A DNA stretch of 57,780 nucleotides, filler included, from Jimgerdemannia flammicorona (lineage: Eukaryota): NCBI GenBank assembly GCA_003990765.1. It is 3 parts of 3 records of this genome, joined end to end, with 100 filler letters (N's around TTAATTAATTAA, not from the genome) between each part and the next. Parts side by side here need not be neighbours in the genome. Positions count along the whole stretch, not along the records: positions 19,300 to 38,490 come from RBNJ01002003.1; 2 more parts are not named here. One strand, written 5' to 3'. Below the pieces are notes generated by a model. That model saw nothing but the letters and a program-made list of their open reading frames with translations. It was not told the DNA's origin and searched no databases. This document shows, in pieces, positions 1 through 57,780 of the stretch; positions within the stretch are counted from its first letter, which is position 1; each line of letters begins with the position of its first letter. Made by a program: the position numbers and the translations under genes.

Positions 1-1160
1 TTTAATAGACTCATGTCCTGCGGATTTTTATTGGAAGGGAATCTAGACTATATAGGCCAAAACCCTTCCCCACCACCCACCAAGCACTGCCCCCCCATTA
101 ATCTAGGCTAGCTATTGTCCAGCAGCTCGACTATACCAGGCACAGCAGGGCCTATGTTGGCCTGCACCTCATTCTGTGCACCATGCTCTCCCTACCACCA
201 GGGGAAACCCAACCATATGCCAACAACCGAAAGCACATGCCTGAGAACCCAACATATGTACAAGGCCATGCCTGAGCCAAATAGAATAGCCCCTGCCATC
301 TCAAAGAAAATAACAGGTAAATAAAAAACCCTTATCAAAGCACAACATAGTGGGTAGGGCCTGGTTCTCCCAGTTGAGGTGAGTAAAGGACTTACACATG
401 AGGTGGGAGGAAACCCCCAATACCCCACTACTCAAGCCTGCAGGCCTTGATCACGTTGCCATATCAGCTCCCGGTTCCAGTTGAGTGTAGTCAAGATGTC
501 TGAAATGGGTAGCCTCAGGCCTCCCGACCCCCCCTGATGACTGGGGCCCAACCCTGCTGACTGCCAAAAGAAGCCGATAGTGACACCTACCACCTAACCG
601 CGCCACACCAATCAAAAGGCCCCACCGAAGCAGCACCTGTCCCAGCCCTGATGACCACCCCTAGTCTGGCACCCCACTGGTCCACCATAATCACTCTTCT
701 GCCTATCTGTAATGGCCATCTCCCCTCCCATCCCAACAAAACCCGAAAAGCAGTCACCTACGCCAGAACCGCACTCACCGGGAAGCTCGCCAAAGCCAGA
801 GAGCCCCACCACAGGCACTGAGGACCTGCAGATAACCTATACTGAGCACTTGACACCCAAGGTCGGCCAACTCTCTACGTAGTCTAAGACACACTGAGAC
901 AACACCTTGTTGGCGATGGCAAAAGGAAGAAGGCACTGCACCAAAACGGATATACCCCAGACATAGCTGAAGGCACCAGAATCTATAAAAAAGTGGAGGA
1001 AGCACTGATCTGACACTAATAAAGGGGCAACTCATCACCATTGCCCTCCTCCTACCATGCCCCTACAGGCACAGCAAACCAACCTGAGGTAGAGAGGGTA
1101 ATAATAGGGGAAAGGGGACTCGGAAGGTTGCCTACCAAACCTTGTGACTGGTAAGGTAGT
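1..1160 (-). mobile_element. 3' portion (long 3' UTR) of an L1/Tx1-type LINE, 5'-truncated
   Basis: Reverse complement of 1-232 matches 34915-35145, which directly precedes a poly(A) tail downstream of the L1 ORF2; 1-130 also matches 38591-38723. The right boundary is approximate. Confidence 0.7.
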
Positions 1161-1169
1161 GGAGAAAGG

Positions 1170-2330
1170 AGCTGTTCTTCTGCTGCTCTGTGATCTTTAG
1201 TTGAGATGTATTTCAATTGACTATAGTTGTGAAGATTATACTAGTCATCTTAGATACTTCAACTCTGACTCTAGTAACTCTCTCTATTATATAGTCTTGA
1301 GGATGTCTGGCTATCTAATATTGCTAAGTATAAGTTACTTTCTATACTAAGTCTAGAACTATTAGTAATAATTAGATTACTATAGCTATTTTTGGGTAAA
1401 TTATTTTCATAAAGATTGCTTCAGCTACTTAATCTCTAATAGTATTAGTATAATTGATCAGAATTATCTAATAGCAGATTCAGATATATATATATTAAAG
1501 GTGTTTGGATCTTCATTCATTCTCTGGCAGATTGTATTAAATTGATCCTTTAGAGTCTGCTTGATTTTATCTATATATATAGTAGGTAGCTTATAGCTAG
1601 GCCTTCTATATTATTAATGTTATAGTATTATTATTTTTAATATAATTCATATATAGCTATAAATATAGCTCTTGCTGATTCTCAGAGACTAAATAGTATA
1701 AGAGCCACTTATTGTACTGATATCAGAGTTCTTATAGTAGTATATTGCTCAAAATTATTAAGATGATAATTGACTCATCAGAGGTATATATATTTATAGA
1801 ATACTGGTAGTCTCATATCTATCTTATCTAGATATTTTAGTTTAATTTAAATATATATTCAGATAGTAGTAGTTATTCATTGTTTAGCTTAAAAGTAAGA
1901 TATTATCTTAAATTATCAGCTAATAAACACTAAGCTATAATATAGCAAATACTTAATAATAAAAGTATAGTAGATTTCTTTATTTTAAATACTTAATCTT
2001 CTTTGACTCCTCAGAGTTCTCAGATGCAGGGGTGGGTGAGTTTGAAGTATATCTGTCTACAGACTTACTAGTTCTCTTGTCTCTTTTATTTGAACTATTT
2101 CAATCTAAGGTTTATTCACTTTAAATACTAGAAATACTTATATAAATTTGCTAGCTAAATGGTAGCTAAGTTAGGACTTCTTTTTCTGTGAATCATTTTA
2201 TATAGTTGAGATCTATACATCTATATATATTATACATCTATATAATCTATACAATTATGAGTTTTGTATAGTTATGCTTTTTGTATAATTATTCAAATCA
2301 TACAACTGTGAGATCAAATGACTGCTAAAC
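1170..2330 (-). mobile_element. Heavily decayed Ty3/Gypsy remnant (LTR plus start of gag), related to the element at 45274-51846
   Basis: 2010-2160 is the reverse complement of the LTR core (gcaggggtgggtgagtttgaagtatatctg...tttgctagcta). ctgttcttctgctgctctgt at ~1172 and gactcatcagaggtatat at ~1772 match gag at ~46393 and ~45807. Very AT-rich, many stops. Confidence 0.8.
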
Positions 2331-2430
2331 TATATAATGCTATACTATATCAGGAATTGGATTCAGGTACCATGATCAAATATCTATCTCCTGATTATAC
2401 TTCCTAATCATCACAATAGACTACATCACC

Positions 2431-2466
<36 letters not shown>

Positions 2467-3074
2467 TCAAGGAAGTACTGTCTAGATTTGGGATATTGAA
2501 ACGCGTTTTTAAACTCCAAAACAGCCAAACCGTTGCAAAATGTGGTTCACATTGCCATCTATATATGTATATACAAGTGAGCGAGGTCCACATCCGTGTG
2601 GCGGCTAGTCCGGAACTCTACATTTTTATCCGAAGCCCCGCGGAAATAACGACAAATCCGACGACTCTACCCTACTCAACCGTGATATATATATATCCCA
2701 TAACCGATCATATCAATTCCATAGCATGTTGTTGTCATCTTATCATATAGTTACTACAAAAACAATTCCGAGAACCTGTAATTCTTTACACAAGTACTGC
2801 CAGCAGCCGCAATTGTCCCGCGTCACCACTGTAATTTGCAACAGCAATTTACACAATATGGCGAAATTAAACAATGTGCTATATATAAATAATAATGCAG
2901 GGGGCAATAATGTACTTGATAACTGGAGATGTCTGCAAAGAAAGAATTAAATATCTAAAGTTGAGAAATTAAAATTATATTGTAAATTTCCACATTCCAT
3001 TCCGTATATATCTCAGTCCAATTCCAATTTGTGTATCAATACCTGATTTGAGGCCGTTTCGTATGATGTCAAAA

Positions 3075-3425
3075 ATCGTCGTCGTCGTCGCGGACGAGAA
3101 CTCATGCAATACCGCGCTACTCTCACGAACACGACATCAGAGTGGCATATATCTTTCGCTAATCTATATCTCTCTGTGGGTGTAGGGATTGTTTAAGGGA
3201 CTTCCGAGAACTGTTCAAATGCCGAGGGTATCCCGCTCACCCTGGCCAAAGTTTTCCCGCTCGGGTATCCGAGATGGAAGTGTCTAAAGCGAGTTGGCGT
3301 ACGGTGAGCATTCTTAAACATTTTACAAGCGGTGTTTGGAAGCTGCTGGTAAAGGGAAACACACACACACAATAGTTTGGTCCAGCATTTGCTATGATGA
3401 TGGTTTAGTAATAGGAACTCAGTAC
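3075..3425. repeat. Diverged duplicated segment (second copy ~6110-6590), function unknown
   Basis: Collinear shared words: atcgtc(g/t)tcgtcgtcgcgg, taccgcgcta/aaccgcgcta, actctcac(g/t)aacacga, atctctctg(t/c)ggg, tttaaggg, gcgagt(t/a)ggcgt, ttggaagct, cacaatagtttggtc, agtaata. Confidence 0.6.
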
Positions 3426-4039
3426 CCTCATTCATGCAATGGAATGTCTTTGTTCGGCCCATGACCTGTATGCTTCCTTCTTGATGAGAGGTGAACACAT
3501 CCTTTCGTGGCTATATAAACTAAAAAAAAAAAAAAAATCAATCGCCGCCGTACGTGATTCAGGGGCCAGTTCGCTCGTTTTTGGCGAGAGTCAGCTCGGG
3601 TATCCCCGGACGAACGATGCTTTATGTTGGCCCCACTCTCGCTATTTTAACGGGGGCCTGCTGAGATGAGCTGGTGGCCAGGTCCGGAGACGTCTGGACC
3701 CCCTTTAAATTTGGTTAGTTCTGATGATCAAACGCGCCCTGCAGATGCAATTCGTTGTTTGAATGGACCAGCTCAATAAGAGCTTTCTGAAGTACCTCCA
3801 ATCCGTTTCGTCTACTGTACTATCTGATTCCACATTTCGCAGAATTATCAGATATTTTATAAAGAAAGAAAAAAGGTCATGTGTTCTGTACATTTATATA
3901 TATATGACCCGAACGGCTCGAGGAATAATTATATGAAACGCCACCAACTGACCATCCACAAAAGTTTACAAATTATTACACATTTGCAAAATCGAGTTGC
4001 TAATAGATGTATATATGTCACAAGGAGGCTGAATCTCTG

Positions 4040-5780
4040 GTATGTCACGACTGTGTGCGGCATTTGATGCAGCTGCGTGATGGAATCAAGCCACAATCTG
4101 TGCATGCTCGCTCATACCTGTTCTATTACAGGGTATAATATCGGTAGCGAGGGGCCACGCTCCCTAATTAAGTATCTGAAGTATAACATGACCTTGACTG
4201 AGCTGAATCTCGAACGTATGTCAGAACGGTGCAAAAATATTTGTACAGCCGGATGGAATCAAGCTCACGATCTGTGCGCGTTCACGCATCCCCTGTTCAC
4301 GATTGACATCGGCGGCGAGGAGGTACGCAGAATACGACCTGGACCGAGCTGAATCGCTTCTGTATGTCAGAACTGTGAGAAGTATTGTGTGTAGCTACGT
4401 GATGAAGTCAAGCTTACCACCTGTTCATTTAATTGGTTGCGAGAGGGCACCCCGACTCGCCAAGTCTCTGAAGCACTGGACCGTATTGAATCTCTCCCTC
4501 TCCTGTTAGTCAGGACTATGTGAAGTATTGCGGGCACCTGTAATACAGCTCACGATCTGTACGTGTTCGCTCATCTCCTGTTCATTTTATAGATAATGGC
4601 ATTAATAACGAAGAGGCACGCGCCCTAGCCGAATTCTTGAAGCAGAACACGACCGTGACCAAGTTTTATCTCTCTTGTATACCAAAACTATGTGAAGCAC
4701 TGTACGCAGCTGCGTGATGGAATCGAGCTCACGATCTGTGCATGTTGGCTATCGCCTGTTCATTTTAAAGAGAACAACATCGGCTACATGGGAGCCGAGA
4801 CTCTGAAGCATAATACGACTTTGACCGAGCTGAATCTCTTTGGTATGCCAAAACTGTGTGAAGCATTGTGTGCAGCTGCAAGGTAGAATCACGCTCGCAA
4901 TCTGGGCGCGTTCGCTCATCCCCTTTTAATTTGAAAGGCAGTAGCATTGGCGACGAGGGGTCGCGCGTCCTAGCGGAGTTTCTGAAGCATAATACGAGAT
5001 CAATCTCTCTGGTATGTCAGAACTATATGAAGCATTGTGTGTGTGTAGCGGCGTAGAGTCAAGATCACGATCTGTGCGTGTTCGCCATCGCCTATTCATT
5101 TAAGGGAGCGACATTGGCTACATGGAGGCACTTGCCGTAACCGAGACTCTGAAGCATAACACGACTTTTACCGAGCTGAATCTCTCTGGTATGCCATAAC
5201 TGTGTGAATCATTGCGTGTAGCTGTACAACAGAATCGTGCTCACAATCTGTACGTGTTCGCTCATCCTCTTTTCATTTGAAAGGCAATAGCATTGGCGAC
5301 GAATCTCTGGTAATTCTGAACTATATGAAGAATTGTGTGTAGCTGCGTGATGGAATCAAATTCACGAACTCATTTAAGAGAGCAACATCGCTAAAAAGGG
5401 GGCATGCGCCCTAGCCGAGTCTCTGAAGCAGAACACAACCTTAACCAAGTTGAATTTTCTTGTATACCAAAACTGTGTGAAGCATTGTGTGCAGCTGCGT
5501 GATGAAATCGAGCTCACGATCTGTGCATGTTCGCTCATCTCCTGTTCATTTTACAGGTAATAATATTGACGATGAGGGGGCACGCGCCCTAACTGAGTCT
5601 CTGAAGCAGGACACAACCTTGACAGAGCTGAATCCCCGTGGTATGCCAAAACTGTGTGAAGCATTGAGTAGCTGCGTGCTGGAATCAAGCTCATGATGTG
5701 TACATCCTAGCCAATGGTATCGGCAACGAGATGGTCGGCATCCTAACCGAATATCTTAAGGGAACAAATCACTATAGACT
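4040..5780 (+). pseudogene. Tandem array of ribonuclease-inhibitor/NLRC3-type LRR exon-intron cassettes (~10 units, several broken)
   Basis: 84-nt AG/GT-bounded exons at 4132-4215, 4593-4676, 5105-5188 and 5557-5640 encode 28-aa LRRs (e.g. NNIDDEGARALTESLKQDTTLTELNP). Other exons are 72, 74, 83 and 26 nt. The introns (gtatg...ctcacgatctgtgc.tgttcgctcatc...ag) are homologous to each other. Confidence 0.8.
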
Positions 5781-6894
5781 TGAAAATGTATTTTTTCAAC
5801 AGTTAATGATCACCTAAATGTTGAGAAAGCTACAATAAATATGACGTGGGGATTTTTCTATTATTCGAAATATTTTGTGCTCGCTATTAGATGGACTCTG
5901 GATATATCGTATTGGATGGCATGTAGTTCTCCAAATTGTTTCGAACCAGGCCTAATTTGCTTGCTTCAATTCCAATCTGTACTCGCGTGCGAAGGAGGTG
6001 CATTCTAGATGTCGTCCATTTGGAAATCTGTCGTGCCGAACATTATCAAAAGGATCCACATTTTAATGGGCACACATAAGATCGTGAAGTTAGAGAATCA
6101 CCATGGCGGCATCGTCTTCGTCGTCGCGGTCGATGACCTAGGGCGAGGATAACTCGTCTGTAACCGCGCTATTCATGTTCACAGCCTCCACAAAACTCTC
6201 ACTAACACGATACTAGTGTATCTTGGTTCTTTATTTCTTTGTTGATCTGGATCTCTCTGCGGGAATATGAACTATTTAAGGGCTAAGGTGAGAACTACTT
6301 GAACGTTGTGAGTATGTTGGCCAACAAATCGTGTATCCCATAGTTGTATAGGAACTACGTATCGTGCATGTAGTTTGCAAAGATGCGAACGCGCTCAAAT
6401 GGCACCTTCACTCGGTATGTGCATGCTATAAAGTGGAGCAAATGCGAGTAGGCGTCTGGTGAACATTCGTAAGCATAGTGTCAGCAAGCAGTCGTTGGAA
6501 GCTAGTAATGAAGGAAAACCCCCACAATAGTTTGGTCTGCTTGAATTGAAGTATTGGTTATGACGACGATTCAGTAATAAGAGTTCTCAATGTGTGTCAC
6601 ACGATTTCCTTTCATTATTGGAAAAGAACACATGAATTAATAACAGTTTACTCGCTCAGTCGACAATCTCGTTCTAAAAAGTCACTTCCGGATTAGATCT
6701 TCCGATTCGTACAGACCGCTTTTCGCCGATTGTTGTGACACTTCTTGATCCCCACCAATAGTAAATGTGTTCTGGATACAATCGATATGAACTCGTACTT
6801 CGAAGCCCTTGTAGCATAAAGACATAAAAACTCTGAATATATTGAACTTAAAGCGAAGGTAGTGTTTGCAGAGGTTGTCGTACTTTCCATATAT

Positions 6895-8362
6895 TGTCAC
6901 GTAGTGGTCGCTGAGTTCTTCAAATACGCCAGATTCTCTTCAAGGTGTATCTCTTAGACTAACTCAAGTTGTTATAAGCAAGTTCTTATTGGAGTGCCTT
7001 CCCAAGGTCTTATAGTCCTCAAACTTCTTATCTTTAACTGTCTTGTTATCTCTTAGATTGCTTGCAAGGAAGTGTGTAAGTGAACCGGATAGAACTTGAC
7101 TTTATTTCAGAGGAAATAAGAGGGGTATTTATACAAAATATAATTCAATGGTTGCTAAGATATAAAGCTAAATATAAATTCCAATAACTAAAACTACTGA
7201 TGGCATTATTTAGTACCACATCAAAATACCGGTGCTGGAACAATTTCGCGTCACCTCAGAATACCGGTGCTGGCATTATTCAGTGTTATATGAGAACTTT
7301 TAGAGCAGAAATTTCAGGATCATGGGAGCTTCATCATCATCATCATCACTGAAGGAGATGAGGTCCGCGAATTCATCATGTAGGTCGCGCGTTTCGCGTG
7401 CTTCGGGTATGTCGCGCGGGATGACGTCATCGATGACGTCATCACATTCGGCTGTGGCAGGAAAATCAGGAACAAGGTCTGGAGCTCTCCAGTCTATGAG
7501 GTTCTCCTCCACAAAATAGGGGACAAATGTGGGGTCTTGGGGGGATCTAACCCGGATGCTTGGGCCTTGGAATACTGAGATCAATCCTTGCAGGAATTGG
7601 TCTGGGTTGTCCTGAAGGATAGGGTGCCAGAAGTCTTCTACTTCTTCGCTGTTGAGGGTGATGGTGGACTGGGCTTCTGTAGCTACCCTGGCTTCTAGTG
7701 CATTGATGTGGCGGGATGACAGGTCTCTGAAGTCTGAGACTCTAACATACTCCAAGTTGGGGATCGACCATGGTGCATGCCTGAAGATCTGATGGATCTT
7801 TTTTGCTGTCCTTGCCTCATGTAGGTCTATGGGGGTGGCATCTTGTAGCTCTTGAGGGCTGGCCTGTGGGAACTCCTGGCAGAGGAGGTTTCCTATTTCA
7901 TACTCCTGCCACATTTGGAGGCATTCGGTGGCAATGGTGATCCTTGTTTCCATTTCACGACGGTAGAGGATAAAGTGATAAGGGTCTGCAGTATCCAGGT
8001 TGACGCTAGGAGTCCTTCTTGAGCGGGTCATCATGGCTCTTCTGATGTCTTGAAACATCCTTTCCTCGACTGAGATATCTTGATGATTCCTTGACCTTGA
8101 GGTTTGGCAGGCAGCAGGCATTTTGTTTGTAGTAAGTCTTTGAGCTATTTTGGGATTGGGGTTCTTGTTGGCTGCTGCTACTGCGGTTCCTTGATCCTTC
8201 TTTTATATTCTTCAGGATGCTTGTGCTGTGGTCACAATGACTCACAGTTAGTCATCGTTGCTCATCTCGCATGCCATATGATCTTCTTGTACTCTGATCT
8301 GGTGGCTTGTAAAGAAAGGCTGTCTCCTGTGCTGATGTCATCATTCTGGGGTCACCGTTACA
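6895..8362 (-). mobile_element. 1468-bp solo-LTR-like insertion containing an intact ORF
   Basis: Termini TGTCACG...CGTTACA, flanked by ATATAT on both sides (6889-6894, 8363-8368; 4- or 6-bp TSD). TATA-like gtataaatacccctc on the - strand at ~7120-7134. The first ~183 bp recur almost identically at 57406-57588. Confidence 0.8.
7300..8121 (-). CDS. LTR-embedded 273-aa protein of unknown function, apparent homolog of Gypsy ORF3 (50946-51449)
   Basis: Uninterrupted ATG-initiated ORF with acidic C-terminus. Motif QEYEIGNLL...AKKIHQIFR...IPNL..V..SDF aligns by eye to ORF3 EYFKLGQVL...AKRIHKLF...LAHL..V..SDF. Confidence 0.75.
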   Translation of the reverse strand: MPAACQTSRSRNHQDISVEERMFQDIRRAMMTRSRRTPSVNLDTADPYHFILYRREMETRITIATECLQMWQEYEIGNLLCQEFPQASPQELQDATPIDLHEARTAKKIHQIFRHAPWSIPNLEYVRVSDFRDLSSRHINALEARVATEAQSTITLNSEEVEDFWHPILQDNPDQFLQGLISVFQGPSIRVRSPQDPTFVPYFVEENLIDWRAPDLVPDFPATAECDDVIDDVIPRDIPEARETRDLHDEFADLISFSDDDDDEAPMILKFLL

Positions 8363-11300
8363 ATATATACATGATCCGAAATGAAATCCGGATGTATGTC
8401 GTGGATAGAGCCGACGCGCAAGATACGTGAGAAATTGGTCACAGGCATGCTTATTCAATGTTGGACACTGACCGTATATACATATTCCAGCCCTCTGAAC
8501 CAAGGTACAGATACCAATGCTTCCTGCACAAGCAGTTAAGGGACGACGAATCTTTTGCATTTATTGTCTTCTGCCTGCACTTTATGTGCCGAATTATATT
8601 TGATGAAGTCTATCTAATGTCTCAATGAAAAATAAAAAATAAATATAAATATAAAAAAGACTCCGCCGCCAGAAATTCGGAAGGCAAAAGCAGCATGCAC
8701 CAAAAATAAATCATCGCCGACCCTTAGGATGACGACCATACGCAGGCTCCGCGTGAACTGAGTTACGATATTGAGTTGCGTCGAGAAGACATTCCTTTTA
8801 TATTTGGCACATTACAGACGATTGCTGATGTCTTTGTACATGGTGCTACACGATTTTGGCGCTCAGTACCATAATATCCGTGACCAGATTATTGAGGTGA
8901 GTGGAGCGCCGGAGTGGCGAACAGTGGACATTGACTAATCCTGTCATTTGACCTCAAGGCGCCGCCTTTCTCCACGAACAAATCGTCAACCGCGATCTCA
9001 ACCCAAACATCATCAATTTTGAGCTTGTCTATCATCGGCAGTTGGGGCACTAAAAAGGTGCCATGCTTGCAAAGTGAAGGATGCAACAAAATTTATCTTG
9101 GACGTTCATGGCCTATAATGTTGATATTAACCAAGAAGTTGTTATCTAACTGGGCTCCACACCTTCCATATCTTTATCACAGAAAATATTGTACCTTTGC
9201 GAGGTCGAGTATCTCCCTCATGAACCACAGATTAGCCTTAAACGGATTGAGTGGCATGCCACGTGACCCAAGCGTAAAAACGGATGAATCTCGTCGGGTA
9301 ATTCAAGCAGTTCACCTCTGAGGCAAAAAGGGAATGAATGGATTGAAACGGGAGGAGTGTACGGGCGACACAGGCATCAGGGAAAATAAGCGACATCAAC
9401 AAAGATGGCGATCGAGGAGCTTGCGCAAGCGCCAGAGGAGAATGGATGTGATGTCTCGCCATATGTGAATAATCTGGATAGATGTAAAAATTTTCTTGAC
9501 TCGGCTTATCATGGGATATTACCAATCTAATACTGATGATGCATTTGGGCAGTATCCCGCGTCTAGACTGTATCACCCATTTGATTATTTATTTTGCCAC
9601 TTCCCCTTCCTCTTTACAGTTTTTCTCGTTTCCCTTTTTTATTTCCACCGGTTGCTCTCTGCCTTGAATGAAAGCGCCTGGGTTGTAATTTTTGTTGTGG
9701 TTGTGTATTTTTTAACCTACCGCGAAGCGCTAGATAATATTATGGCGCTAGATAACTATGGAATGATTGAACGTGTCAGAAAACCAAGAGATGGCATGCG
9801 TTTGATTAATGATTCCAAATCGGAGGTAATCAACGATAGTAACGAAGTGCGAAAATATTAGAAAGGATTGGATAAGGAGATGTGTGCAGACATTTGGGAA
9901 GCGGCGTGGGACTGGCTTTGATTGACCATCTCGGATGTATGTAGTCATCTGAGAGACATAAACTCGCACTAGTGGTCCGCTAGCTCATTCAGCTCCCGAC
10001 GAAAAGCGACTAGTGGAAGCAAGGCCGTATGCAAGTGTTAGGGGCGTGCGGCCAATTTCGACGGGATGATATCCTCTTAATTAGGCATCCGTCCTCATGA
10101 CGGATCTAATCTAATATATACGTGTCCAGCGGAGTTCTATTCAAGCAGACGCGGTCTGTCGCGCAACAATCTGACTTGCATGGCCATCGGAAAAATTTCT
10201 GCAGGGAGAGGAGACCTACAATAAATTATTAATCCTCACGACGACATCCCGTGCGGCTACGTCCTGAAAGAGTCTTTCAAAAATAAAGTTCAATATTTGC
10301 GGGGTCGGGACCTCAAAATTTCGCGATTTCTGGAGTTTGCCCTCTGTGAAACGACGAGAATCTACAGTGAAAAAAACGATTACTTCTGGAATAAAAAACA
10401 CACTGATGACTGATAAGCTCGTTTCACATTGTCGTTGCCACACGCGCCACACGATCACACGATCAAGAGCTTATGATATATCTACAGGTCACATAACATC
10501 AAGATTTCATGACCAACATCTTGCCTGCACATTACTGGCCATCTCTGGTATTTTCGCCAGCTCTTCCTTTAACAAAACCACATGTTCTCACCAGCCATAT
10601 CTTTGTCTCTATTATTGTCAATCTCAATTACTAGTAGCTCTAGATTGTTGGTTATTTCCTTAACGCTATTGTATTTGATAAAATATTTATTTATCATATT
10701 TTTACATTTATAAATTATTTTTAAAGTAAAAATATTATAACCATATTATTTAGTAGCTTATAGATGTCTGTATTATTAATAAGTATATCAATTATAAAAC
10801 TGTGAAGAATGCATGTGGCTTTTAGTCTAGAAATTATGGCAGAAGCCGAAGGGTTACTAAATTTTGTGATTTTGGCAAGGCTACATAGGAAGCACATATC
10901 ACCCTTATGCATTCCGTATGCAGGTGTTTGTGGAGAACGGTTAGTTTTCGGGTTTCCTCGTTGCCATAAATACTGCAGGTCGTTTTGTGGGTGCGACTAG
11001 GAGTTCTGTCTGATACGTCATGCGGACCGATTAGTATTTTTATTTTATTTTTTTCCTGGAGTTAGTTGAGATTGTACAATCTTTTCGAATAGTGGACGTT
11101 TCTCCGCGGATGGCGTTGTTACCAACATGATATGCTCGACCGACAACGGAACGGAATGACTCAAGTGGGGAATGTGTAATGTGGCTGGTGTACGAATGTG
11201 ACAGTGGAATCCCGAAACAATCGTCTGAGGATATTATTGAAATCATCGATTCACGTTTAATACCCTTTGCCAGCAACTTTCTTTGCGGGCGTCCAATCCC

Positions 11301-11366
11301 GTTCAGAACGGTTACCGGTGAGTGAATAAGTTATACAGATAATAGCAATAGCTTTATTTTTTTTAT

Positions 11367-12567
11367 TCAAACACGGCCCCAGCTTGCTGCGCCGGTACAC
11401 ACCCCCGAATACAACATTTGGATACAGTAAACCGCGCAGAAACTCATGTATGTTTTTTGATCCTCCGCCGGAGATCGGTACGCGATCAGCCTGAACGCAG
11501 TCCAGATCGCACAAGCTAAAGACAGCCACTCCACCACTGCAACCTCATACGGCACAGTCTGTGCTGCGCCGAGGCATGCCCTCCCGACGAACGTCATCAT
11601 TTTCACATTGGCGAATAGGGCTGGGACCGTTACCCAGCGTGCCGGGGCGTCACCGATGAGGATTGGTAGGGTAATTCGGCCGACCGCGCTGTCCCCCTCG
11701 ATGTCCCGGAAGTCCTGAATGTGGGCGAGTGATGTGACAAAGATGCAGATTGCTGGGCCCCATGCGTACGACCAAGGCTGCGCTGGAAGGCCCGCCGTAT
11801 CGCCGGCGTTAGCCTCGAGTATTAAACTCTGTGTAATGGCGAGCTGCAACCACGCACCGGGGGCATTCCAGAAGCTCTTGAGAAAGGGATTACGGTGCCA
11901 GTCTCCGAGCTCATAAATCGCACACAATGTCAGCCACATGACGGCACCAAGAGCACCGGGCCACCACCCAGCCATTAGATACGCAAAAACTATGTACAGA
12001 ACGCTGGAGACGGCGAGCCGGACCTTTGCGCCTTCTATGGAAACTAGGCCTGACGGTATCGGGCGGTCGGGCTTGTTGATCTTGTCTTCTTCTACTCCCC
12101 AGATCTGATTTGTCCTGCGAGAATCAAAGATGTCCGTATAAGTAAGGCTGCATGATTCAAACGATTGGCATAATGTCACCATAAATCGAAGCGGAAGCTG
12201 TCGGGAAGGATACTTACCAATTGAAACAATAAACCCAGAACGAAAAAATGATAGCTATCCGTCCTATGGTTGGCAGCACTGTTTGTTGCAGAGCGACGAT
12301 CCACTCATTCAGAGATAGGGGATGTGATGGCGCGCCGGAGCCCAGGAATTTTACGTAGAATGCGCCGAGCGTAAGCAGCATTGTTGGTACTATTGTTGTC
12401 CTCCAGTCGCGGTATGTCAGCTTGTAAGCGAGGAATACTTCACGCCGAATGGCATTGAGGGCGAGCCTGAGGAAGATTGCCGATGAGGACGGAACTCGGA
12501 TATGATTTTTTGAAGAGGGCGAAATCCCTACATCAGGCAGAGGAGTGTTGTGAGTTACGCGATGCAT
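11367..12567 (-). CDS. UbiA-family membrane prenyltransferase, terpene-cyclase type (fumagillin beta-trans-bergamotene synthase-like); 2 exons 12567-12218 and 12114-11367, 365 aa
   Basis: Spliced product reads CFNWTNQIWGVEEDKINKPDRPIPSG and QDFRDIEGDSAVGRITLP (NxxxGxxED and QDxxDxxGD motifs) with several hydrophobic helices. GTAAGT...GCAG intron; total 1098 nt in frame; TATATAAA ~90 nt upstream. Confidence 0.9.
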
Positions 12568-13242
12568 TTTTCTTTTTAAGTTGGGATGTGGATATTTGGC
12601 AGTTACAATTATAGTGCACTTTCTTTTGATGGTTGACATTGGATCAAGGAAGGGTTTATATACTCGCAAGGCTTGCTGATCTCTCGTAGGAAACCCATCG
12701 TACGATTAACGGCATCTCCCTTTTTTTGTCCTACAGTCTTTATTCAGCTCGCCGTCGAATCGGCGTCTCGTATCCTAACGTTTTGGAACTTAGTTCGCCA
12801 TTCGTCTTTCCATCCATATTTGGTACGGCAACTATGGTTACCATCATTCCCGTTTTCGTCTAAGATTGGAGGTTGGAATATGGTGAGGTCACGCAACACT
12901 CCCCCTAAAATTTGTTGATCCGCTCCAAAAGAAAAATATACCTTCGCGCAAACCCCGATAGAATGAGCGAACAATGCTGAAATTTAATTTAAGGTATTCC
13001 GAAAGTTGCAAGTTGACTTTGGATCCATCGAACGTAAAGCAGACGAAGGTGAGTTAATGAAAACAGCATCACTTCTTGTTCCATCTGGGTGCATCTGAAG
13101 CCATATACCCCCAAACTTTGGTCGTAGGACTTTTGCACTGCGGTCGATTTCACGACGATGAAAACGATATAGGGATTTTTAAGCGCCTTTGATGCAACAA
13201 GAGCACGACTAAGCTCACCATCAGACATATGACTGATAGTTG

Positions 13243-13277
<35 letters not shown>

Positions 13278-13798
13278 TTGTGTCCGCTGCGCTGCCGCGT
13301 CAGTCTCAGGTGTCGCAAACCTTCTCCATGTTCCAGGTGTAGTCGATCCGTCCTCTCCCATGACGTTCTCTTCTTACTCTGAAGGCTCCGGACACATCAT
13401 ATAGCAATCACGCCAACCACGGCACCACCCCGAGTCCATTCGGAAGACGGCCGAGAACCTTGAAAAAAGCGAAAAAAGCGCAGTCTCTGGTTCTAGTATG
13501 GCCCGTCGCTGTGGTACCGATTGGTAGCTGGTAGCGAACTGCAAAACCTTAAATTATTTAGCGAAGATGCATGACAATGACGATCACTGTCGGGGGACTG
13601 CTTCCGTCTTGAATGCAGGATTTTGGTCCCGCCTGCTCGAGTCATATGCAAAAAACTTAGACCGTATCACAGAAATCTCCCCAAAACTCGTACTATATAA
13701 AAAGCTATTGACTTCTGCTTTAAAATTCAAAAAAAAAAAACATCCACTCCGACTTGCATAAAAGCCATCGGTCTCTTTGCACCCAACTGCTCAACAAC
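12568..13798. promoter_or_regulatory. Divergent intergenic promoter region between the cyclase and the P450
   Basis: TATATAAA on - at ~12655-12662 and TATATAAAAA on + at ~13695-13704, each ~90-100 nt before the respective ATG. Confidence 0.6.
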
Positions 13799-15689
13799 AT
13801 GATCACGCTACCTTCCATCGTTATAGACTTCTTGTCCCCAACTCCCTCATGGGTCTCCTCATTCCTCATCCTCCTGGTCCTCTTGGTTGTCCTTCATACC
13901 AGCCGATCAGCCTCCTCCACTCCAGGCCCGACCCCGATACCTCTTATTGGCAACCTGATCGAGGTCATGCGCAATTTTGACGATTTTCCCAACTGGACCT
14001 ATCGCACGGCGCTGCGTTATGGTGGCAGAACGTGGAAGTTCTCCGCTCCGTTCGTCGGCACCTTCGTCATGGTCACAGATCCCACTCAGCTTGAGTTTGT
14101 GCTGGGAAAGACAGGATTCGACGATTTTGTGAAAGGCGAGGAGTTGAATTGGAAATCATTCCCTGTATTTGGGTATGTTAGCTCTTACCGTTCCGCTAGG
14201 GGATAATGTGGCAGGTTGTCATCCACCAGGCGAATAATGCTAAAGGTCATTTACAATTATTCATATCACAAACACCAGCGCTGGCGTCTTCACCACAGAC
14301 GGTTCGTACCATCGCAAACAACGCAAAACTATCAGCCGCGTCTTCACCTCCCACAATTTCCGCGATGTCTTCGCCCCTGTCTTTGTGTCCGGAGCCCGCC
14401 GCCTCAACAAGGTCCTCAAGCCCATCGCCGAGACCGACGACCGCGTTGACATGCAGCTCCTTTTCCACCGCCTGACAGCCGACACGTTCACCGAAATCGG
14501 GTGCTCCCGCCAGCTTAACAGCCTGCAGAGTGCAAACCCAGAGAAAGACTGGACCGACGCGCTTGATGTGGCCCAGCGGTTGGTCATCCACCGCATGAAA
14601 AATCCTCTGTGGTGGTTCAACGAGACGTTCTTTGGTGGCGCGAAGCTGATGAAGGACTCTGTGAAGCAGGTGGATGATTTTATCTATAGCGTGATTGATG
14701 AAAGAAGGAAGGAGAATGACTCTGGGGCGGATGTAGTTGCAAAAGACGACTTGCTGGCGAGGTTCATGCGGTATCAAGATGACGAGACGGGCGAAAAGCT
14801 TACGGATAGGGAGTTGAGAGACTGGATTGTGAATATTTTTGTTGCAGGTATATATATACGTGCATTTGACTTCAGAATCTGATTTTGCAAGAAAGGAAAC
14901 GTGGTCGTGCCTAGCAACAACCTAACACTCACACACATTCCCACCCATCTCCAACATAGGTCGCGACACAACAGCCACTGTGCTCTCCTGGACCGTTTTC
15001 AATCTCTCGCAAAACCCCGCCTACCTAACCAAAATCTACCAGGAGCTCGCCATCCATCTTCCCCGCGATCGCAATGCCCCGATCACTCATGCAATTCTGA
15101 GTAAACTTGTCTACACGCACGCGTGCTTTGTTGAGACCCTTCGCCTCCGCCCTGCCCTCGCTGTCGACCTCAAATCATGCTTCCGCGACACCGTCCTGCC
15201 CGACGGGACCAGGGTGCACAAGGGCGATTGGCTCATGTGGAGCCCCTACGCAATGGGCAGACTAGAGAGCAACTGGGGCGCTGACGCGCTGGAATTCAAG
15301 CCCGAGAGGTGGCTGGTGGAAACGGGGATCAAGTCGGTGACCGTGAAACAGGAGAGCCCGTACAAATTCCCGGCGTTCAATGCAGGCGCGAGGTAGGTTT
15401 GCTGATTTTTTTATTTTATTTTTATTTATTTTACAATATAAAGCGCCCATTTCTTACCATACACTGTACCTTCTTTCCCCACAGGGTCTGCCCCGGCCAG
15501 AACGTGGGACTTCTCCAAGGAAAAACGACGCTTGCCCTTCTCCTGCGTGACTACGAAATCGACGTGCTCAACGATCCGCCAGTGGAGTATTTGGAAACGA
15601 TTACGCACGTGATGAAGTATGGATTGTGGGTGAAGCTGAACAAGAGAAAAGATAATCGCAGAGATAGCGGTGTGTCCATGGACATGTAA
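13799..15689 (+). CDS. Cytochrome P450 (resembles the CYP86/CYP704-like group); 4 exons 13799-14172, 14279-14847, 14960-15392, 15485-15689, 526 aa
   Basis: N-terminal TM helix and PGPTPIPLIGNL; I-helix VAGRDTTA; K-helix ETLR; FKPERW; heme motif FNAGARVCPG across intron 3. All introns are GT-AG and the spliced length of 1581 nt is in frame. Confidence 0.95.
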
Positions 15690-17321
15690 TTAAATCTGGG
15701 GGCATTTTCGTTTTTTTTTTTTTTTTTTTTTTTTCGACGGCTTTGAAAAAAAAAAAAAAAAAGTATCATGGGGCAATTGCAGTCCAGATACACTTTGTAA
15801 ATTATTCGGAATACATAATTGTTTGTCTTAAAATAAAATCGTTTCTGTGCTCATCAACAAACGCCGACTTTTAACCGACGGCTTGAAAGTGCTCGTTTTA
15901 TTATTGCCAGAGCAACTTTCTAGTATAATAAATGCGACACAGTAACCGATTATTTGCTTCTGTTTAACAAGTAAAGTGCAGTGGCAAGTTGACAATGACG
16001 AGGATGGGCAAAATTCAACTTGGAGTGGCGGAACCCGTAAATGGTGGCGAAGCCCGCAATTTTTGATAAATGCCCCCTCATCGATCAGTGTAGAGGCGCA
16101 GGCCATTTTTGTGCTGTGCCGCAGGAATTGTGCGGGGTTGAATTTCTCGTACTTATTAACTGAACACATAGTTTCGCGGTTGCGTTAACGCGATGCAAAC
16201 AGGCGAGATATTTTTTTCGTGTTCTATATGGTACTTTGTTGCCGCAGGAAGTGACACAAAAAGAGGAGTCGTCTGGCAGGATTGCATGACCAAGTAAAGA
16301 GGTTCATCCGGGAGTCATCGCCGTAATGTTCGCCCGCGCCACGACTCGAGTTGTGCCTGCGCCAGATAGATAAAGTTGCCACGTGTGTGCGTACGCACGC
16401 CCCCTCTCCTTTTCTTGAGTCGGCATGTCAATGCACGACCCCGTGCGTTGAAAGAGGCCCGCGCATCCTGACGCCTTGGTCGGAGGGGCGAGTGATCGTT
16501 CGACTCCCACACCTCCCTAAGCGGAAATATGAAACCCATAGGTAAGGCACCCGTGATGAACAGAAACGGTTTACTCGCTCCACTCCGCAAATGCCTGGTA
16601 CCCGGTGGGTCCAATCGCACTGGGTGTCAAGGATCACCGATTGGGCTAGACTCCGATTTTGGTAGTTATGGCGTATAAAGGTTCAGCGAGGTTGTACACG
16701 AACTTTAGCTAGTTGTCATCGTCTTTGGTCTTGGCTCATCGATATACTTCGCAGATTTGTACTGTTGACAGGTAAGGGCCGGAAGTGCCATTTTTGATCC
16801 TGTTGGTTTGCCATTGATAATCATTGTCGGGAAAGATGGTGCTGCGGGTAGTAGTTGGCTGTTCTAGAAGAAGTGGTATTGACCTGACGATTGTGGTGGT
16901 TGCAGATAATTGGTTTGCGCTTACGGAGAGTTGGAACGGGTACCCTGCGCTCTAGTCAACGACTGAGCGGCCATGTTCAAGGAGGGTTTGGGAACTGCCT
17001 TTCCTAGCATTCCGTGTGTAGTCGTATGACTTAGTACATGCACCTACCAAAACCAAGTTATCAACTCTTGGCGAGTTATTAATCAAGTCGTCCACTTCTC
17101 AGAACATGGAAACTCATTTTAGACGTCCGACATCACATCACTGGCTTGGCCCTTCGTTTCTAGGCGGCAGTGGTTGCCGCAATGCGGCTCCGCGCATTTG
17201 AGAAGTGTCTTCTGTGATCCACACGAATAAAGTCCATCACGATAAACGAAAGCCTAATTAAAACAGAATTTGGGCGCTCGTATGTTAAAATGTGCATATT
17301 TTGCTTTAATTTTTTTTTTAA

Positions 17322-17394
<73 letters not shown>

Positions 17395-18437
17395 AAACCT
17401 AAACGCCAAGGCTTTTATCAATAGATCAACTGCCTGAACTCACGATTTCATTCGCGTGGTCGGCATTCAAGGTTATGGTTCATCGCGTCCAGCCTATTGC
17501 CCGATCTCTGCAAGATTGGCTCAGACCAATTGCACGATCCACCTTTTTTTACACACCCCTGTCCACCTTCCAACATCAGCACGTGCGACGAATGCCGAAA
17601 GGAAATTGCTGCAATAGCAAAGAGCCGTTGTGTAATTACAAAATTCCCAGCAGACCTAATTACCTGCGACTGTCAATTATCTGCGGAATATACCTGTAAG
17701 AGATAGAAAAAAAAAAAAAAAAAAAAAGGATCGTGTTGCATGTCGTGTCGAGGTTATTTATTTTTACTTTTTATTATTTTTTATTTGGAACCAAACTGTA
17801 ATCGACGAAAGTATGGGAATATGATAAACGCCAAAGAAGCATTTGTCAACAGATCGATTGAAATCACGACAGTCGACATACAATGGTTCGTCATCGCCGC
17901 CAGACTATTTTCTCAGTCTCTGCAAGAGCTCAGCCAATTGCGGCGACCTATCTTCTTTCTACACATCTTTTCCCTCCTTCCGTGACATCGTCGCGCACGC
18001 CGAATGCCTAAAAGAATCGCCCAAATAGCGCAGACCTGCCTGTCAATTCTCTGCGGAATATACTTGTAAGAGATAAAGCAAAGAAAAGATAAAAAGACTT
18101 GTTCTACTCGAATTATTTACTTTTTACTTTATTTTTTTTATTTGGAGGCAAACTGTAATTAATGAAAGTATGGGAATATGATAACGCCAAAGAAGAAATC
18201 ACGCCAGTCGACATAATTACAATCCTATGGTTCGTCATCGCAGCCAGACTATTTACCCAATCTCTGCAAGGCTGGCTCAGCAATTCCGCGACCTACCTTC
18301 TTCCTGCACACCTTCCACCCCCTTCCGCGACAACGGTGCGCGCGCAGAATGTCTAAAAGAGATCACCCAAATAGCAAATTTCCTGACAGACCTGCATGCA
18401 GCCGTCAATATTCTGCGGAATATGCCTGTTTTTTTCC

Positions 18438-18471
<34 letters not shown>

Positions 18472-19190
18472 TGCAGTCTACTTTTCTTTTTTTTTTACTT
18501 TTCATTTTATTTTATTTTTGTTTGGAACCAAACTGTAATTGATGAAAGTATGGGAAGACTTGATAAACGCTCAAAATAGATCAACTGCCTGAACTCATGA
18601 TTCATTCGCGCGGTCGGTATATTGGCCTACAGCTCGTCGCCGCGCCCAGACTATTTGCCCAAGGCTGGCTCAGACCAATTGCACGATCTACCTTTTTTTT
18701 ACACACCTTTATCCACCTTCCAACAGCCTCGAACGTGCGCCGAATGCCTGAGAGAAACTGTGTAATTGCAAATTTCCCAGCAGACATGCCTGCGACAGTC
18801 AATTCTCTGCAGAATATATTTGTAAGAGATAAAGAAAGAAAAGAAAAAAGAGACTGTATTACTTTTATTTTATTTTATTTTATTTTATACTTTTATTTTT
18901 TATTTGGAACAAAACTGTAATTGACGAAAGTATGGTAATCGTCAAAGAAGCTTTGTTCAATAGATCGATTGAACCCACATACAATCCTATGGTTCGTCAT
19001 CGCAGCCAGATTGTTTGCCCGAAATCTGCAAGGCTGGCTCATCAACTACCACACCTTTGGCCTCCTTCCGTGACAACGATGCGCGCAGAATGCCGCGATA
19101 TCGGCGCGTGCGCTGAATGCCTAAAAGAAATCGCTGAAACAGCAGAGACTGCGACCGCGGAATATTCCTGGAAGAGCTGATTTTCTCAAT
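17395..19190 (+). repeat. Diverged tandem array of ~5 units of ~350-430 bp
   Basis: Recurring blocks aaacgccaa, atagatc, tatggttcgtcatcgc.gccaga, ctgcaag, gaatgcctaaaaga, ctgcggaatata, gtaagagata, tttggaaccaaactgtaat at unit starts ~17400, 17825, 18183, 18565, 18940. Confidence 0.85.
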
Positions 19191-19199
19191 TGAAAAAAA

Positions 19200-19299
19200 N
19201 NNNNNNNNNNNNNNNNNNNNNNNNNNNNNNNNNNNNNNNNNNNTTAATTAATTAANNNNNNNNNNNNNNNNNNNNNNNNNNNNNNNNNNNNNNNNNNNN
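19200..19299. other. Assembly gap with artificial ttaattaattaa spacer
   Basis: 100-nt N run with a central linker; identical design at 38491-38590. Confidence 0.97.
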
Positions 19300-19333
<34 letters not shown>

Positions 19334-19945
19334 GAGTAAAGAAGGCTTCAATAAGACCTTCTTCATCCTGACTTGCTGGGTGTAGTGTAAGGAGTTCAGT
19401 GAATAGGGTTTTGCCTATTTGCTGATTTAACTGGAGTATTTCTTTCTTTGAATGAAGTTTGTCTCACTTATTACAGGTATGGAGGTCAAATTGTCCTTGT
19501 ACATCAGGTTCAATTCTCTCCAGATTGTCAGATGGTTCAGGATAAATTCCAGTTCAGAGGTTGGGCTTTATACCAACTTGTAGGAATTTACAGAGGGTTT
19601 TGTAGTGGGGTGAGGAAGCATCTTGAAGTGGAATTAGATTATAAACTGCTGCTACCAAGTTGTAAGAGAGTTGCTTTTTAGGGTAATTGTTACATAGTTC
19701 TGGAAGGGTTTTCTGGAAGTTCTGGATGTTCTGGAAGACTGTTTTCTTATGGTCAAGATCAATTCCATATGGAGTACATCCTCTATGCTTATTGATTTCA
19801 AGATTGGGTTGATGTCTCAACCAAAGTCCTTTTTCAGACTAGTTCTGGATGCTCAGGATTTTCTGTATTTCAGGAAGTTCAAGAAACTAAGACCAGCTTA
19901 GTTGAATTGGCGTATCACTGCAGACAATACCCAATTAGGAAATTT

Positions 19946-21764
19946 CGTGATGGGGTTAGGAGTGAGACCTAATGGGGAGTGGATTTACTTAAGAGTGGTT
20001 TGTGGGTTATTAAATAGGTTTATTCGCTATTCATGATATTATTATACTAGGAGTAGTTGTGTAAAGAGATATTATGGAGAAGTGCTCAGGAGTTGTGTTT
20101 GGAGTGTTCAAGTCTTTCAAGTCTGAGATTCTGAGGTCTGGGAGAGGGGGTATTTATACTAGTGAGAGGCTATCTGGACTATACTAGATATAGATATAGT
20201 ACTTAGTACCTTGCTGAGTTGGAATGTAGTCATGTAGTACAAGAGTGATCTGATATGTCAAGAGATCGTCTGACTGCTGAGTCAGTTCACAGTCATGTCA
20301 TACAAGGCTAATCTAACTATACTATGACTGCTAAGCTATTTATAGGTTTAGACACTATCTGAGTAATCTTTGATGATATCACCATCAATGACATCATCTC
20401 TAATAAAGTAGTTGTCTAAGAAGAGTGGTTTATGGATTACTTCTCCTTGTTTACTAAGATAATAATACATTGAAACTTCATCACCATCCTATAGGATGGC
20501 ATCATCTGTCTCATATGCTGGATAAGGTATTGGGGGTGAAAAAGTGGTACATCATCTTCACTTTCATCAGATTCGCTGTCTGTATACCTTCTGTAGATTA
20601 CAGCACTATGAGTCACTGGGTTGTAGTATGCTGGTGACTATGGTTTATGTCACTTGTACTCAGGTGATGGAGTGGTTGGTTTGATCTTGAGGGTTGTCTG
20701 GAGGTACAGGTTGTATTCTCCAGTCTCTTCATTATAGTTGAAGTAATTGAGAGTGAATGCAGATTGGTATTTATGCTACTAATCATTGTCCCAATAGGTC
20801 TCATAGGTGGTTATGAACTGTTGTAAGTTCATTGGTAAGGTTGGCAGTGTGATTAGTATTGGCAGGGATCCTTGGCTTGGGGTCAAGTCAGTGTCAGAGA
20901 GATCATTGTCTTCTGCTTTATCTTCATTGAACTGGATTATATTGTAGATATCCTTCATAGCATATCCAACTTGGAGCATTTGCAGAATGTGGTCATTGGG
21001 GTGTGGGAAGGTTCTGTCTGTAGTCTGGATATACTTGAAGTACTTGTGGTTGAGTTTTTATATTATATCATCGATTTGGCCATAAGACAGAGTAGCAACC
21101 ATTTCACTGGTAGTAACTTGGAGGTAGGGAATAAAGGTGCTATACTCATAGAAGAGTTCTTGGTGTTTGCAGGTGATGAGTTTCTGATGTTGGGACATCT
21201 GGGTAATATCTGTATCATAATGGTGTTCAACCATTTCTTCCAGGAGGCAGCTGATCTAGTAGTAGCTTGAGATTTGTCTGATCTAGTGGGCCTTGTTAAG
21301 TATGTTTAGGGCATTCCATCAGGCTTCCACAAAGTAAAGGGATGCTAGGCTATGGATATTTATAAGGGGTAGAGGGGGTGTGGCTCAGTTGACAATGATA
21401 TTCCAAATATCAGCATAGATGTAGTTGTAGATCTCAGTAGTCATGTTTGTATATGTTCAGAAGTTGTGGTTATTGTTTGTTTTGGTTCTCTGTTTGATGA
21501 ATCTTGGTACTCAGTATATATGCATTTGGTCTTGATTGGTAAGATTCTATTTGTGTAAATCTTGTGTTCTATGACTTCATATTGACTCAGCTTTGTATAC
21601 TGTGACTTCGGTTTGACTCAGCTTTGTGTACTATGACTTCAGTTTGACTCAGCTTCATGATCAAGCAGGTGATTTCCAGATTTGTTCAGAGGTCACATGT
21701 GATTTCAGTGGCTTGTTCAGAGGGTGACATGTGATTTCAGTGGCTTGGAGGTTGTGTACTTATA
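19946..21764 (-). mobile_element. Long (~1.8 kb) LTR-like unit with a decayed internal ORF (~20800-21447)
   Basis: 20898-21764 is homologous to 35171-36013, which ends in ...gcttACA. Same TATA context (gggggtatttatac, ~20146-20159) and same layout as 6895-8362. Tandem ~31-bp repeats at 21570-21750. Left boundary uncertain; a PBS-like tgggtattgtctgcagtg and a decayed ORF follow on - (19300-19935). Confidence 0.6.
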
Positions 21765-21768
21765 TAAA

Positions 21769-22448
21769 TAGTGCTCCCAATGAATCAAATTGAATCAAAT
21801 TAGACCTAAATTTAATTTAATTCAAAAACTTCAAATCGAATTGAGGCCCAATTTGATTCAAATTTCAATTTGAACCTAAATTTTTAAAATTCAATTACTT
21901 GATAAAAACATGTCCAAATTTAATGATCTTTATTGAATCAAATAAAATCAAGTCATAATTCAAATTGAAGTTCAAATTTCGAATTCAATTCAAAATTCAA
22001 TTCAAAGTTCAAATTCAATTCAAAATTCAAAACTAAATATTATAATTCAAAACTCATATATGATATAACTCATAACAATATATACACAATCAAGTATATT
22101 ATAATTAAACATGTTGGACATATCTTCTACAGTACCACTTATGGTAGATACTATGATGATAATAGCTTCAGTATCAGATACAGCTTCAACAAGCATAGCT
22201 ATAATAAGTGTAGTCTCAATACAACAGTCTAAGAAAGGAAAAGGAAAAAACAAAAGAATACTCTAGTATTTGGAAAGAGTTTACAAAAGAGTATGCAGAG
22301 AATAGAGATATCACCAGAGTCAAATATAATCACTATAAAATGATATATAAGTTTATTGGTAGCTCTACAACAAATCTACAGGTATATTTTGACAAATTTC
22401 ACAAAAGTCATCAAGCAAGAGTGATAGAATTGTTTTTCTTGAAAGTAT

Positions 22449-22505
<57 letters not shown>

Positions 22506-22708
22506 TAATTTATTGCTATTTTTCTTTTATATTAAATAGCCAAGATTTTCTATGAAATTATTTCAAGATATGCTTGTTCGCTGGATTATCCATGATAGTT
22601 AGCTTTTTACAGTTATTGAGAATTCAGAGCTGAGAGATGTTTTTTGTCTTCTAAAACCAGATATTACTATTCCTTCTACTGGAACTATATATATAAAGTG
22701 AAATTAAA
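21769..22708 (+). mobile_element. 5' fragment of a decayed hAT transposon, cut by a LINE
   Basis: Starts tagtgctcccaa with (aattcaaatt)-rich subterminal repeats like those at 52216+. 22536-22708 is homologous to 56275-56447(-) and encodes LFQDMLVRWIIHDS.LFTVIENSELRD..CLLKPDITIPS. Confidence 0.8.
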
Positions 22709-25700
22709 CTGGTGGTGCTGGAGACTCAGGTGGAGGATACCCATATGGCTGGGGCAGCAAATGTCTATTGGGAGTGTCCAGAAGCTGGTGAGGTTATTTA
22801 TTTGGAGAAAGTTGCAGAGGAGGATAAGCTGGTAGATGTGGCTTCTGATGTGTCAGCAGATAGAGAGCAACTGCAAGAACTGAGCAGGACCCCCAGGCCA
22901 TTGACTCCTGGGCCCCTGGTGATGACAGCAGAGAGCTGGTATCAGGCAGTACTGGAGGAGCTGGCAGAGGAAGACATCAAGGAAGTGGATGTATTTTATA
23001 GATCTCAGGAGGTATGGGAAGGATTCCTCAATATAGCAATGCAGAGACCTAAACTAGTGATGGCGATAGTTGCCACCCTTCTGGATGATGAAGGATATGA
23101 TGTTGATGAGAGCAGGATGGCTGACATCAGGAAGGTGGCAACAGAGAGAGTGGATCTTTTCTGCAGCAGTACTAATGGGGATCGAATCTGGAGGGCCATT
23201 TGCGAGGACCAGTAAGAGATCATTAGAGGAAGGACTGAGAAGGTGGTGGCAGTCCCAGCTGAGCTTTAAATAATTTCCTTCATAATGATGAACAATCTAT
23301 GTATTTTGTTGATCAATATCAATAGATTGCAGGGTGGTGTTAAAAGATAGCGGCTTTTCAGATGGCTTAAAGTCAGGAGGTATAATGTTGTATTTCTTCA
23401 GGATGTTCGAGCTTATGGTGAGTTGGACTATAAGATGTGGAGTAAAGAATGGTATAGTGGAGCAGGTTGGAACAAGCAGGTGGGTATCTTGGTTGGTATA
23501 GGCAAAGGTGAGCTAGTGGAGGTAGAGATCTATGGTAACAGACTGATCTGGGGAAGACTAAAAGGTGGGGCAGGTGATGGCTTGATAGTTGGCTCAGTTT
23601 ACCTCCCTGCAGTTGGCAGAGAGCGAAAGCAATGAGTTGAGAGATGGCAGGCATGGGATGGTCAGGAGGTAGTTGCTTTGGACATTCTGGGGGGAGACTT
23701 CAATATGGTGTGTGATCATATACTAGATAGGTCTGATGGTGGAGCAGGAGTTGCAGTATCTTCTGGACTTTCTCAATAGCTGCAGGTGGAGAGTGACATA
23801 GGTTTGGTGGATGGTGTTCATCAATGACAGGGGGATAAGTTGGGACCTTTCACCTAGTGGTACCCAGTTGGAACAGTATTGGTTAGGATGTATATTGATT
23901 GGGTGCTAGTAGCAGAGTGCTGGGGCAATATACTGGACACTGCTGGGGTGTGCTGGTGCCCTTAGTCTGATCACTGAGGAGTGGAGATTTGTGGTAGATT
24001 CCAAGCTGCAAGCAGTGATGGAGAGTGCTGGTGCCTCAATGTAGCCTTACTCAAGAGGAAGAAGAAGAGGGACAATTTTGTAACAGTTATGTGACAGGAA
24101 GTTTTGTGATGGCAAAATGAAGGACAGTTGATAGCAGAATGGTGGGGTAAATTCAAACATTTGGCTGGTGCTTACTGGTGTGATGTTAGGGAAGTGGCTG
24201 GAAAGAAACAGAAGAATAAGGAAAGGAGAGTAGAGAAGGGGCTGAGATGGCAATTGAAGCTTTTGGAAAAGGGGTACTTGTCCAGAGAGGTGTACCACCG
24301 GTTGGCAGTAGAGGTGGCAGAGCTGCAGGTAGATTTAAGGGTGTCTGAGATCAGGGTGGGAGATGGCCTGCTGGCCAGACTGCGAGCTAGAAGGTTGGAA
24401 GAAGGAGAGAGGCTGATGAGATATCTATCTGGTGTTTTGAAGGCCAGGAGAGTACGTCATAGTTGGGCCTCAGTATTGTATGAAGATAGGAGTGGAGGTC
24501 TCTGGAATTGCTGATATGTTAGGGGAGGTATCCGGTCAATGGCAAGCTCTTTGGTAGGATGGAGGAGAGCATGCTGAAGTTACTGGGCATGGGGAGGATA
24601 ATGACAATATGGTTATCAATTGGCCAGTGACAGCGATACCTGAGATAGGGGAGGCAGTTATGGGGGAGGTGTTGCTAGAGGAAGTATTGGAAGTATTGAG
24701 GAAGATACAGACTGGTTCATCTCCTGGGGAGGATGGGTTGCCCTGGGAATTCTGGAAGGAGTTCAAAACTGAGTTTGGTGACTGGTTGGTGGAGATGGCC
24801 AATGCTGTTCTGAAGGAGGGTAGCTGGATTGGCAATGGTTCTCTGGGGCTGGTTTCTCTTCTATATAAGAAGAAGGGAGATCAATAAGTGTGGCATAATT
24901 GGTGACCTATCATGCTGCTGAATGTGGATAGAAAGTTGGTGTCAAAGATTCTAGTAGGGAGGATGCAGCAGTATGTTGGTGCACTAGTTGGTGAAGAGCA
25001 GCAAGGCTTTGTCAAGAGAAGACAGATTAGAGATAGCACTGCTTGAGTGCAGAATGTCTTGGAGAGCTGTAGGAGCCAGAAGATGAATGGCCAGATAGTC
25101 TTTCTGGATCAAGAGAAGGCCTATGATAGAGTGTGGTAGAGCTACCTGGAGGCTGTTCTGAGGAGGGCAGGGTTCAGTACAGTAGAGGCAGGGCAACTAA
25201 TAGGCTTGGTACAGAGATGCTGAGCAGCAGTTATGATGAATGAATAGTGTAGACCAGAGTTTGCCTTGGGGCAAGGGGTACCACAGAGGGATCCTCTCTC
25301 CCCCCTTCTTTATGTACTTTCTCTAGAGCCTTTGCTGGTGTGGCTGAAGGAGCAGCTCTCTGGACTGCAGATGGGAGATGTGGTCTGGTGGCTGGGTACC
25401 TTTGTGGATGACATGGTGGTAGAGTTGGGTAGTCAGGAGGATATAGTAGTCCTACAAGAAGGGGTTGGACAGTACAAGAGGCTAGCAGGGGCAAAGTTAA
25501 ATTGGGGCAAGTGTGAGACAATGGAACTTAGTGCTAGCCTGGGGGGACAGAGACAATTCAGCCAATTGGTAGCCACAGGGAGTGCTGTTCGGTATTTGGG
25601 CATCTGGTTCTCTGTGTATGGGACAGTCCTGCCAAGGGAGTAGTAGTGTGGACTGATTCAGAAGCTGGAAGGTGCATTGACAGATTGGTCAGGGAGGAGC

Positions 25701-26777
25701 TTCTCCTTAGTTAGCAGGATAGTAGTCTTGAATATATATTGGTTGTCCAAACTGTGGTATCTGGGTTATCATCTGGATTTTCTAGAGTGGGTGGTACAGC
25801 AGCTGAAGAAGATTGTAGAAGGGTGGATATGGTGTGGAAGGCATCTACAGATTGAATGAGAGACTTTGGTGATGAGGACTTCTGATGGAGACCTGGGGCT
25901 GGTGAATTTCAGGCACTGGCTGAAGGTACTATAGAGTTGGTGGGGGTGCCGAATGATAGAACTTGGTGAGGAAGGTTGGGGCAGGCTGGCCATGGACAAT
26001 TGAGAGGTCCAGTTCTGCCCTTGTAGTGAGGTCTGGAAGAATATATAGGGCTTACTTCAGGTTGAAAGTATAGGTAGGCTGTGGTTTAAGGGGTTCTGGT
26101 GGGGCATTGTGGAAGCCTGGCTGGCCATGAGGTTAGCAGGCCCAGAGATAGAGGTGGGTGAGAACCCTGAGCAGAGATGGTGGTGATTGGGAGACCTGCA
26201 CATTGGTGGCCATAGTTTGAAGGAGTACTCTTTGATTGAGGCAATGGAGTGGATCAGGTCTGGCCCTCTGGAGAGATGGCCACCTGGTTGGCAGAGAGCT
26301 GGTATTGGTGAGGACTGGGAGTGGGTTCATATTTAGAATTGAGAAGTCTTGGTATGCAAGATGGTGCCCTCCAAATACTGGGTAGTTTGGTGGCGATTCT
26401 TGAGGCATAATGTGATGCTGAGCTATTGGACAGACTGGATGGAGGTAGATGGCTATCAGGATGGTAAGTAGTGTAATGAGGTGGATGGAGGGGTTGTTCA
26501 GATACCAGAACATGTTCTGGGGGTCTGCCCAGGAGTGGAAGGGTTTTGGTGGTGTTTGGAAGGTTACTGGGGCTCAGAGAGGCGAAGAGCAGAGGATCCA
26601 GCCAGTCTGATGGTCAAGCACTGGCTGGTAGGGGAAATTGGTGATACATGGGGGGGTCTAGGTCGAGTTTTGAGGGTCTGGGTCTTGATGGCAGTGCATT
26701 GGCAGTGGATTTTTGAACAGGACCCATAGATGGGAATTGGAGAGATGGTGGAGAGGTGGAGGTGGCTTATTCAGGAA
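22709..26777 (+). mobile_element. L1/Tx1-clade LINE, 5'-truncated and decayed (ORF1 C-terminus; ORF2 APE-RT-zf from ~23286)
   Basis: APE motifs VFLQD, ILGGDFN, IDW, SDH; RT motifs SSPGEDGLPWEF, NW.PIMLLNVD.K, FLDQEKAYDRV, GVPQRDPLSPLLY, FVDD; C-terminal CxxC...H...CP remnant. Many stops. Confidence 0.92.
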
Positions 26778-27278
26778 AGGAGGAAGAAGGCCCAGCGGGA
26801 GCCAAGGGAGCGAACCCAGAGCCAGTGTCAAAGCAAACGGAAGACATGTGGAAGAGTATGTATAAGGGGGATGAACAAAGAATGTAACTGAAAATGTATC
26901 AGCCATTTATTGCCACGTAAAAATGTGGTCCTTATATACAAAATATGACATCCCAAAAGGGAGGACACACCACAACTCAGGGCGAACTGAATTAGGAACC
27001 ACATGACTGCCAGAGATAGGCGGAGATAAAGGGGGAGCCAATTCCAGTTGCAGGATAAAAATCACAAACAAACACAAACAAAACAAATCCAAATCGAGAT
27101 TAAAAAACATCCGCAGACCCCGGAGGGGTGAGCACAAGTGAGGGGTGAGGCCAAAACAGAGCAAGCCACAGTGAGCCCAAGCGAAGTAAGGGGCCGAAGG
27201 CAGCAGAGGGGAGTGGAGTAAGGCCGAGACCCCGGAGTGAGCACGAGACCCCAGAGGGGGCAAGGATGTTTTTTAATC
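26778..27278 (-). repeat. 3' pseudo-LTR of the left arm (direct repeat of 30436-30936; inverted copy at 34414-34916)
   Basis: Near-identical ~500-bp blocks. Each includes the first ~70 nt of ORF1 and the 15-bp inverted repeat gattaaaaaacatcc/ggatgttttttaatc (27098-27112/27264-27278). Confidence 0.9.
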
Positions 27279-29357
27279 CTCTCCGACAGAACCGGAGGCA
27301 CCAGAAGGTGATGAAAATGCAAAACGAGAGCAATGGATTGAAGAAGAAACAGAAGGAAGATGCGAACGAGTAATCAGAGGGTATCGGGAAAGAGATAAAA
27401 GTCCATGGCGTGAAAGAGAAGAGCGCAGGACGGTATCAGGGCGTTGAGCGACCCAGTGAGCATGATCAAATGGTACAACGAGAATCGGGGGTGGGAAAGA
27501 AGAGGGGGTACAGAGAGGGTAAGGGGGGAGAGAGGGAAGGGAGGGGGGGTAAAGGGGAGAGAGTAGGGAAGAGCGAACAACAGACCATTCAACAGAAGCA
27601 AGCAGATCACAAACGATAGAAATAGGGTAGGCATGACGATGGACCACGAAGTTACCAAGAACCTGAACAGCAAACACCCAATCAGAATGACGGGAGCAGC
27701 ATAATGCAAGACAACGAGCCTCACCACAAACACATTCAAGAAGAGTGTGACAAGGATGGTTGGACAAGAAGTCAGGGAACTGTTGGGAACAGGGAAAATG
27801 GGAATAAACAACAGTTCGGAAGGGAGAAAGAGAAATGGAAAGGTCCAAAAAAGGAATACTAGTCATACTGCATACCCAAGTAATAGAATGATGGGGAGGG
27901 TAGACACCCAGGAACACACTAGGAATATTAATGCCAGCAACAGCAAAGACAATAAAGTCATCAATGTATCGGCGAAAGAAGATATCCCCAGCCCAGAATG
28001 CAATGGAAAGAGGTGAAGTAATATCACGTAATGTATGCAATTCATGGGCCAGGCCAATGAGGTTGGCAAGGGTGGGGGCACAATTCGTACCCATAGCAAT
28101 ACCAGAAGTCTGGTGAAAGGAGCCAAGAGCCGACTCAAAATAATTCGAGCCGCAGACAAGGAGCATAAGCTCAACAATAGAAGCCAGCGAAACCAGGGAA
28201 TCCAAAGGAAAAACCAAGAAACCCAAGAAGTGAAGGCAATCATCGATCTCATCAAAACGAATAGCAGTATAGAAGAAAGAGAAGTCACCAGAGGCCAGAT
28301 GGGAAAAACGGTGAACAGGTACAATGGTGGAGCAGAGAAGAGTGAGCTCCTGAGTATCACGAAGAATAGTATACTCAGGCCCAAGACGGTGTTGTAAGAG
28401 AGCCATCCAGGAGAGAAAGAAGTGGGATAACCACTTCGAAATCTTGGTGGTAGGAGAACTGTAAGCAGCCGTAATAGGACGCCAAGCCAAAACAGGCTTG
28501 TGAACTTTAGGAAGAACATAGAAAACTGGAAGAGAAATATCCGGGGAGGACAAAGAGTCCTGGAAGAAGTTAAAAATGGGGTTCGCGAATGGGAAATCCA
28601 AAAGCGATCTAGCATGAGCCAGAGAAACCCGAAGAAGAGTGAGAATCTCATCCAATCCAAGAGCACTAGGCTCATAAGCCATGGCTCGAAGGAGGGCAGA
28701 AAGGCCATCAAGGTAAAGCAACTTAGGAATAAGTGCAAAACTCTGATTCTTATCAGTGACTGTGAGCAAATGCATAGGCAATTGCTTGACCGATTTAAGT
28801 GCAGTATGCACAGCACAGTCCGAAACCAAGCAAGAACGAGCTCGTCCAGGAATGGACAGTGAGCAAGCCATGTCGAGGAATACGCAGTATGAAGAGATAT
28901 TGGGAGGGGGGACCCAATCGCTAGGAACAAAATAGCGAGAGGGCATCTCACCATGATCTTGAAAGAAGATGGCAAGGTCAAGAGCACAATGAAAACATGT
29001 TAGACGAGTCAGATCAGTGAAAGAGAATTGTGAGGGAGTCGCAGGAAAAACAAAACAAGGACCCAAGGATAAAGCAAAGACTTGAAGGGGAGAAAGGGGG
29101 CAGTCAGCCAAAGAAAAAGGAGGAGACAAAAGAGCTCCAAGAGAAGAGTAAACCCGAAAGTTCGGGACAAGCAACTGGGAAAGACGAAGGGGGGACAACA
29201 TGAGGAACCACTCAGGGTGCACCAGAAGTGACGATGGAATCCGAGAAGGGACAGGGACACTGGGGAAGAACCACGCTGGGGGGAAGTTTAAGAGCAGGAG
29301 GCCTTTCCCTTCCCTCTGACTTTTTTTGAAGGTGGTGAGCCCGACAAATGGGAGCAC
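27273..29357 (-). CDS. Penelope-like reverse transcriptase (ORF2), no GIY-YIG endonuclease
   Basis: TDKN, FYVLPKVHK...WRPI, SGDFSFFYTAI, QTSGIAMGTNCAPTLANL, FRRYIDD, IPFLDL. Protein ends shortly after the thumb; open for 694 codons. Confidence 0.9.
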   Translation of the reverse strand: MLPFVGLTTFKKSQREGKGLLLLNFPPAWFFPSVPVPSRIPSSLLVHPEWFLMLSPLRLSQLLVPNFRVYSSLGALLSPPFSLADCPLSPLQVFALSLGPCFVFPATPSQFSFTDLTRLTCFHCALDLAIFFQDHGEMPSRYFVPSDWVPPPNISSYCVFLDMACSLSIPGRARSCLVSDCAVHTALKSVKQLPMHLLTVTDKNQSFALIPKLLYLDGLSALLRAMAYEPSALGLDEILTLLRVSLAHARSLLDFPFANPIFNFFQDSLSSPDISLPVFYVLPKVHKPVLAWRPITAAYSSPTTKISKWLSHFFLSWMALLQHRLGPEYTILRDTQELTLLCSTIVPVHRFSHLASGDFSFFYTAIRFDEIDDCLHFLGFLVFPLDSLVSLASIVELMLLVCGSNYFESALGSFHQTSGIAMGTNCAPTLANLIGLAHELHTLRDITSPLSIAFWAGDIFFRRYIDDFIVFAVAGINIPSVFLGVYPPHHSITWVCSMTSIPFLDLSISLSPFRTVVYSHFPCSQQFPDFLSNHPCHTLLECVCGEARCLALCCSRHSDWVFAVQVLGNFVVHRHAYPISIVCDLLASVEWSVVRSSLLSPLYPPSLPSLPPYPLCTPSSFPPPILVVPFDHAHWVAQRPDTVLRSSLSRHGLLSLSRYPLITRSHLPSVSSSIHCSRFAFSSPSGASGSVGED

Positions 29358-30505
29358 ACCCCGTCAGAGTGCCAGACCTTGTGGCCACAGGCCTTCGTGC
29401 AGCCCTTACATTTAGGGGCATGGGTGGAGGAGGCGGAGGAGGAACCGGCAGAGGAGGCTGAAGGCGAGCGAGCAGCCGAAGGAGCAGCAGCGTGAGGAAC
29501 ACCACCATGAGGACAGATAGACTTGGCCAGGTGCCAGTAGGTACGGTGGAGGCGACCGGAGCAGACAGCGCAAGGCCAGGCCCCGACAGGGCGAGAACCA
29601 AGTTGGCGGCCACACTTGGGGGCAGGGGGAATAGAGGAGGAAGCCTTGGTGGGGGAGGGGGACCGGGAAGAGGCCGATGAAGCCTGGTTGGGCTTGGCGG
29701 GGGTCTTGGTGGGGGTCTTGGAGGGGGCCTTGGCGGCAGCAGCGGTGAAGGAATGAACCTCAGCATGAGCAGTGGCATGAGCTTCAGCACGGATGGCCTT
29801 GGAGACTGAAACCTCGGGGGAGGTAGGCAGAGGAGCAGTGGCGGCGGTGCGAGCAGCGGCGGCAGCATGTGATGACTCCTGCTCATGAAGGCGAGCAACA
29901 AAAGAAGTACCGGCGAGGAGGAAACGACGTACAGCATCAATGTTGGCAGCGACAGAAGGAACGTCTTGGATGGTGAAGCCGCAGAAGGGGGCAGCATCCG
30001 AAAGGCGAGAGGAGGTGAAGGCCACGAAAGCGGCACAGGCATGTTGGAAGGAGGCGGAAGTGGTGGTGGCAGAAGCAGCGGTGGCATCAGCAGCAGCGAG
30101 CTTGGCAGTGGCAGTGGCAGTGTGAACCTCTTCGGAGAGGGCTTGGTGGCGGGCCTCGGGGAGAACAGAGTAGCGGATGGCGGGCGGAGCGACAATGTTG
30201 ACGTCATGGCGGAGACGAGCCTCCTTGGCGGAGAGGGCAAGAACCGACCGGAACTGAGAGAGGAGCAGATGACCAGAAGGAAGAAGGTCCAGGGGGAGGG
30301 AAAGGATGGTAGAAGAGACATAGGTCTCGAAGGAGACAGTGGCAGGGGTGAAGGCAGGGGGAGGGGGAGGAGGAAGTACCTCATCTATGAGCTCATTGAC
30401 AAAGACAGAGGCCCCGAGGGCAGGCAGTACAGCAGAGGAGGAAGAAGGCCCAGCGGGAGCCAAGGGAGCAAACCCAGAGCCAGTGTCAAAGCGAACGGAA
30501 GACAT
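29288..30505 (-). CDS. PLE ORF1, Ala/Ser/Pro-rich with two C-terminal Cys/His clusters
   Basis: 405 aa from ATG; CAVC..RLHRTYWH...ICPH and CKGC..ACGHKVWH...VCSH; open in both arms. Confidence 0.8.
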   Translation of the reverse strand: MSSVRFDTGSGFAPLAPAGPSSSSAVLPALGASVFVNELIDEVLPPPPPPAFTPATVSFETYVSSTILSLPLDLLPSGHLLLSQFRSVLALSAKEARLRHDVNIVAPPAIRYSVLPEARHQALSEEVHTATATAKLAAADATAASATTTSASFQHACAAFVAFTSSRLSDAAPFCGFTIQDVPSVAANIDAVRRFLLAGTSFVARLHEQESSHAAAAARTAATAPLPTSPEVSVSKAIRAEAHATAHAEVHSFTAAAAKAPSKTPTKTPAKPNQASSASSRSPSPTKASSSIPPAPKCGRQLGSRPVGAWPCAVCSGRLHRTYWHLAKSICPHGGVPHAAAPSAARSPSASSAGSSSASSTHAPKCKGCTKACGHKVWHSDGVCSHLSGSPPSKKVRGKGKASCS

Positions 30506-31186
30506 GTGGAAAAGCGTGTATAAGGGGGATGAACAAAGAACATAACCGAAATTGCATCAGCCATTTATTGCCATGTAAAAACGTGGTCCTTATATACAAA
30601 ATATGACATCCCAAAAGGGAGGATGCACCACAACTTGGGGCGAACCGAATTAGGAACCACATGACCGCCGGAGATAGGTGGAGATAAAGGGGGAGCCAAT
30701 CCCAGTTGCAGGATAAAAATCACAAACAAACACAAACAAAACAAATCCAAATCGAGATTAAAAAACATCTGCAGACCCTGGAGGGGTGAGCGCGAGCGAG
30801 GGGTGAGGCCGAAACGGAGCAAGCTGCAGTGAGCCCAAGTGAAGCGAGGGGCCGAAGGCAGCAGAGGGGAGCAGAGTAAGGCCAAGACCCCGGAGTGAGC
30901 GCGAGACCCCGGAGGGGGCCAGGATATTTTTTAATCTCGATTTGGATTTGTTTTGTTTGTGTTTGTTTGTGATTTTTATCCTGCAACTGGGATTGGCTCC
31001 CCCTTTATCTCCGCCTATCTCCGGTGGTCATGTGGTTCCTAATTCGGTTCGCCCCGAGTTGTGGTGCATCCTCCCTTTTGGGATGTCGTATTTTGTATAT
31101 AAGGACCGCGTTTTTATGTGGCAATAAATGGCTGATGTAATTTCGGTTACATTCTTTGTTCATCCCCCTTATACATGCTTTTCCAC

Positions 31187-32404
31187 ATGTCTTCCATTCG
31201 CTTTGACACTGGCTCTAGGTTTGCTCCCTTGGCTCCCGCTGGGCCTTCTTCCTCCTCTGCTGTACCGTCTGCCCTCGGGGCCTCCGTCCTCGTCAACGAG
31301 CTCATGGATGAGATACTTCCTCCTCCCCCTCCCCCTGCCTTCACCTCTACCACTGTCTCCTTCGAGACCTATGTCTCTTCTGCCATCCTTTCTCTCCCCC
31401 TGGACCTTCATCCTTCTGGTCATCCGCTTCTCTCTCAGTTCCGGTCGGTTCTTGCCCTCTCCGCCAAGGAGGCTCGTCTCTGCCATGACATCGACATCAT
31501 CGCTCCGCCCACCATCTGCTACTCTGTTCTCCCCGAGACCCGCCGCCAAGCCCTCTCTGAAGAGATTCGCACCACCACTGCCACCGCCAAGCTTGCTGCC
31601 GCTGATGCCACTGCTGCTTTCGCTGCCACCGCTTCTGCCTCCTTCCAACATGCCTGTGCCGCTTTCATGGCCTTCGCCTCCTCTCACCTTTCAGATGCTG
31701 CCCCCTTCTGCAGCTTTACCATCCAAGACGTTCCTTCTGTCGCTGCCGACATTGACGCTGTATGTCATTTCCTCCTCGCCGGCACCTCTTTTGTTGCTCG
31801 CCTTCACGAGCAGGAGTCATCATGTGCTGCCGCCACTGCTCGCGCCACCACCACTGCTCCTCTGCCTACCTCCCCCAAGGTTTCGGTCTCCGAGGCCATC
31901 CGCGCCGAAGCTCATGCTGCTGCTCGTGCTGAGGTTCGTTCCTTTGCCACTGCCACCACCAAGGCCCCCTCCAAGACCCCCGCCAAGACCCCCGCCAAGC
32001 CCAACCAGACTTCATCGGCCTCTTCCCGGTCCCCCTCCCCTGCCAAGGCTTCCTCCTCCATTCTCCCTGCCCCCAAGCATGGCCGCCAACTTGGTTCTTG
32101 CCCTGTTGGGGCCTGGCCTTGCACTGTCTGCTCCGGTCACCTCCACCATGCCTACTGGCACCCGGCCAAGTCCGTCTGTCCTCATGGTGGTGTTTCTCGT
32201 GCTGCTGCCCCTTTGGCTGCTCGCTCGCCTTCGGCCTCCTCCGCCGGTTCCTCCTCTACCTCCTCCACCTGTGCCCCTGAATGTAAGGGCTGCACAAAGG
32301 CCTGTGGCCACAAGGTCTGGCACTCTGACGGGGTGTGCTCCCATTTGTCGGGCTCGCCACCTTCAAAAAAAGTCAGAGGGAAGGGGAAGGCCTCCCGCTC
32401 TTAA
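31187..32404 (+). CDS. PLE ORF1, right-arm copy
   Basis: Collinear homolog of 29288-30505; open frame. Confidence 0.78.
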   Translation: MSSIRFDTGSRFAPLAPAGPSSSSAVPSALGASVLVNELMDEILPPPPPPAFTSTTVSFETYVSSAILSLPLDLHPSGHPLLSQFRSVLALSAKEARLCHDIDIIAPPTICYSVLPETRRQALSEEIRTTTATAKLAAADATAAFAATASASFQHACAAFMAFASSHLSDAAPFCSFTIQDVPSVAADIDAVCHFLLAGTSFVARLHEQESSCAAATARATTTAPLPTSPKVSVSEAIRAEAHAAARAEVRSFATATTKAPSKTPAKTPAKPNQTSSASSRSPSPAKASSSILPAPKHGRQLGSCPVGAWPCTVCSGHLHHAYWHPAKSVCPHGGVSRAAAPLAARSPSASSAGSSSTSSTCAPECKGCTKACGHKVWHSDGVCSHLSGSPPSKKVRGKGKASRS

Positions 32405-34419
32405 ACTTCCCCCCAGCATAGTTCTCCCCCGGTATCCCCATCCCTTCTCAGATTCTGTCATCGCTTCTGGTGCACCCTGAGTGATTCCTCATGTTGTCCC
32501 CCCTTTGTCTTTCCCAGTTGCTTGTCCCGAACTTTCGGGTTTACTCTTCTCTTGTAGCTCTTTTGTCTCCTCCTTTTTCTTCAGCTGACTGCCCCCTTTC
32601 TCCCCTTCAAGTCTTTGCCTTATCCTTGGGTCCTTGTTTTGTTTTTCCTGTGACTCCCTCACAATTCTCTTTCACTGATCCGGCTCATCTAACACGTTTT
32701 CATCATGCTCTTGACCTTGCCATCTTCTTTCAAGATCGTGGTGAGATGCCCTCTCGCTATTTTGTTCCTAGCGATTGGGTCCCCCCTCCCAATGTCTCTT
32801 CATACTGCGTATTCCTCGACATGGCTTGCTCACTGTCTGTTCCTGGATGAGCTCATTCTTGCTTGGTTTTGGACCATGCCATGCGTACTGCACTTAAATC
32901 GGTCAAGCAATTGCCTATGCATTTGCTCACAGTCACTGATAAGAATCAGGGTTTTGCACTTATTCCTAAGTTGCTTTACCTTGATGGCCTTTCTGCCCTC
33001 CTTCGAGCCACGGCTTACAAGCCTAGTGCTCTTGGATTGGATGAGATTCTCACTTTTCTTTGGGTTTCTCTGGCTCATGCTAGATTGCTTTCAGATTCCC
33101 CATTCACGAACCCCATTTTTAACTTCTTCCAGGACTCTTTGTTCTCCCTGGATATTTCTCTTCCGGTTTTCTATGCTCTTCCTAAAGTTCACAAGCCTGT
33201 TTTGGCTTGGCGTCCTATTACGGCTGCTTACAGTTCTCCTACCACCGAGATTTCGAAGTGGTTATCCCGCTTCTTTCTCTCCTGGATGGCTCTCTTACAA
33301 CACCGTCTTGGGCCTGAGTATACTATTCTTCATGATACTCAGGAGCTTGCTCTTCTCTGCTCCACCATTGTGCCTGTTCACTGTTTTTCCCATCTGGCCT
33401 CTGGTGACTTCTCTTCCTTCTATACTGCTATTCATTTTGATGAGATCGATGATTGCCTTCGCTTCTTGGGTTCCTTGGTTTTTCCTTTGGATTCCCCAGT
33501 TTTGCTGGCTTCTATTGTTGAGCTTACACTCCTTGTCTGCAGCTCGAATTATTTTGAGTCGGCCCTTGGCTCCTTTCACCAGACTTCTGGTATTGCCATG
33601 GGTACGAATTGTACCTCCACCCTTGCCAACCTCGTTGGCCTGGTCCATAAATTGTGTGCGTTATGTGATATTACTTCACCTCTTTCCATTGCATTCCAGG
33701 CTGGGGATATCTTCTTTTGCCGATATATTGATGACTTTATTGTCTTTGCTGTTGCTGGCATTGATATCCCTAGTATGTTCCTGGGCATCTACCCTCCCCA
33801 TCATTCTATTACTTGGGTATACAGTATGACTAGTATTCCTTTTTTGGACCTTTCCATTTCTCTTTCTCCCTTCCGAACTGTTGTTTATTCCCATTTTCCC
33901 CATTCCCAACAGTTTCCTGACTTCTTGTCCAACTATCCTCATCGCACTCTTCTTGAATGTGTTTGTGGTGAGGCTCATCGTCTTGCATTATGCTGCTCCC
34001 ATCATTCTGATTGGGTGTTTGCTGTTCGGGTTCTTGGTAACTTCATGGTCCATTGTTGTGCCTACCCTATTTCTATCGTTCGCGATCAGCTTGCTTCTGT
34101 TGAATGGTCTGTTGTTCGCTCTTCCCTACTCTCTCCCCTTTACCCCCCCTCCCTTTCCTCTCTCTCCCCTTACCCTCTCTGTACCCCCTCTTCTTTCCCA
34201 CCCCCGATTCTCATTGTACTATTTGATCATGCTCGCTGGGTCGCTCAATGCCTTGATACCATCCTGCGCTCTTCTCTTTCACGCCATGGACTTTCATCTC
34301 TTTCCCGATGCCCTCTGATTGCTCGTTCGCGTCTTCCTTCCATTTCTTCTTCAATCCATTGCTCTTGTTTTGCGTTTTTGTCACCTTCTGGTGCCTCCGG
34401 TTCTGCCGGAGAGGATTAA
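32335..34419 (+). pseudogene. PLE reverse transcriptase, right-arm copy with two premature TGA stops (32482, 32848)
   Basis: Same motifs (ALPKVHK, GIAMGTNC, RYIDD). TGG->TGA and CGA->TGA relative to the left arm. Confidence 0.88.
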
Positions 34420-34916
34420 AAAACATCCTGGCCCCCTCTGGGGTCTCGCGCTTGCTCCGGGGTCTTGGCCTTACTCTGCTCCCCTTCGCTGCCTTCAGCC
34501 CCTCGCTTTGCTTGGGCTCGCTGCGGCTCACTCCGTTTCGGCCTCACCCCTTGCTCATGCTCACCCCTCCGGGGTCTGCGGATGTTTTTTAATCTCGATT
34601 TGGATTTGTTTTGTTTGTGTTTATTTGTGATTTTTATTCTGCAACTGGGATTGGCTCCCCCTTTATCTCCATCTATCTCTGGTGGTCATGTGGTTCCTAA
34701 TTCGGTTCGCCCCGAGTTGTGGCGCATCCTCCCTTTTGGGACATTGTATTTTGTATATAAGGACTGTGTTTTTACATGGCAATAAATGGCTGATGCAATT
34801 TCGGTTACGTTCTTTGTTTGTCCCCCTTATACACACTTTTCCACATGTCTTCCGTTCGCTTTGACACTGGCTCTGGGTTTGCTCCCTTGGCTCCCACTGG
34901 ACCTTCTTCCTCCTCT

Positions 34917-35137
34917 TTCAGTCATTGGCATATGGTTGGGTTTTCCCTAATAGTAGGGAGAGCATAGTGTACAGAATGAGGTATGGGCCACATAGGCCCT
35001 GCTATATCTAGTATAGTTGAGCTGCTAGACAATAGCTAGCCTAGGTTAATAGGGGGGCAGTACTTAGTGGGTGGTGGGGGAGGGTTTTGGCCTATATAGT
35101 CTAGGTTCCCTTTTAATAAAAATCCATGAGACATTAA

Positions 35138-35168
<31 letters not shown>

Positions 35169-35170
35169 AA
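34917..35170 (+). mobile_element. LINE 3' end with poly(A) tail
   Basis: Matches the reverse complement of 1-232; aataaa at ~35114; ~A25 tail at ~35146-35170. Confidence 0.85.
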
Positions 35171-36013
35171 GAGGGATTATTATCTTCTGCTTTGTCTTCA
35201 TCAAATCAGATTATATCATAGACATCCTTCATAGTATAACCAACTTGAGGCATTTGCAGGATATAGTCATCAGGGTGTAGGAAGGTTCTGTCTGTGGTCT
35301 GAATATACTTGAGATACTTGTGATTGAGTTCTTATATCATATCATCTATTTGGTCATAGGATAGAGTAGCAATCATTTCAGTAGTAGTAACTCAGAGGCA
35401 GGAAATAATAGTGCTATATTTATAGAAGAGTTCTTGATGTTTGCAGGCAATGAGTTTCTGGTATTGAGACATCTGGATAATGTCTGTATTGTGATAGTAT
35501 TTGATCATATCTTCTAGAAGATGGCTGATCTGGTAGTAGCTTGAGATTTGTCCGATTCAGTGGGCTTCACTAAGTATGTTCAGGGTATTCCATTGAGCTT
35601 CTACAAAGTAGAGAGGTATTAAGCTATGGATATTCATGAGGGGCAGAGAGAGTGTGGCTCAGTTGCAATGACATTCTAAATATCAGTATAGATGTAGTTG
35701 TAGATCTCAGTAGTCATGTTTGTATATATTCAGGAGTTGTAGTTGTGTATTTAGTTTGTTTTGGTTCTCTGTTTTGATGCATTTTGGTACTTAGTATATA
35801 TGTATTTAGTCCTAATTGGTAAGATTCTATTTATGTAAATCTTATATTCTATAACTTCATATTGACTCAGCTTTGTGTGCTGTGACTTCAGTTTGACTTA
35901 GCTTCATGATCTTGCAGGTTATTTCCAGATTTGTTCAGAGGTCACATGTGATTTCAGTGGCTTGTTCTGAGGGTGATATATGATTTCAGTGGCTTGGAGA
36001 TTGTGTGCTTACA
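35171..36013 (-). mobile_element. Partial second copy of the long ORF-bearing LTR-like unit
   Basis: Collinear with 20898-21764; begins TGTAAGCA on the - strand; truncated at the LINE poly(A). Confidence 0.75.
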
Positions 36014-37750
36014 AAAGAGCAGATCAAGGTAGACTGTTTTGTTTCTGTAAATCTTGACTGAGACTTCTATATTATTAAGATAGTGTGGAATCATTGAAAG
36101 AGAGACTTGGAATACTATTTTGATGACCAGCTCTCTGTCATCATAGAGATTTCTTAGCTTGATCTACTTCTCCAACTTCAGCTCAAGGTAAGAGTACAAT
36201 AAGTCAATATTATTATTAGTGATAAGTTAATTGATGTTATTTCTGAAAGCATCTGAACCTGTCTGAATATTGCAAAGTTGAAGGATATGCTTGATGATTG
36301 TTTTGGTGATAACAGTATTTAGTAAGCAAAAGAGATCTAGTTGGTTGGTAAAGGTCAGTACTTTAAAGTAAAGAAGGAATAATTTCAGAAAATCAACTCC
36401 TTGGCTATCAACATTGATAAGATCAGACAGTTGAATGTTTTGTTAAATTGCTTTAAATGGAATCTGCTTGGTCATCAATAATTCAGTAAAGAGTAAGGTG
36501 GAGTTGGGGTACCTCCCTATAAACATCAAGACACTCTTGCTCAACTCATTATTGGGGTTAATAAGCTAGAGTGAGCACTTCACCAAAAGATACTGCAAAT
36601 AGTCCAGACATAAGTTAGTGATATAAATGCCATTATCCTTTATTGTCTGAAATTTGTATCTATTATAGTATTTGCATATTTGCTCAAGATGAGTATTAAC
36701 AGAAATCTTCTTCTCTTCATTGGTTAATTTCTCTCTTTCTGTAAAGATAGACTTAAGTATACATTGAATATTCTCCTTCTTGGGCCTATATATATTTATA
36801 TGTTGGTTCAAGAGTAATGTCATATTGAATATTGAATCTGCTGGTAACATTATTTATCACAAGTAGTGACATCTCTTTAGAGATATACATGATATTAATG
36901 GTGTTTCAATTATTATACAAGTATCTTATTGAATCAATGAGCTTATCAGTCATGAAAACATGATTAACTTCCTTACTGCAATAACCCTTGATGATCCCAA
37001 AGATGGCTTTGAGAATGCTCTGCTTGTTATAGAGTTATATATATATAAGATTATATCAGTTAAGTCAAGATACTCATTGACAATTGCATCATACTTATCA
37101 ATTAAGAGGTAGATCTAAAAGTGTTGATGAACTATTAGTCAATATAATAAAGAAACTCTGTATATCATCAACAGGTTATCTTGTATGGGTAATCTCAAAA
37201 ATCTTAAAAGAGATTTTCAAGAGAAGAAAGACAGTTCTCTGGATTAATAATTTATTATCAAAGATCTTCTATATTCTTTTCTAGTAAATATGCATATTTG
37301 TTACAGAAGTCTCTAATTAATATATTGATATAGTCTCTGAGGGGTTGGTTTATTTCTTCAATACTAAAAGACCTCTATATTTATTTTATTAGTAGTTGGA
37401 CATGATGAGATAATTATTGATAAGTATATATAATAAAGATACCTTGAAATCTTAGTGAAATCCTAATTGAGGATTAAGAACTGATTGTATCACAGTTTAG
37501 AGGCATACTGATAGATCTCAAGTAGACCAAACAGTTAATTGAAATTCTGTATCTCATTAACATCATAGAAATATTAGATGGTGAACAATAGCAGTGATTT
37601 ACTAAAGCATTTTGGTCACAAGAATATTAGGACTTGTTAATCATTCTTGATTTCTTTGATATACTTAGTCTTGTCAATATAGAAGAAATTATTATTACAT
37701 AGCACCTTGAAATCAGAAACACTATTTATAGGAAAGACAATCTTTAGTCA
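36014..37750 (-). pseudogene. Decayed AAA-ATPase-like (PF09820/DUF1703-associated) gene
   Basis: Manual translation: FPINSVSDFK...FFYIDKTKYI...FL*PKCFSKSLLL...YFYD (family YVDKT...RPRRFGKS), VTSRFNI...ITLEP, YYNRYKF (WYNGYxF), LLYFKVLTF. Many stops. Confidence 0.75.
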
Positions 37751-38241
37751 TTTTGATGGTTTGAGAGTAAACTCTAGCTCTCTTTTGATAGGGATGTGTG
37801 AAGAGAAGGCTAGAAATAAAAGAGTAAGAGTACAGGATTGATGATGATAGATAGATAGAAGAGCACATGGAATAATGAGAATATTATAAAGGTAACTATC
37901 ATAAATATATAAAGGAAGCCCAAGAACCAATAAAAGATAAATAAAAAAGATTGAGCAAGTATTATATCACAAAAAGAGTAATCATTACAATATGATATAG
38001 ATGGATAAATACATATATACAGATAGATAGACAAATGCAGGCAATATGCCAAATAAATATAGAGAAGATGTTTATTAATAGATAATTAAATAGATTGAGT
38101 GAGATAGATAAATATAGATATACATAGATAAGCAATAGATAAATAGAGACAATATGATACAATATGATGTATTCTTTCTTCCTGTTATCTCTGATCCTAT
38201 TAAACTATGACTTACCAGCTAGATAAATATACAATATACAG

Positions 38242-38490
38242 TGTAACGTAGCAGACGCTTACTCTTGAAAGTACGTCGGATTTCTGTATCTTGAAAACTT
38301 GACTGTTCTGACTCTCGCAGAGTCTTCTTGAAGTTGCAGGGGAGGGTGGGTGAGTTCGAAGTATATCTGCCCGCAGGCTTACTAGTTCCTTTGCTATCTC
38401 TTTGCTTTGAACTATTTCGATCTGAGGTTTATTCACTCGAAGATACTGGGTTATTTATACAAGTTTGCTAGCTATGAGAGGGTGGCTAAG
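38242..38490 (-). mobile_element. Gypsy LTR fragment (family of 45274-45675), cut by the gap
   Basis: tgtaacgtagcagacgcttactcttgaaagtacgtcgg... is the reverse complement of the LTR 3' half. Confidence 0.9.
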
Positions 38491-38590
38491 NNNNNNNNNN
38501 NNNNNNNNNNNNNNNNNNNNNNNNNNNNNNNNNNTTAATTAATTAANNNNNNNNNNNNNNNNNNNNNNNNNNNNNNNNNNNNNNNNNNNN
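38491..38590. other. Assembly gap with artificial spacer
   Basis: N run with ttaattaattaa. Confidence 0.97.
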
Positions 38591-38720
38591 TTAATGGACT
38601 CTATGTCCCATGGAATTTTATTGGAAGGGAACCTAGACTGTATAGGCCAAAACCCTCCCCCACCACCCACCAAGCACTGCCCCCCTATTAACCTAGGCTA
38701 GCTATTGTCCAGCAGCTTGA

Positions 38721-38723
<3 letters not shown>
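38591..38723 (-). mobile_element. Short 3'-terminal LINE fragment
   Basis: Matches window 2-133; abuts a poly(T) run. Confidence 0.85.
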
Positions 38724-38761
<38 letters not shown>

Positions 38762-39879
38762 GTGGTGCTGAGGTAAAAAAGCATTCGCATACTGACGAGT
38801 CGCAAACATTTGAAAAGAACACCGGCTTTCTCGTTCATTGCAGCACGTAATAGTTTGCGCTGCGGTAGTTGATCTTGTTAATTCCGAAAGTTTGTAGGAA
38901 ATGCTCAAAGACATTAGCGATGATACTGCCTCTTCTCGTAAAGAGAGATGTCCAGTGGAGGGCAGAGAGTCGTAAACTAGAGAATAATCATTTATGTCAA
39001 CAAAAAAAAAAAAAAAAAAAACATACCTTTAGAGTTCGATAATTTCCCTAAGCAGTTGGAATGAGCGCAAGCTGTGTAAGATAATGCACATTTAAAGAGG
39101 TTAAGCATACAGAATGAATGTTAAAAATAAAAAATTGTATTTAACATTATCACTTTGATTCTTTTCGAGCAAAGAAAGTGAAGCTGGATGCATGGAGTAA
39201 ACATAGTAAACATCAATCTAGTAAGAAGGCATGCATTGGATATTCTCTCCGGAATACGTTGGAACCTGGGGAACTTAGGATCAGAACTAACGACGCAAAC
39301 TCGGCGTGTGGAAATTGGAAATTGAATTCGACGTTGAGTTAACAGTTAGGCCTAAGAATGTGGGAAGGTTGAAATGCAAGAATATGAAATACAGATGGGA
39401 ATATACCATTCATGTCATCGAGTCGGACAGGCGGGGGAAATGCGGTTGTGAACGTGCAATATAAGAACACAGAAATACGGTGAGAACAAAAAATATATAT
39501 AACATGAAATTGCGTATGAAGACGCGAAACATAAGGTAAGAGAACGCGAAATATAAGAAAAGAACGCGAAATACATGGATAGAACAGAAAATATAAGGCA
39601 ATTGTGTAAAATGTAACGCCAGTACATACAACGGAGGAAACATGGATTCCACAATAGGGACTATATGAAAAATATGAGTTCTTACCAAGAAGACGGATCG
39701 CAATGACAGCTTGGCCGTTATATAGGAATTTTACTGTGACGTCACGTTATCGGCTTAGGTCCTGTGAAAGCAATATCACGATGGAAAAGCTATTTTAATG
39801 TCTTTATACTCACCTACTCTCCGGAGTGAATCACAACCTTGAGCATTATGTCACCAATGAAGACATTATGGCCTATCTA

Positions 39880-39984
39880 CCACTTGTCCCCGTCCTTGAG
39901 ATCTTTATCTGCCACTTGTTCCCGTCCTTGAGATCTTTATCTGCCACTTGCCCCCGTCTTCGAGTTCTTTATCTGCCACTTGCC
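39880..39984. repeat. 32-bp minisatellite, ~3 copies
   Basis: ccacttgtccccgtccttgagatctttatctg repeated with few changes. Confidence 0.85.
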
Positions 39985-40659
39985 TCAAGTTCTTGGTCGA
40001 GAACATCTGCATCTTCTGGGCTGTCACCCTCTCAGTCCGCAACTGCTAGAGCGATATCAAGGAGTTCCGTCTGACACTCATGAATGGTGTACCCGTGGGG
40101 AAGTCGATCCGTAAGGGCGTCCTGACCAAGATCCATGCCAGCTCTTCGGGTGAGGAGGGTTTGATGAGTGGTGGGGAGGATTGTGAGAACTACGGTGGGG
40201 TTGATGGCCGATCGTTTGGGAGGACCAATCTGTTTTTTTGGGCATCCCCCCTTATTTTGAGGTATGTATTCTTCCATTTCTATCTACCTTCGTACATCTC
40301 TAGCCCTATGCATCAAACTAATCTCCCTCTCTACCCCCTCCCCCCCAAAAAAAACACCTTCAGTGGTAGCGCAAATCTTTGGTGTGCATCAATTGGCCAC
40401 CATCTTAGGTCTCGAGCACCGCCCTGGACACTACAGGAACCCTGATCGCCGCATGGATCGTCCATGTCCGGATATATGGTGGCCCCCTGTAGCATGCGCA
40501 CGTACAGTCAATTAGAAATATCCTGCAGGCGGTAGGTAAAGAGGCATCAGTTGACAGTGAATAAACGAGAAGGTGAAGTGAAACAGACAGTGGCAAGATA
40601 AAAGGACATTTTACATTTGCTTTCTGTTCTGAAATATATTTTGTCTTGACATTCACAGA

Positions 40660-41240
40660 CAGCACGACCATCAATGCGGTTACTAAACAACTGGAACAAT
40701 ACATCACCACCGTCCGCTTGCGTGAGCAGTCACTCGAAGACAGCCTCGCCATGGTATTCGTTTGCAAGGGGACATCGCACAGCCGTATCTGGTCGGACAC
40801 TCACCAACAACGACATGCATGGCGGGCAGGCAAGATAGTAAGGGAGATGGGGGCAAGGAAGGTGCTGCTGTGCCCGTCGGCGAGGGGGGCTGAGAAAAGG
40901 ATTGGAGATGTGATTGGGATAAAGACGTGTTCCGTGATCGAGGTAAAAGTCAGGCTCAGCATCTCGCTGGTGGGACCTTCGTTTTTATTGTTCTCTTATC
41001 TATACGTCCACTCACTCACCCATTCTCTTCCCGGCATCAGCCTTCTGCCACCTTGGAAATCTACGCCACCCTCTCTGCCTTCGTCTGCTAGAAAGTCGAG
41101 CCGGTACACGCACCCTGGCTCCTTTCCACGTTCCCGACATGCTCCAATCTGTCGCCTGGTCCGGCCTATCTCGCCACGAACATCAGGACGAGCGCCCCAT
41201 TAGCCAGCAAGGAAGCGCGTCATACCGCAGGAGACCACAG
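40660..41240 (+). pseudogene. POP3: RNase P/MRP subunit Pop3/Rpp38 (L7Ae-like) gene fragment, disrupted
   Basis: INAVTKQLE...LAMVFVCK...VLLCPSARGAEKRIGDVIGIKTCSVIEVK, then after a probable intron FVC*KVEPVHAPWL...YLATNIRTSAP. In-frame stop; the central segment looks frameshifted. Confidence 0.6.
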
Positions 41241-44200
41241 ACATCATCACGCGAGTGCCCGCCCCTGCCATCTCCACCCCCACTATTCCCGTCACCATTC
41301 CTGTCGCAGCATCTCCAGTGCCAAGCCCGCCACAACCTCAGCAACAACCGCAATCCCAATCTCAACCGCAATGGGTACCACAATAGGCGCAGCCCCACCC
41401 TCATCCGCTCGTCCCTTGAACATTTCCACTCAGACAGCCAGTTCATCAATACCATTCAATCATCAACTACAGCAGGGAAAGAGGTGGGAATAGTATCGTC
41501 AAGGCTATCCCTGAGCAGGTGCAGGATTTTTATACGTATGTACTCTCATGGTCAGACGAGACGACGGCTATGGACAAGATGGCGATAGCGACAACGGCTG
41601 CAAATTTTGCCAACTCTACAAAGATGTCAAGCTTCTTGACCTTGCAGCTGTGGATGTACGACAATGGCCACCTCATCAAGGTGAAGCACGTTCTTGACAT
41701 TGCTGGCAGTATGTACTGATTTACTTATTTTTTTTTTCGCATTCTCATTTTGATATATTGGTTCTCATCTTCCATTCATACCCTTAACTCCCTAGGCAAT
41801 CTTTTTAACGGCACGCACATAATTCAGTTGTAGCAGAAATCCGCCACCGAGGCCACCAACCAGCAGTGGTCGCCGACCGTCAACAGTTACATCTTCATCC
41901 TGACCTCGTCCTCATCACCACTAGTGCACCAAGGTCCAACTTCTCGAGCACTCTGAGCAATACCTGGGGCATCTTTGGCAAGCGCAAGGCAAAGGTGGGT
42001 GCAACGATCACGGCCACTAAGGCGGAGGAGGTGTTCGAGATGACAGAGGGAGGCAGTCACCATTCTTGCCAAGGAGAGCAAGCTGCAGAGCAAGCCACAA
42101 AAGTAAGCCTCAATTTAATTCAACAATTTATTATTTTATTATTTTATCTTGGCCTGACCCCAAACCAAATTGTTTCCCAGCCCAAAAGGTTGTCACCGTG
42201 AAGCACTACGGCCATGGTATCTTCCCTCATGACAACTTCTTCAAGTCAACAGTAAAAATGAGGATACTTCCATAAATACCGCCGAACGTTGGAGTCTGCA
42301 CGGGAGGGGTATGAGAATGGGTTAGTAGGTGTCGACGAATATTAGCATTGAGTTTGGGATGTACTATTATATATATATATTGCATATAAATTTTTGACCT
42401 ACCTGCTCATTCAACCACGTCCTACCTCTCTTTATCCTTCTCCTTCTCCCAGCACCCCACAATTCGCCATACCCTCTTCACTTTCACATCACCAACAGTG
42501 TCTCCCCCTTTCCCATTCACCTTCCTGATTCTCACCTTACGTGCTCCTCTGCCTCTCCACATGAGGACACTGCTCTTCCGCATACTTGTATGTGGTTGGA
42601 CGACTTTTTTTTTCATTTTTTTATTTTCGGGATACGATGCGTAGGCTAGGTATGGACTCCGTGAATCATTAAGAACTTCAAAAGGATAGGGAGAGGGATG
42701 CGAAGTCGGTTGCGCTGGGCAAACAGAAAAGAGAGAAAGGGGACTATCGGCCCATGGTGGGTTTGTGTTTTAACGATTTTATGTTTAGTGAACTCATTCC
42801 TGACTTACCTCCCCTCTCCAATTCCAGGCGCAAACGCGCGATCGCCATGGGGTGATTCTCCCAGATGAGCCTCTCAAGCCGTACCGCATGCTCCTCGCGC
42901 TCTCCTCGCGCTCTCCTCTGCCCGCGGAGGTGACAAACGAACAGTTCCACCTTGCGGCTGGCTTGCAACCACTCCTTCCAACGACGATGCATGGACAGGC
43001 ATCGACCCCTTCGCACAACACGCACGCTGGTGCTGGGTCCAGTATGTCTGACCACCCAGGGTGGACACCACAGTTGGTTCCACTAAGAGACATGATGAGG
43101 CTGAATCGGAGTCTGGTGGCGGCGGGGATGCTGGTGAGGGAGATACCGAGGGAGGTGGCGTTATCGTGAGAGTGATTGTTGTTCGGGAGGGAAGGGTGGA
43201 AGGCTTTCGAGGCTGTGATGGGGATGGTGTGCAAATTTTTCTTTTTTTTTGGGCTGAATAGGAATGGAGAATTGGTATGAACGGTGGGTATCTGGCTGGC
43301 ATCAGCGACACCCTGACCACGATACCGAAGCATCAGAGTCATTATGCTCGCTCCGCTAGACTGTTTTTGTCAGTATTTTAGATTCGTCGATGTCAACTTT
43401 GTATTCATTTATTTATTTATTTTGGATGGTTTAATTGCTAATGACTTTCGCCGCAGACATACAATCATCATCCAACAGTACTAATCCTAACGACTGTACT
43501 ATCGCAAGAACATACAACAACAATAAAACAATCTTCTAATCATGAACTTTATTGTTTGGATCCCATTCATTTTTAAATGCCTCCATATACTCCTTATCAG
43601 AATTGTGAAATACTTCAATAAACCTAGCCTTTACAAATGCTTTAATTGAGCCATCAATCAAGACCTTGCCCTTTCTAGCATAGAATCAGTGAATATGATG
43701 AATACTGATAGATGTTGCAATGAGACAATTACAGTGGATAGACATTGTGACCAGGTGATTAAGATCCAATATTTGGATTTGTTCATTCTGAACCAGATAC
43801 CAGATAGCTTGTCCATCTATGTATTCTGCATTTTATAGTACAAGACAAACAAAATTAGGCCATTTCATCCTAGTGTATCGAAAAGCATCTAGAGCTGAGA
43901 GGTGAAGTGATCATCATCAAATTGTTCAAACTCACTTATCACCAGTGTGCTTTTTGGTTTGTGGAGTAGGTCACATCAAGAATCCCCATTCTTGAAGTTG
44001 GGAAAGAGAAGGGCCAAGGTGGTTAAAGCTGGTAGCAAATCAGCAAGCAGATAATGAATGATGGTGAAATATGTATATTATATTCAAGTATAATATTTGT
44101 GCATATTGTAAGTTTTCAAAAAAGAAATGTCCTAAATTCGGTATCACTTTGAAATACAAAATGAGTTATCATCTTGATATGATGTTTTGCCTATTTCTTA

Positions 44201-45273
44201 CAAACTGTAGCTATACTAACTACAACATAGCCATCTCTTGCAAACCAGAAGATATCTATCAGAACTTCTGGAGGAAGATGAGAAATATAGTCTTGCTGCA
44301 GGAGGGATTGATTTTAATATAGCTATGTATACCTACTTGTGGAATCTCCTTTACTTATAGTTTCTACCTACTATTAATAGATATTACTAAGTGCTCAACT
44401 GATTTTTATAAATTGTGATATTTAAGCTATCTGATTTTTACAATTTTAAGTGTTTTGGTTAGCTCTAATTTTGTAAAGAATAGATATATTGAGATCATGT
44501 GACTGAGTTTAGAGTAGATATTATAATATCAAATTTACTAAATTGTGAAGATTGTGAGATTACTTGTAGCTGAATTCAGAGCAGATACTAAGGCCTACTT
44601 TATATTGAGATTATGAGGCTGAGCTTGAGGTAAATATAAAGATACAAGAAAAAGACAGAAAGATATTCAGAGTAGAAGCTATACTAAAGCAGATACTTAG
44701 AACTATAAAAATCAGAATATAATTTATAAAAATTAGTTGAGTATTTAGATATATTCTCAATTTACTATAATATTACTAATTAATAATATTACCAATTAAT
44801 AATTATCATAAAGCTAAATAATTCTCACTTTAGATTTTGAGTATTTTGTACTTTTGCATTAGTTGGGTGAGAAAATTGTCTTCAGGAAATCAGATATATA
44901 CTGTGGTTATATTAAAAATACAACTTTTATAAGAGTTCTAGAATAGATACTATAAACTAATATTATTATTAAGAATATTATAGGAGTATTGGACACAAAC
45001 CTCTCTAATAAATACTACAGCTTTTATTTTTTACTAACTCTGGTCTAGACTGCTATTAAACCCACTAATAAGACTCCTTGATAGGGGCCAAAATTAGTTC
45101 TCTTAGTATTATTATTGTAACTATGATATTTAATTTATATAAATAGGCTATCTGATTAATTTTTTATAATCTTATCAGGTCTTAGTCTCAAAACTATCTA
45201 CAAACTATATACATATAATATAACCTATTCAAAATCAAGACTACCATGGAAATTTATATACTGTAATAGATAG

Positions 45274-45675
45274 TGTGACATATAGTATGAAATCGAAATA
45301 GGGAACAGACACTTGATCGCACCCAGTCCCAAAGTAGTATAGCCACATAGTTAACAGTCCTCGATTTCACAACTTGCTAAATATTTTGCAAAGTGTTAAA
45401 TGACTCATAACTTAGCCATGTAACCCAGTAACTATCTCATAGCTAGCAAAACTTATATAAATAACCCAGTATCTTCGAGTGAATAAACCAGAGATCGAAA
45501 TAGTTCAAAAAGAAAAGAAGACAGCAAAGGAACTAGTAAGCCTACAGGCAGATACACTTCGAACTCACCCACCCTCCCCTGCAATTTCAAGAGACTCTGC
45601 GAGAGTCAGAACAGTCAAGTTTTCAAGATACTGAAATCCGACGTACTTTCAAGAGTAAGTGTCCGCTATGTTACA
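45274..45675 (+). repeat. 5' LTR
   Basis: Direct repeat of 51445-51846; contains TATA (tataaataa) and aataaa. Confidence 0.95.
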
Positions 45676-45777
45676 ACTTAGTGCCCATTGGCTGGTGATT
45701 CATGATGAATCCCTCACTTTCAAGCTGAACAACGAACAACTGCCACTATCCAAACCGAGCCCCAAAACCCAGACAAG

Positions 45778-48700
45778 ATGGATATGAGACCACCAGTATT
45801 CCACAGATATACCTCAGATGAATCAATCATCACCTTCATTGATGATTTTGAGCAATATGCCGCCATAAGGACCCTGACAGCAGCACAGCAAGTAGCCCTC
45901 ATGCCCTTTAGCCTACAAGGCCCTGCCAGAGCAGCATTCACAGCTGCAACCTATACAGGAAATGATGCCGATGCTATACTGACAGCACAGAAGACCTGGC
46001 TCTGAAATACATATTACATAGATGAGATCAAGCAAGCCCTGAAGGACCAGCTCAATACAACATGCCAAGGAATGAGTGAGGATCCAAACACATTCTATAC
46101 TAGAATTCGATATCAGATAATTCTTGCAGATTATGCTGCTGTTATCTGAGATCAAGTAGCTAAAGCAACCTTCATGAAAGGAGTCCACCCAGAAATAGCC
46201 ATGGCTATCTGCTCATCACCAGTAATTCTGGATCTGCCACAGAAGGTCACCTATGCTCAGCAATACTGGATAGCCAGACATCCACAGGACCACACAATGG
46301 AAAGGGTCACAGGAGTCAGAATCAAGGCACCCAAGGCAACCAGCGTGATCCCTACCACAATGATCAATTGAAACACACCTCAGCCAAAAGCTACAGAGCA
46401 GCAGAAGAACAGTGACCCTATGGAGGAACTCGCCAAAAGGTTTGCTGAAATGACTGCCCATCTGGGAGATGTGGTAAAGGAAATTCGAGGAAGAGACCGC
46501 CGCCCTGTCCAGAAGTTCACCGCCACCTCAGACAAGAAGAAAGGCACCTGCTATACTTGCAGAGAAGAAGGCCACTACTCCTATGAATGCATGAGCGAAA
46601 CCAAGTGCAAGGCTCAACCAAGTAATGCCACATGAAACAAGAAGCAGGCCAATACAATTACCTTCGAGGAGATTTGAGATTCTGATGAAGAAGAATGGGA
46701 GGCCTATCCTGCTCAGACCACCAAAAAGGATGCTCGCAAAGAACCCTACAAGAGACCACCAGGAAGACCTAAGAAGAACCCAGTGGAAAAGCAGATGGAA
46801 ACTGCCACAGAAAGTAAAGTTGAAGGGATGGATCAAGATACAGAGCTGGAGCAAGCAGTTCAAGATATCATCCGAGAAACCACTCCAGCCAGTGAAGGAG
46901 AAAAAGAAAAGAAGCTTCGCAAGATTAAGACCTTCAAGTATGATATCTTCAAGGACCTCAGCCAACAAAAGGTCAATGCAACCTTTGGTCAGCTCGCAGA
47001 AATCCCAACATTCAGACAGCAAATAAGGTTTGGACTTGCTGAAACAACTAAGGAACAAGGATGGAAGATAACCGAGGCCAATAATGCTCAAGAGGACTCA
47101 GGAGAAGAAAGTGAGGACAATCGCAAAACCTCTGCATATGCAACATGCCAAATCGAAGATAGAATCTTTGAAGCCATCATTGATACGGGAGCAGGAGGAT
47201 GTCTCCTCAGCAAGAAGGCAGCAGACCGCCTAGGTTGGAACGTGGAAGAAGCAACTAAGCTGGTGTTCGTCACAGCCGATGGCACAAGAGCCCCACCTCT
47301 GGGAAAGATCCAAGATGTTCCCATCAAGATTGGAAGAGCAACCATCCCAGTAGATGTAATCGTAACCAATGCCACCAACTATGACATCCTCATCAGCAAT
47401 CAATGGCTTCATAAAGCCAAGGCAGTAATCGATCTCAATGCCCAGAAGATGCAGATCACCTACCGGGGACAGAAGATATGAATTCCCATCAATGTCAACA
47501 AAGGAGTCCTGCCCGATATGGAGGAAGAAGAGAGTGAGCAAGAGGAAGCTTATATGGTAACTACTCCAAAGAAGAAGAAAGTCGGATGGATGAGTGAAGA
47601 GGAATGGTGCAAGAAGATGGCAGAAGGCTATGCACCACAAGGAGTCTGCCCTCATGGGATCAAGATGTACTGCATGGAGCATGTTAATGATCGCTACCAA
47701 TGCACCATCGGAATCAGAAAGATCCACCAGGAAAGAAGGCAGAAAGCTCTCGAAGAACAGATCAGGGAAGAAGAGAAGGAGGAAGATGATGAACCACCAG
47801 CCCTCCTGGAGGACAGTGATGATGAAGAAGAAATCAAGGTCAAGATTCGAAAGATCCACCCTGATACAGTCTTGCCAGAATACAAGTCAGAAAATGCAGC
47901 CGGAATGGACATTGCTACAGTAGAAGAGACCATACTGGAACCCCAGACAACCACCCTACTTGCAACCGGATTGGAGATGACTATCCCAAAGGATCATGTC
48001 AGGATTCTCAAGACAAGAAGCAGCCTGGCCAGAAGCGAAATTACAATTGAAGGAGGAGTCATCGATTCAGACTACATTGGAGAAATTCTACTCATTGCTA
48101 GGAATCACAATCCTACAATCCCATTTCTAGTCAAGAAGAAGGACCAATTGGCGCAAATGTTGATCTTTCCAATCCTACAACCAAAGATCATGGAAGTCAA
48201 GAAGCTGGAGGAAACAAGAAGAGGAAAGAAAGGATTTGGATCCACAGGAAGAGGAGTATTCACCAACACCAAGATCACCAAACTCGAGCACAAGAAGGAG
48301 GAAAACACAAGCAAGCACAGCTACACCATTGGAAATGAATTTCCACTCAAGAAAGAACTCAAGAAAATACTCCACGAATTCGAGGACGTCCTTGCTACAG
48401 ATTTCAAGGATATTAAAGGAAAGACCCCACACTACTATCATGAAGTAGATACTGGAGATACTGAACCAATTTATCAGAAAGCAAGACCTGTCCCGCCAGC
48501 CTACCAAGAATGGCTCAGAGAAGAAATCAAGCAGATGGAAGAAGCCGGCATCATCAAAGAAGCCAGCAGCCCCTGGTCCTCACCTGTTGTACTGGCCCCA
48601 AAAAAAGGAAGCAAACCTGGAGAATTTGCCCCAAGACTCTGTGTCGACTACAGAAAACTCAACATGGATACCAAGAAGGATCGCCAACCACTGCCCCTCA

Positions 48701-49770
48701 TCAATGACATCCTCATAACACTGGGAGATGAAGCACAGTACTACAGCATCTTGGACTTATACTCAGGATTCCACCAAATCGGACTCACAGAAGTGGCAAG
48801 TGAAAAGTCAGCTTTCATCACTCCAGACAGAACCTATGTCTACCTACAAATGCCATTTGGAATGTGTAATGCACCAGCAAGCTTCCAGCGAATGATGAAC
48901 AAAATCTTCTGCTATGATATGGGAAGATGGATGATGGTCTATATCGATGATGTAATCATCTACAGCAAGATACCTGAGGAACATCTGCAGCACATACAGC
49001 AGATAATGGAGAAACTAAGACAACATGGCCTTTATATCAAACCCAAGAAGTGCAAGTTTGCAGAAATCGAAATCTCGTATCTCGGCCATATCATCAATCG
49101 AGATGGAACACACATGGACCCCCTCAAAATACAAGCAGTAGCAGCATACCCAAGGCCCACTACTGTCACAGAAGCCCAAGCCTTCATGGGACTTGCCTCC
49201 TACTATTGCAGATTCATTAGAGGATTCTCCAACATCGCAGGCCCAATCTAAGAACTCAACAAGAAGGATACTAAGTTCCAGTGGACTGGCAAACAACAAA
49301 AAGCATTTGATGAACTCAAGGTCAGACTGACCCAGGCACCCATCCTCAGAAGACCTGACTGGACTCAAGAATTCATCCTACAGACTGATGCAAGCACACA
49401 AGGACTAGGAGCAGTCCTAGCTCAAAAGAAAGATAAAGTGGAATATGTCATTGCATACCTCAGCCACGGAACCTGAGGAGCTGAAAAAGAATACGAATCC
49501 TACAAGTTAGAATGCCTCGCAGTCATCTGGGCCATAGAAAAGTTCCACTACTACTTGGCTGGAAGACACTTCACCATCCAAACAGACCACTCAGCTCTCA
49601 CCTGGCTACTGATAACGGGACAACTCAAAGGAATCTATGCCAGATAGATAATGAAGTTGCAAGCTTATGACGTAACCATTGTACATCGCTCTGGAAGAAC
49701 CAATGCCAATGCAGATGCCCTCTCATGGACACCCCGAAGGACCCCACCCCCACAAAATCACCATGAATAA
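45778..49770 (+). pseudogene. gag-PR-dUTPase-RT-RNaseH single reading frame with nonsense mutations
   Basis: All ORF pieces share one frame. CYTCREEGHYSYEC knuckle; IIDTGA protease; AAGMDI, RSSLA, GVIDSDYIGEI, RGKKGFGSTG dUTPase; LCVDYRKLN, MPFGMCNAPASFQ, VYIDD RT; TDAS, TDH, NADALS RNase H. Confidence 0.95.
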
Positions 49771-50956
49771 GGAGCTCTACTACAGAACTATCACATACCT
49801 GGGACAGCAAAAGATGCCCCAACATCTGGAAGAATGGACACAAACAATTATCAACAGAACATGGAAACAATTCGAAACCGATAGAGAAATACTGAAGAAA
49901 GGAAAACTACTAGTCATACCGGAACACAAGAAGGAGCAAGCAATGAAATCAGTATATGAACTTGGCCATCTAGGAGGAATGAATACATGCGACAAGGCAA
50001 GAAGAACAATATGGTGGCCAGGGATGGAGGAAGATATTAGACAATTCATCAAGACCTGTGACAAATGCCAGAAATAGAAACAAGATCAACAAAATCAAGC
50101 CCCAGAATCAGCACACATAGAACCAGTACCATTCGCCCACATTGTGATGGATGTAATTGGCCCTCTACCCTTGACTTTGACTGGCAACTGATATATCATC
50201 ATCATTGTAGACCTTTTTACAAAATGGATAGAAGTGGGATCCCTTATGGAAGCCAATGCACAGTCGATCACCGATTTCTTCTACAAGGAAATCATCTGCT
50301 GGTTCAAGACTCCAACACAAGTAACTACAGATAGAGGAACTGAATTCATGAACCAGTTCTTCGAAGTTCTCTATAAGAAGTACAAGATCCAGCATATTCA
50401 GACTACAGCATATCACCCTCAAGGAAACGGACAAGTAGAAAGGACCAACAAAACCCTTAAGAACGTTATTGCCTAGATCTGTGATAACTATGAGAACTGG
50501 GATCACTACCTGCCCATAGCATTATCTGCTCTCCAGGATATCCAATCACAAAGTACCCACTTTACCCCTCGAGAAATGCTATTCGAAGAAGAATGTTCTC
50601 AGGGAACCTTGTTATCCAATGGAGATGCCATATGGAAATAGGTGGACATGGAAATACGGAGACTACACCAAATCAGGAAGAAGGCTGAGGATTACATAAT
50701 GAAGACACAGACACTACAATGGAGGAATGTGGAGAAAACTCACAAACCTTTGGAGATTATCAAGATAGGAGACAAAGTCCTGGTGTATTGGAATATGGTT
50801 GAAGCTTCATGGTCACAAAAACTGGAGCCCAAGTGGGAAGGACCTTACCTTGTGCAAGATATAAAAGGAACCACCTTTTGGCTATGAAAACCCTCAAGCA
50901 CCATAATCCCCACCACTATTCATCGAAACTGACTCAAGAAATATCATGGCCAGTAA
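49763..50956 (+). pseudogene. Integrase in its own reading frame
   Basis: GHLG...WWPGM...CDKCQ zinc-binding region; MDVIGPL, TDRGTEF, AYHPQGNGQVERTN core; KLEPKWEGPY (GPY/F) motif. Confidence 0.92.
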
Positions 50957-51449
50957 CAAAAGTACCGTGATGGCACTCAAGATCACTAGTGCTGCCCAAA
51001 GAGCCATTGAGAGACAATGGTGCACCACTGAGCCTCCGACCATAGAGGAGTCTTATGACAGTATCCAAAGTATCATGCAGACTCATCTCTCTCGGATCTC
51101 ACACTTCAAGGCCTATCAGCATCGGAATGAATTCTAAGAGTACTTCAAACTTGGCCAAGTACTCAACCAAGACCCAGAAATGACCAAAGAAAATTGGATT
51201 GCAGAATGTCAGCTCTCCTATTCCCAGATCACCATTGCTAAGAGAATCCACAAGCTATTCTGAGAGGATGAATCAGCACTAGCCCACCTGTGAGGAGTGA
51301 CTCCCTCAGACTTTGACCAAGTCAGATGACACCATTGGGAAACAGTGATACAACAAATTGCACAATACAAGACCATACAGACCATTGAAGCTTGGGAGTT
51401 TGAATAGATGCTTTAGGGACGAGATCATCTATTCAGGAGGAAGATGTGA
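50946..51449 (+). pseudogene. Accessory ORF3 in the env position, unknown function
   Basis: ATG at 50946; the frame continues through TAA/TGA/TAG stops consistent with C->T changes up to the 3' LTR; aligns by eye to 7300-8121. Confidence 0.7.
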
Positions 51450-51846
51450 TGTATGGTATGAAATCAAAATAGGGAATAGACACTTGATCGCACCCAGTCC
51501 CAAAGTAGTATAGCCACATAGTTAACAGTCCTCGATTTCGCAACTTGCTAAATATTTCACAAAGTGTTAAATGACTCATAACTTAGCTACGTAGCCCAGT
51601 AACTATCTCATAGCTAGCAAAACTTGTATAAATAACCCAGTATCTTCGAGTGAATAAACCAGAGATCAAAATAGTTCAAAAAGAAAAGAAGACAGCAAAG
51701 GAACTAGTAAGCCTGCGGGCAGATACACTTTGAACTCACCCACCCTCTCCTGCAATTTCAAGAGACTCTGCGAGAGTCAGAACAGTCAAGTTTTCAAGAT
51801 ACAGAAATCTGATGTACTTTCAAGAGTAAGCATCCACTACATTACA
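51445..51846 (+). repeat. 3' LTR
   Basis: Direct repeat of the 5' LTR, followed by TSD atag. Confidence 0.95.
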
Positions 51847-52709
51847 ATAGTGATAAGATAGTGATGTGAGATCTCAGAGTATTAACTCTCTCTCTTCTCT
51901 CTTTCTTATTCTTATCATAATGATATATAGATAACAGATACTGTAATAACACTTTAGATTACTTGGGTAATAAGTCAATATATACTAATAGTGATATAAT
52001 ATACTAGTATGAATAAATTATTTCTCTTTTCCAATTTCTCTATCTCTTCCCCTTTTACCCAATATCCCAGAAATAACAAACTTACCATAGGTATCTATTT
52101 TTAATAGAAACTGATATAAGAGTTATTAATAAGTAGTTATATAAATACTAGCAATATTTTGACCCCTTGGAGTTTAGTATAAAGAAGGGAAGAATGTAAT
52201 AAATTATTATATATCTAGTACTCCCAAATGAATTGAATCAATTTGAATCAAATCAAATTAGAGTTGATTCAAATTGGGGATTTTTATATTCAAATTGAAT
52301 TCAAATTGAATTGAGGGTCTAATTCAAATTAATCAAATCAAATTGAACATCAATTTGAGATTCTTAGTGGCTTGTATCATAAGATAATCAGTTCTTTGTT
52401 TGAGAGATACATTACTTGAAATTTACATATAAATATATAATCAAAATTTATATATAACTAATATATATTTTTGAAATTCTAATATATATATATAACCCTG
52501 ATCCTAGTCCTGATCTCAGCCATGCCTGGCTATAGTGACAGCTGGTAAGTATTATTATATATATGACCTCTTTTTTAGTGAAAGATTAGAGATTAATAGA
52601 TTAAATCATTAATAGATTTTGAGAAGGATATGATACAGTTTTCCATATCTTCTGCAATTATTATAGCTTATATAAGGTTAATCTATAGTTTTTAGAGTAA
52701 CAGCTTAAG

Positions 52710-52980
52710 TGGCAGCTTGGGTAGTAGCTTGTGTTTATATAGTGACTTGGGCAGCAGCTTGGACTTAGGCTTGGGTGGTAGCTTGGGCTTAGGTGGTAGC
52801 TTGGGTGGTGATAGTAGCTTGGGCTTGGGTGGCAGCTTAGACTTAGATGGTAGCCTGGGCAGTAACTTGGGCTTGGGTAGTAGCTTGGACTTGAGCAGTA
52901 ACTTGGGCTTAAGCTAGAGTAATAGTAGCTTGAGCTTAGGTGACAGCTTAGGCTTGAGTAGTGGCTTGAACTTAAGTGAT
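52710..52980. repeat. Low-complexity agcttgggcttgggtgg repeats inside the hAT element
   Basis: Visible 6/12/18-bp periodicity. Confidence 0.7.
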
Positions 52981-53269
52981 ATCTTCAGAGACCTCAGGAG
53001 TGGAGGCTTTAGAGGCAATCTGAGGAGTGGCTTCTGATACAGTCCTTAAGATGAATTACTTAATTGCTTCTTCAATCTTCTTCTTCATCTTATTATATTC
53101 ATCATCAGTCTTAAGTTCTTTATCATCCAACCAGATAATAACTTATTGATAGTATTATTTATATCCTTAAAGACTTCAGAATGATAGTTGAAGTTTTTTA
53201 TAAAGTGAGATCATTTTTTGGTTTTTGGTTTATTTTTTATTATCAAAGCCAGATTATTTATATATATTT

Positions 53270-53760
53270 TACTTATACTTTTTATAATATCTGAAGCTCT
53301 CAGCTTATACTTATTATACTTATTGTAATATTTGAAGCTCTCAGCTTATGCTTATTGTATGTAAGATTGCAGACTTATACTTATTACAATATTCAAAGCT
53401 CTCAGCTTATACTTGTTGCTCACAGGATTGCAGACTTATACTTATTACAATATTTGAAGCTCTTAGCTTATACTTATTATAATATTTGAAGCTCTCAACT
53501 TATACTTATTACTTATGGAATTGTTAGCTTATACTTATTGCTTGCCAGATTAAAGACTTATACTTGTTATAATAATTAAAGCTCTCAGCTTATACTTGTT
53601 GCTTGTGAGATTACCAGCTTATACTTATTGCTTATGAGATTATAGACTTGTACTTATTACAATATTTGAAGCTTTCAGCTTATGCTTGTTATAATATTCA
53701 AAGCTCTTGGCTTATATATATTACTTGCAGAATTGCAGACTTATAAGCTTGTAAATATAA
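53270..53760. repeat. Minisatellite (~27/32-bp units, gcttatacttatt core) inside the hAT element
   Basis: More than 15 copies of (g/a)cttatactt(a/g)tt. Confidence 0.85.
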
Positions 53761-55697
53761 GCATTTTGGATATAGTGACTAAGTATATAATATATATTCT
53801 TAAGCTTTGAATATATTTGAAATTCTATATATTATATAATTTATACTACTTATTATCTATCACTAGTGCTCTTGAGCAGATATAAGATATCTTACTCATC
53901 TCATTGAGACTAGAAATGATAGTAATCATATTCAAATATAAAAATCAGATATATATTCAGAAATTATATTTGGATATAGTATATCTATAAGTTCTGGATA
54001 ATGTTTATATAATATGATACCTGAGTACTATATTTATTTGGTATTTTGAAATATAACTACATTTTGAGATTTAGGATTAGCTATTATTATTGGAATACTA
54101 GACTAATTATCATGCCTTTAAACACATATATTTATGAATTGTTTCAGGGTCTAAAGTACCTCTTTTAGCTACTATAAGATCTTTACTACTTAAAAAAAAA
54201 CTCTCTCAATTAGAGTACTTGTTGCTGGGATAGCTGGATAGCTAAGTATTTATATACTATTTTTATTAGATTGAAAAATCTCTACTATGGTCCTAATATT
54301 CCCAATTAATTAAATTAATTAGAGAAACTCAAATAATATTTTGAATTGACCTAATTCAAATATAAATTTCCAACTCACTAATATATCAATTCTTGCTTAA
54401 AATTTAACAGTTTTACTTTTCAAATAAGCATCTATCTCCTGCTCAGGATTTGTCATCAGTTTTTGTCTTTTGTTGAATATATATTTATATAGTACAATAT
54501 TGACATCATCTCTTACTTCTTCATGATCTTTAGAACTTATTCAATTAATTGATCTAGATGGAGGAGTATAGTTTTTAATATAAACTATATGAAGTTTGTT
54601 TTTGACCTCTTCAATCTAAATGTCTTCCCAATCATGTGATAAATAATATTCTAACTTAAGCCTGAGATTGAGTACTGGTTTTTATTAAAAAATAAAATAA
54701 AATAAAATTTATAATAAATTAGTAGTGGTCAATAAGTGAATTTTGAAACAGATTAATACTGTTTCTGATACCAAGTGAATTTCGAAATAGATTTATACTG
54801 TTTCTGACACCAAGGGAATTTCAAAATAGATTTATACTATCTTCAATATCAAGCAAATTTGAAATTATTTCCATATCAGTACCAATATAATAAATTGAAG
54901 TATTTGTCATTGAATAATATATCTTCTACTTAGTAATAGCTGTAGTTAGTACCAGGTAAATGATATTCAGCTCTTCTGTATATTTTCAAATTTCTTGATC
55001 ATTATTCTCCAATATATCTATTAGAAAGTTATAAATAGGAATAGCATAATAAATTGTTAGATATTTATAATAAGCTGTAAGATCTGTTGCTTGTTTGAAG
55101 TACTTTAGCATACCAATAATATCTTTTAGCATCTGTCAAGTATAGTCTTCTATAGCTTATTTTCACAAATCTTTATTAGCTATAATTGTTAAGATTAAAG
55201 GCTATTAATAAATTAATACATTAGATTATTTGAAGAAAATACCAAAAAATAAAAAAATTAAAAATAATATAATCAGCTTACCTCTGATAATTCTAAGATC
55301 TGTTCAACTATCAAATATGTTAAATTCTATCAAGTTTTAATATCCAAAATAAGTTCTTTTAGATTGCAGACTCTAAAAGCTTTATATTATATAGTAAATC
55401 TCTTTCAATATTGTAGTGATAACTGGATCTTGATAATAATTAATTGAAGCTTTAAAATTATTTCTCCAGAACTATCTTCACTCATATCATTATTAGCTTT
55501 TAAATAGACTAAAAGTCCTGAACAGCTAAATTAATAATATGAGCTAGATAGTATATATGTTATATTGACTGATAGTTGAGGTCAGTATAATTGAACTCTG
55601 TCCTGATTGTTTGAAAAAATATAGTGTTGTTAGATATATTATCTGTTTTTATAGCTAATATCTAGAGTGAAAATTCAATAATTCAATTGTAAGATAA

Positions 55698-55940
55698 TTT
55701 TTTTTCAAAAATTTGACCTTTTTCAAAAACTCAATCTTTTTTGAAAATATGATCTTTTTCAAAACTTGACCTTTTTTGAAAACCCAACCTTTTTTGAAAA
55801 TCCAATCTTTTTTAAAAACCTGACTATTTTTGAAAACTCAATCTTTTTCAAAAATCCAACTGTTTTCAAAAACCTGACATCTTTCAAAAATCTGACCTTT
55901 TCAAAAATCTGACCTTTTTAAAATATGATCTTTTTGAAAG
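55698..55940. repeat. ~19-bp tandem repeat (ttttcaaaaacctgacc) inside the hAT element
   Basis: About 12 visible units with a ttttc/gaaaa core. Confidence 0.8.
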
Positions 55941-57405
55941 ACTTGTTCTTTATATATCTTTGTCTGTATGCCAAAATCTTAAACACAGTTCATAAAGACA
56001 ATAGTAAGATTTTTACCTAAATGAGATCCTGATAGCTTGACAAAATTAATCAATATATAGTTGAGTTATTAATTTTGACATATATTGGGTGATATCTATA
56101 TATTAATAGTGAAGAATATTTGATCAGATATATTTTATTTCTAAATAAATAAATTAAAATAAGATTAATTTAAAGTTATTCAAATTTGAAATATTTAAAT
56201 TCATATTTAATATTAAAATATTAAATCTTATCTATAGTATAATTTTGACAGCATCACATTTTCATTAAAAGACCAGTCTAATTTCATTTCATATAGTTCC
56301 AGTAGAAGAAATAGTAATATCTAATTTCAGAAGGCAAAAAAGATCTTTTAGTTCTGAATTCTCAATAACTATAAAAGGCTGGCTATTATGGATAATCCAG
56401 TAAACAAGTTTGTCTTGAAATAACTTTACAGAGAATCTTGGCTATTTAGAGAATTATTAAGTAGTAATGAATTAATAATAAGAAGAAAAAAAAAAGTAGA
56501 CAAGTTATATAAAAACCATACTTTTGAAAAAAATAACTCTATTACTTCTATTTGATAACTCTTATGAAATTTGTCCACAAATCTGTTATTGAGTCACCAA
56601 TAGGTTTATATGATATTTTACAATAGTTATATTTAATTTAGATATCTTTATTTTTCTTATACTTCTTTGTAAACTATTTCCAAATATCAGATTGCTCTTG
56701 TACTTTTCTTTTTCTTTCTTAGATGAGATTATACTTATTGAAGCTAGACTTATTGAAGCTAGACTTGTTGAAGCTATATCTAATACTGAGACTATTGTTA
56801 TAGTATTCTCCACAGAGAGTATAAAAGATACTTCTGATATAATTACTTTAAGAGAATATATATATATATATTGTAAGTTATATTATATATATTTGGAATT
56901 ATAATATTCAGTTTTGAATTTTGAATTTGATTCAAATTGGATTGTAACTAGATTTAATTCAAATTGAATTCCAAATTGAATTCAAAATTTGAATCAAATT
57001 TCAAATTTAATTTACTTCAAATTATGACTTGATTCAATTTGATTTAACTTAAATTGAATTAGCCCTCAATTTAATTTGTTCTAAGTACAATATATATCTA
57101 TAAAGCTACTGAAAATTTCTACAGAAATTCTTATAGAAATTTTTATAGAATTTCTGACTAGTAGGCATAGTTATCTAAAATAGTTTAACTATATATAGAT
57201 ATATTCAGTATACCATATTTAGTTATAGTCTCAAATATATATAATTATTCTCTATACTAAATATATTGAAATCTCAGCTCTGCTTTCTCTAAATATATAT
57301 AAGAATAATATAGTATTCTTATTACAAAACCTCAAATCTGACTTATTAATAATCTTATGTCTGATCAACTTGGAATATAAGCACAATACTTCTACTAGTA
57401 TATAT

Positions 57406-57588
57406 TGTCACGTAGTGGTCGCTGAGTCCTTCAAATACGCCAGATTCTCTTCAAGGTGTATCTCTTAGACTAACTCAAGTTGTTATAAGCAAGTTCTTAT
57501 TGGAGTGCCTTCCCAAGGTCTTATAGTCCTCAAACTTCTTATCTTTAACTATCTTGTTATCTCTTAGATTGCTTGCAAGGAAGTGTGT
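57406..57588 (-). mobile_element. Second copy of the end of the 6895-8362 LTR-like element, interrupted at 57589
   Basis: ~183 bp with about two mismatches to 6895-7077; also preceded by atatat. Confidence 0.9.
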
Positions 57589-57780
57589 GTATTGCACACC
57601 TTTCTCCGGTAACATTCAGGTTACACAAGACTCAGACAACACTTTCTACAACGTTTTTGGTGTCCGACGACTAACAACATGGACGGCAACGATCGATCTG
57701 GTGAGCGTACTGGCCAGGGGGGCGGCGGCGCCTTTGGCTGGCAGCAGGTGGGGAGGAGGGGAGATGGTTTGGGGATGCCA

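What the first reader, a model, noticed from the sequence alone, without database searches (positions are those of the whole stretch)
7300..8121. An uncharacterised accessory protein shared by three LTR families, located inside the LTR in two of them
Seen by manual alignment: the 7300-8121 ORF (QEYEIGNLL..ARTAKKIHQIFR..IPNLEYVRVSDFRDLS), Gypsy ORF3 (EYFKLGQVL..ITIAKRIHKLF*..LAHL*GVTPSDFDQV) and the decayed ORFs at ~20800-21447/35171-35717 (SYY*ISCLL..LITCKHQELFY..IPYLQVTTSEMVATLS) share one motif. In the Gypsy element it lies just before the 3' LTR. In the others it sits upstream of the TATA box within 1.5-1.8-kb TG..CA units, i.e. in U3, comparable in position to MMTV sag or HIV nef. It has no obvious signal peptide or TM helix, so it is not env-like. 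Inference: a trans-activator or anti-silencing factor that survives in solo LTRs.
Basis: partly seen in the sequence, partly recalled or inferred. Interest (0 to 1): 0.8.

Follow-up and report, generated by a model that had tools for sequence, protein, structure and literature searches.

The report
Protein gene inside a fungal LTR
A 1.5-kb long terminal repeat of a fungal Gypsy-type retrotransposon carries an intact, selectively conserved protein gene in its upstream (U3) part. The gene is a distant relative of the extra 3' gene of a neighbouring Gypsy element, and this layout is otherwise known mainly from a few retroviruses.

Summary
The 273-codon ORF (7300-8121, minus strand) is real and intact. 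It lies inside a 1468-bp TG..CA unit (6895-8362) that behaves as a high-copy LTR. In three public runs only this unit is covered, and contig overhangs at both ends match the primer-binding site and polypurine tract of the window's Gypsy element.

The ORF sits upstream of the LTR's TATA box and only AATAAA, so it is in U3. It has its own TATAAAAG about 80 nt before the ATG.

Homology to "Gypsy ORF3" (50946-51404) is confirmed. The ORF-family profile hits ORF3 at E=2e-5 window-wide, and profile-profile comparison gives E=5.9e-6, with clean controls. The third family (about 20350-21447 and 35170-35717) is not significant (E 2-4), but it shares the layout and an exact 13-nt TATA motif.

Of 27 listed variants among copies, 19 fall at third codon positions (p=9e-5), which indicates purifying selection.

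The shared domain folds as a confident all-helical model with no known relative. Function is therefore inferred only: an element-encoded trans-acting accessory factor with a basic N-terminus, a helical domain and an acidic tail.

Verdict: a new variant of a known kind (accessory ORFs of LTR elements), analogous in position to MMTV sag.

The parts
6895..8362 (-). Solo LTR, 1468 bp, ends TG..CA, ATATAT on both sides. Proposed layout: U3 is about 8362 to 7078, and R/U5 is about 7077 to 6895.
   Evidence: Sequence. In runs X1, X4 and X11 coverage in this region is confined to the unit, with none in the adjoining flanks, and there are loose ends at 6892-6894 and 8362-8374. The recurring overhangs equal the PBS and PPT of the window's Gypsy element.
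7300..8121 (-). Intact ORF of 273 codons plus stop: the LTR-borne accessory gene. Basic N-terminus, helical domain at about residues 14-160, conserved segment 160-215, acidic tail 216-273.
   Evidence: It has 10 relatives at 27-95% identity, none with a Pfam hit. Of 27 listed variants, 19 are at codon position 3.
8200..8210 (-). GAATATAAAAG, a TATA-like motif about 80 nt upstream of the ATG. Candidate promoter of the ORF itself.
   Evidence: The same motif lies 58 nt upstream of the ATG in metagenome locus L001, and GATATAAAAGG lies 78 nt upstream of the ORF3 ATG at 50858.
7122..7134 (-). GTATAAATACCCC, the main LTR TATA box, 166 nt downstream of the ORF stop.
   Evidence: A 16-nt match extending it by a few flanking bases (window 7135-7120) sits at the equivalent place in L001. 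An exact copy is at 20147-20159, and copies with 1-2 mismatches are in the Gypsy LTRs.
7101..7106 (-). The only AATAAA of the unit, between the TATA box and the start of the shared R/U5 module. Likely poly(A) signal for RNAs that read through U3.
   Evidence: motif list. The poly(A) role is inferred.
6895..7077 (-). R/U5 module, 183 nt, 99% identical to 57406-57588 where the upstream sequence differs.
   Evidence: In X1, five contigs leave the unit at 7078 into other sequence.
57400..57588 (-). Second copy of the R/U5 module, with ATATAT beyond its end. The sequence upstream of it (57589-57780) is unrelated and lacks a TATA box.
45274..51846 (+). Degenerate Ty3/Gypsy element. 402-bp LTRs at 45274-45675 and 51445-51846. 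Protease, dUTPase, RT and integrase lie between 46678 and 50473.
50946..51407 (+). Gypsy ORF3, 153 codons. It is broken by four in-frame stops (51135 TAA; 51261, 51291 and 51327 TGA). The normal stop is at 51405.
   Evidence: Nine homologues at 66-83% identity; three of them (two in the alignment, one further cluster member) are the full 153 aa without stops. Homology to the LTR ORF family.
51435..51444 (+). Polypurine tract AGGAGGAAGA, directly before the 3' LTR.
45676..45691 (+). Primer-binding site region: ACT spacer, then TAGTGCCCATTGG. This is TGG.. with one G-to-A change relative to the overhang seen in X1.
19661..21764 (-). Third-family LTR-like unit, copy A (ends tentative). 5' end TATAAG (TGTAAG in copy B). 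Decayed ORF at about 21447 to 20348. TATA motif at 20147-20159. Possible CA end followed by ACT-TGGTAGCAGCAG at 19646-19666.
   Evidence: The HMM hits are not significant.
35170..36013 (-). Third-family copy B. 5' end TGTAAGC at 36013. Truncated at 35170 by a poly(A)-tailed short repeat.

Best explanation
What it is. The 6895-8362 unit is a solo LTR, in minus orientation, of a Ty3/Gypsy lineage. That lineage is related to the Gypsy element at 45274-51846.

Its long U3 contains a complete small gene:
- a TATAAAAG motif about 80 nt before the ATG;
- a 273-codon ORF;
- then, 166 nt after the stop, the LTR's own TATA box and its only AATAAA.

The protein is a paralogue of 'ORF3', the 153-codon sense ORF that sits between integrase and the polypurine tract in the neighbouring Gypsy element. 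The same accessory gene therefore occupies the 3'-most coding position of the element RNA in both lineages. In one lineage the U3 boundary (the polypurine tract) lies upstream of the gene, so the gene is duplicated with the LTR and survives in solo LTRs.

Shown here:
- the LTR nature of the unit;
- the homology to ORF3;
- purifying selection on the ORF;
- coverage of the unit in a run that contains spliced mRNA.

Inferred only:
- The gene is transcribed from its own promoter, or from a spliced or read-through element RNA, and is polyadenylated at the LTR signal.
- The product has a basic N-terminus, a helical domain of no known fold and an acidic tail rich in hydrophobic residues. I take it to act in trans for the element, most likely as a regulator of element expression or as an adaptor to a host factor.
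- R starts near 7077.
For: LTR status.
- TG..CA ends.
- In X1 (soil), X4 and X11 the unit is covered while the adjoining flanks (6000-6667 and 8672-9005) have zero depth. 1766, 177 and 48 contigs were laid on the whole 10-kb stretch, and all six X1 bins with depth lie within 6668-8671.
- The recurring overhang beyond the U5 end is ACT + TGGTGCCCATTG in minus orientation (4 contigs). The recurring overhang before the U3 end is ..TATTCAGGAGGAAGA (3 contigs).
- These equal the PBS and the 15 nt before the 3' LTR of the window's Gypsy element.
- The last 405 nt of the unit are collinear with the 402-bp Gypsy LTR. The TATA box is at about 170-190 in each. The terminal ..CCACTAC.T.ACA segment lies at the very end of both, although that alignment alone is no better than shuffles (z 2.6, score 26 against a shuffle maximum of 28).

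Gene layout conserved in a diverged relative. L001 (62% aa identity) has TATAAAAG, an intact 323-codon ORF, a 177-nt spacer, and the same 16-nt TATA motif.

Homology.
- HMM, E=2e-5.
- hhalign, E=5.9e-6, with reversed and shuffled controls at E>=0.012.
- The reciprocal best non-self hit of the ORF3 HMM is the LTR ORF, E=0.2.
- MAFFT puts both families in the same register.
- An AlphaFold model on the merged alignment reaches pLDDT 85, pTM 0.79.

Selection. 19 of 27 listed variants are at codon position 3; 18 are synonymous and 9 are not; binomial p=9e-5. ORFs are open in relatives down to 27% identity.

RNA. Run X11 holds the neighbouring P450 gene with three GT..AG introns removed, has no depth over most of the surrounding intergenic DNA, and holds contigs covering the unit including the ORF.

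Protein. No TM segment. The N-terminal 60 residues have pI 10. The last 58 residues contain 19 D/E.
Against: - No full-length element with two 1.47-kb LTRs around gag-pol was seen. The host genome is not held, and the single metagenome locus is only 1345 nt.
- The flanking ATATAT is low-complexity, and it also precedes the second R/U5 copy. It is weak evidence for a target-site duplication.
- Transcription start, poly(A) site and strand were not mapped, because contigs cannot show them.
- The variant table is partial: 40 rows were shown and 145 were not.
- The second R/U5 copy at 57400-57588 has no TATA box upstream. The reading 'same R/U5 with other U3 variants' is therefore not secure for that copy.
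- There is no functional evidence of any kind. No Pfam, PDB-sequence, Foldseek, VIA-align, BFVD or Atlas match was found.
- The family is very narrow: 5 representatives among 1.84 billion proteins.
Confidence: 0.6

Rival explanations
1. The ORF is a passenger relic. A stretch that once held ORF3 became part of the LTR through a shift of the plus-strand priming site. It stays open only because the copies are young, and the protein does nothing.
For: The window's own Gypsy ORF3 and the third-family copies are decayed. No function or fold match was found. The family is narrow.
Against: Variants show a third-position bias: 19 of 27, p=9e-5. ORFs are intact in relatives down to 27% identity, with the same motifs conserved. 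The layout is conserved in L001, which is 70.7% identical at the DNA level inside the ORF while its flanks are unalignable apart from the TATA motifs.
Confidence: 0.1
2. The unit is not an LTR. It is a repeated host gene, or a non-autonomous element that captured a host gene and merely shares a short end module with LTRs.
For: Only a solo copy lies in the window. All database relatives come from short contigs and are unnamed or called 'hypothetical protein'. No paired copy was seen.
Against: The ends are exact TG..CA and recur in other genomes. The overhangs match a Gypsy PBS and PPT. The TATA and AATAAA layout and the U5 end are collinear with the Gypsy LTR. The homologue sits inside a Gypsy element.
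Confidence: 0.08
3. The structural reading is the same, but the function differs. The protein is an integration-targeting or chromatin/silencing adaptor (a stand-in for the chromodomain that many fungal Gypsy integrases carry), rather than a transcriptional activator.
For: No chromodomain hit was found among the Gypsy pol ORFs scanned, 134 ORFs of at least 88 aa. The conserved short motifs in the disordered acidic tail (DLIsF....LNFLL) look like docking motifs.
Against: No chromodomain or other reader-domain match in the protein. The pol of the window copy is degenerate, so the absence of a chromodomain hit is weak evidence. Nothing separates this reading from the activator reading.
Confidence: 0.15

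Closest known systems
MMTV sag (superantigen ORF lying wholly in the U3 of a long LTR of about 1.3 kb). Recalled from general knowledge, not from a call.
   Same: A sense ORF of about 270-320 codons entirely inside U3 of an unusually long LTR, upstream of the LTR TATA box. It is therefore present in both LTRs and in solo LTRs.
   Different: Sag is a type II membrane glycoprotein of a vertebrate retrovirus. This protein has no hydrophobic segment and no detectable sequence or fold relative. The host is a fungus and the element a Gypsy retrotransposon.
Foamy-virus bel/bet region with its internal promoter, and lentiviral nef overlapping U3. Recalled, not from a call.
   Same: 3'-terminal accessory genes that run into U3. 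In foamy viruses a separate promoter upstream of the accessory genes drives them, as the TATAAAAG upstream of this ORF and of ORF3 may do.
   Different: No sequence or fold similarity was found: BFVD search, no match at E<=0.001. The promoter role of the TATAAAAG motif is untested here.
Additional ORFs (aORFs) between pol and the 3' LTR of plant LTR retrotransposons; 'add. ORF' of unknown function in fungal Gypsy elements
   Same: Gypsy ORF3 here is a sense aORF between integrase and the 3' LTR, and it is conserved among copies. This fits the class described in PMC7264820 (passages read). The figure legend of PMC2864245 lists 'add. ORF' for fungal Gypsy elements and dUTPase-bearing Gypsy elements in Postia, Phanerochaete and Tuber (passages read).
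   Different: Those aORFs are described in the internal region. In the passages I read none lies inside the LTR. I did not see the supplementary tables of PMC2864245, which list the structures of about 150 fungal families and could hold a similar case.
brtn of Boty (Botrytis cinerea Gypsy element)
   Same: An extra gene of unknown function in a fungal Gypsy element, between pol and the 3' LTR. Mentioned in PMC7264820 and PMC8365987 (passages read). The original Virology 2011 paper was not read.
   Different: brtn is antisense to gag-pol. The ORFs here are sense. No sequence comparison was possible because I had no brtn sequence.
crapaud LTR subfamilies of Podospora (PMC10787394, passages read)
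   Same: One conserved 3' half of the LTR (TATA box onward) combined with diverged or recombinant U3 halves. Compare the R/U5 module 6895-7077, which is shared with other upstream sequences.
   Different: The crapaud U3 is under 200 bp and non-coding. Here U3 is about 1.3 kb and holds a gene.

Membership tests
LTR of a Ty3/Gypsy retrotransposon | Terminal TG..CA and short inverted ends | tested here: met
   TGTAAC...GTGACA at 8362 and 6895. The contig ends in other runs stop at these bases.
LTR of a Ty3/Gypsy retrotransposon | Target-site duplication of 4-6 bp | tested here: inconclusive
   ATATAT on both sides. It is low-complexity and is also present beside the second R/U5 copy.
LTR of a Ty3/Gypsy retrotransposon | U5 end abuts a tRNA primer-binding site, and U3 start abuts a polypurine tract, in full-length copies | tested here: met
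   Recurring overhangs in X1: 4 contigs at 6894 and 3 contigs at 8362. They equal the PBS (one base different) and the 15 nt before the 3' LTR of the window's Gypsy element. This is indirect evidence, from short contigs of a soil metagenome.
LTR of a Ty3/Gypsy retrotransposon | Two copies flank gag-pol | not testable with these tools
   Only a solo copy is in the window. No host genome is held. The one related metagenome locus is 1345 nt.
LTR of a Ty3/Gypsy retrotransposon | Promoter (TATA) and poly(A) signal within the repeat | tested here: met
   TATA at 7122-7134 and AATAAA at 7101-7106. Their activity was not tested.
Sense additional ORF (aORF) of LTR retrotransposons | ORF beyond gag-pol, in sense, downstream of integrase, conserved among copies | tested here: met
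   ORF3 at 50946-51404 follows the integrase region (Pfam domains mapped to 50473). It has 9 homologues at 66-83% identity. The LTR ORF is homologous to it and is under purifying selection.
Retroviral or errantiviral env-like ORF3 | Signal peptide and/or transmembrane anchor | tested here: not met
   Maximum Kyte-Doolittle score over 19 residues is 0.49. The model is a soluble helical domain. No env Pfam hit.
MMTV Sag | Type II membrane glycoprotein; sequence family | tested here: not met
   No hydrophobic segment. No Pfam family of any kind matched. Only the position in U3 is alike.
Boty brtn-type antisense aORF | Antisense orientation relative to gag-pol | tested here: not met
   ORF3 is on the same strand as pol. 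The LTR ORF is on the same strand as the LTR TATA and AATAAA.
Any curated protein family or known fold | Significant profile or fold match | tested here: inconclusive
   Pfam: none at E<=1 for the ORF; only sub-threshold hits in 3 of 18 members. PDB sequences: none, or E=0.06. Foldseek PDB best E=1.0. VIA-align best Z=4.6. BFVD best E=0.83. Atlas best hit is an unnamed cluster at 0.91.
Same protein family in the third LTR-like repeat (20896-21762 / 35170-36011) | Significant similarity to the ORF family profile | tested here: inconclusive
   E 2-4, the level of the reversed control. The de-RIP composite gives E=0.29. Supportive only: the same HMM segment, weak collinear hits, and an exact 13-nt TATA motif about 190 nt after the putative stop.

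The most novel reading that the evidence does not exclude
The long LTR is a self-contained, mobile gene cassette: promoter, ORF and poly(A) signal all lie inside U3. Every LTR, including the solo LTRs left after the element is deleted, would keep producing an element-encoded trans-acting factor, such as an activator of LTR transcription or a blocker of host silencing. This would be a U3-encoded protein in an LTR retrotransposon outside the retroviruses; I found none described in my searches. It would have arisen from an internal ORF3 by an upstream shift of the polypurine tract.
Probability: 0.3. Interest if true: 0.8.

Novelty: new variant of a known kind. Interest (0 to 1): 0.6.

Why it matters
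Accessory genes of LTR retrotransposons are poorly understood, and in fungi they are almost undescribed. This case offers three things:
- a conserved accessory protein domain with no known fold, shared by two Gypsy lineages;
- a natural comparison of the same gene placed either inside the LTR or just outside it;
- solo LTRs that retain a complete, selectively maintained gene.

If the protein acts in trans, then solo LTRs, usually treated as inert scars or mere promoters, would be a dispersed source of a transposon factor. That would change how the TE load of such fungi is read. It would also give a tractable fungal parallel to MMTV sag, lentiviral nef and foamy-virus bel.

Tried and rejected
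- Whole-genome access: none is held for this window.
- Longer or fused forms of the ORF: none found (weak evidence). The representative search with the first alignment found only 5 proteins.
- Metagenome contig scan with A2: one short locus only.
- Sequencing runs: no RNA holder listed. X24 raw reads of 'organism A' did not cover the stretch (4 reads laid), so no copy-number estimate from raw reads was possible.
- Function by similarity, all without a usable match:
  - Pfam on the ORF, on 18 family members and on 14 members singly. The only hits were sub-threshold: HTH_Tnp_Mu_2 at E 0.03-0.11 in two ORF3 proteins, outside the shared domain; NpmA; ATG5_HBR.
  - PDB sequence profiles.
  - ESM Atlas.
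  - Foldseek against PDB and BFVD.
  - VIA-align wide, best Z 4.6; the Mu transposase DNA-binding subdomain appears only at Z 2.9-3.0, which is noise level for helical models.
- The full-length AlphaFold model was poor (pLDDT 53), so only the domain model was used.
- Third family: direct HMM, ORF3 HMM and the de-RIP composite all stayed non-significant.
- Flanks of the third family scanned for gag-pol: none found. A LINE (endonuclease + RT, + strand) lies between the two copies.
- Origin of the 240 nt upstream of the ORF from the integrase 3' end: tblastx found nothing.
- The idea that the 62-nt skip 7193-7256 in X11 is an intron was rejected. Its ends are not GT..AG on the ORF strand and it lies between direct repeats, so it is more likely an indel variant.
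- tRNA genes to test the PBS: none in the window.
- Earlier notes of this scan: nothing found.
- Literature. No paper in the held library has the phrase 'ORF in the LTR' together with 'LTR retrotransposon'. The searches gave no fungal case of a U3-encoded protein among the listed titles, abstracts and passages that I read. This is not proof that none is in print.
Full report
**The region.** The window is a transposon-rich stretch of a fungal-type genome. It holds a few host genes: a UbiA prenyltransferase at 11370-12254 and a P450 at 13724-15393. AT-rich blocks fill the rest. Copies of repeats differ mostly by C-to-T and G-to-A changes. No whole genome is held for it.

**The ORF.** It runs from 8121 to 7300 on the minus strand: ATG to TAA, 273 codons, intact. 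It has no Pfam match.

**The unit around it is an LTR.** In minus orientation the 1468-bp stretch from 8362 to 6895 begins TGTAAC and ends GTGACA, with ATATAT on both sides.

I laid four public runs on window 6000-16000.
- The three contig-based runs cover the unit while the adjoining flanks have no depth.
- The soil metagenome X1 had depth in six bins only, all within 6668-8671, from 1766 short contigs.
- X4 laid 177 contigs and X11 laid 48 on the whole stretch.
- The neighbouring bins 6000-6667 and 8672-9005 were empty in all of them.
- Loose ends sit at 6892-6894 and at 8362-8374, which are the TG and CA ends.
- Two overhangs recur. Beyond the U5 end, four X1 contigs continue, in minus orientation, with ACT followed by TGGTGCCCATTG. 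Before the U3 end, three contigs carry ..TATTCAGGAGGAAGA.

The Gypsy element in the same window has the same two signals:
- ACT then TAGTGCCCATTGG right after its 5' LTR (one G-to-A difference from the overhang);
- TATTCAGGAGGAAGA right before its 3' LTR.

The unit is therefore the LTR of elements that use the same primer-binding site and polypurine tract as that Gypsy family. A full-length element with two such LTRs was not seen.

**Anatomy of the LTR.**

| Feature | Position (minus strand) |
|---|---|
| GAATATAAAAG | 8210-8200 |
| ATG | 8121 |
| Stop | 7300 |
| GTATAAATACCCC | 7134-7122 |
| AATAAA (the only one in the unit) | 7106-7101 |
| 183-nt end module | 7077-6895 |

- The end module is 99% identical to 57588-57406, where the upstream sequence is unrelated.
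- In X1, five contigs also leave the unit at 7078.
- I read 7077-6895 as R/U5 and everything upstream as U3. The break falls where a transcription start (TATA plus about 50 nt) and a poly(A) site (AATAAA plus about 25 nt) would be expected. This is inference.
- Variable or recombinant U3 on a conserved 3' half is described for the fungal element crapaud (PMC10787394, passages read).
- The copy at 57400 has no TATA box upstream, so its nature is open.

**The same layout in a diverged relative.** The one metagenome locus found with the family alignment is L001, 1345 nt. It carries, in order:
- TATAAAAG;
- 58 nt later, an intact 323-codon ORF (62% aa identity, 70.7% nt identity within the ORF);
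- a 177-nt spacer;
- a 16-nt stretch identical to the window's TATA region.

Its flanks are otherwise unalignable. The promoter core of L001 also matches the Gypsy LTR (TATAAATA.CCC, about 17 nt, GTGAATAAACC; z=6.3 against shuffles).

The last 405 nt of the unit are collinear with the 402-bp Gypsy LTR. The TATA box is at about 170-190 in each. The ..CCACTAC.T.ACA end aligns terminus to terminus, though that alignment scores no better than shuffles (z 2.6). This fits, but does not prove, an origin of the long LTR as 'ORF module plus an ordinary LTR', for example through an upstream shift of plus-strand priming.

**The protein family.** Word-based and exhaustive searches found only ten relatives, at 27-95% identity. 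All come from short metagenome-type contigs and are unnamed or called 'hypothetical protein'. None was longer or fused.

**The Gypsy element and ORF3.**
- The element spans 45274-51846, with 402-bp LTRs, and encodes protease, dUTPase, RT and integrase.
- After the integrase region comes a 153-codon frame at 50946-51404. In this copy it is broken by four in-frame stops (TAA at 51135; TGA at 51261, 51291 and 51327). It ends 27 nt before the polypurine tract.
- Read with X at the stops, it finds nine homologues at 66-83% identity. P0013 and P0018 in the alignment, and the cluster member P0033, are 153 aa without stops, so ORF3 is a real, discrete gene.
- GATATAAAAGG lies 78 nt upstream of its ATG. 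That parallels the motif upstream of the LTR ORF and of L001.

**Is the similarity real?**
- Pairwise it is not significant: tblastn E=1.2, though it is the top non-self hit.
- The HMM of the eleven LTR-ORF proteins, searched against all six frames of the window with stops as X, hits ORF3 with 19 bits, E=2e-5, over HMM positions 50-129. The best score on reversed sequences is 1.6 bits.
- hhalign of the two family alignments gives probability 85%, E=5.9e-6, 114 columns. Reversed ORF3 columns give E=0.016. Thirty column shuffles give at best E=0.012 and probability 3.6%.
- The ORF3 HMM returns the LTR ORF as its best non-self hit, E=0.2. MAFFT aligns the families in the same register.

**The third family.** The copies at 20896-21762 and 35170-36011 are 82% identical and differ mainly by transitions.
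That is the level of the reversed control.
- A two-copy de-RIP composite made inside a script raised the score to 5.4 bits (E=0.29). The opposite composite lowered it to 0.8 bits. The direction is right, but the result is not significant.
- Weak hits are collinear along copy A.
- Independent of the protein, copy A has the exact 13-nt TATA motif of the unit. It is found exactly only at these two places in the window, about 190 nt after a putative stop at 20348.
- Other LTR-like features: a TGTAAG-type 5' end (TGTAAGC in copy B) and a possible CA end followed by ACT-TGG.. at 19646-19666.
- No gag-pol lies next to either copy. A LINE and other repeats separate them.
- Verdict for this member: plausible, not shown.

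**Selection and expression.**
- Of the 40 best-supported differences listed by read laying (145 more were not shown), 27 fall in the ORF. Of these, 19 are at codon position 3, and 18 are synonymous against 9 non-synonymous (binomial p=9e-5).
- Together with open frames in relatives down to 27% identity, this argues for purifying selection on the protein.
- Run X11 is labelled only as a guess at RNA. However, it contains the neighbouring P450 with three GT..AG introns removed and has no depth over most of the surrounding intergenic DNA. It also holds contigs over the unit, including 350-404-nt pieces within the ORF at about 90% identity.
- That is consistent with transcription of copies of this LTR. 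Contigs cannot give strand, ends or level, and the run search listed no RNA holder.

**The protein.**
- There is no hydrophobic segment (maximum KD19 0.49). The first 60 residues are basic (pI 10). The last 58 hold 19 acidic residues, with conserved short hydrophobic motifs.
- The full-length model was poor (pLDDT 53).
- Residues 14-161, modelled on the merged alignment of both families, give a confident all-helical domain (pLDDT 85, pTM 0.79, seven helices including one of 37 residues).
- Nothing similar was found: Foldseek on PDB best E=1.0, BFVD best E=0.83, VIA-align on 48,161 chains best Z=4.6, and no PDB-sequence or Atlas lead.

**How it most likely works.**
- Shown: an accessory gene of a Gypsy lineage, under selection, placed at the 3' end of the element RNA. 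In one lineage it lies inside U3.
- Inferred: it is expressed either from the conserved TATAAAAG upstream of it or from a subgenomic or read-through RNA, and it ends at the LTR's AATAAA. Its product acts in trans for the element.
- The charge layout (basic N-terminus, helical domain, acidic-hydrophobic tail) is what one sees in transcriptional activators and adaptor proteins. I therefore rank 'regulator of element expression or host-factor adaptor' first. No test here bears on this.

**Comparison with what is known.**
- Sense additional ORFs between pol and the 3' LTR are known in plants, and an antisense one (brtn) is known in Botrytis Boty (PMC7264820, PMC8365987; passages read).
- 'Add. ORFs' of unknown function, and dUTPase between protease and RT, are noted for fungal Gypsy elements (PMC2864245; passages read; supplements not seen).
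- An ORF wholly in U3 is, to my recollection, the situation of MMTV sag. Overlap with U3 is that of nef and of the foamy-virus bel region, the latter with an internal promoter.
- My literature searches turned up no fungal retrotransposon with a protein gene in U3. They cover only the held library.
- I file this as a new variant of a known kind.

Noticed in passing
window 26772-34916: Two copies of about 4 kb, 92% identical, lie head to head (arms 26778-30769 and 30923-34914). Each is bounded by direct repeats of about 500 bp. They contain long overlapping ORFs (up to 696 aa) that give only a weak RVT_1 hit (E=0.002). The strand composition is strongly skewed (AT skew up to 0.5). This looks like an unusual retroelement, possibly DIRS-like or otherwise non-canonical.
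   Followed up: no
window ~22700-26770 (+): A LINE-like element with an endonuclease/exonuclease/phosphatase remnant and RVT_1 (E=3e-20 when read through stops). It has a strong GC skew (0.4-0.5) and lies between the two third-family repeats.
   Followed up: partly
window 57589-57780: Next to the second R/U5 copy the sequence turns GC-rich. On the + strand it opens an ATG-led frame rich in glycine that runs off the window. There is no TATA box on the LTR side. It may be another U3 variant, a nested insertion or a host gene; this is unresolved.
   Followed up: partly
window 11370-12254 (-) and 13724-15697 (+): A UbiA-family prenyltransferase and a cytochrome P450 lie side by side. The P450 is confirmed as spliced mRNA (introns 14172-14277, 14846-14957 and 15391-15482) in run X11. 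This may be part of a secondary-metabolite cluster embedded in repeats.
   Followed up: partly
window 1172-2157 (-), 38242-38479 (-): Further degenerate pieces of the same Gypsy family. There is a 68%-identical copy of the LTR end plus leader/gag region at the window start, and an LTR fragment at 38242-38479.
   Followed up: no
window 1-233, 34915-35170, 38593-38724: A short repeat of about 230 bp, 85-91% identical between copies, ends in a long A-run at 35146-35170. It appears to have truncated third-family copy B and is SINE-like. Assembly gaps (runs of N) lie at 19200-19299 and 38491-38590, next to homopolymer runs.
   Followed up: no
window 4030-5700, 17270-19150, 53270-53760: Three blocks of tandem or nested direct repeats, with periods of roughly 166-346 bp, about 12 bp to about 370 bp, and 29-61 bp. 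Their origin is unknown.
   Followed up: no
window ~37060-37720 (-): Remnant of a predicted AAA-ATPase-like gene (PF09820, E=1.6e-13 when read through stops) in a heavily AT-shifted stretch.
   Followed up: no
window 7193-7256: One abundant X11 contig lacks these 62 nt, which lie between two copies of a short direct repeat (..AATAATGCCA..) downstream of the ORF stop. This is probably a length variant among LTR copies rather than an intron.
   Followed up: partly

Follow-up and report, generated by a model that had tools for sequence, protein, structure and literature searches.

How could a retroelement that lacks an endonuclease domain come to lie in a genome as two nearly full-length copies, joined head to head exactly at its own short hairpin? 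This question is raised by one locus of the stretch of DNA analysed here (the window, 57,780 nt), which consists of three contigs joined by linkers (N44-TTAATTAATTAA-N44) at 19200-19299 and 38491-38590. The dimer was analysed at this single locus, within one 19.2-kb contig, following an earlier note that had described it as a Penelope-like element (PLE) derived from a self-primed cDNA hairpin.

Architecture of the inverted dimer

The two arms, at 26778-30769 and 30923-34914, are 3992 nt each and 92.4% complementary without a single indel (repeat search, BLAST), and they enclose a GC-rich spacer of 153 nt. The spacer is flanked by a 15-nt inverted repeat (GATTAAAAAACATCC, complement GGATGTTTTTTAATC) that is native to the pseudo-LTR (pLTR) of the element, being present at the other two pLTR positions (27098-27112/27264-27278 and 34414-34428/34580-34594). 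Its central copies (30755-30769/30922-30936) are slightly mutated, with 13 of the 15 positions still pairing, and 30936 is followed by tcgatttgg, the complement of the sequence preceding 30755. The structure given in the earlier description is thereby borne out, as is the near coincidence of the outer ends some 70 nt into ORF1: located at 26778 (possibly 26772) and at 34914-34916, both correspond to element position 31256, and the distance from there back to the first ORF1 ATG (31175) is 81 nt, that to the second 69 nt.

The two copies are unequal. The left copy (26772-30936, minus strand; inverted pairs I1-I3, direct pair D2, BLAST and sequence), read from 30936 to 26772, is a complete unit of 5' pLTR, body and 3' pLTR, to which the central hairpin spacer belongs. 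The inverted second copy (30922-34916, plus strand; I1, I2, D1, BLAST and sequence) ends at the same element position and begins only at the second repeat, without the first 168 nt of the pLTR. Since it begins at 30922, the two copies overlap by 15 nt (I2, I3), and this junction (30922-30936) is common to both, as the last part of the left 5' pLTR and the first of the right copy (overlap of I2, 30434-30936, with I3; D1, from 30922). The partner repeat arm (30755-30769) and the spacer proper (30770-30921), forming together 30755-30921, are in the orientation of the left copy (minus strand), based on I2, in which 30434-30936 is the reverse complement of 34414-34916, and on a three-copy comparison.

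Pseudo-LTRs and their hairpin

The element unit is 3658 nt long, with pLTRs of 503 nt, an ORF1 and an ORF2 encoding an RT of 696 aa. Every pLTR opens with a hairpin that sits right over the stop codon of the RT, and in this hairpin the 15-nt AT-rich inverted repeat closes a GC-rich loop of 151-153 nt. In the right copy, the native 3' hairpin (34414-34594, plus strand, from the sequence) is made of arm a (34414-34428), within which lies the TAA that terminates the RT (34417-34419), followed by a spacer of 151 nt and by arm b (34580-34594); its RNA is predicted to fold with the 15-nt repeat closing the stem (MFE -79.4 kcal/mol, z = -3.27, 0/200 shuffles as stable). The native 3' hairpin of the left copy (27098-27278, minus strand; sequence and script) has its arms at 27264-27278 and 27098-27112.

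The pseudo-LTRs recognized in the earlier note are borne out by the repeat pairs and by BLAST. The 3' pLTR of the right copy (34414-34916, plus strand, 503 nt; I2, D1 and sequence) consists of the hairpin and of a 322-nt region in which a TATA-like motif and AATAAA are present and ORF1 begins, with 27 of its codons. The left copy has a 5' pLTR of 503 nt (30434-30936, minus strand; I2, D2) and a 3' pLTR (26772-27278, minus strand; D2, I3), the latter being 91.6% identical to 30430-30940, with 39 transitions and 3 transversions. A hammerhead ribozyme was searched for at the dimer locus and not found, and neither a target duplication nor a 30-40-bp tail is clearly visible in the sequence at the dimer ends.

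Coding capacity and affiliation

In the left copy, ORF1 (29288-30505, minus strand) encodes 405 aa from its ATG, within 422 codons from stop to stop (29288-30556), and its product is Ala/Ser/Pro-rich with a CX2CX4HX4H-like motif. No family was found for it by Pfam (no match at E<=0.1) or by homologue search (none at E<=0.001), the best Atlas score being 0.78. In the right copy, ORF1 is likewise open, over 409 aa (31175-32404, plus strand). ORF2 forms an open 696-codon frame in the left copy (27273-29363, minus strand) and contains three in-frame stops (frame codons 31, 52 and 174) in the right one (32329-34419, plus strand).

By ORF reading, homologue search and motif alignment, the left ORF2 encodes a PLE-type RT, with the motifs DKN, PKVHK..RPI, GDF..YT, GIAMGTNCAP, RYIDDF and FLD. 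The PLE motifs, including DKN, align with those of its relatives, the search having returned 2594 library matches at E<=0.001; in the Atlas, rotifer RT clusters lie closest to it, and among named relatives a glomeromycete protein comes nearest (35% identity). An endonuclease domain (GIY-YIG) was not found in ORF2 by Pfam or by alignment with relatives. GIY-YIG is present in 2 of the 39 scanned RT matches, and the closest relatives with complete C-termini likewise end without an endonuclease. The Penelope-like and endonuclease-less character proposed at the outset is hence upheld: these comparisons show a new family without an endonuclease domain, PLE by its RT.

Genomic setting

As noted before, no telomeric repeat is visible in the whole window, and the interstitial position that had been claimed stands within the 19.2-kb contig and does not extend beyond it. 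Outside the element on the right, a 231-nt SINE-like repeat followed by A25 (34917-35170, plus strand; BLAST, alignment with copies at 1-231 and 38593-38724, both minus strand) abuts the end of the dimer with its exact 5' end. On the left lies, also outside the element, a decayed LINE-type RT fragment (25248-25643, plus strand; RVT_1, E=6.4e-8; translation motifs GVPQRDPLSPLL and FVDD), for which a comparison with the PLE RT gave no meaningful similarity. No other part of the window repeats the left flank. As the two flanks are unrelated, the dimer would have been made before or at integration.

Arm divergence and single origin

The two arms are not exact copies of each other, with 304 differences between them that include 299 transitions. 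Most of these (258/299) are C>T changes at CpG or CpA, 26-27% of such sites being changed vs 1.6-4.6% of CpT/CpC, and the transitions are split between the right (152) and the left arm (147) with no clustering by arm or strand. The same bias is seen in other repeat pairs of the window, with transitions:transversions of 24:1, 109:10 and 31:1. Decay of this RIP-like kind, found to an equal extent in both arms, speaks against an artefact of assembly. Assemblies do have trouble with tandem and inverted PLE structures, according to the available text of PMC8557442, and the sequence comes from a draft in which linkers connect contigs of roughly 19 kb. Candidate artefacts are a chimeric read produced by fold-back, a chimera formed in amplification and the misjoining, at the hairpin, of two dispersed copies; however, a one-molecule chimera would show identical arms or random errors with indels, in place of gap-free differences whose biological CpG/CpA spectrum is common to other repeats, and a misjoin needs shared sequence in the same orientation, of which only 15 nt are available. 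We hold an artefact of assembly or library to be very improbable.

As in RIP of fungi, nearly all changes are transitions of the C>T/G>A type, they affect repeated DNA alone, certain dinucleotides are strongly preferred, and both copies are hit equally. Unlike in RIP, CpG and CpA are hit alike, strand-coherent mutation runs are absent, and the nearest named proteins of the host are from Mucoromycota and Glomeromycota, two groups in which classical RIP is not known to operate. The changes could alternatively stem from methylated cytosines that are slowly deaminated.

The four pLTR copies show 34 singleton variable sites vs 9 two-two splits, the latter distributed 4/3/2 over the three possible groupings, and pLTR identity within copies (92.9% and 91.6%) equals that between the arms (92.4%). 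This star pattern of divergence points to a single event; as the four pLTRs diverged simultaneously from one sequence, two old, separately inserted copies are unlikely. These observations point to a real dimer with a single-event origin.

They also bear on a rearrangement at the DNA level after a normal insertion, be it fold-back repair, ODIRA-like template switching at a short repeat or recombination of nearby copies. Fold-back of DNA would duplicate the flank, contrary to the unrelated flanks seen here and to arms that end at one element position within 2-6 nt, even if the dimer junction sits at the kind of short inverted repeat that seeds large palindromes by fold-back or template switching (PMC10766183, PMC4689423, in their available parts). 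A DNA-level rearrangement is thus disfavoured, and we regard it as improbable.

Possible routes to the dimer

The reading to which we tentatively give most weight, with a chance a little short of even, is cDNA copy-back at the hairpin of an endonuclease-less PLE, the priming source, the copy-back and the repair steps being what we infer from the final structure. A genomic 3'-OH left free by a nick or break, in non-telomeric surroundings rich in transposons, would prime cDNA synthesis at the element 3' end, ~80 nt inside ORF1 in the downstream pLTR. The RT would copy slightly over one unit (1.14 units) and, with the upstream pLTR hairpin just copied, the nascent 3' end could anneal to the repeat arm that had been synthesized 153 nt before, after which the RT would copy its own cDNA back to the priming point. 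Host repair would then connect this end with the opposite side of the break and synthesize the complementary strand. The product would be one continuous strand, running from the antisense copy through the spacer into a sense copy that starts at the repeat, with both outer ends at the same nucleotide, the priming point; RIP-like C>T changes at CpG/CpA would have hit both arms equally afterwards.

Worked out strand by strand, fold-back reproduces the asymmetric structure exactly, with the spacer present once in left-copy orientation and the ends at the priming point. An inverted copy of the left flank after the second arm, which might be expected of genome-primed copy-back, was not seen in the flank sequences, and copy-back synthesis would hence have to stop at the double-stranded junction. 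The exact SINE-like 5' end at the right border is not predicted by copy-back; it is a hint that something more complex took place, for instance that the RT switched template from a different intermediate of retroposition. It also counts against copy-back that the hairpin had been copied once already, in the 3' pLTR, without fold-back. A long inverted repeat was found in 0/77 distant relatives on metagenome contigs, a weak test with short-read contigs of about one unit.

An identical final sequence, its outer ends lying within 2-6 nt of the RNA 3' end, its junction at the 15-nt repeat and its spacer present once, would result if the two 3'-OH ends at a double-strand break, or at a staggered cut introduced in trans, each primed a cDNA at the 3' end of the element RNA. 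The antisense cDNAs would converge, the terminal repeat arm of one would anneal to the complementary arm inside the other, the flap (spacer and repeat) would be trimmed and the gaps filled. Two-ended priming accounts naturally for two different flanks, at the cost of requiring two independent ~4 kb cDNAs that both reach the upstream hairpin, where PLE copies are usually strongly 5'-truncated (PMC8557442, available text), and a further source of two ends, because the element is without endonuclease. It agrees with what is usual for PLEs, a full copy accompanied by an inverted, 5'-truncated copy of variable length, the end of the inverted piece being as a rule the 3' end of the pLTR (PMC8557442, PMC3846280, as far as their available parts go). 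The star-like pLTR pattern is compatible with two-ended priming and does not favour it. Overall, we consider two-ended priming possible and rather unlikely.

Copy-back and two-ended priming reproduce the architecture equally well, and no feature of this single locus separates them. The cDNA fold-back origin suggested earlier thus stands in that it gives the exact asymmetric structure, and falls short in that two-ended priming gives the same one. The built-in replication route and the analogy with hairpin retroplasmids were overstated, as both rest on one locus.

Comparison with known systems

In snap-back synthesis by RTs and in copy-back defective genomes of RNA viruses, a nascent strand folds on a short complement and the polymerase copies its own product. 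The result is, as here, a palindrome with a small loop; these are, however, laboratory cDNA artefacts or defective RNA genomes, whereas in the present case the product would have entered a chromosome as double-stranded DNA. In L1 twin priming, both target 3' ends prime and the cDNAs are joined by microhomology, and endonuclease-independent L1 insertion makes use of DNA ends that already exist. Twin priming inverts the sequence of one RNA without duplication, while here both arms are complete duplicates.

With Athena and Coprina, the endonuclease-deficient PLE clades, the element shares an RT without endonuclease and a host that looks fungal, and with Coprina-1_Alen also two ORFs and flanking direct repeats, a few hundred bp long, that are divided by a spacer of roughly 100 nt (PMC13159263, available text). 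Athena and Coprina are found at chromosome ends between telomeric repeats, with reverse-complement telomeric stretches and hammerheads (PMC8557442, PMC13159263, available text), whereas here no telomeric repeat is present in the window and no hammerhead was found at the locus. Moreover, the available part of PMC3846280 states that protist and fungal EN-deficient PLEs are without direct or inverted repeat organisation, which the present element has.

Endonuclease-bearing Penelope elements (Pen2a_Av and Pen3a of Adineta vaga; Naiad, Chlamys) likewise have pLTRs from a partial tandem that take in the beginning of the ORF (its first 12 aa in Pen2a_Av and 27 aa in the present element), a TATA-like motif in the pLTR and an inverted copy head to head at the 5' side (PMC3846280, PMC8557442, here and below in their available parts), with a palindrome or inverted repeat at the junction and self-priming proposed (PMC3846280). 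Indeed, PMC8557442 names inverted 5' copies beside the upstream pLTR as a hallmark of PLE insertions, and in rotifer Penelope a 15-bp overlap at the inverted junction, with palindromes there, has been interpreted as self-priming (PMC3846280). Inverted 5' copies overlapping the pLTR by ~15 bp, and self-priming, are already published for endonuclease-bearing PLEs, and with these precedents a self-priming inverted PLE is less novel than the earlier note implied (PMC3846280, PMC8557442). Unlike these elements, the present one has two ORFs and no detected GIY-YIG, hammerhead, clear target duplication or 30-40-bp tail; its inverted piece is a nearly full 4-kb copy vs ~200 bp of pLTR, and its junction repeat is split by a 153-nt loop vs a contiguous palindrome. 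The novelty is the endonuclease-less, non-telomeric, full-length inverted case, and it suggests that the RT, rather than the endonuclease, makes the inverted structures typical of PLEs.

Architecture of the inverted dimer

The contig at 19300-38490 carries a head-to-head dimer of a Penelope-like element (PLE), whose two inverted arms (26778-30769 and 30923-34914) emerged from a repeat search of the window as sequences of 3992 nt, 92% complementary and separated by 153 nt. The earlier note had described arms of about 3.99 kb around a 153-nt spacer, and this description is confirmed both by the repeat search and by BLAST of one arm against the other (92.385% over 3992 columns, with 0 gaps). In each arm, the same search identified a direct repeat with a spacing of 3658 nt (30922-31221 and 34580-34879 in the right arm, 26772-27071 and 30430-30729 in the left one), so that, for a unit length of 3658 nt, each arm spans slightly over one unit of the element. 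The partial tandem gives rise to a 503-nt pseudo-LTR (pLTR), composed of a hairpin and a further 322 nt and ending 81 nt inside ORF1, the first of the two reading frames. Along with the first 27 codons of ORF1, the 322-nt part contains a TATA-like motif (31096-31102) and an AATAAA sequence (31123-31128), both of putative function.

The hairpin located at the start of the pLTR is closed by a 15-nt inverted repeat, GATTAAAAAACATCC and GGATGTTTTTTAATC, present at 34414-34428 and 34580-34594 and again at 27098-27112 and 27264-27278, and slightly mutated copies of it (30755-30769 and 30922-30936) bound the central spacer. As the earlier note had proposed, the repeat around the spacer is native to the pLTR, being found at both other pLTR hairpin sites as well. 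Regarding the assignment of the spacer, two inverted pairs (30434-30936 versus 34414-34916, and 26772-27112 versus 30922-31262) indicate that it belongs to the left copy, which reads on the minus strand from 30936 to 26772 as pLTR, body and pLTR. The right copy, on the plus strand, begins at the second repeat arm (30922), and the two copies hence overlap by 15 nt. An inverted 5' copy adjoining the upstream pLTR, a feature by which PLEs are recognized (PMC8557442; PMC3846280), is thereby found in a head-to-head arrangement. Both outer ends of the dimer lie at the same element position (31256), as claimed previously; they agree to within 2-6 nt, and the point is situated 81 nt past the first ATG of ORF1.

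Divergence of the arms and single origin

Between the arms, 304 positions are mismatched and indels are absent, and 299 of these mismatches are transitions. Oriented as C>T, 139 transitions occur at CpG and 119 at CpA (258/299 together), the share of sites altered being 27% for CpG, 26% for CpA, 4.6% for CpC and 1.6% for CpT. They are split between the right (152) and left (147) arms with no clustering by arm or strand, and strand-coherent RIP tracts were not seen. Among the singleton sites of the pLTRs, polarised by majority rule over the four copies, C>T or G>A changes account for 27 of 34. ADAR-like A>G editing was considered as a source of the transitions and rejected, because the polarised sites are mostly C>T (27 of 34) and the transitions prefer CpG and CpA contexts.

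This spectrum extends to other duplicated sequences, since further repeat pairs of the window show transitions to transversions of 24:1, 109:10 and 31:1; a fourth pair checked (38242-38479 versus 45435-45675) reaches only 9:4. Transition-dominated repeats comprise, with the arms, 45274-45683 and 51445-51853, 20896-21762 and 35170-36011, and 1-231 and 34917-35147. RIP is a premeiotic process dependent on a RID-type methyltransferase, and the traits by which it is recognized, i.e., transitions in duplicated DNA, a dinucleotide bias and alteration of both copies, are all found here. The host repeats carry a RIP-like CpG/CpA signature, for which slow deamination is an alternative source, in a genome with its closest named proteins in three genera of early-diverging fungi: Jimgerdemannia (49%), Racocetra (35%) and Scutellospora (33%).

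As for an assembly or library artefact, a misjoin would have just 15 nt to rest on, and a biological transition spectrum with 0 indels between the arms is not expected of a chimeric read or of amplification. We therefore take the structure as real and regard an artefact as very improbable. Moreover, the four pLTR copies (335 nt common to all) show 34 singleton variable sites and 9 two-two splits, the latter distributed 4/3/2 across the three possible groupings, and identity between the pLTRs within a copy (92.9% and 91.6%) equals that between the arms. Such a star-like divergence, with equal identities, implies that the four pLTRs began identical at the same time and, hence, that the dimer results from one event and one source.

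Identity of the element

ORF2, the RT of the element, is open over 696 codons in the left copy (27273-29363, minus strand). Pfam searches returned only a weak RVT_1 match for ORF2 (E=0.0022) and nothing at E<=0.1 for ORF1. An exhaustive search of the protein library yielded 2594 ORF2 homologues (E<=0.001), of which 399 reach E<=1e-10 and 6 reach E<=1e-30, led by a 406-aa JGI 'hypothetical protein' (48% identity over 401 residues); the top match bearing an organism name is from Racocetra fulgida (35% identity). The motifs VTDKNQSF, LPKVHKP..WRPI, SGDFSFFYT, GIAMGTNCAP, RYIDDF and FLD align with those of 16 relatives, in which the general PLE motifs DKN, PKxHK..RPI, GDxxSLYT, GIAMGT, RYIDD and FLD are recognizable, the catalytic aspartates are kept and residues D204/K205 are almost invariant. 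The Atlas clusters nearest to ORF2 are rotifer RT clusters (score 0.97). PLE RTs are expected to be sisters of telomerase RT in phylogeny; a profile search of solved structures, in which the top matches are RTs of bacterial and group II type (E=3e-6) and TERT appears only at E=0.3, is uninformative on this kinship. The RT core with its DKN motif, the homologues, the pseudo-LTRs and the inverted 5' copy together bear out the Penelope-like identity suggested at first reading.

The proposed lack of an endonuclease also holds, both in Pfam and in the end of the ORF2 frame, which falls at about the same place as in the endonuclease-less relatives P0001 and P0006; the RT stop codon (TAA) lies within the first repeat arm. 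A GIY-YIG domain (PF01541) C-terminal to the RT was detected in 2 of the 39 ORF2 homologues scanned, which is a thin basis for identifying the relatives as PLE RTs. ORF1 encodes 409 aa from the ATG at 31175 in the right copy and 405 aa from its ATG in the left copy, with a CX2CX4HX4H-like motif recognized by reading. No ORF1 relative was found in the homologue search at E<=0.001 or in Pfam, and the best Atlas score, 0.78, is below the useful range. The element represents a new family of endonuclease-less PLEs.

Insertion site

The flanks of the dimer are mutually unrelated. The left one is G-rich, contains a decayed LINE-type RT fragment (25248-25643, plus strand; motifs GVPQRDPLSPLL and FVDD) and is unique within the window, with no match to the SINE-like family or to any window repeat even with a transition-tolerant purine/pyrimidine alphabet. 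On the right, a 231-nt SINE-like repeat followed by A25 occupies 34917-35170, with minus-strand copies at 1-231 and 38593-38724; its exact 5' end, identical in the copy at 1-231, abuts the right end of the dimer. ARAGORN found no tRNA at its head. The abutment could be due to chance, to a later insertion or to a template switch from one retroposition intermediate to another. A candidate target duplication of 5 bp (TTCAG, 26770-26774 and 34918-34922) was not accepted, since it overlaps what may be the last bases of the arms as well as the start of the SINE-like repeat, and lies within chance.

The flanks also bear on the possibility that the palindrome arose by rearrangement at the DNA level after integration. 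Such a rearrangement should have duplicated a flank and none is duplicated, which dates the formation of the dimer to before integration or to its course and makes this origin quite improbable.

Origin of the dimer

The earlier note had interpreted the dimer as a cDNA folded back on its own inverted repeat. We worked this mechanism through with the plus strand as a single continuous product. A genomic 3'-OH of the left flank would prime at the 3' terminus of the RNA of the element, and the antisense cDNA, i.e., the left arm, would copy the 3' pLTR, ORF2 and ORF1 before entering a second pLTR; access to the latter would need a jump of the template inside the terminal redundancy, or else a template that is circular or read-through. 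Once made, the complement of the first repeat arm could base-pair with the arm of the repeat produced 153 nt before; in RNA folding of the native hairpin, the 15-bp stem closes a partly paired loop (z = -3.27). Extension would then copy the cDNA back as far as the priming point, yielding an antisense copy, the spacer and a sense copy starting just after the repeat, with both ends at the priming point. The product so predicted coincides with the observed sequence, asymmetry included; a single priming event suffices and the equal reach of the arms is explained.

The same sequence is also obtained when the two ends of a break each prime a cDNA of their own and these cDNAs anneal through the repeat, with removal of the flap. 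No feature of the locus separates these two routes, and priming from two ends is closer to the usual PLE pattern, where the inverted segment terminates with the end of a pLTR; we consider it a less probable origin, though a substantial one. The fold-back interpretation thus reproduces the exact structure, but at a single locus and equally with two-ended priming, and we favour copy-back at the hairpin tentatively, at slightly under an even chance. The remaining probability goes to more complex events, such as a switch of template from an intermediate in SINE retroposition, which the exact abutment at 34915/34916 suggests.

A stronger proposal would be that the RT has a programmed copy-back at the stop-codon hairpin, with hairpin-ended or palindromic cDNA as a regular product of the family, and this we judge unlikely. 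Hairpin-ended linear retroplasmids, to which the earlier note likened such a route, are extrachromosomal linear DNAs with a terminal hairpin that replicate via an RNA intermediate. Were programmed copy-back true, inverted pLTRs across PLEs would be a property of the RT and of an RNA hairpin, not of the GIY-YIG endonuclease, and endonuclease-less PLEs could colonise internal breaks as palindromic dimers.

Decay of the reading frames after insertion

Changes posterior to insertion were counted relative to an ancestor carrying the C/G alleles. ORF2 has undergone 65 changes in the left copy (48 nonsynonymous, 17 synonymous, 0 stops) and 66 in the right copy (53 nonsynonymous, 10 synonymous, 3 stops), and ORF1 is still open in both. 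Mutable CpG/CpA sites that would create a stop number 30 of 450 in ORF2 and 10 of 353 in ORF1, from which ~4.3 and 1.5 stops, respectively, are expected in the left copy; the chance of finding none is ~0.011 when ORF2 is taken alone and ~0.002 when ORF1 is included. In the left copy (27273-30556, minus strand), 119 C>T-type changes have left the two ORFs open, where ~5.8 stops were expected. As the nonsynonymous share is that expected without selection, we count the stop-free left copy as unexplained and not as evidence of function.

Hammerhead and telomeric sequences

Across the whole window, no Rfam family reached its gathering score, and at E<=10 the region 26000-35800 returned no hammerhead, just chance-level matches to unrelated families. 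The core motif CTGANGA..GAAA occurs 5 times in the window (6.4 expected) and 0 times inside the element, and is likewise absent from its C/G-allele consensus. Minimal PLE hammerheads may escape these screens, for none of 20 relatives scored in Rfam either. Naiads are likewise without a hammerhead (PMC8557442).

The earlier note had also reported no visible telomeric repeats, which a window-wide search corroborates: (TTAGGG)2 has 0 matches at <=1 mismatch, and no telomere-like tandem was found in the contig or the window. The dimer is seen on a 19.2-kb contig with a LINE-type remnant and a SINE-like repeat as flanks, and it shows neither the flanking telomeric repeats nor the 3'-terminal stretch of reverse-complement telomeric sequence that mark Athena and Coprina at chromosome ends.

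Other features of the window

Identical 100-nt linkers (44 N, TTAATTAATTAA, 44 N) at 19200-19299 and 38491-38590 join three contigs (1-19199, 19300-38490 and 38591-end), so that adjacency across them is not biological. The record of the UbiA protein encoded in the window confirms a length of 19199 for the first contig. The first contig contains a UbiA-type prenyltransferase (11367-12254, minus strand), with best matches in fungi and next in cyanobacteria, and a cytochrome P450 exon (14244-14882, plus strand), a possible secondary-metabolism neighbourhood. A Ty3/gypsy-type retrotransposon (46678-49251, plus strand), with LTR-like repeats at 45274-45683 and 51445-51853, encodes a pol with a dUTPase domain between protease and RT. 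Arrays of tandem or dispersed repeats, each of 160-390 nt, are located at 4034-5666 and 17268-19056, whereas extended poly(T)/poly(A) stretches occupy 17268-17441, 22408-22571 and 38724-38760.

Comparison with known systems

Among related metagenome loci (77 kept of 260 confirmed, with identities of only 22-32%), none of the 77 has a long inverted repeat; a perfect short-loop inverted repeat of at least 12 nt in 19 of them, several downstream of the RT match, is a lead only. Of note, 31 of the 77 (L003-L071) are distant endonuclease-less PLE-like contigs of 3-4.8 kb with exact 89-127-nt terminal overlaps, i.e., assembled unit-length circles or tandems, and L034 contains 3.5 tandem units of 3196 nt. 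Tandem arrays or templates of circular form are possible explanations of these overlapping ends. Partial tandems are frequent among PLE insertions (PMC8557442).

The locus is relevant to the question of which enzyme activity, RT or endonuclease, builds the odd direct and inverted terminal repeats of PLEs. The properties of the GIY-YIG endonuclease are considered very likely to determine tandem and inverted pLTRs (PMC8557442), and endonuclease-less PLEs of fungi and protists are stated to lack the direct/inverted repeat organisation (PMC3846280). Palindromes of 18 bp and 38 bp at pLTR 5' ends are also described there (PMC3846280), and PMC13159263 reports a two-ORF Coprina element with flanking repeats split by 104 bp, always between telomeric repeats. 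The weight of the present case is limited, as it concerns one decayed locus and as the inverted architecture and the idea of self-priming are already known for endonuclease-bearing PLEs. In the literature examined, we found no description of an endonuclease-less PLE forming a full-length inverted dimer, although one may exist.

An endonuclease-less head-to-head dimer that switches at its own hairpin is a counter-example to endonuclease-determined pLTRs, and suggests that the inverted structure is caused by the RT together with an RNA/cDNA hairpin. The hairpin moreover offers a concrete, testable substrate, with a 15-nt stem and a loop of ~150 nt positioned on the stop codon. Relative to the inverted architecture known from endonuclease-bearing PLEs, four features differ here: the endonuclease is absent, telomeric repeats are not visible, a complete copy is inverted, and the switch takes place in a stem-loop positioned on the stop codon of the RT.
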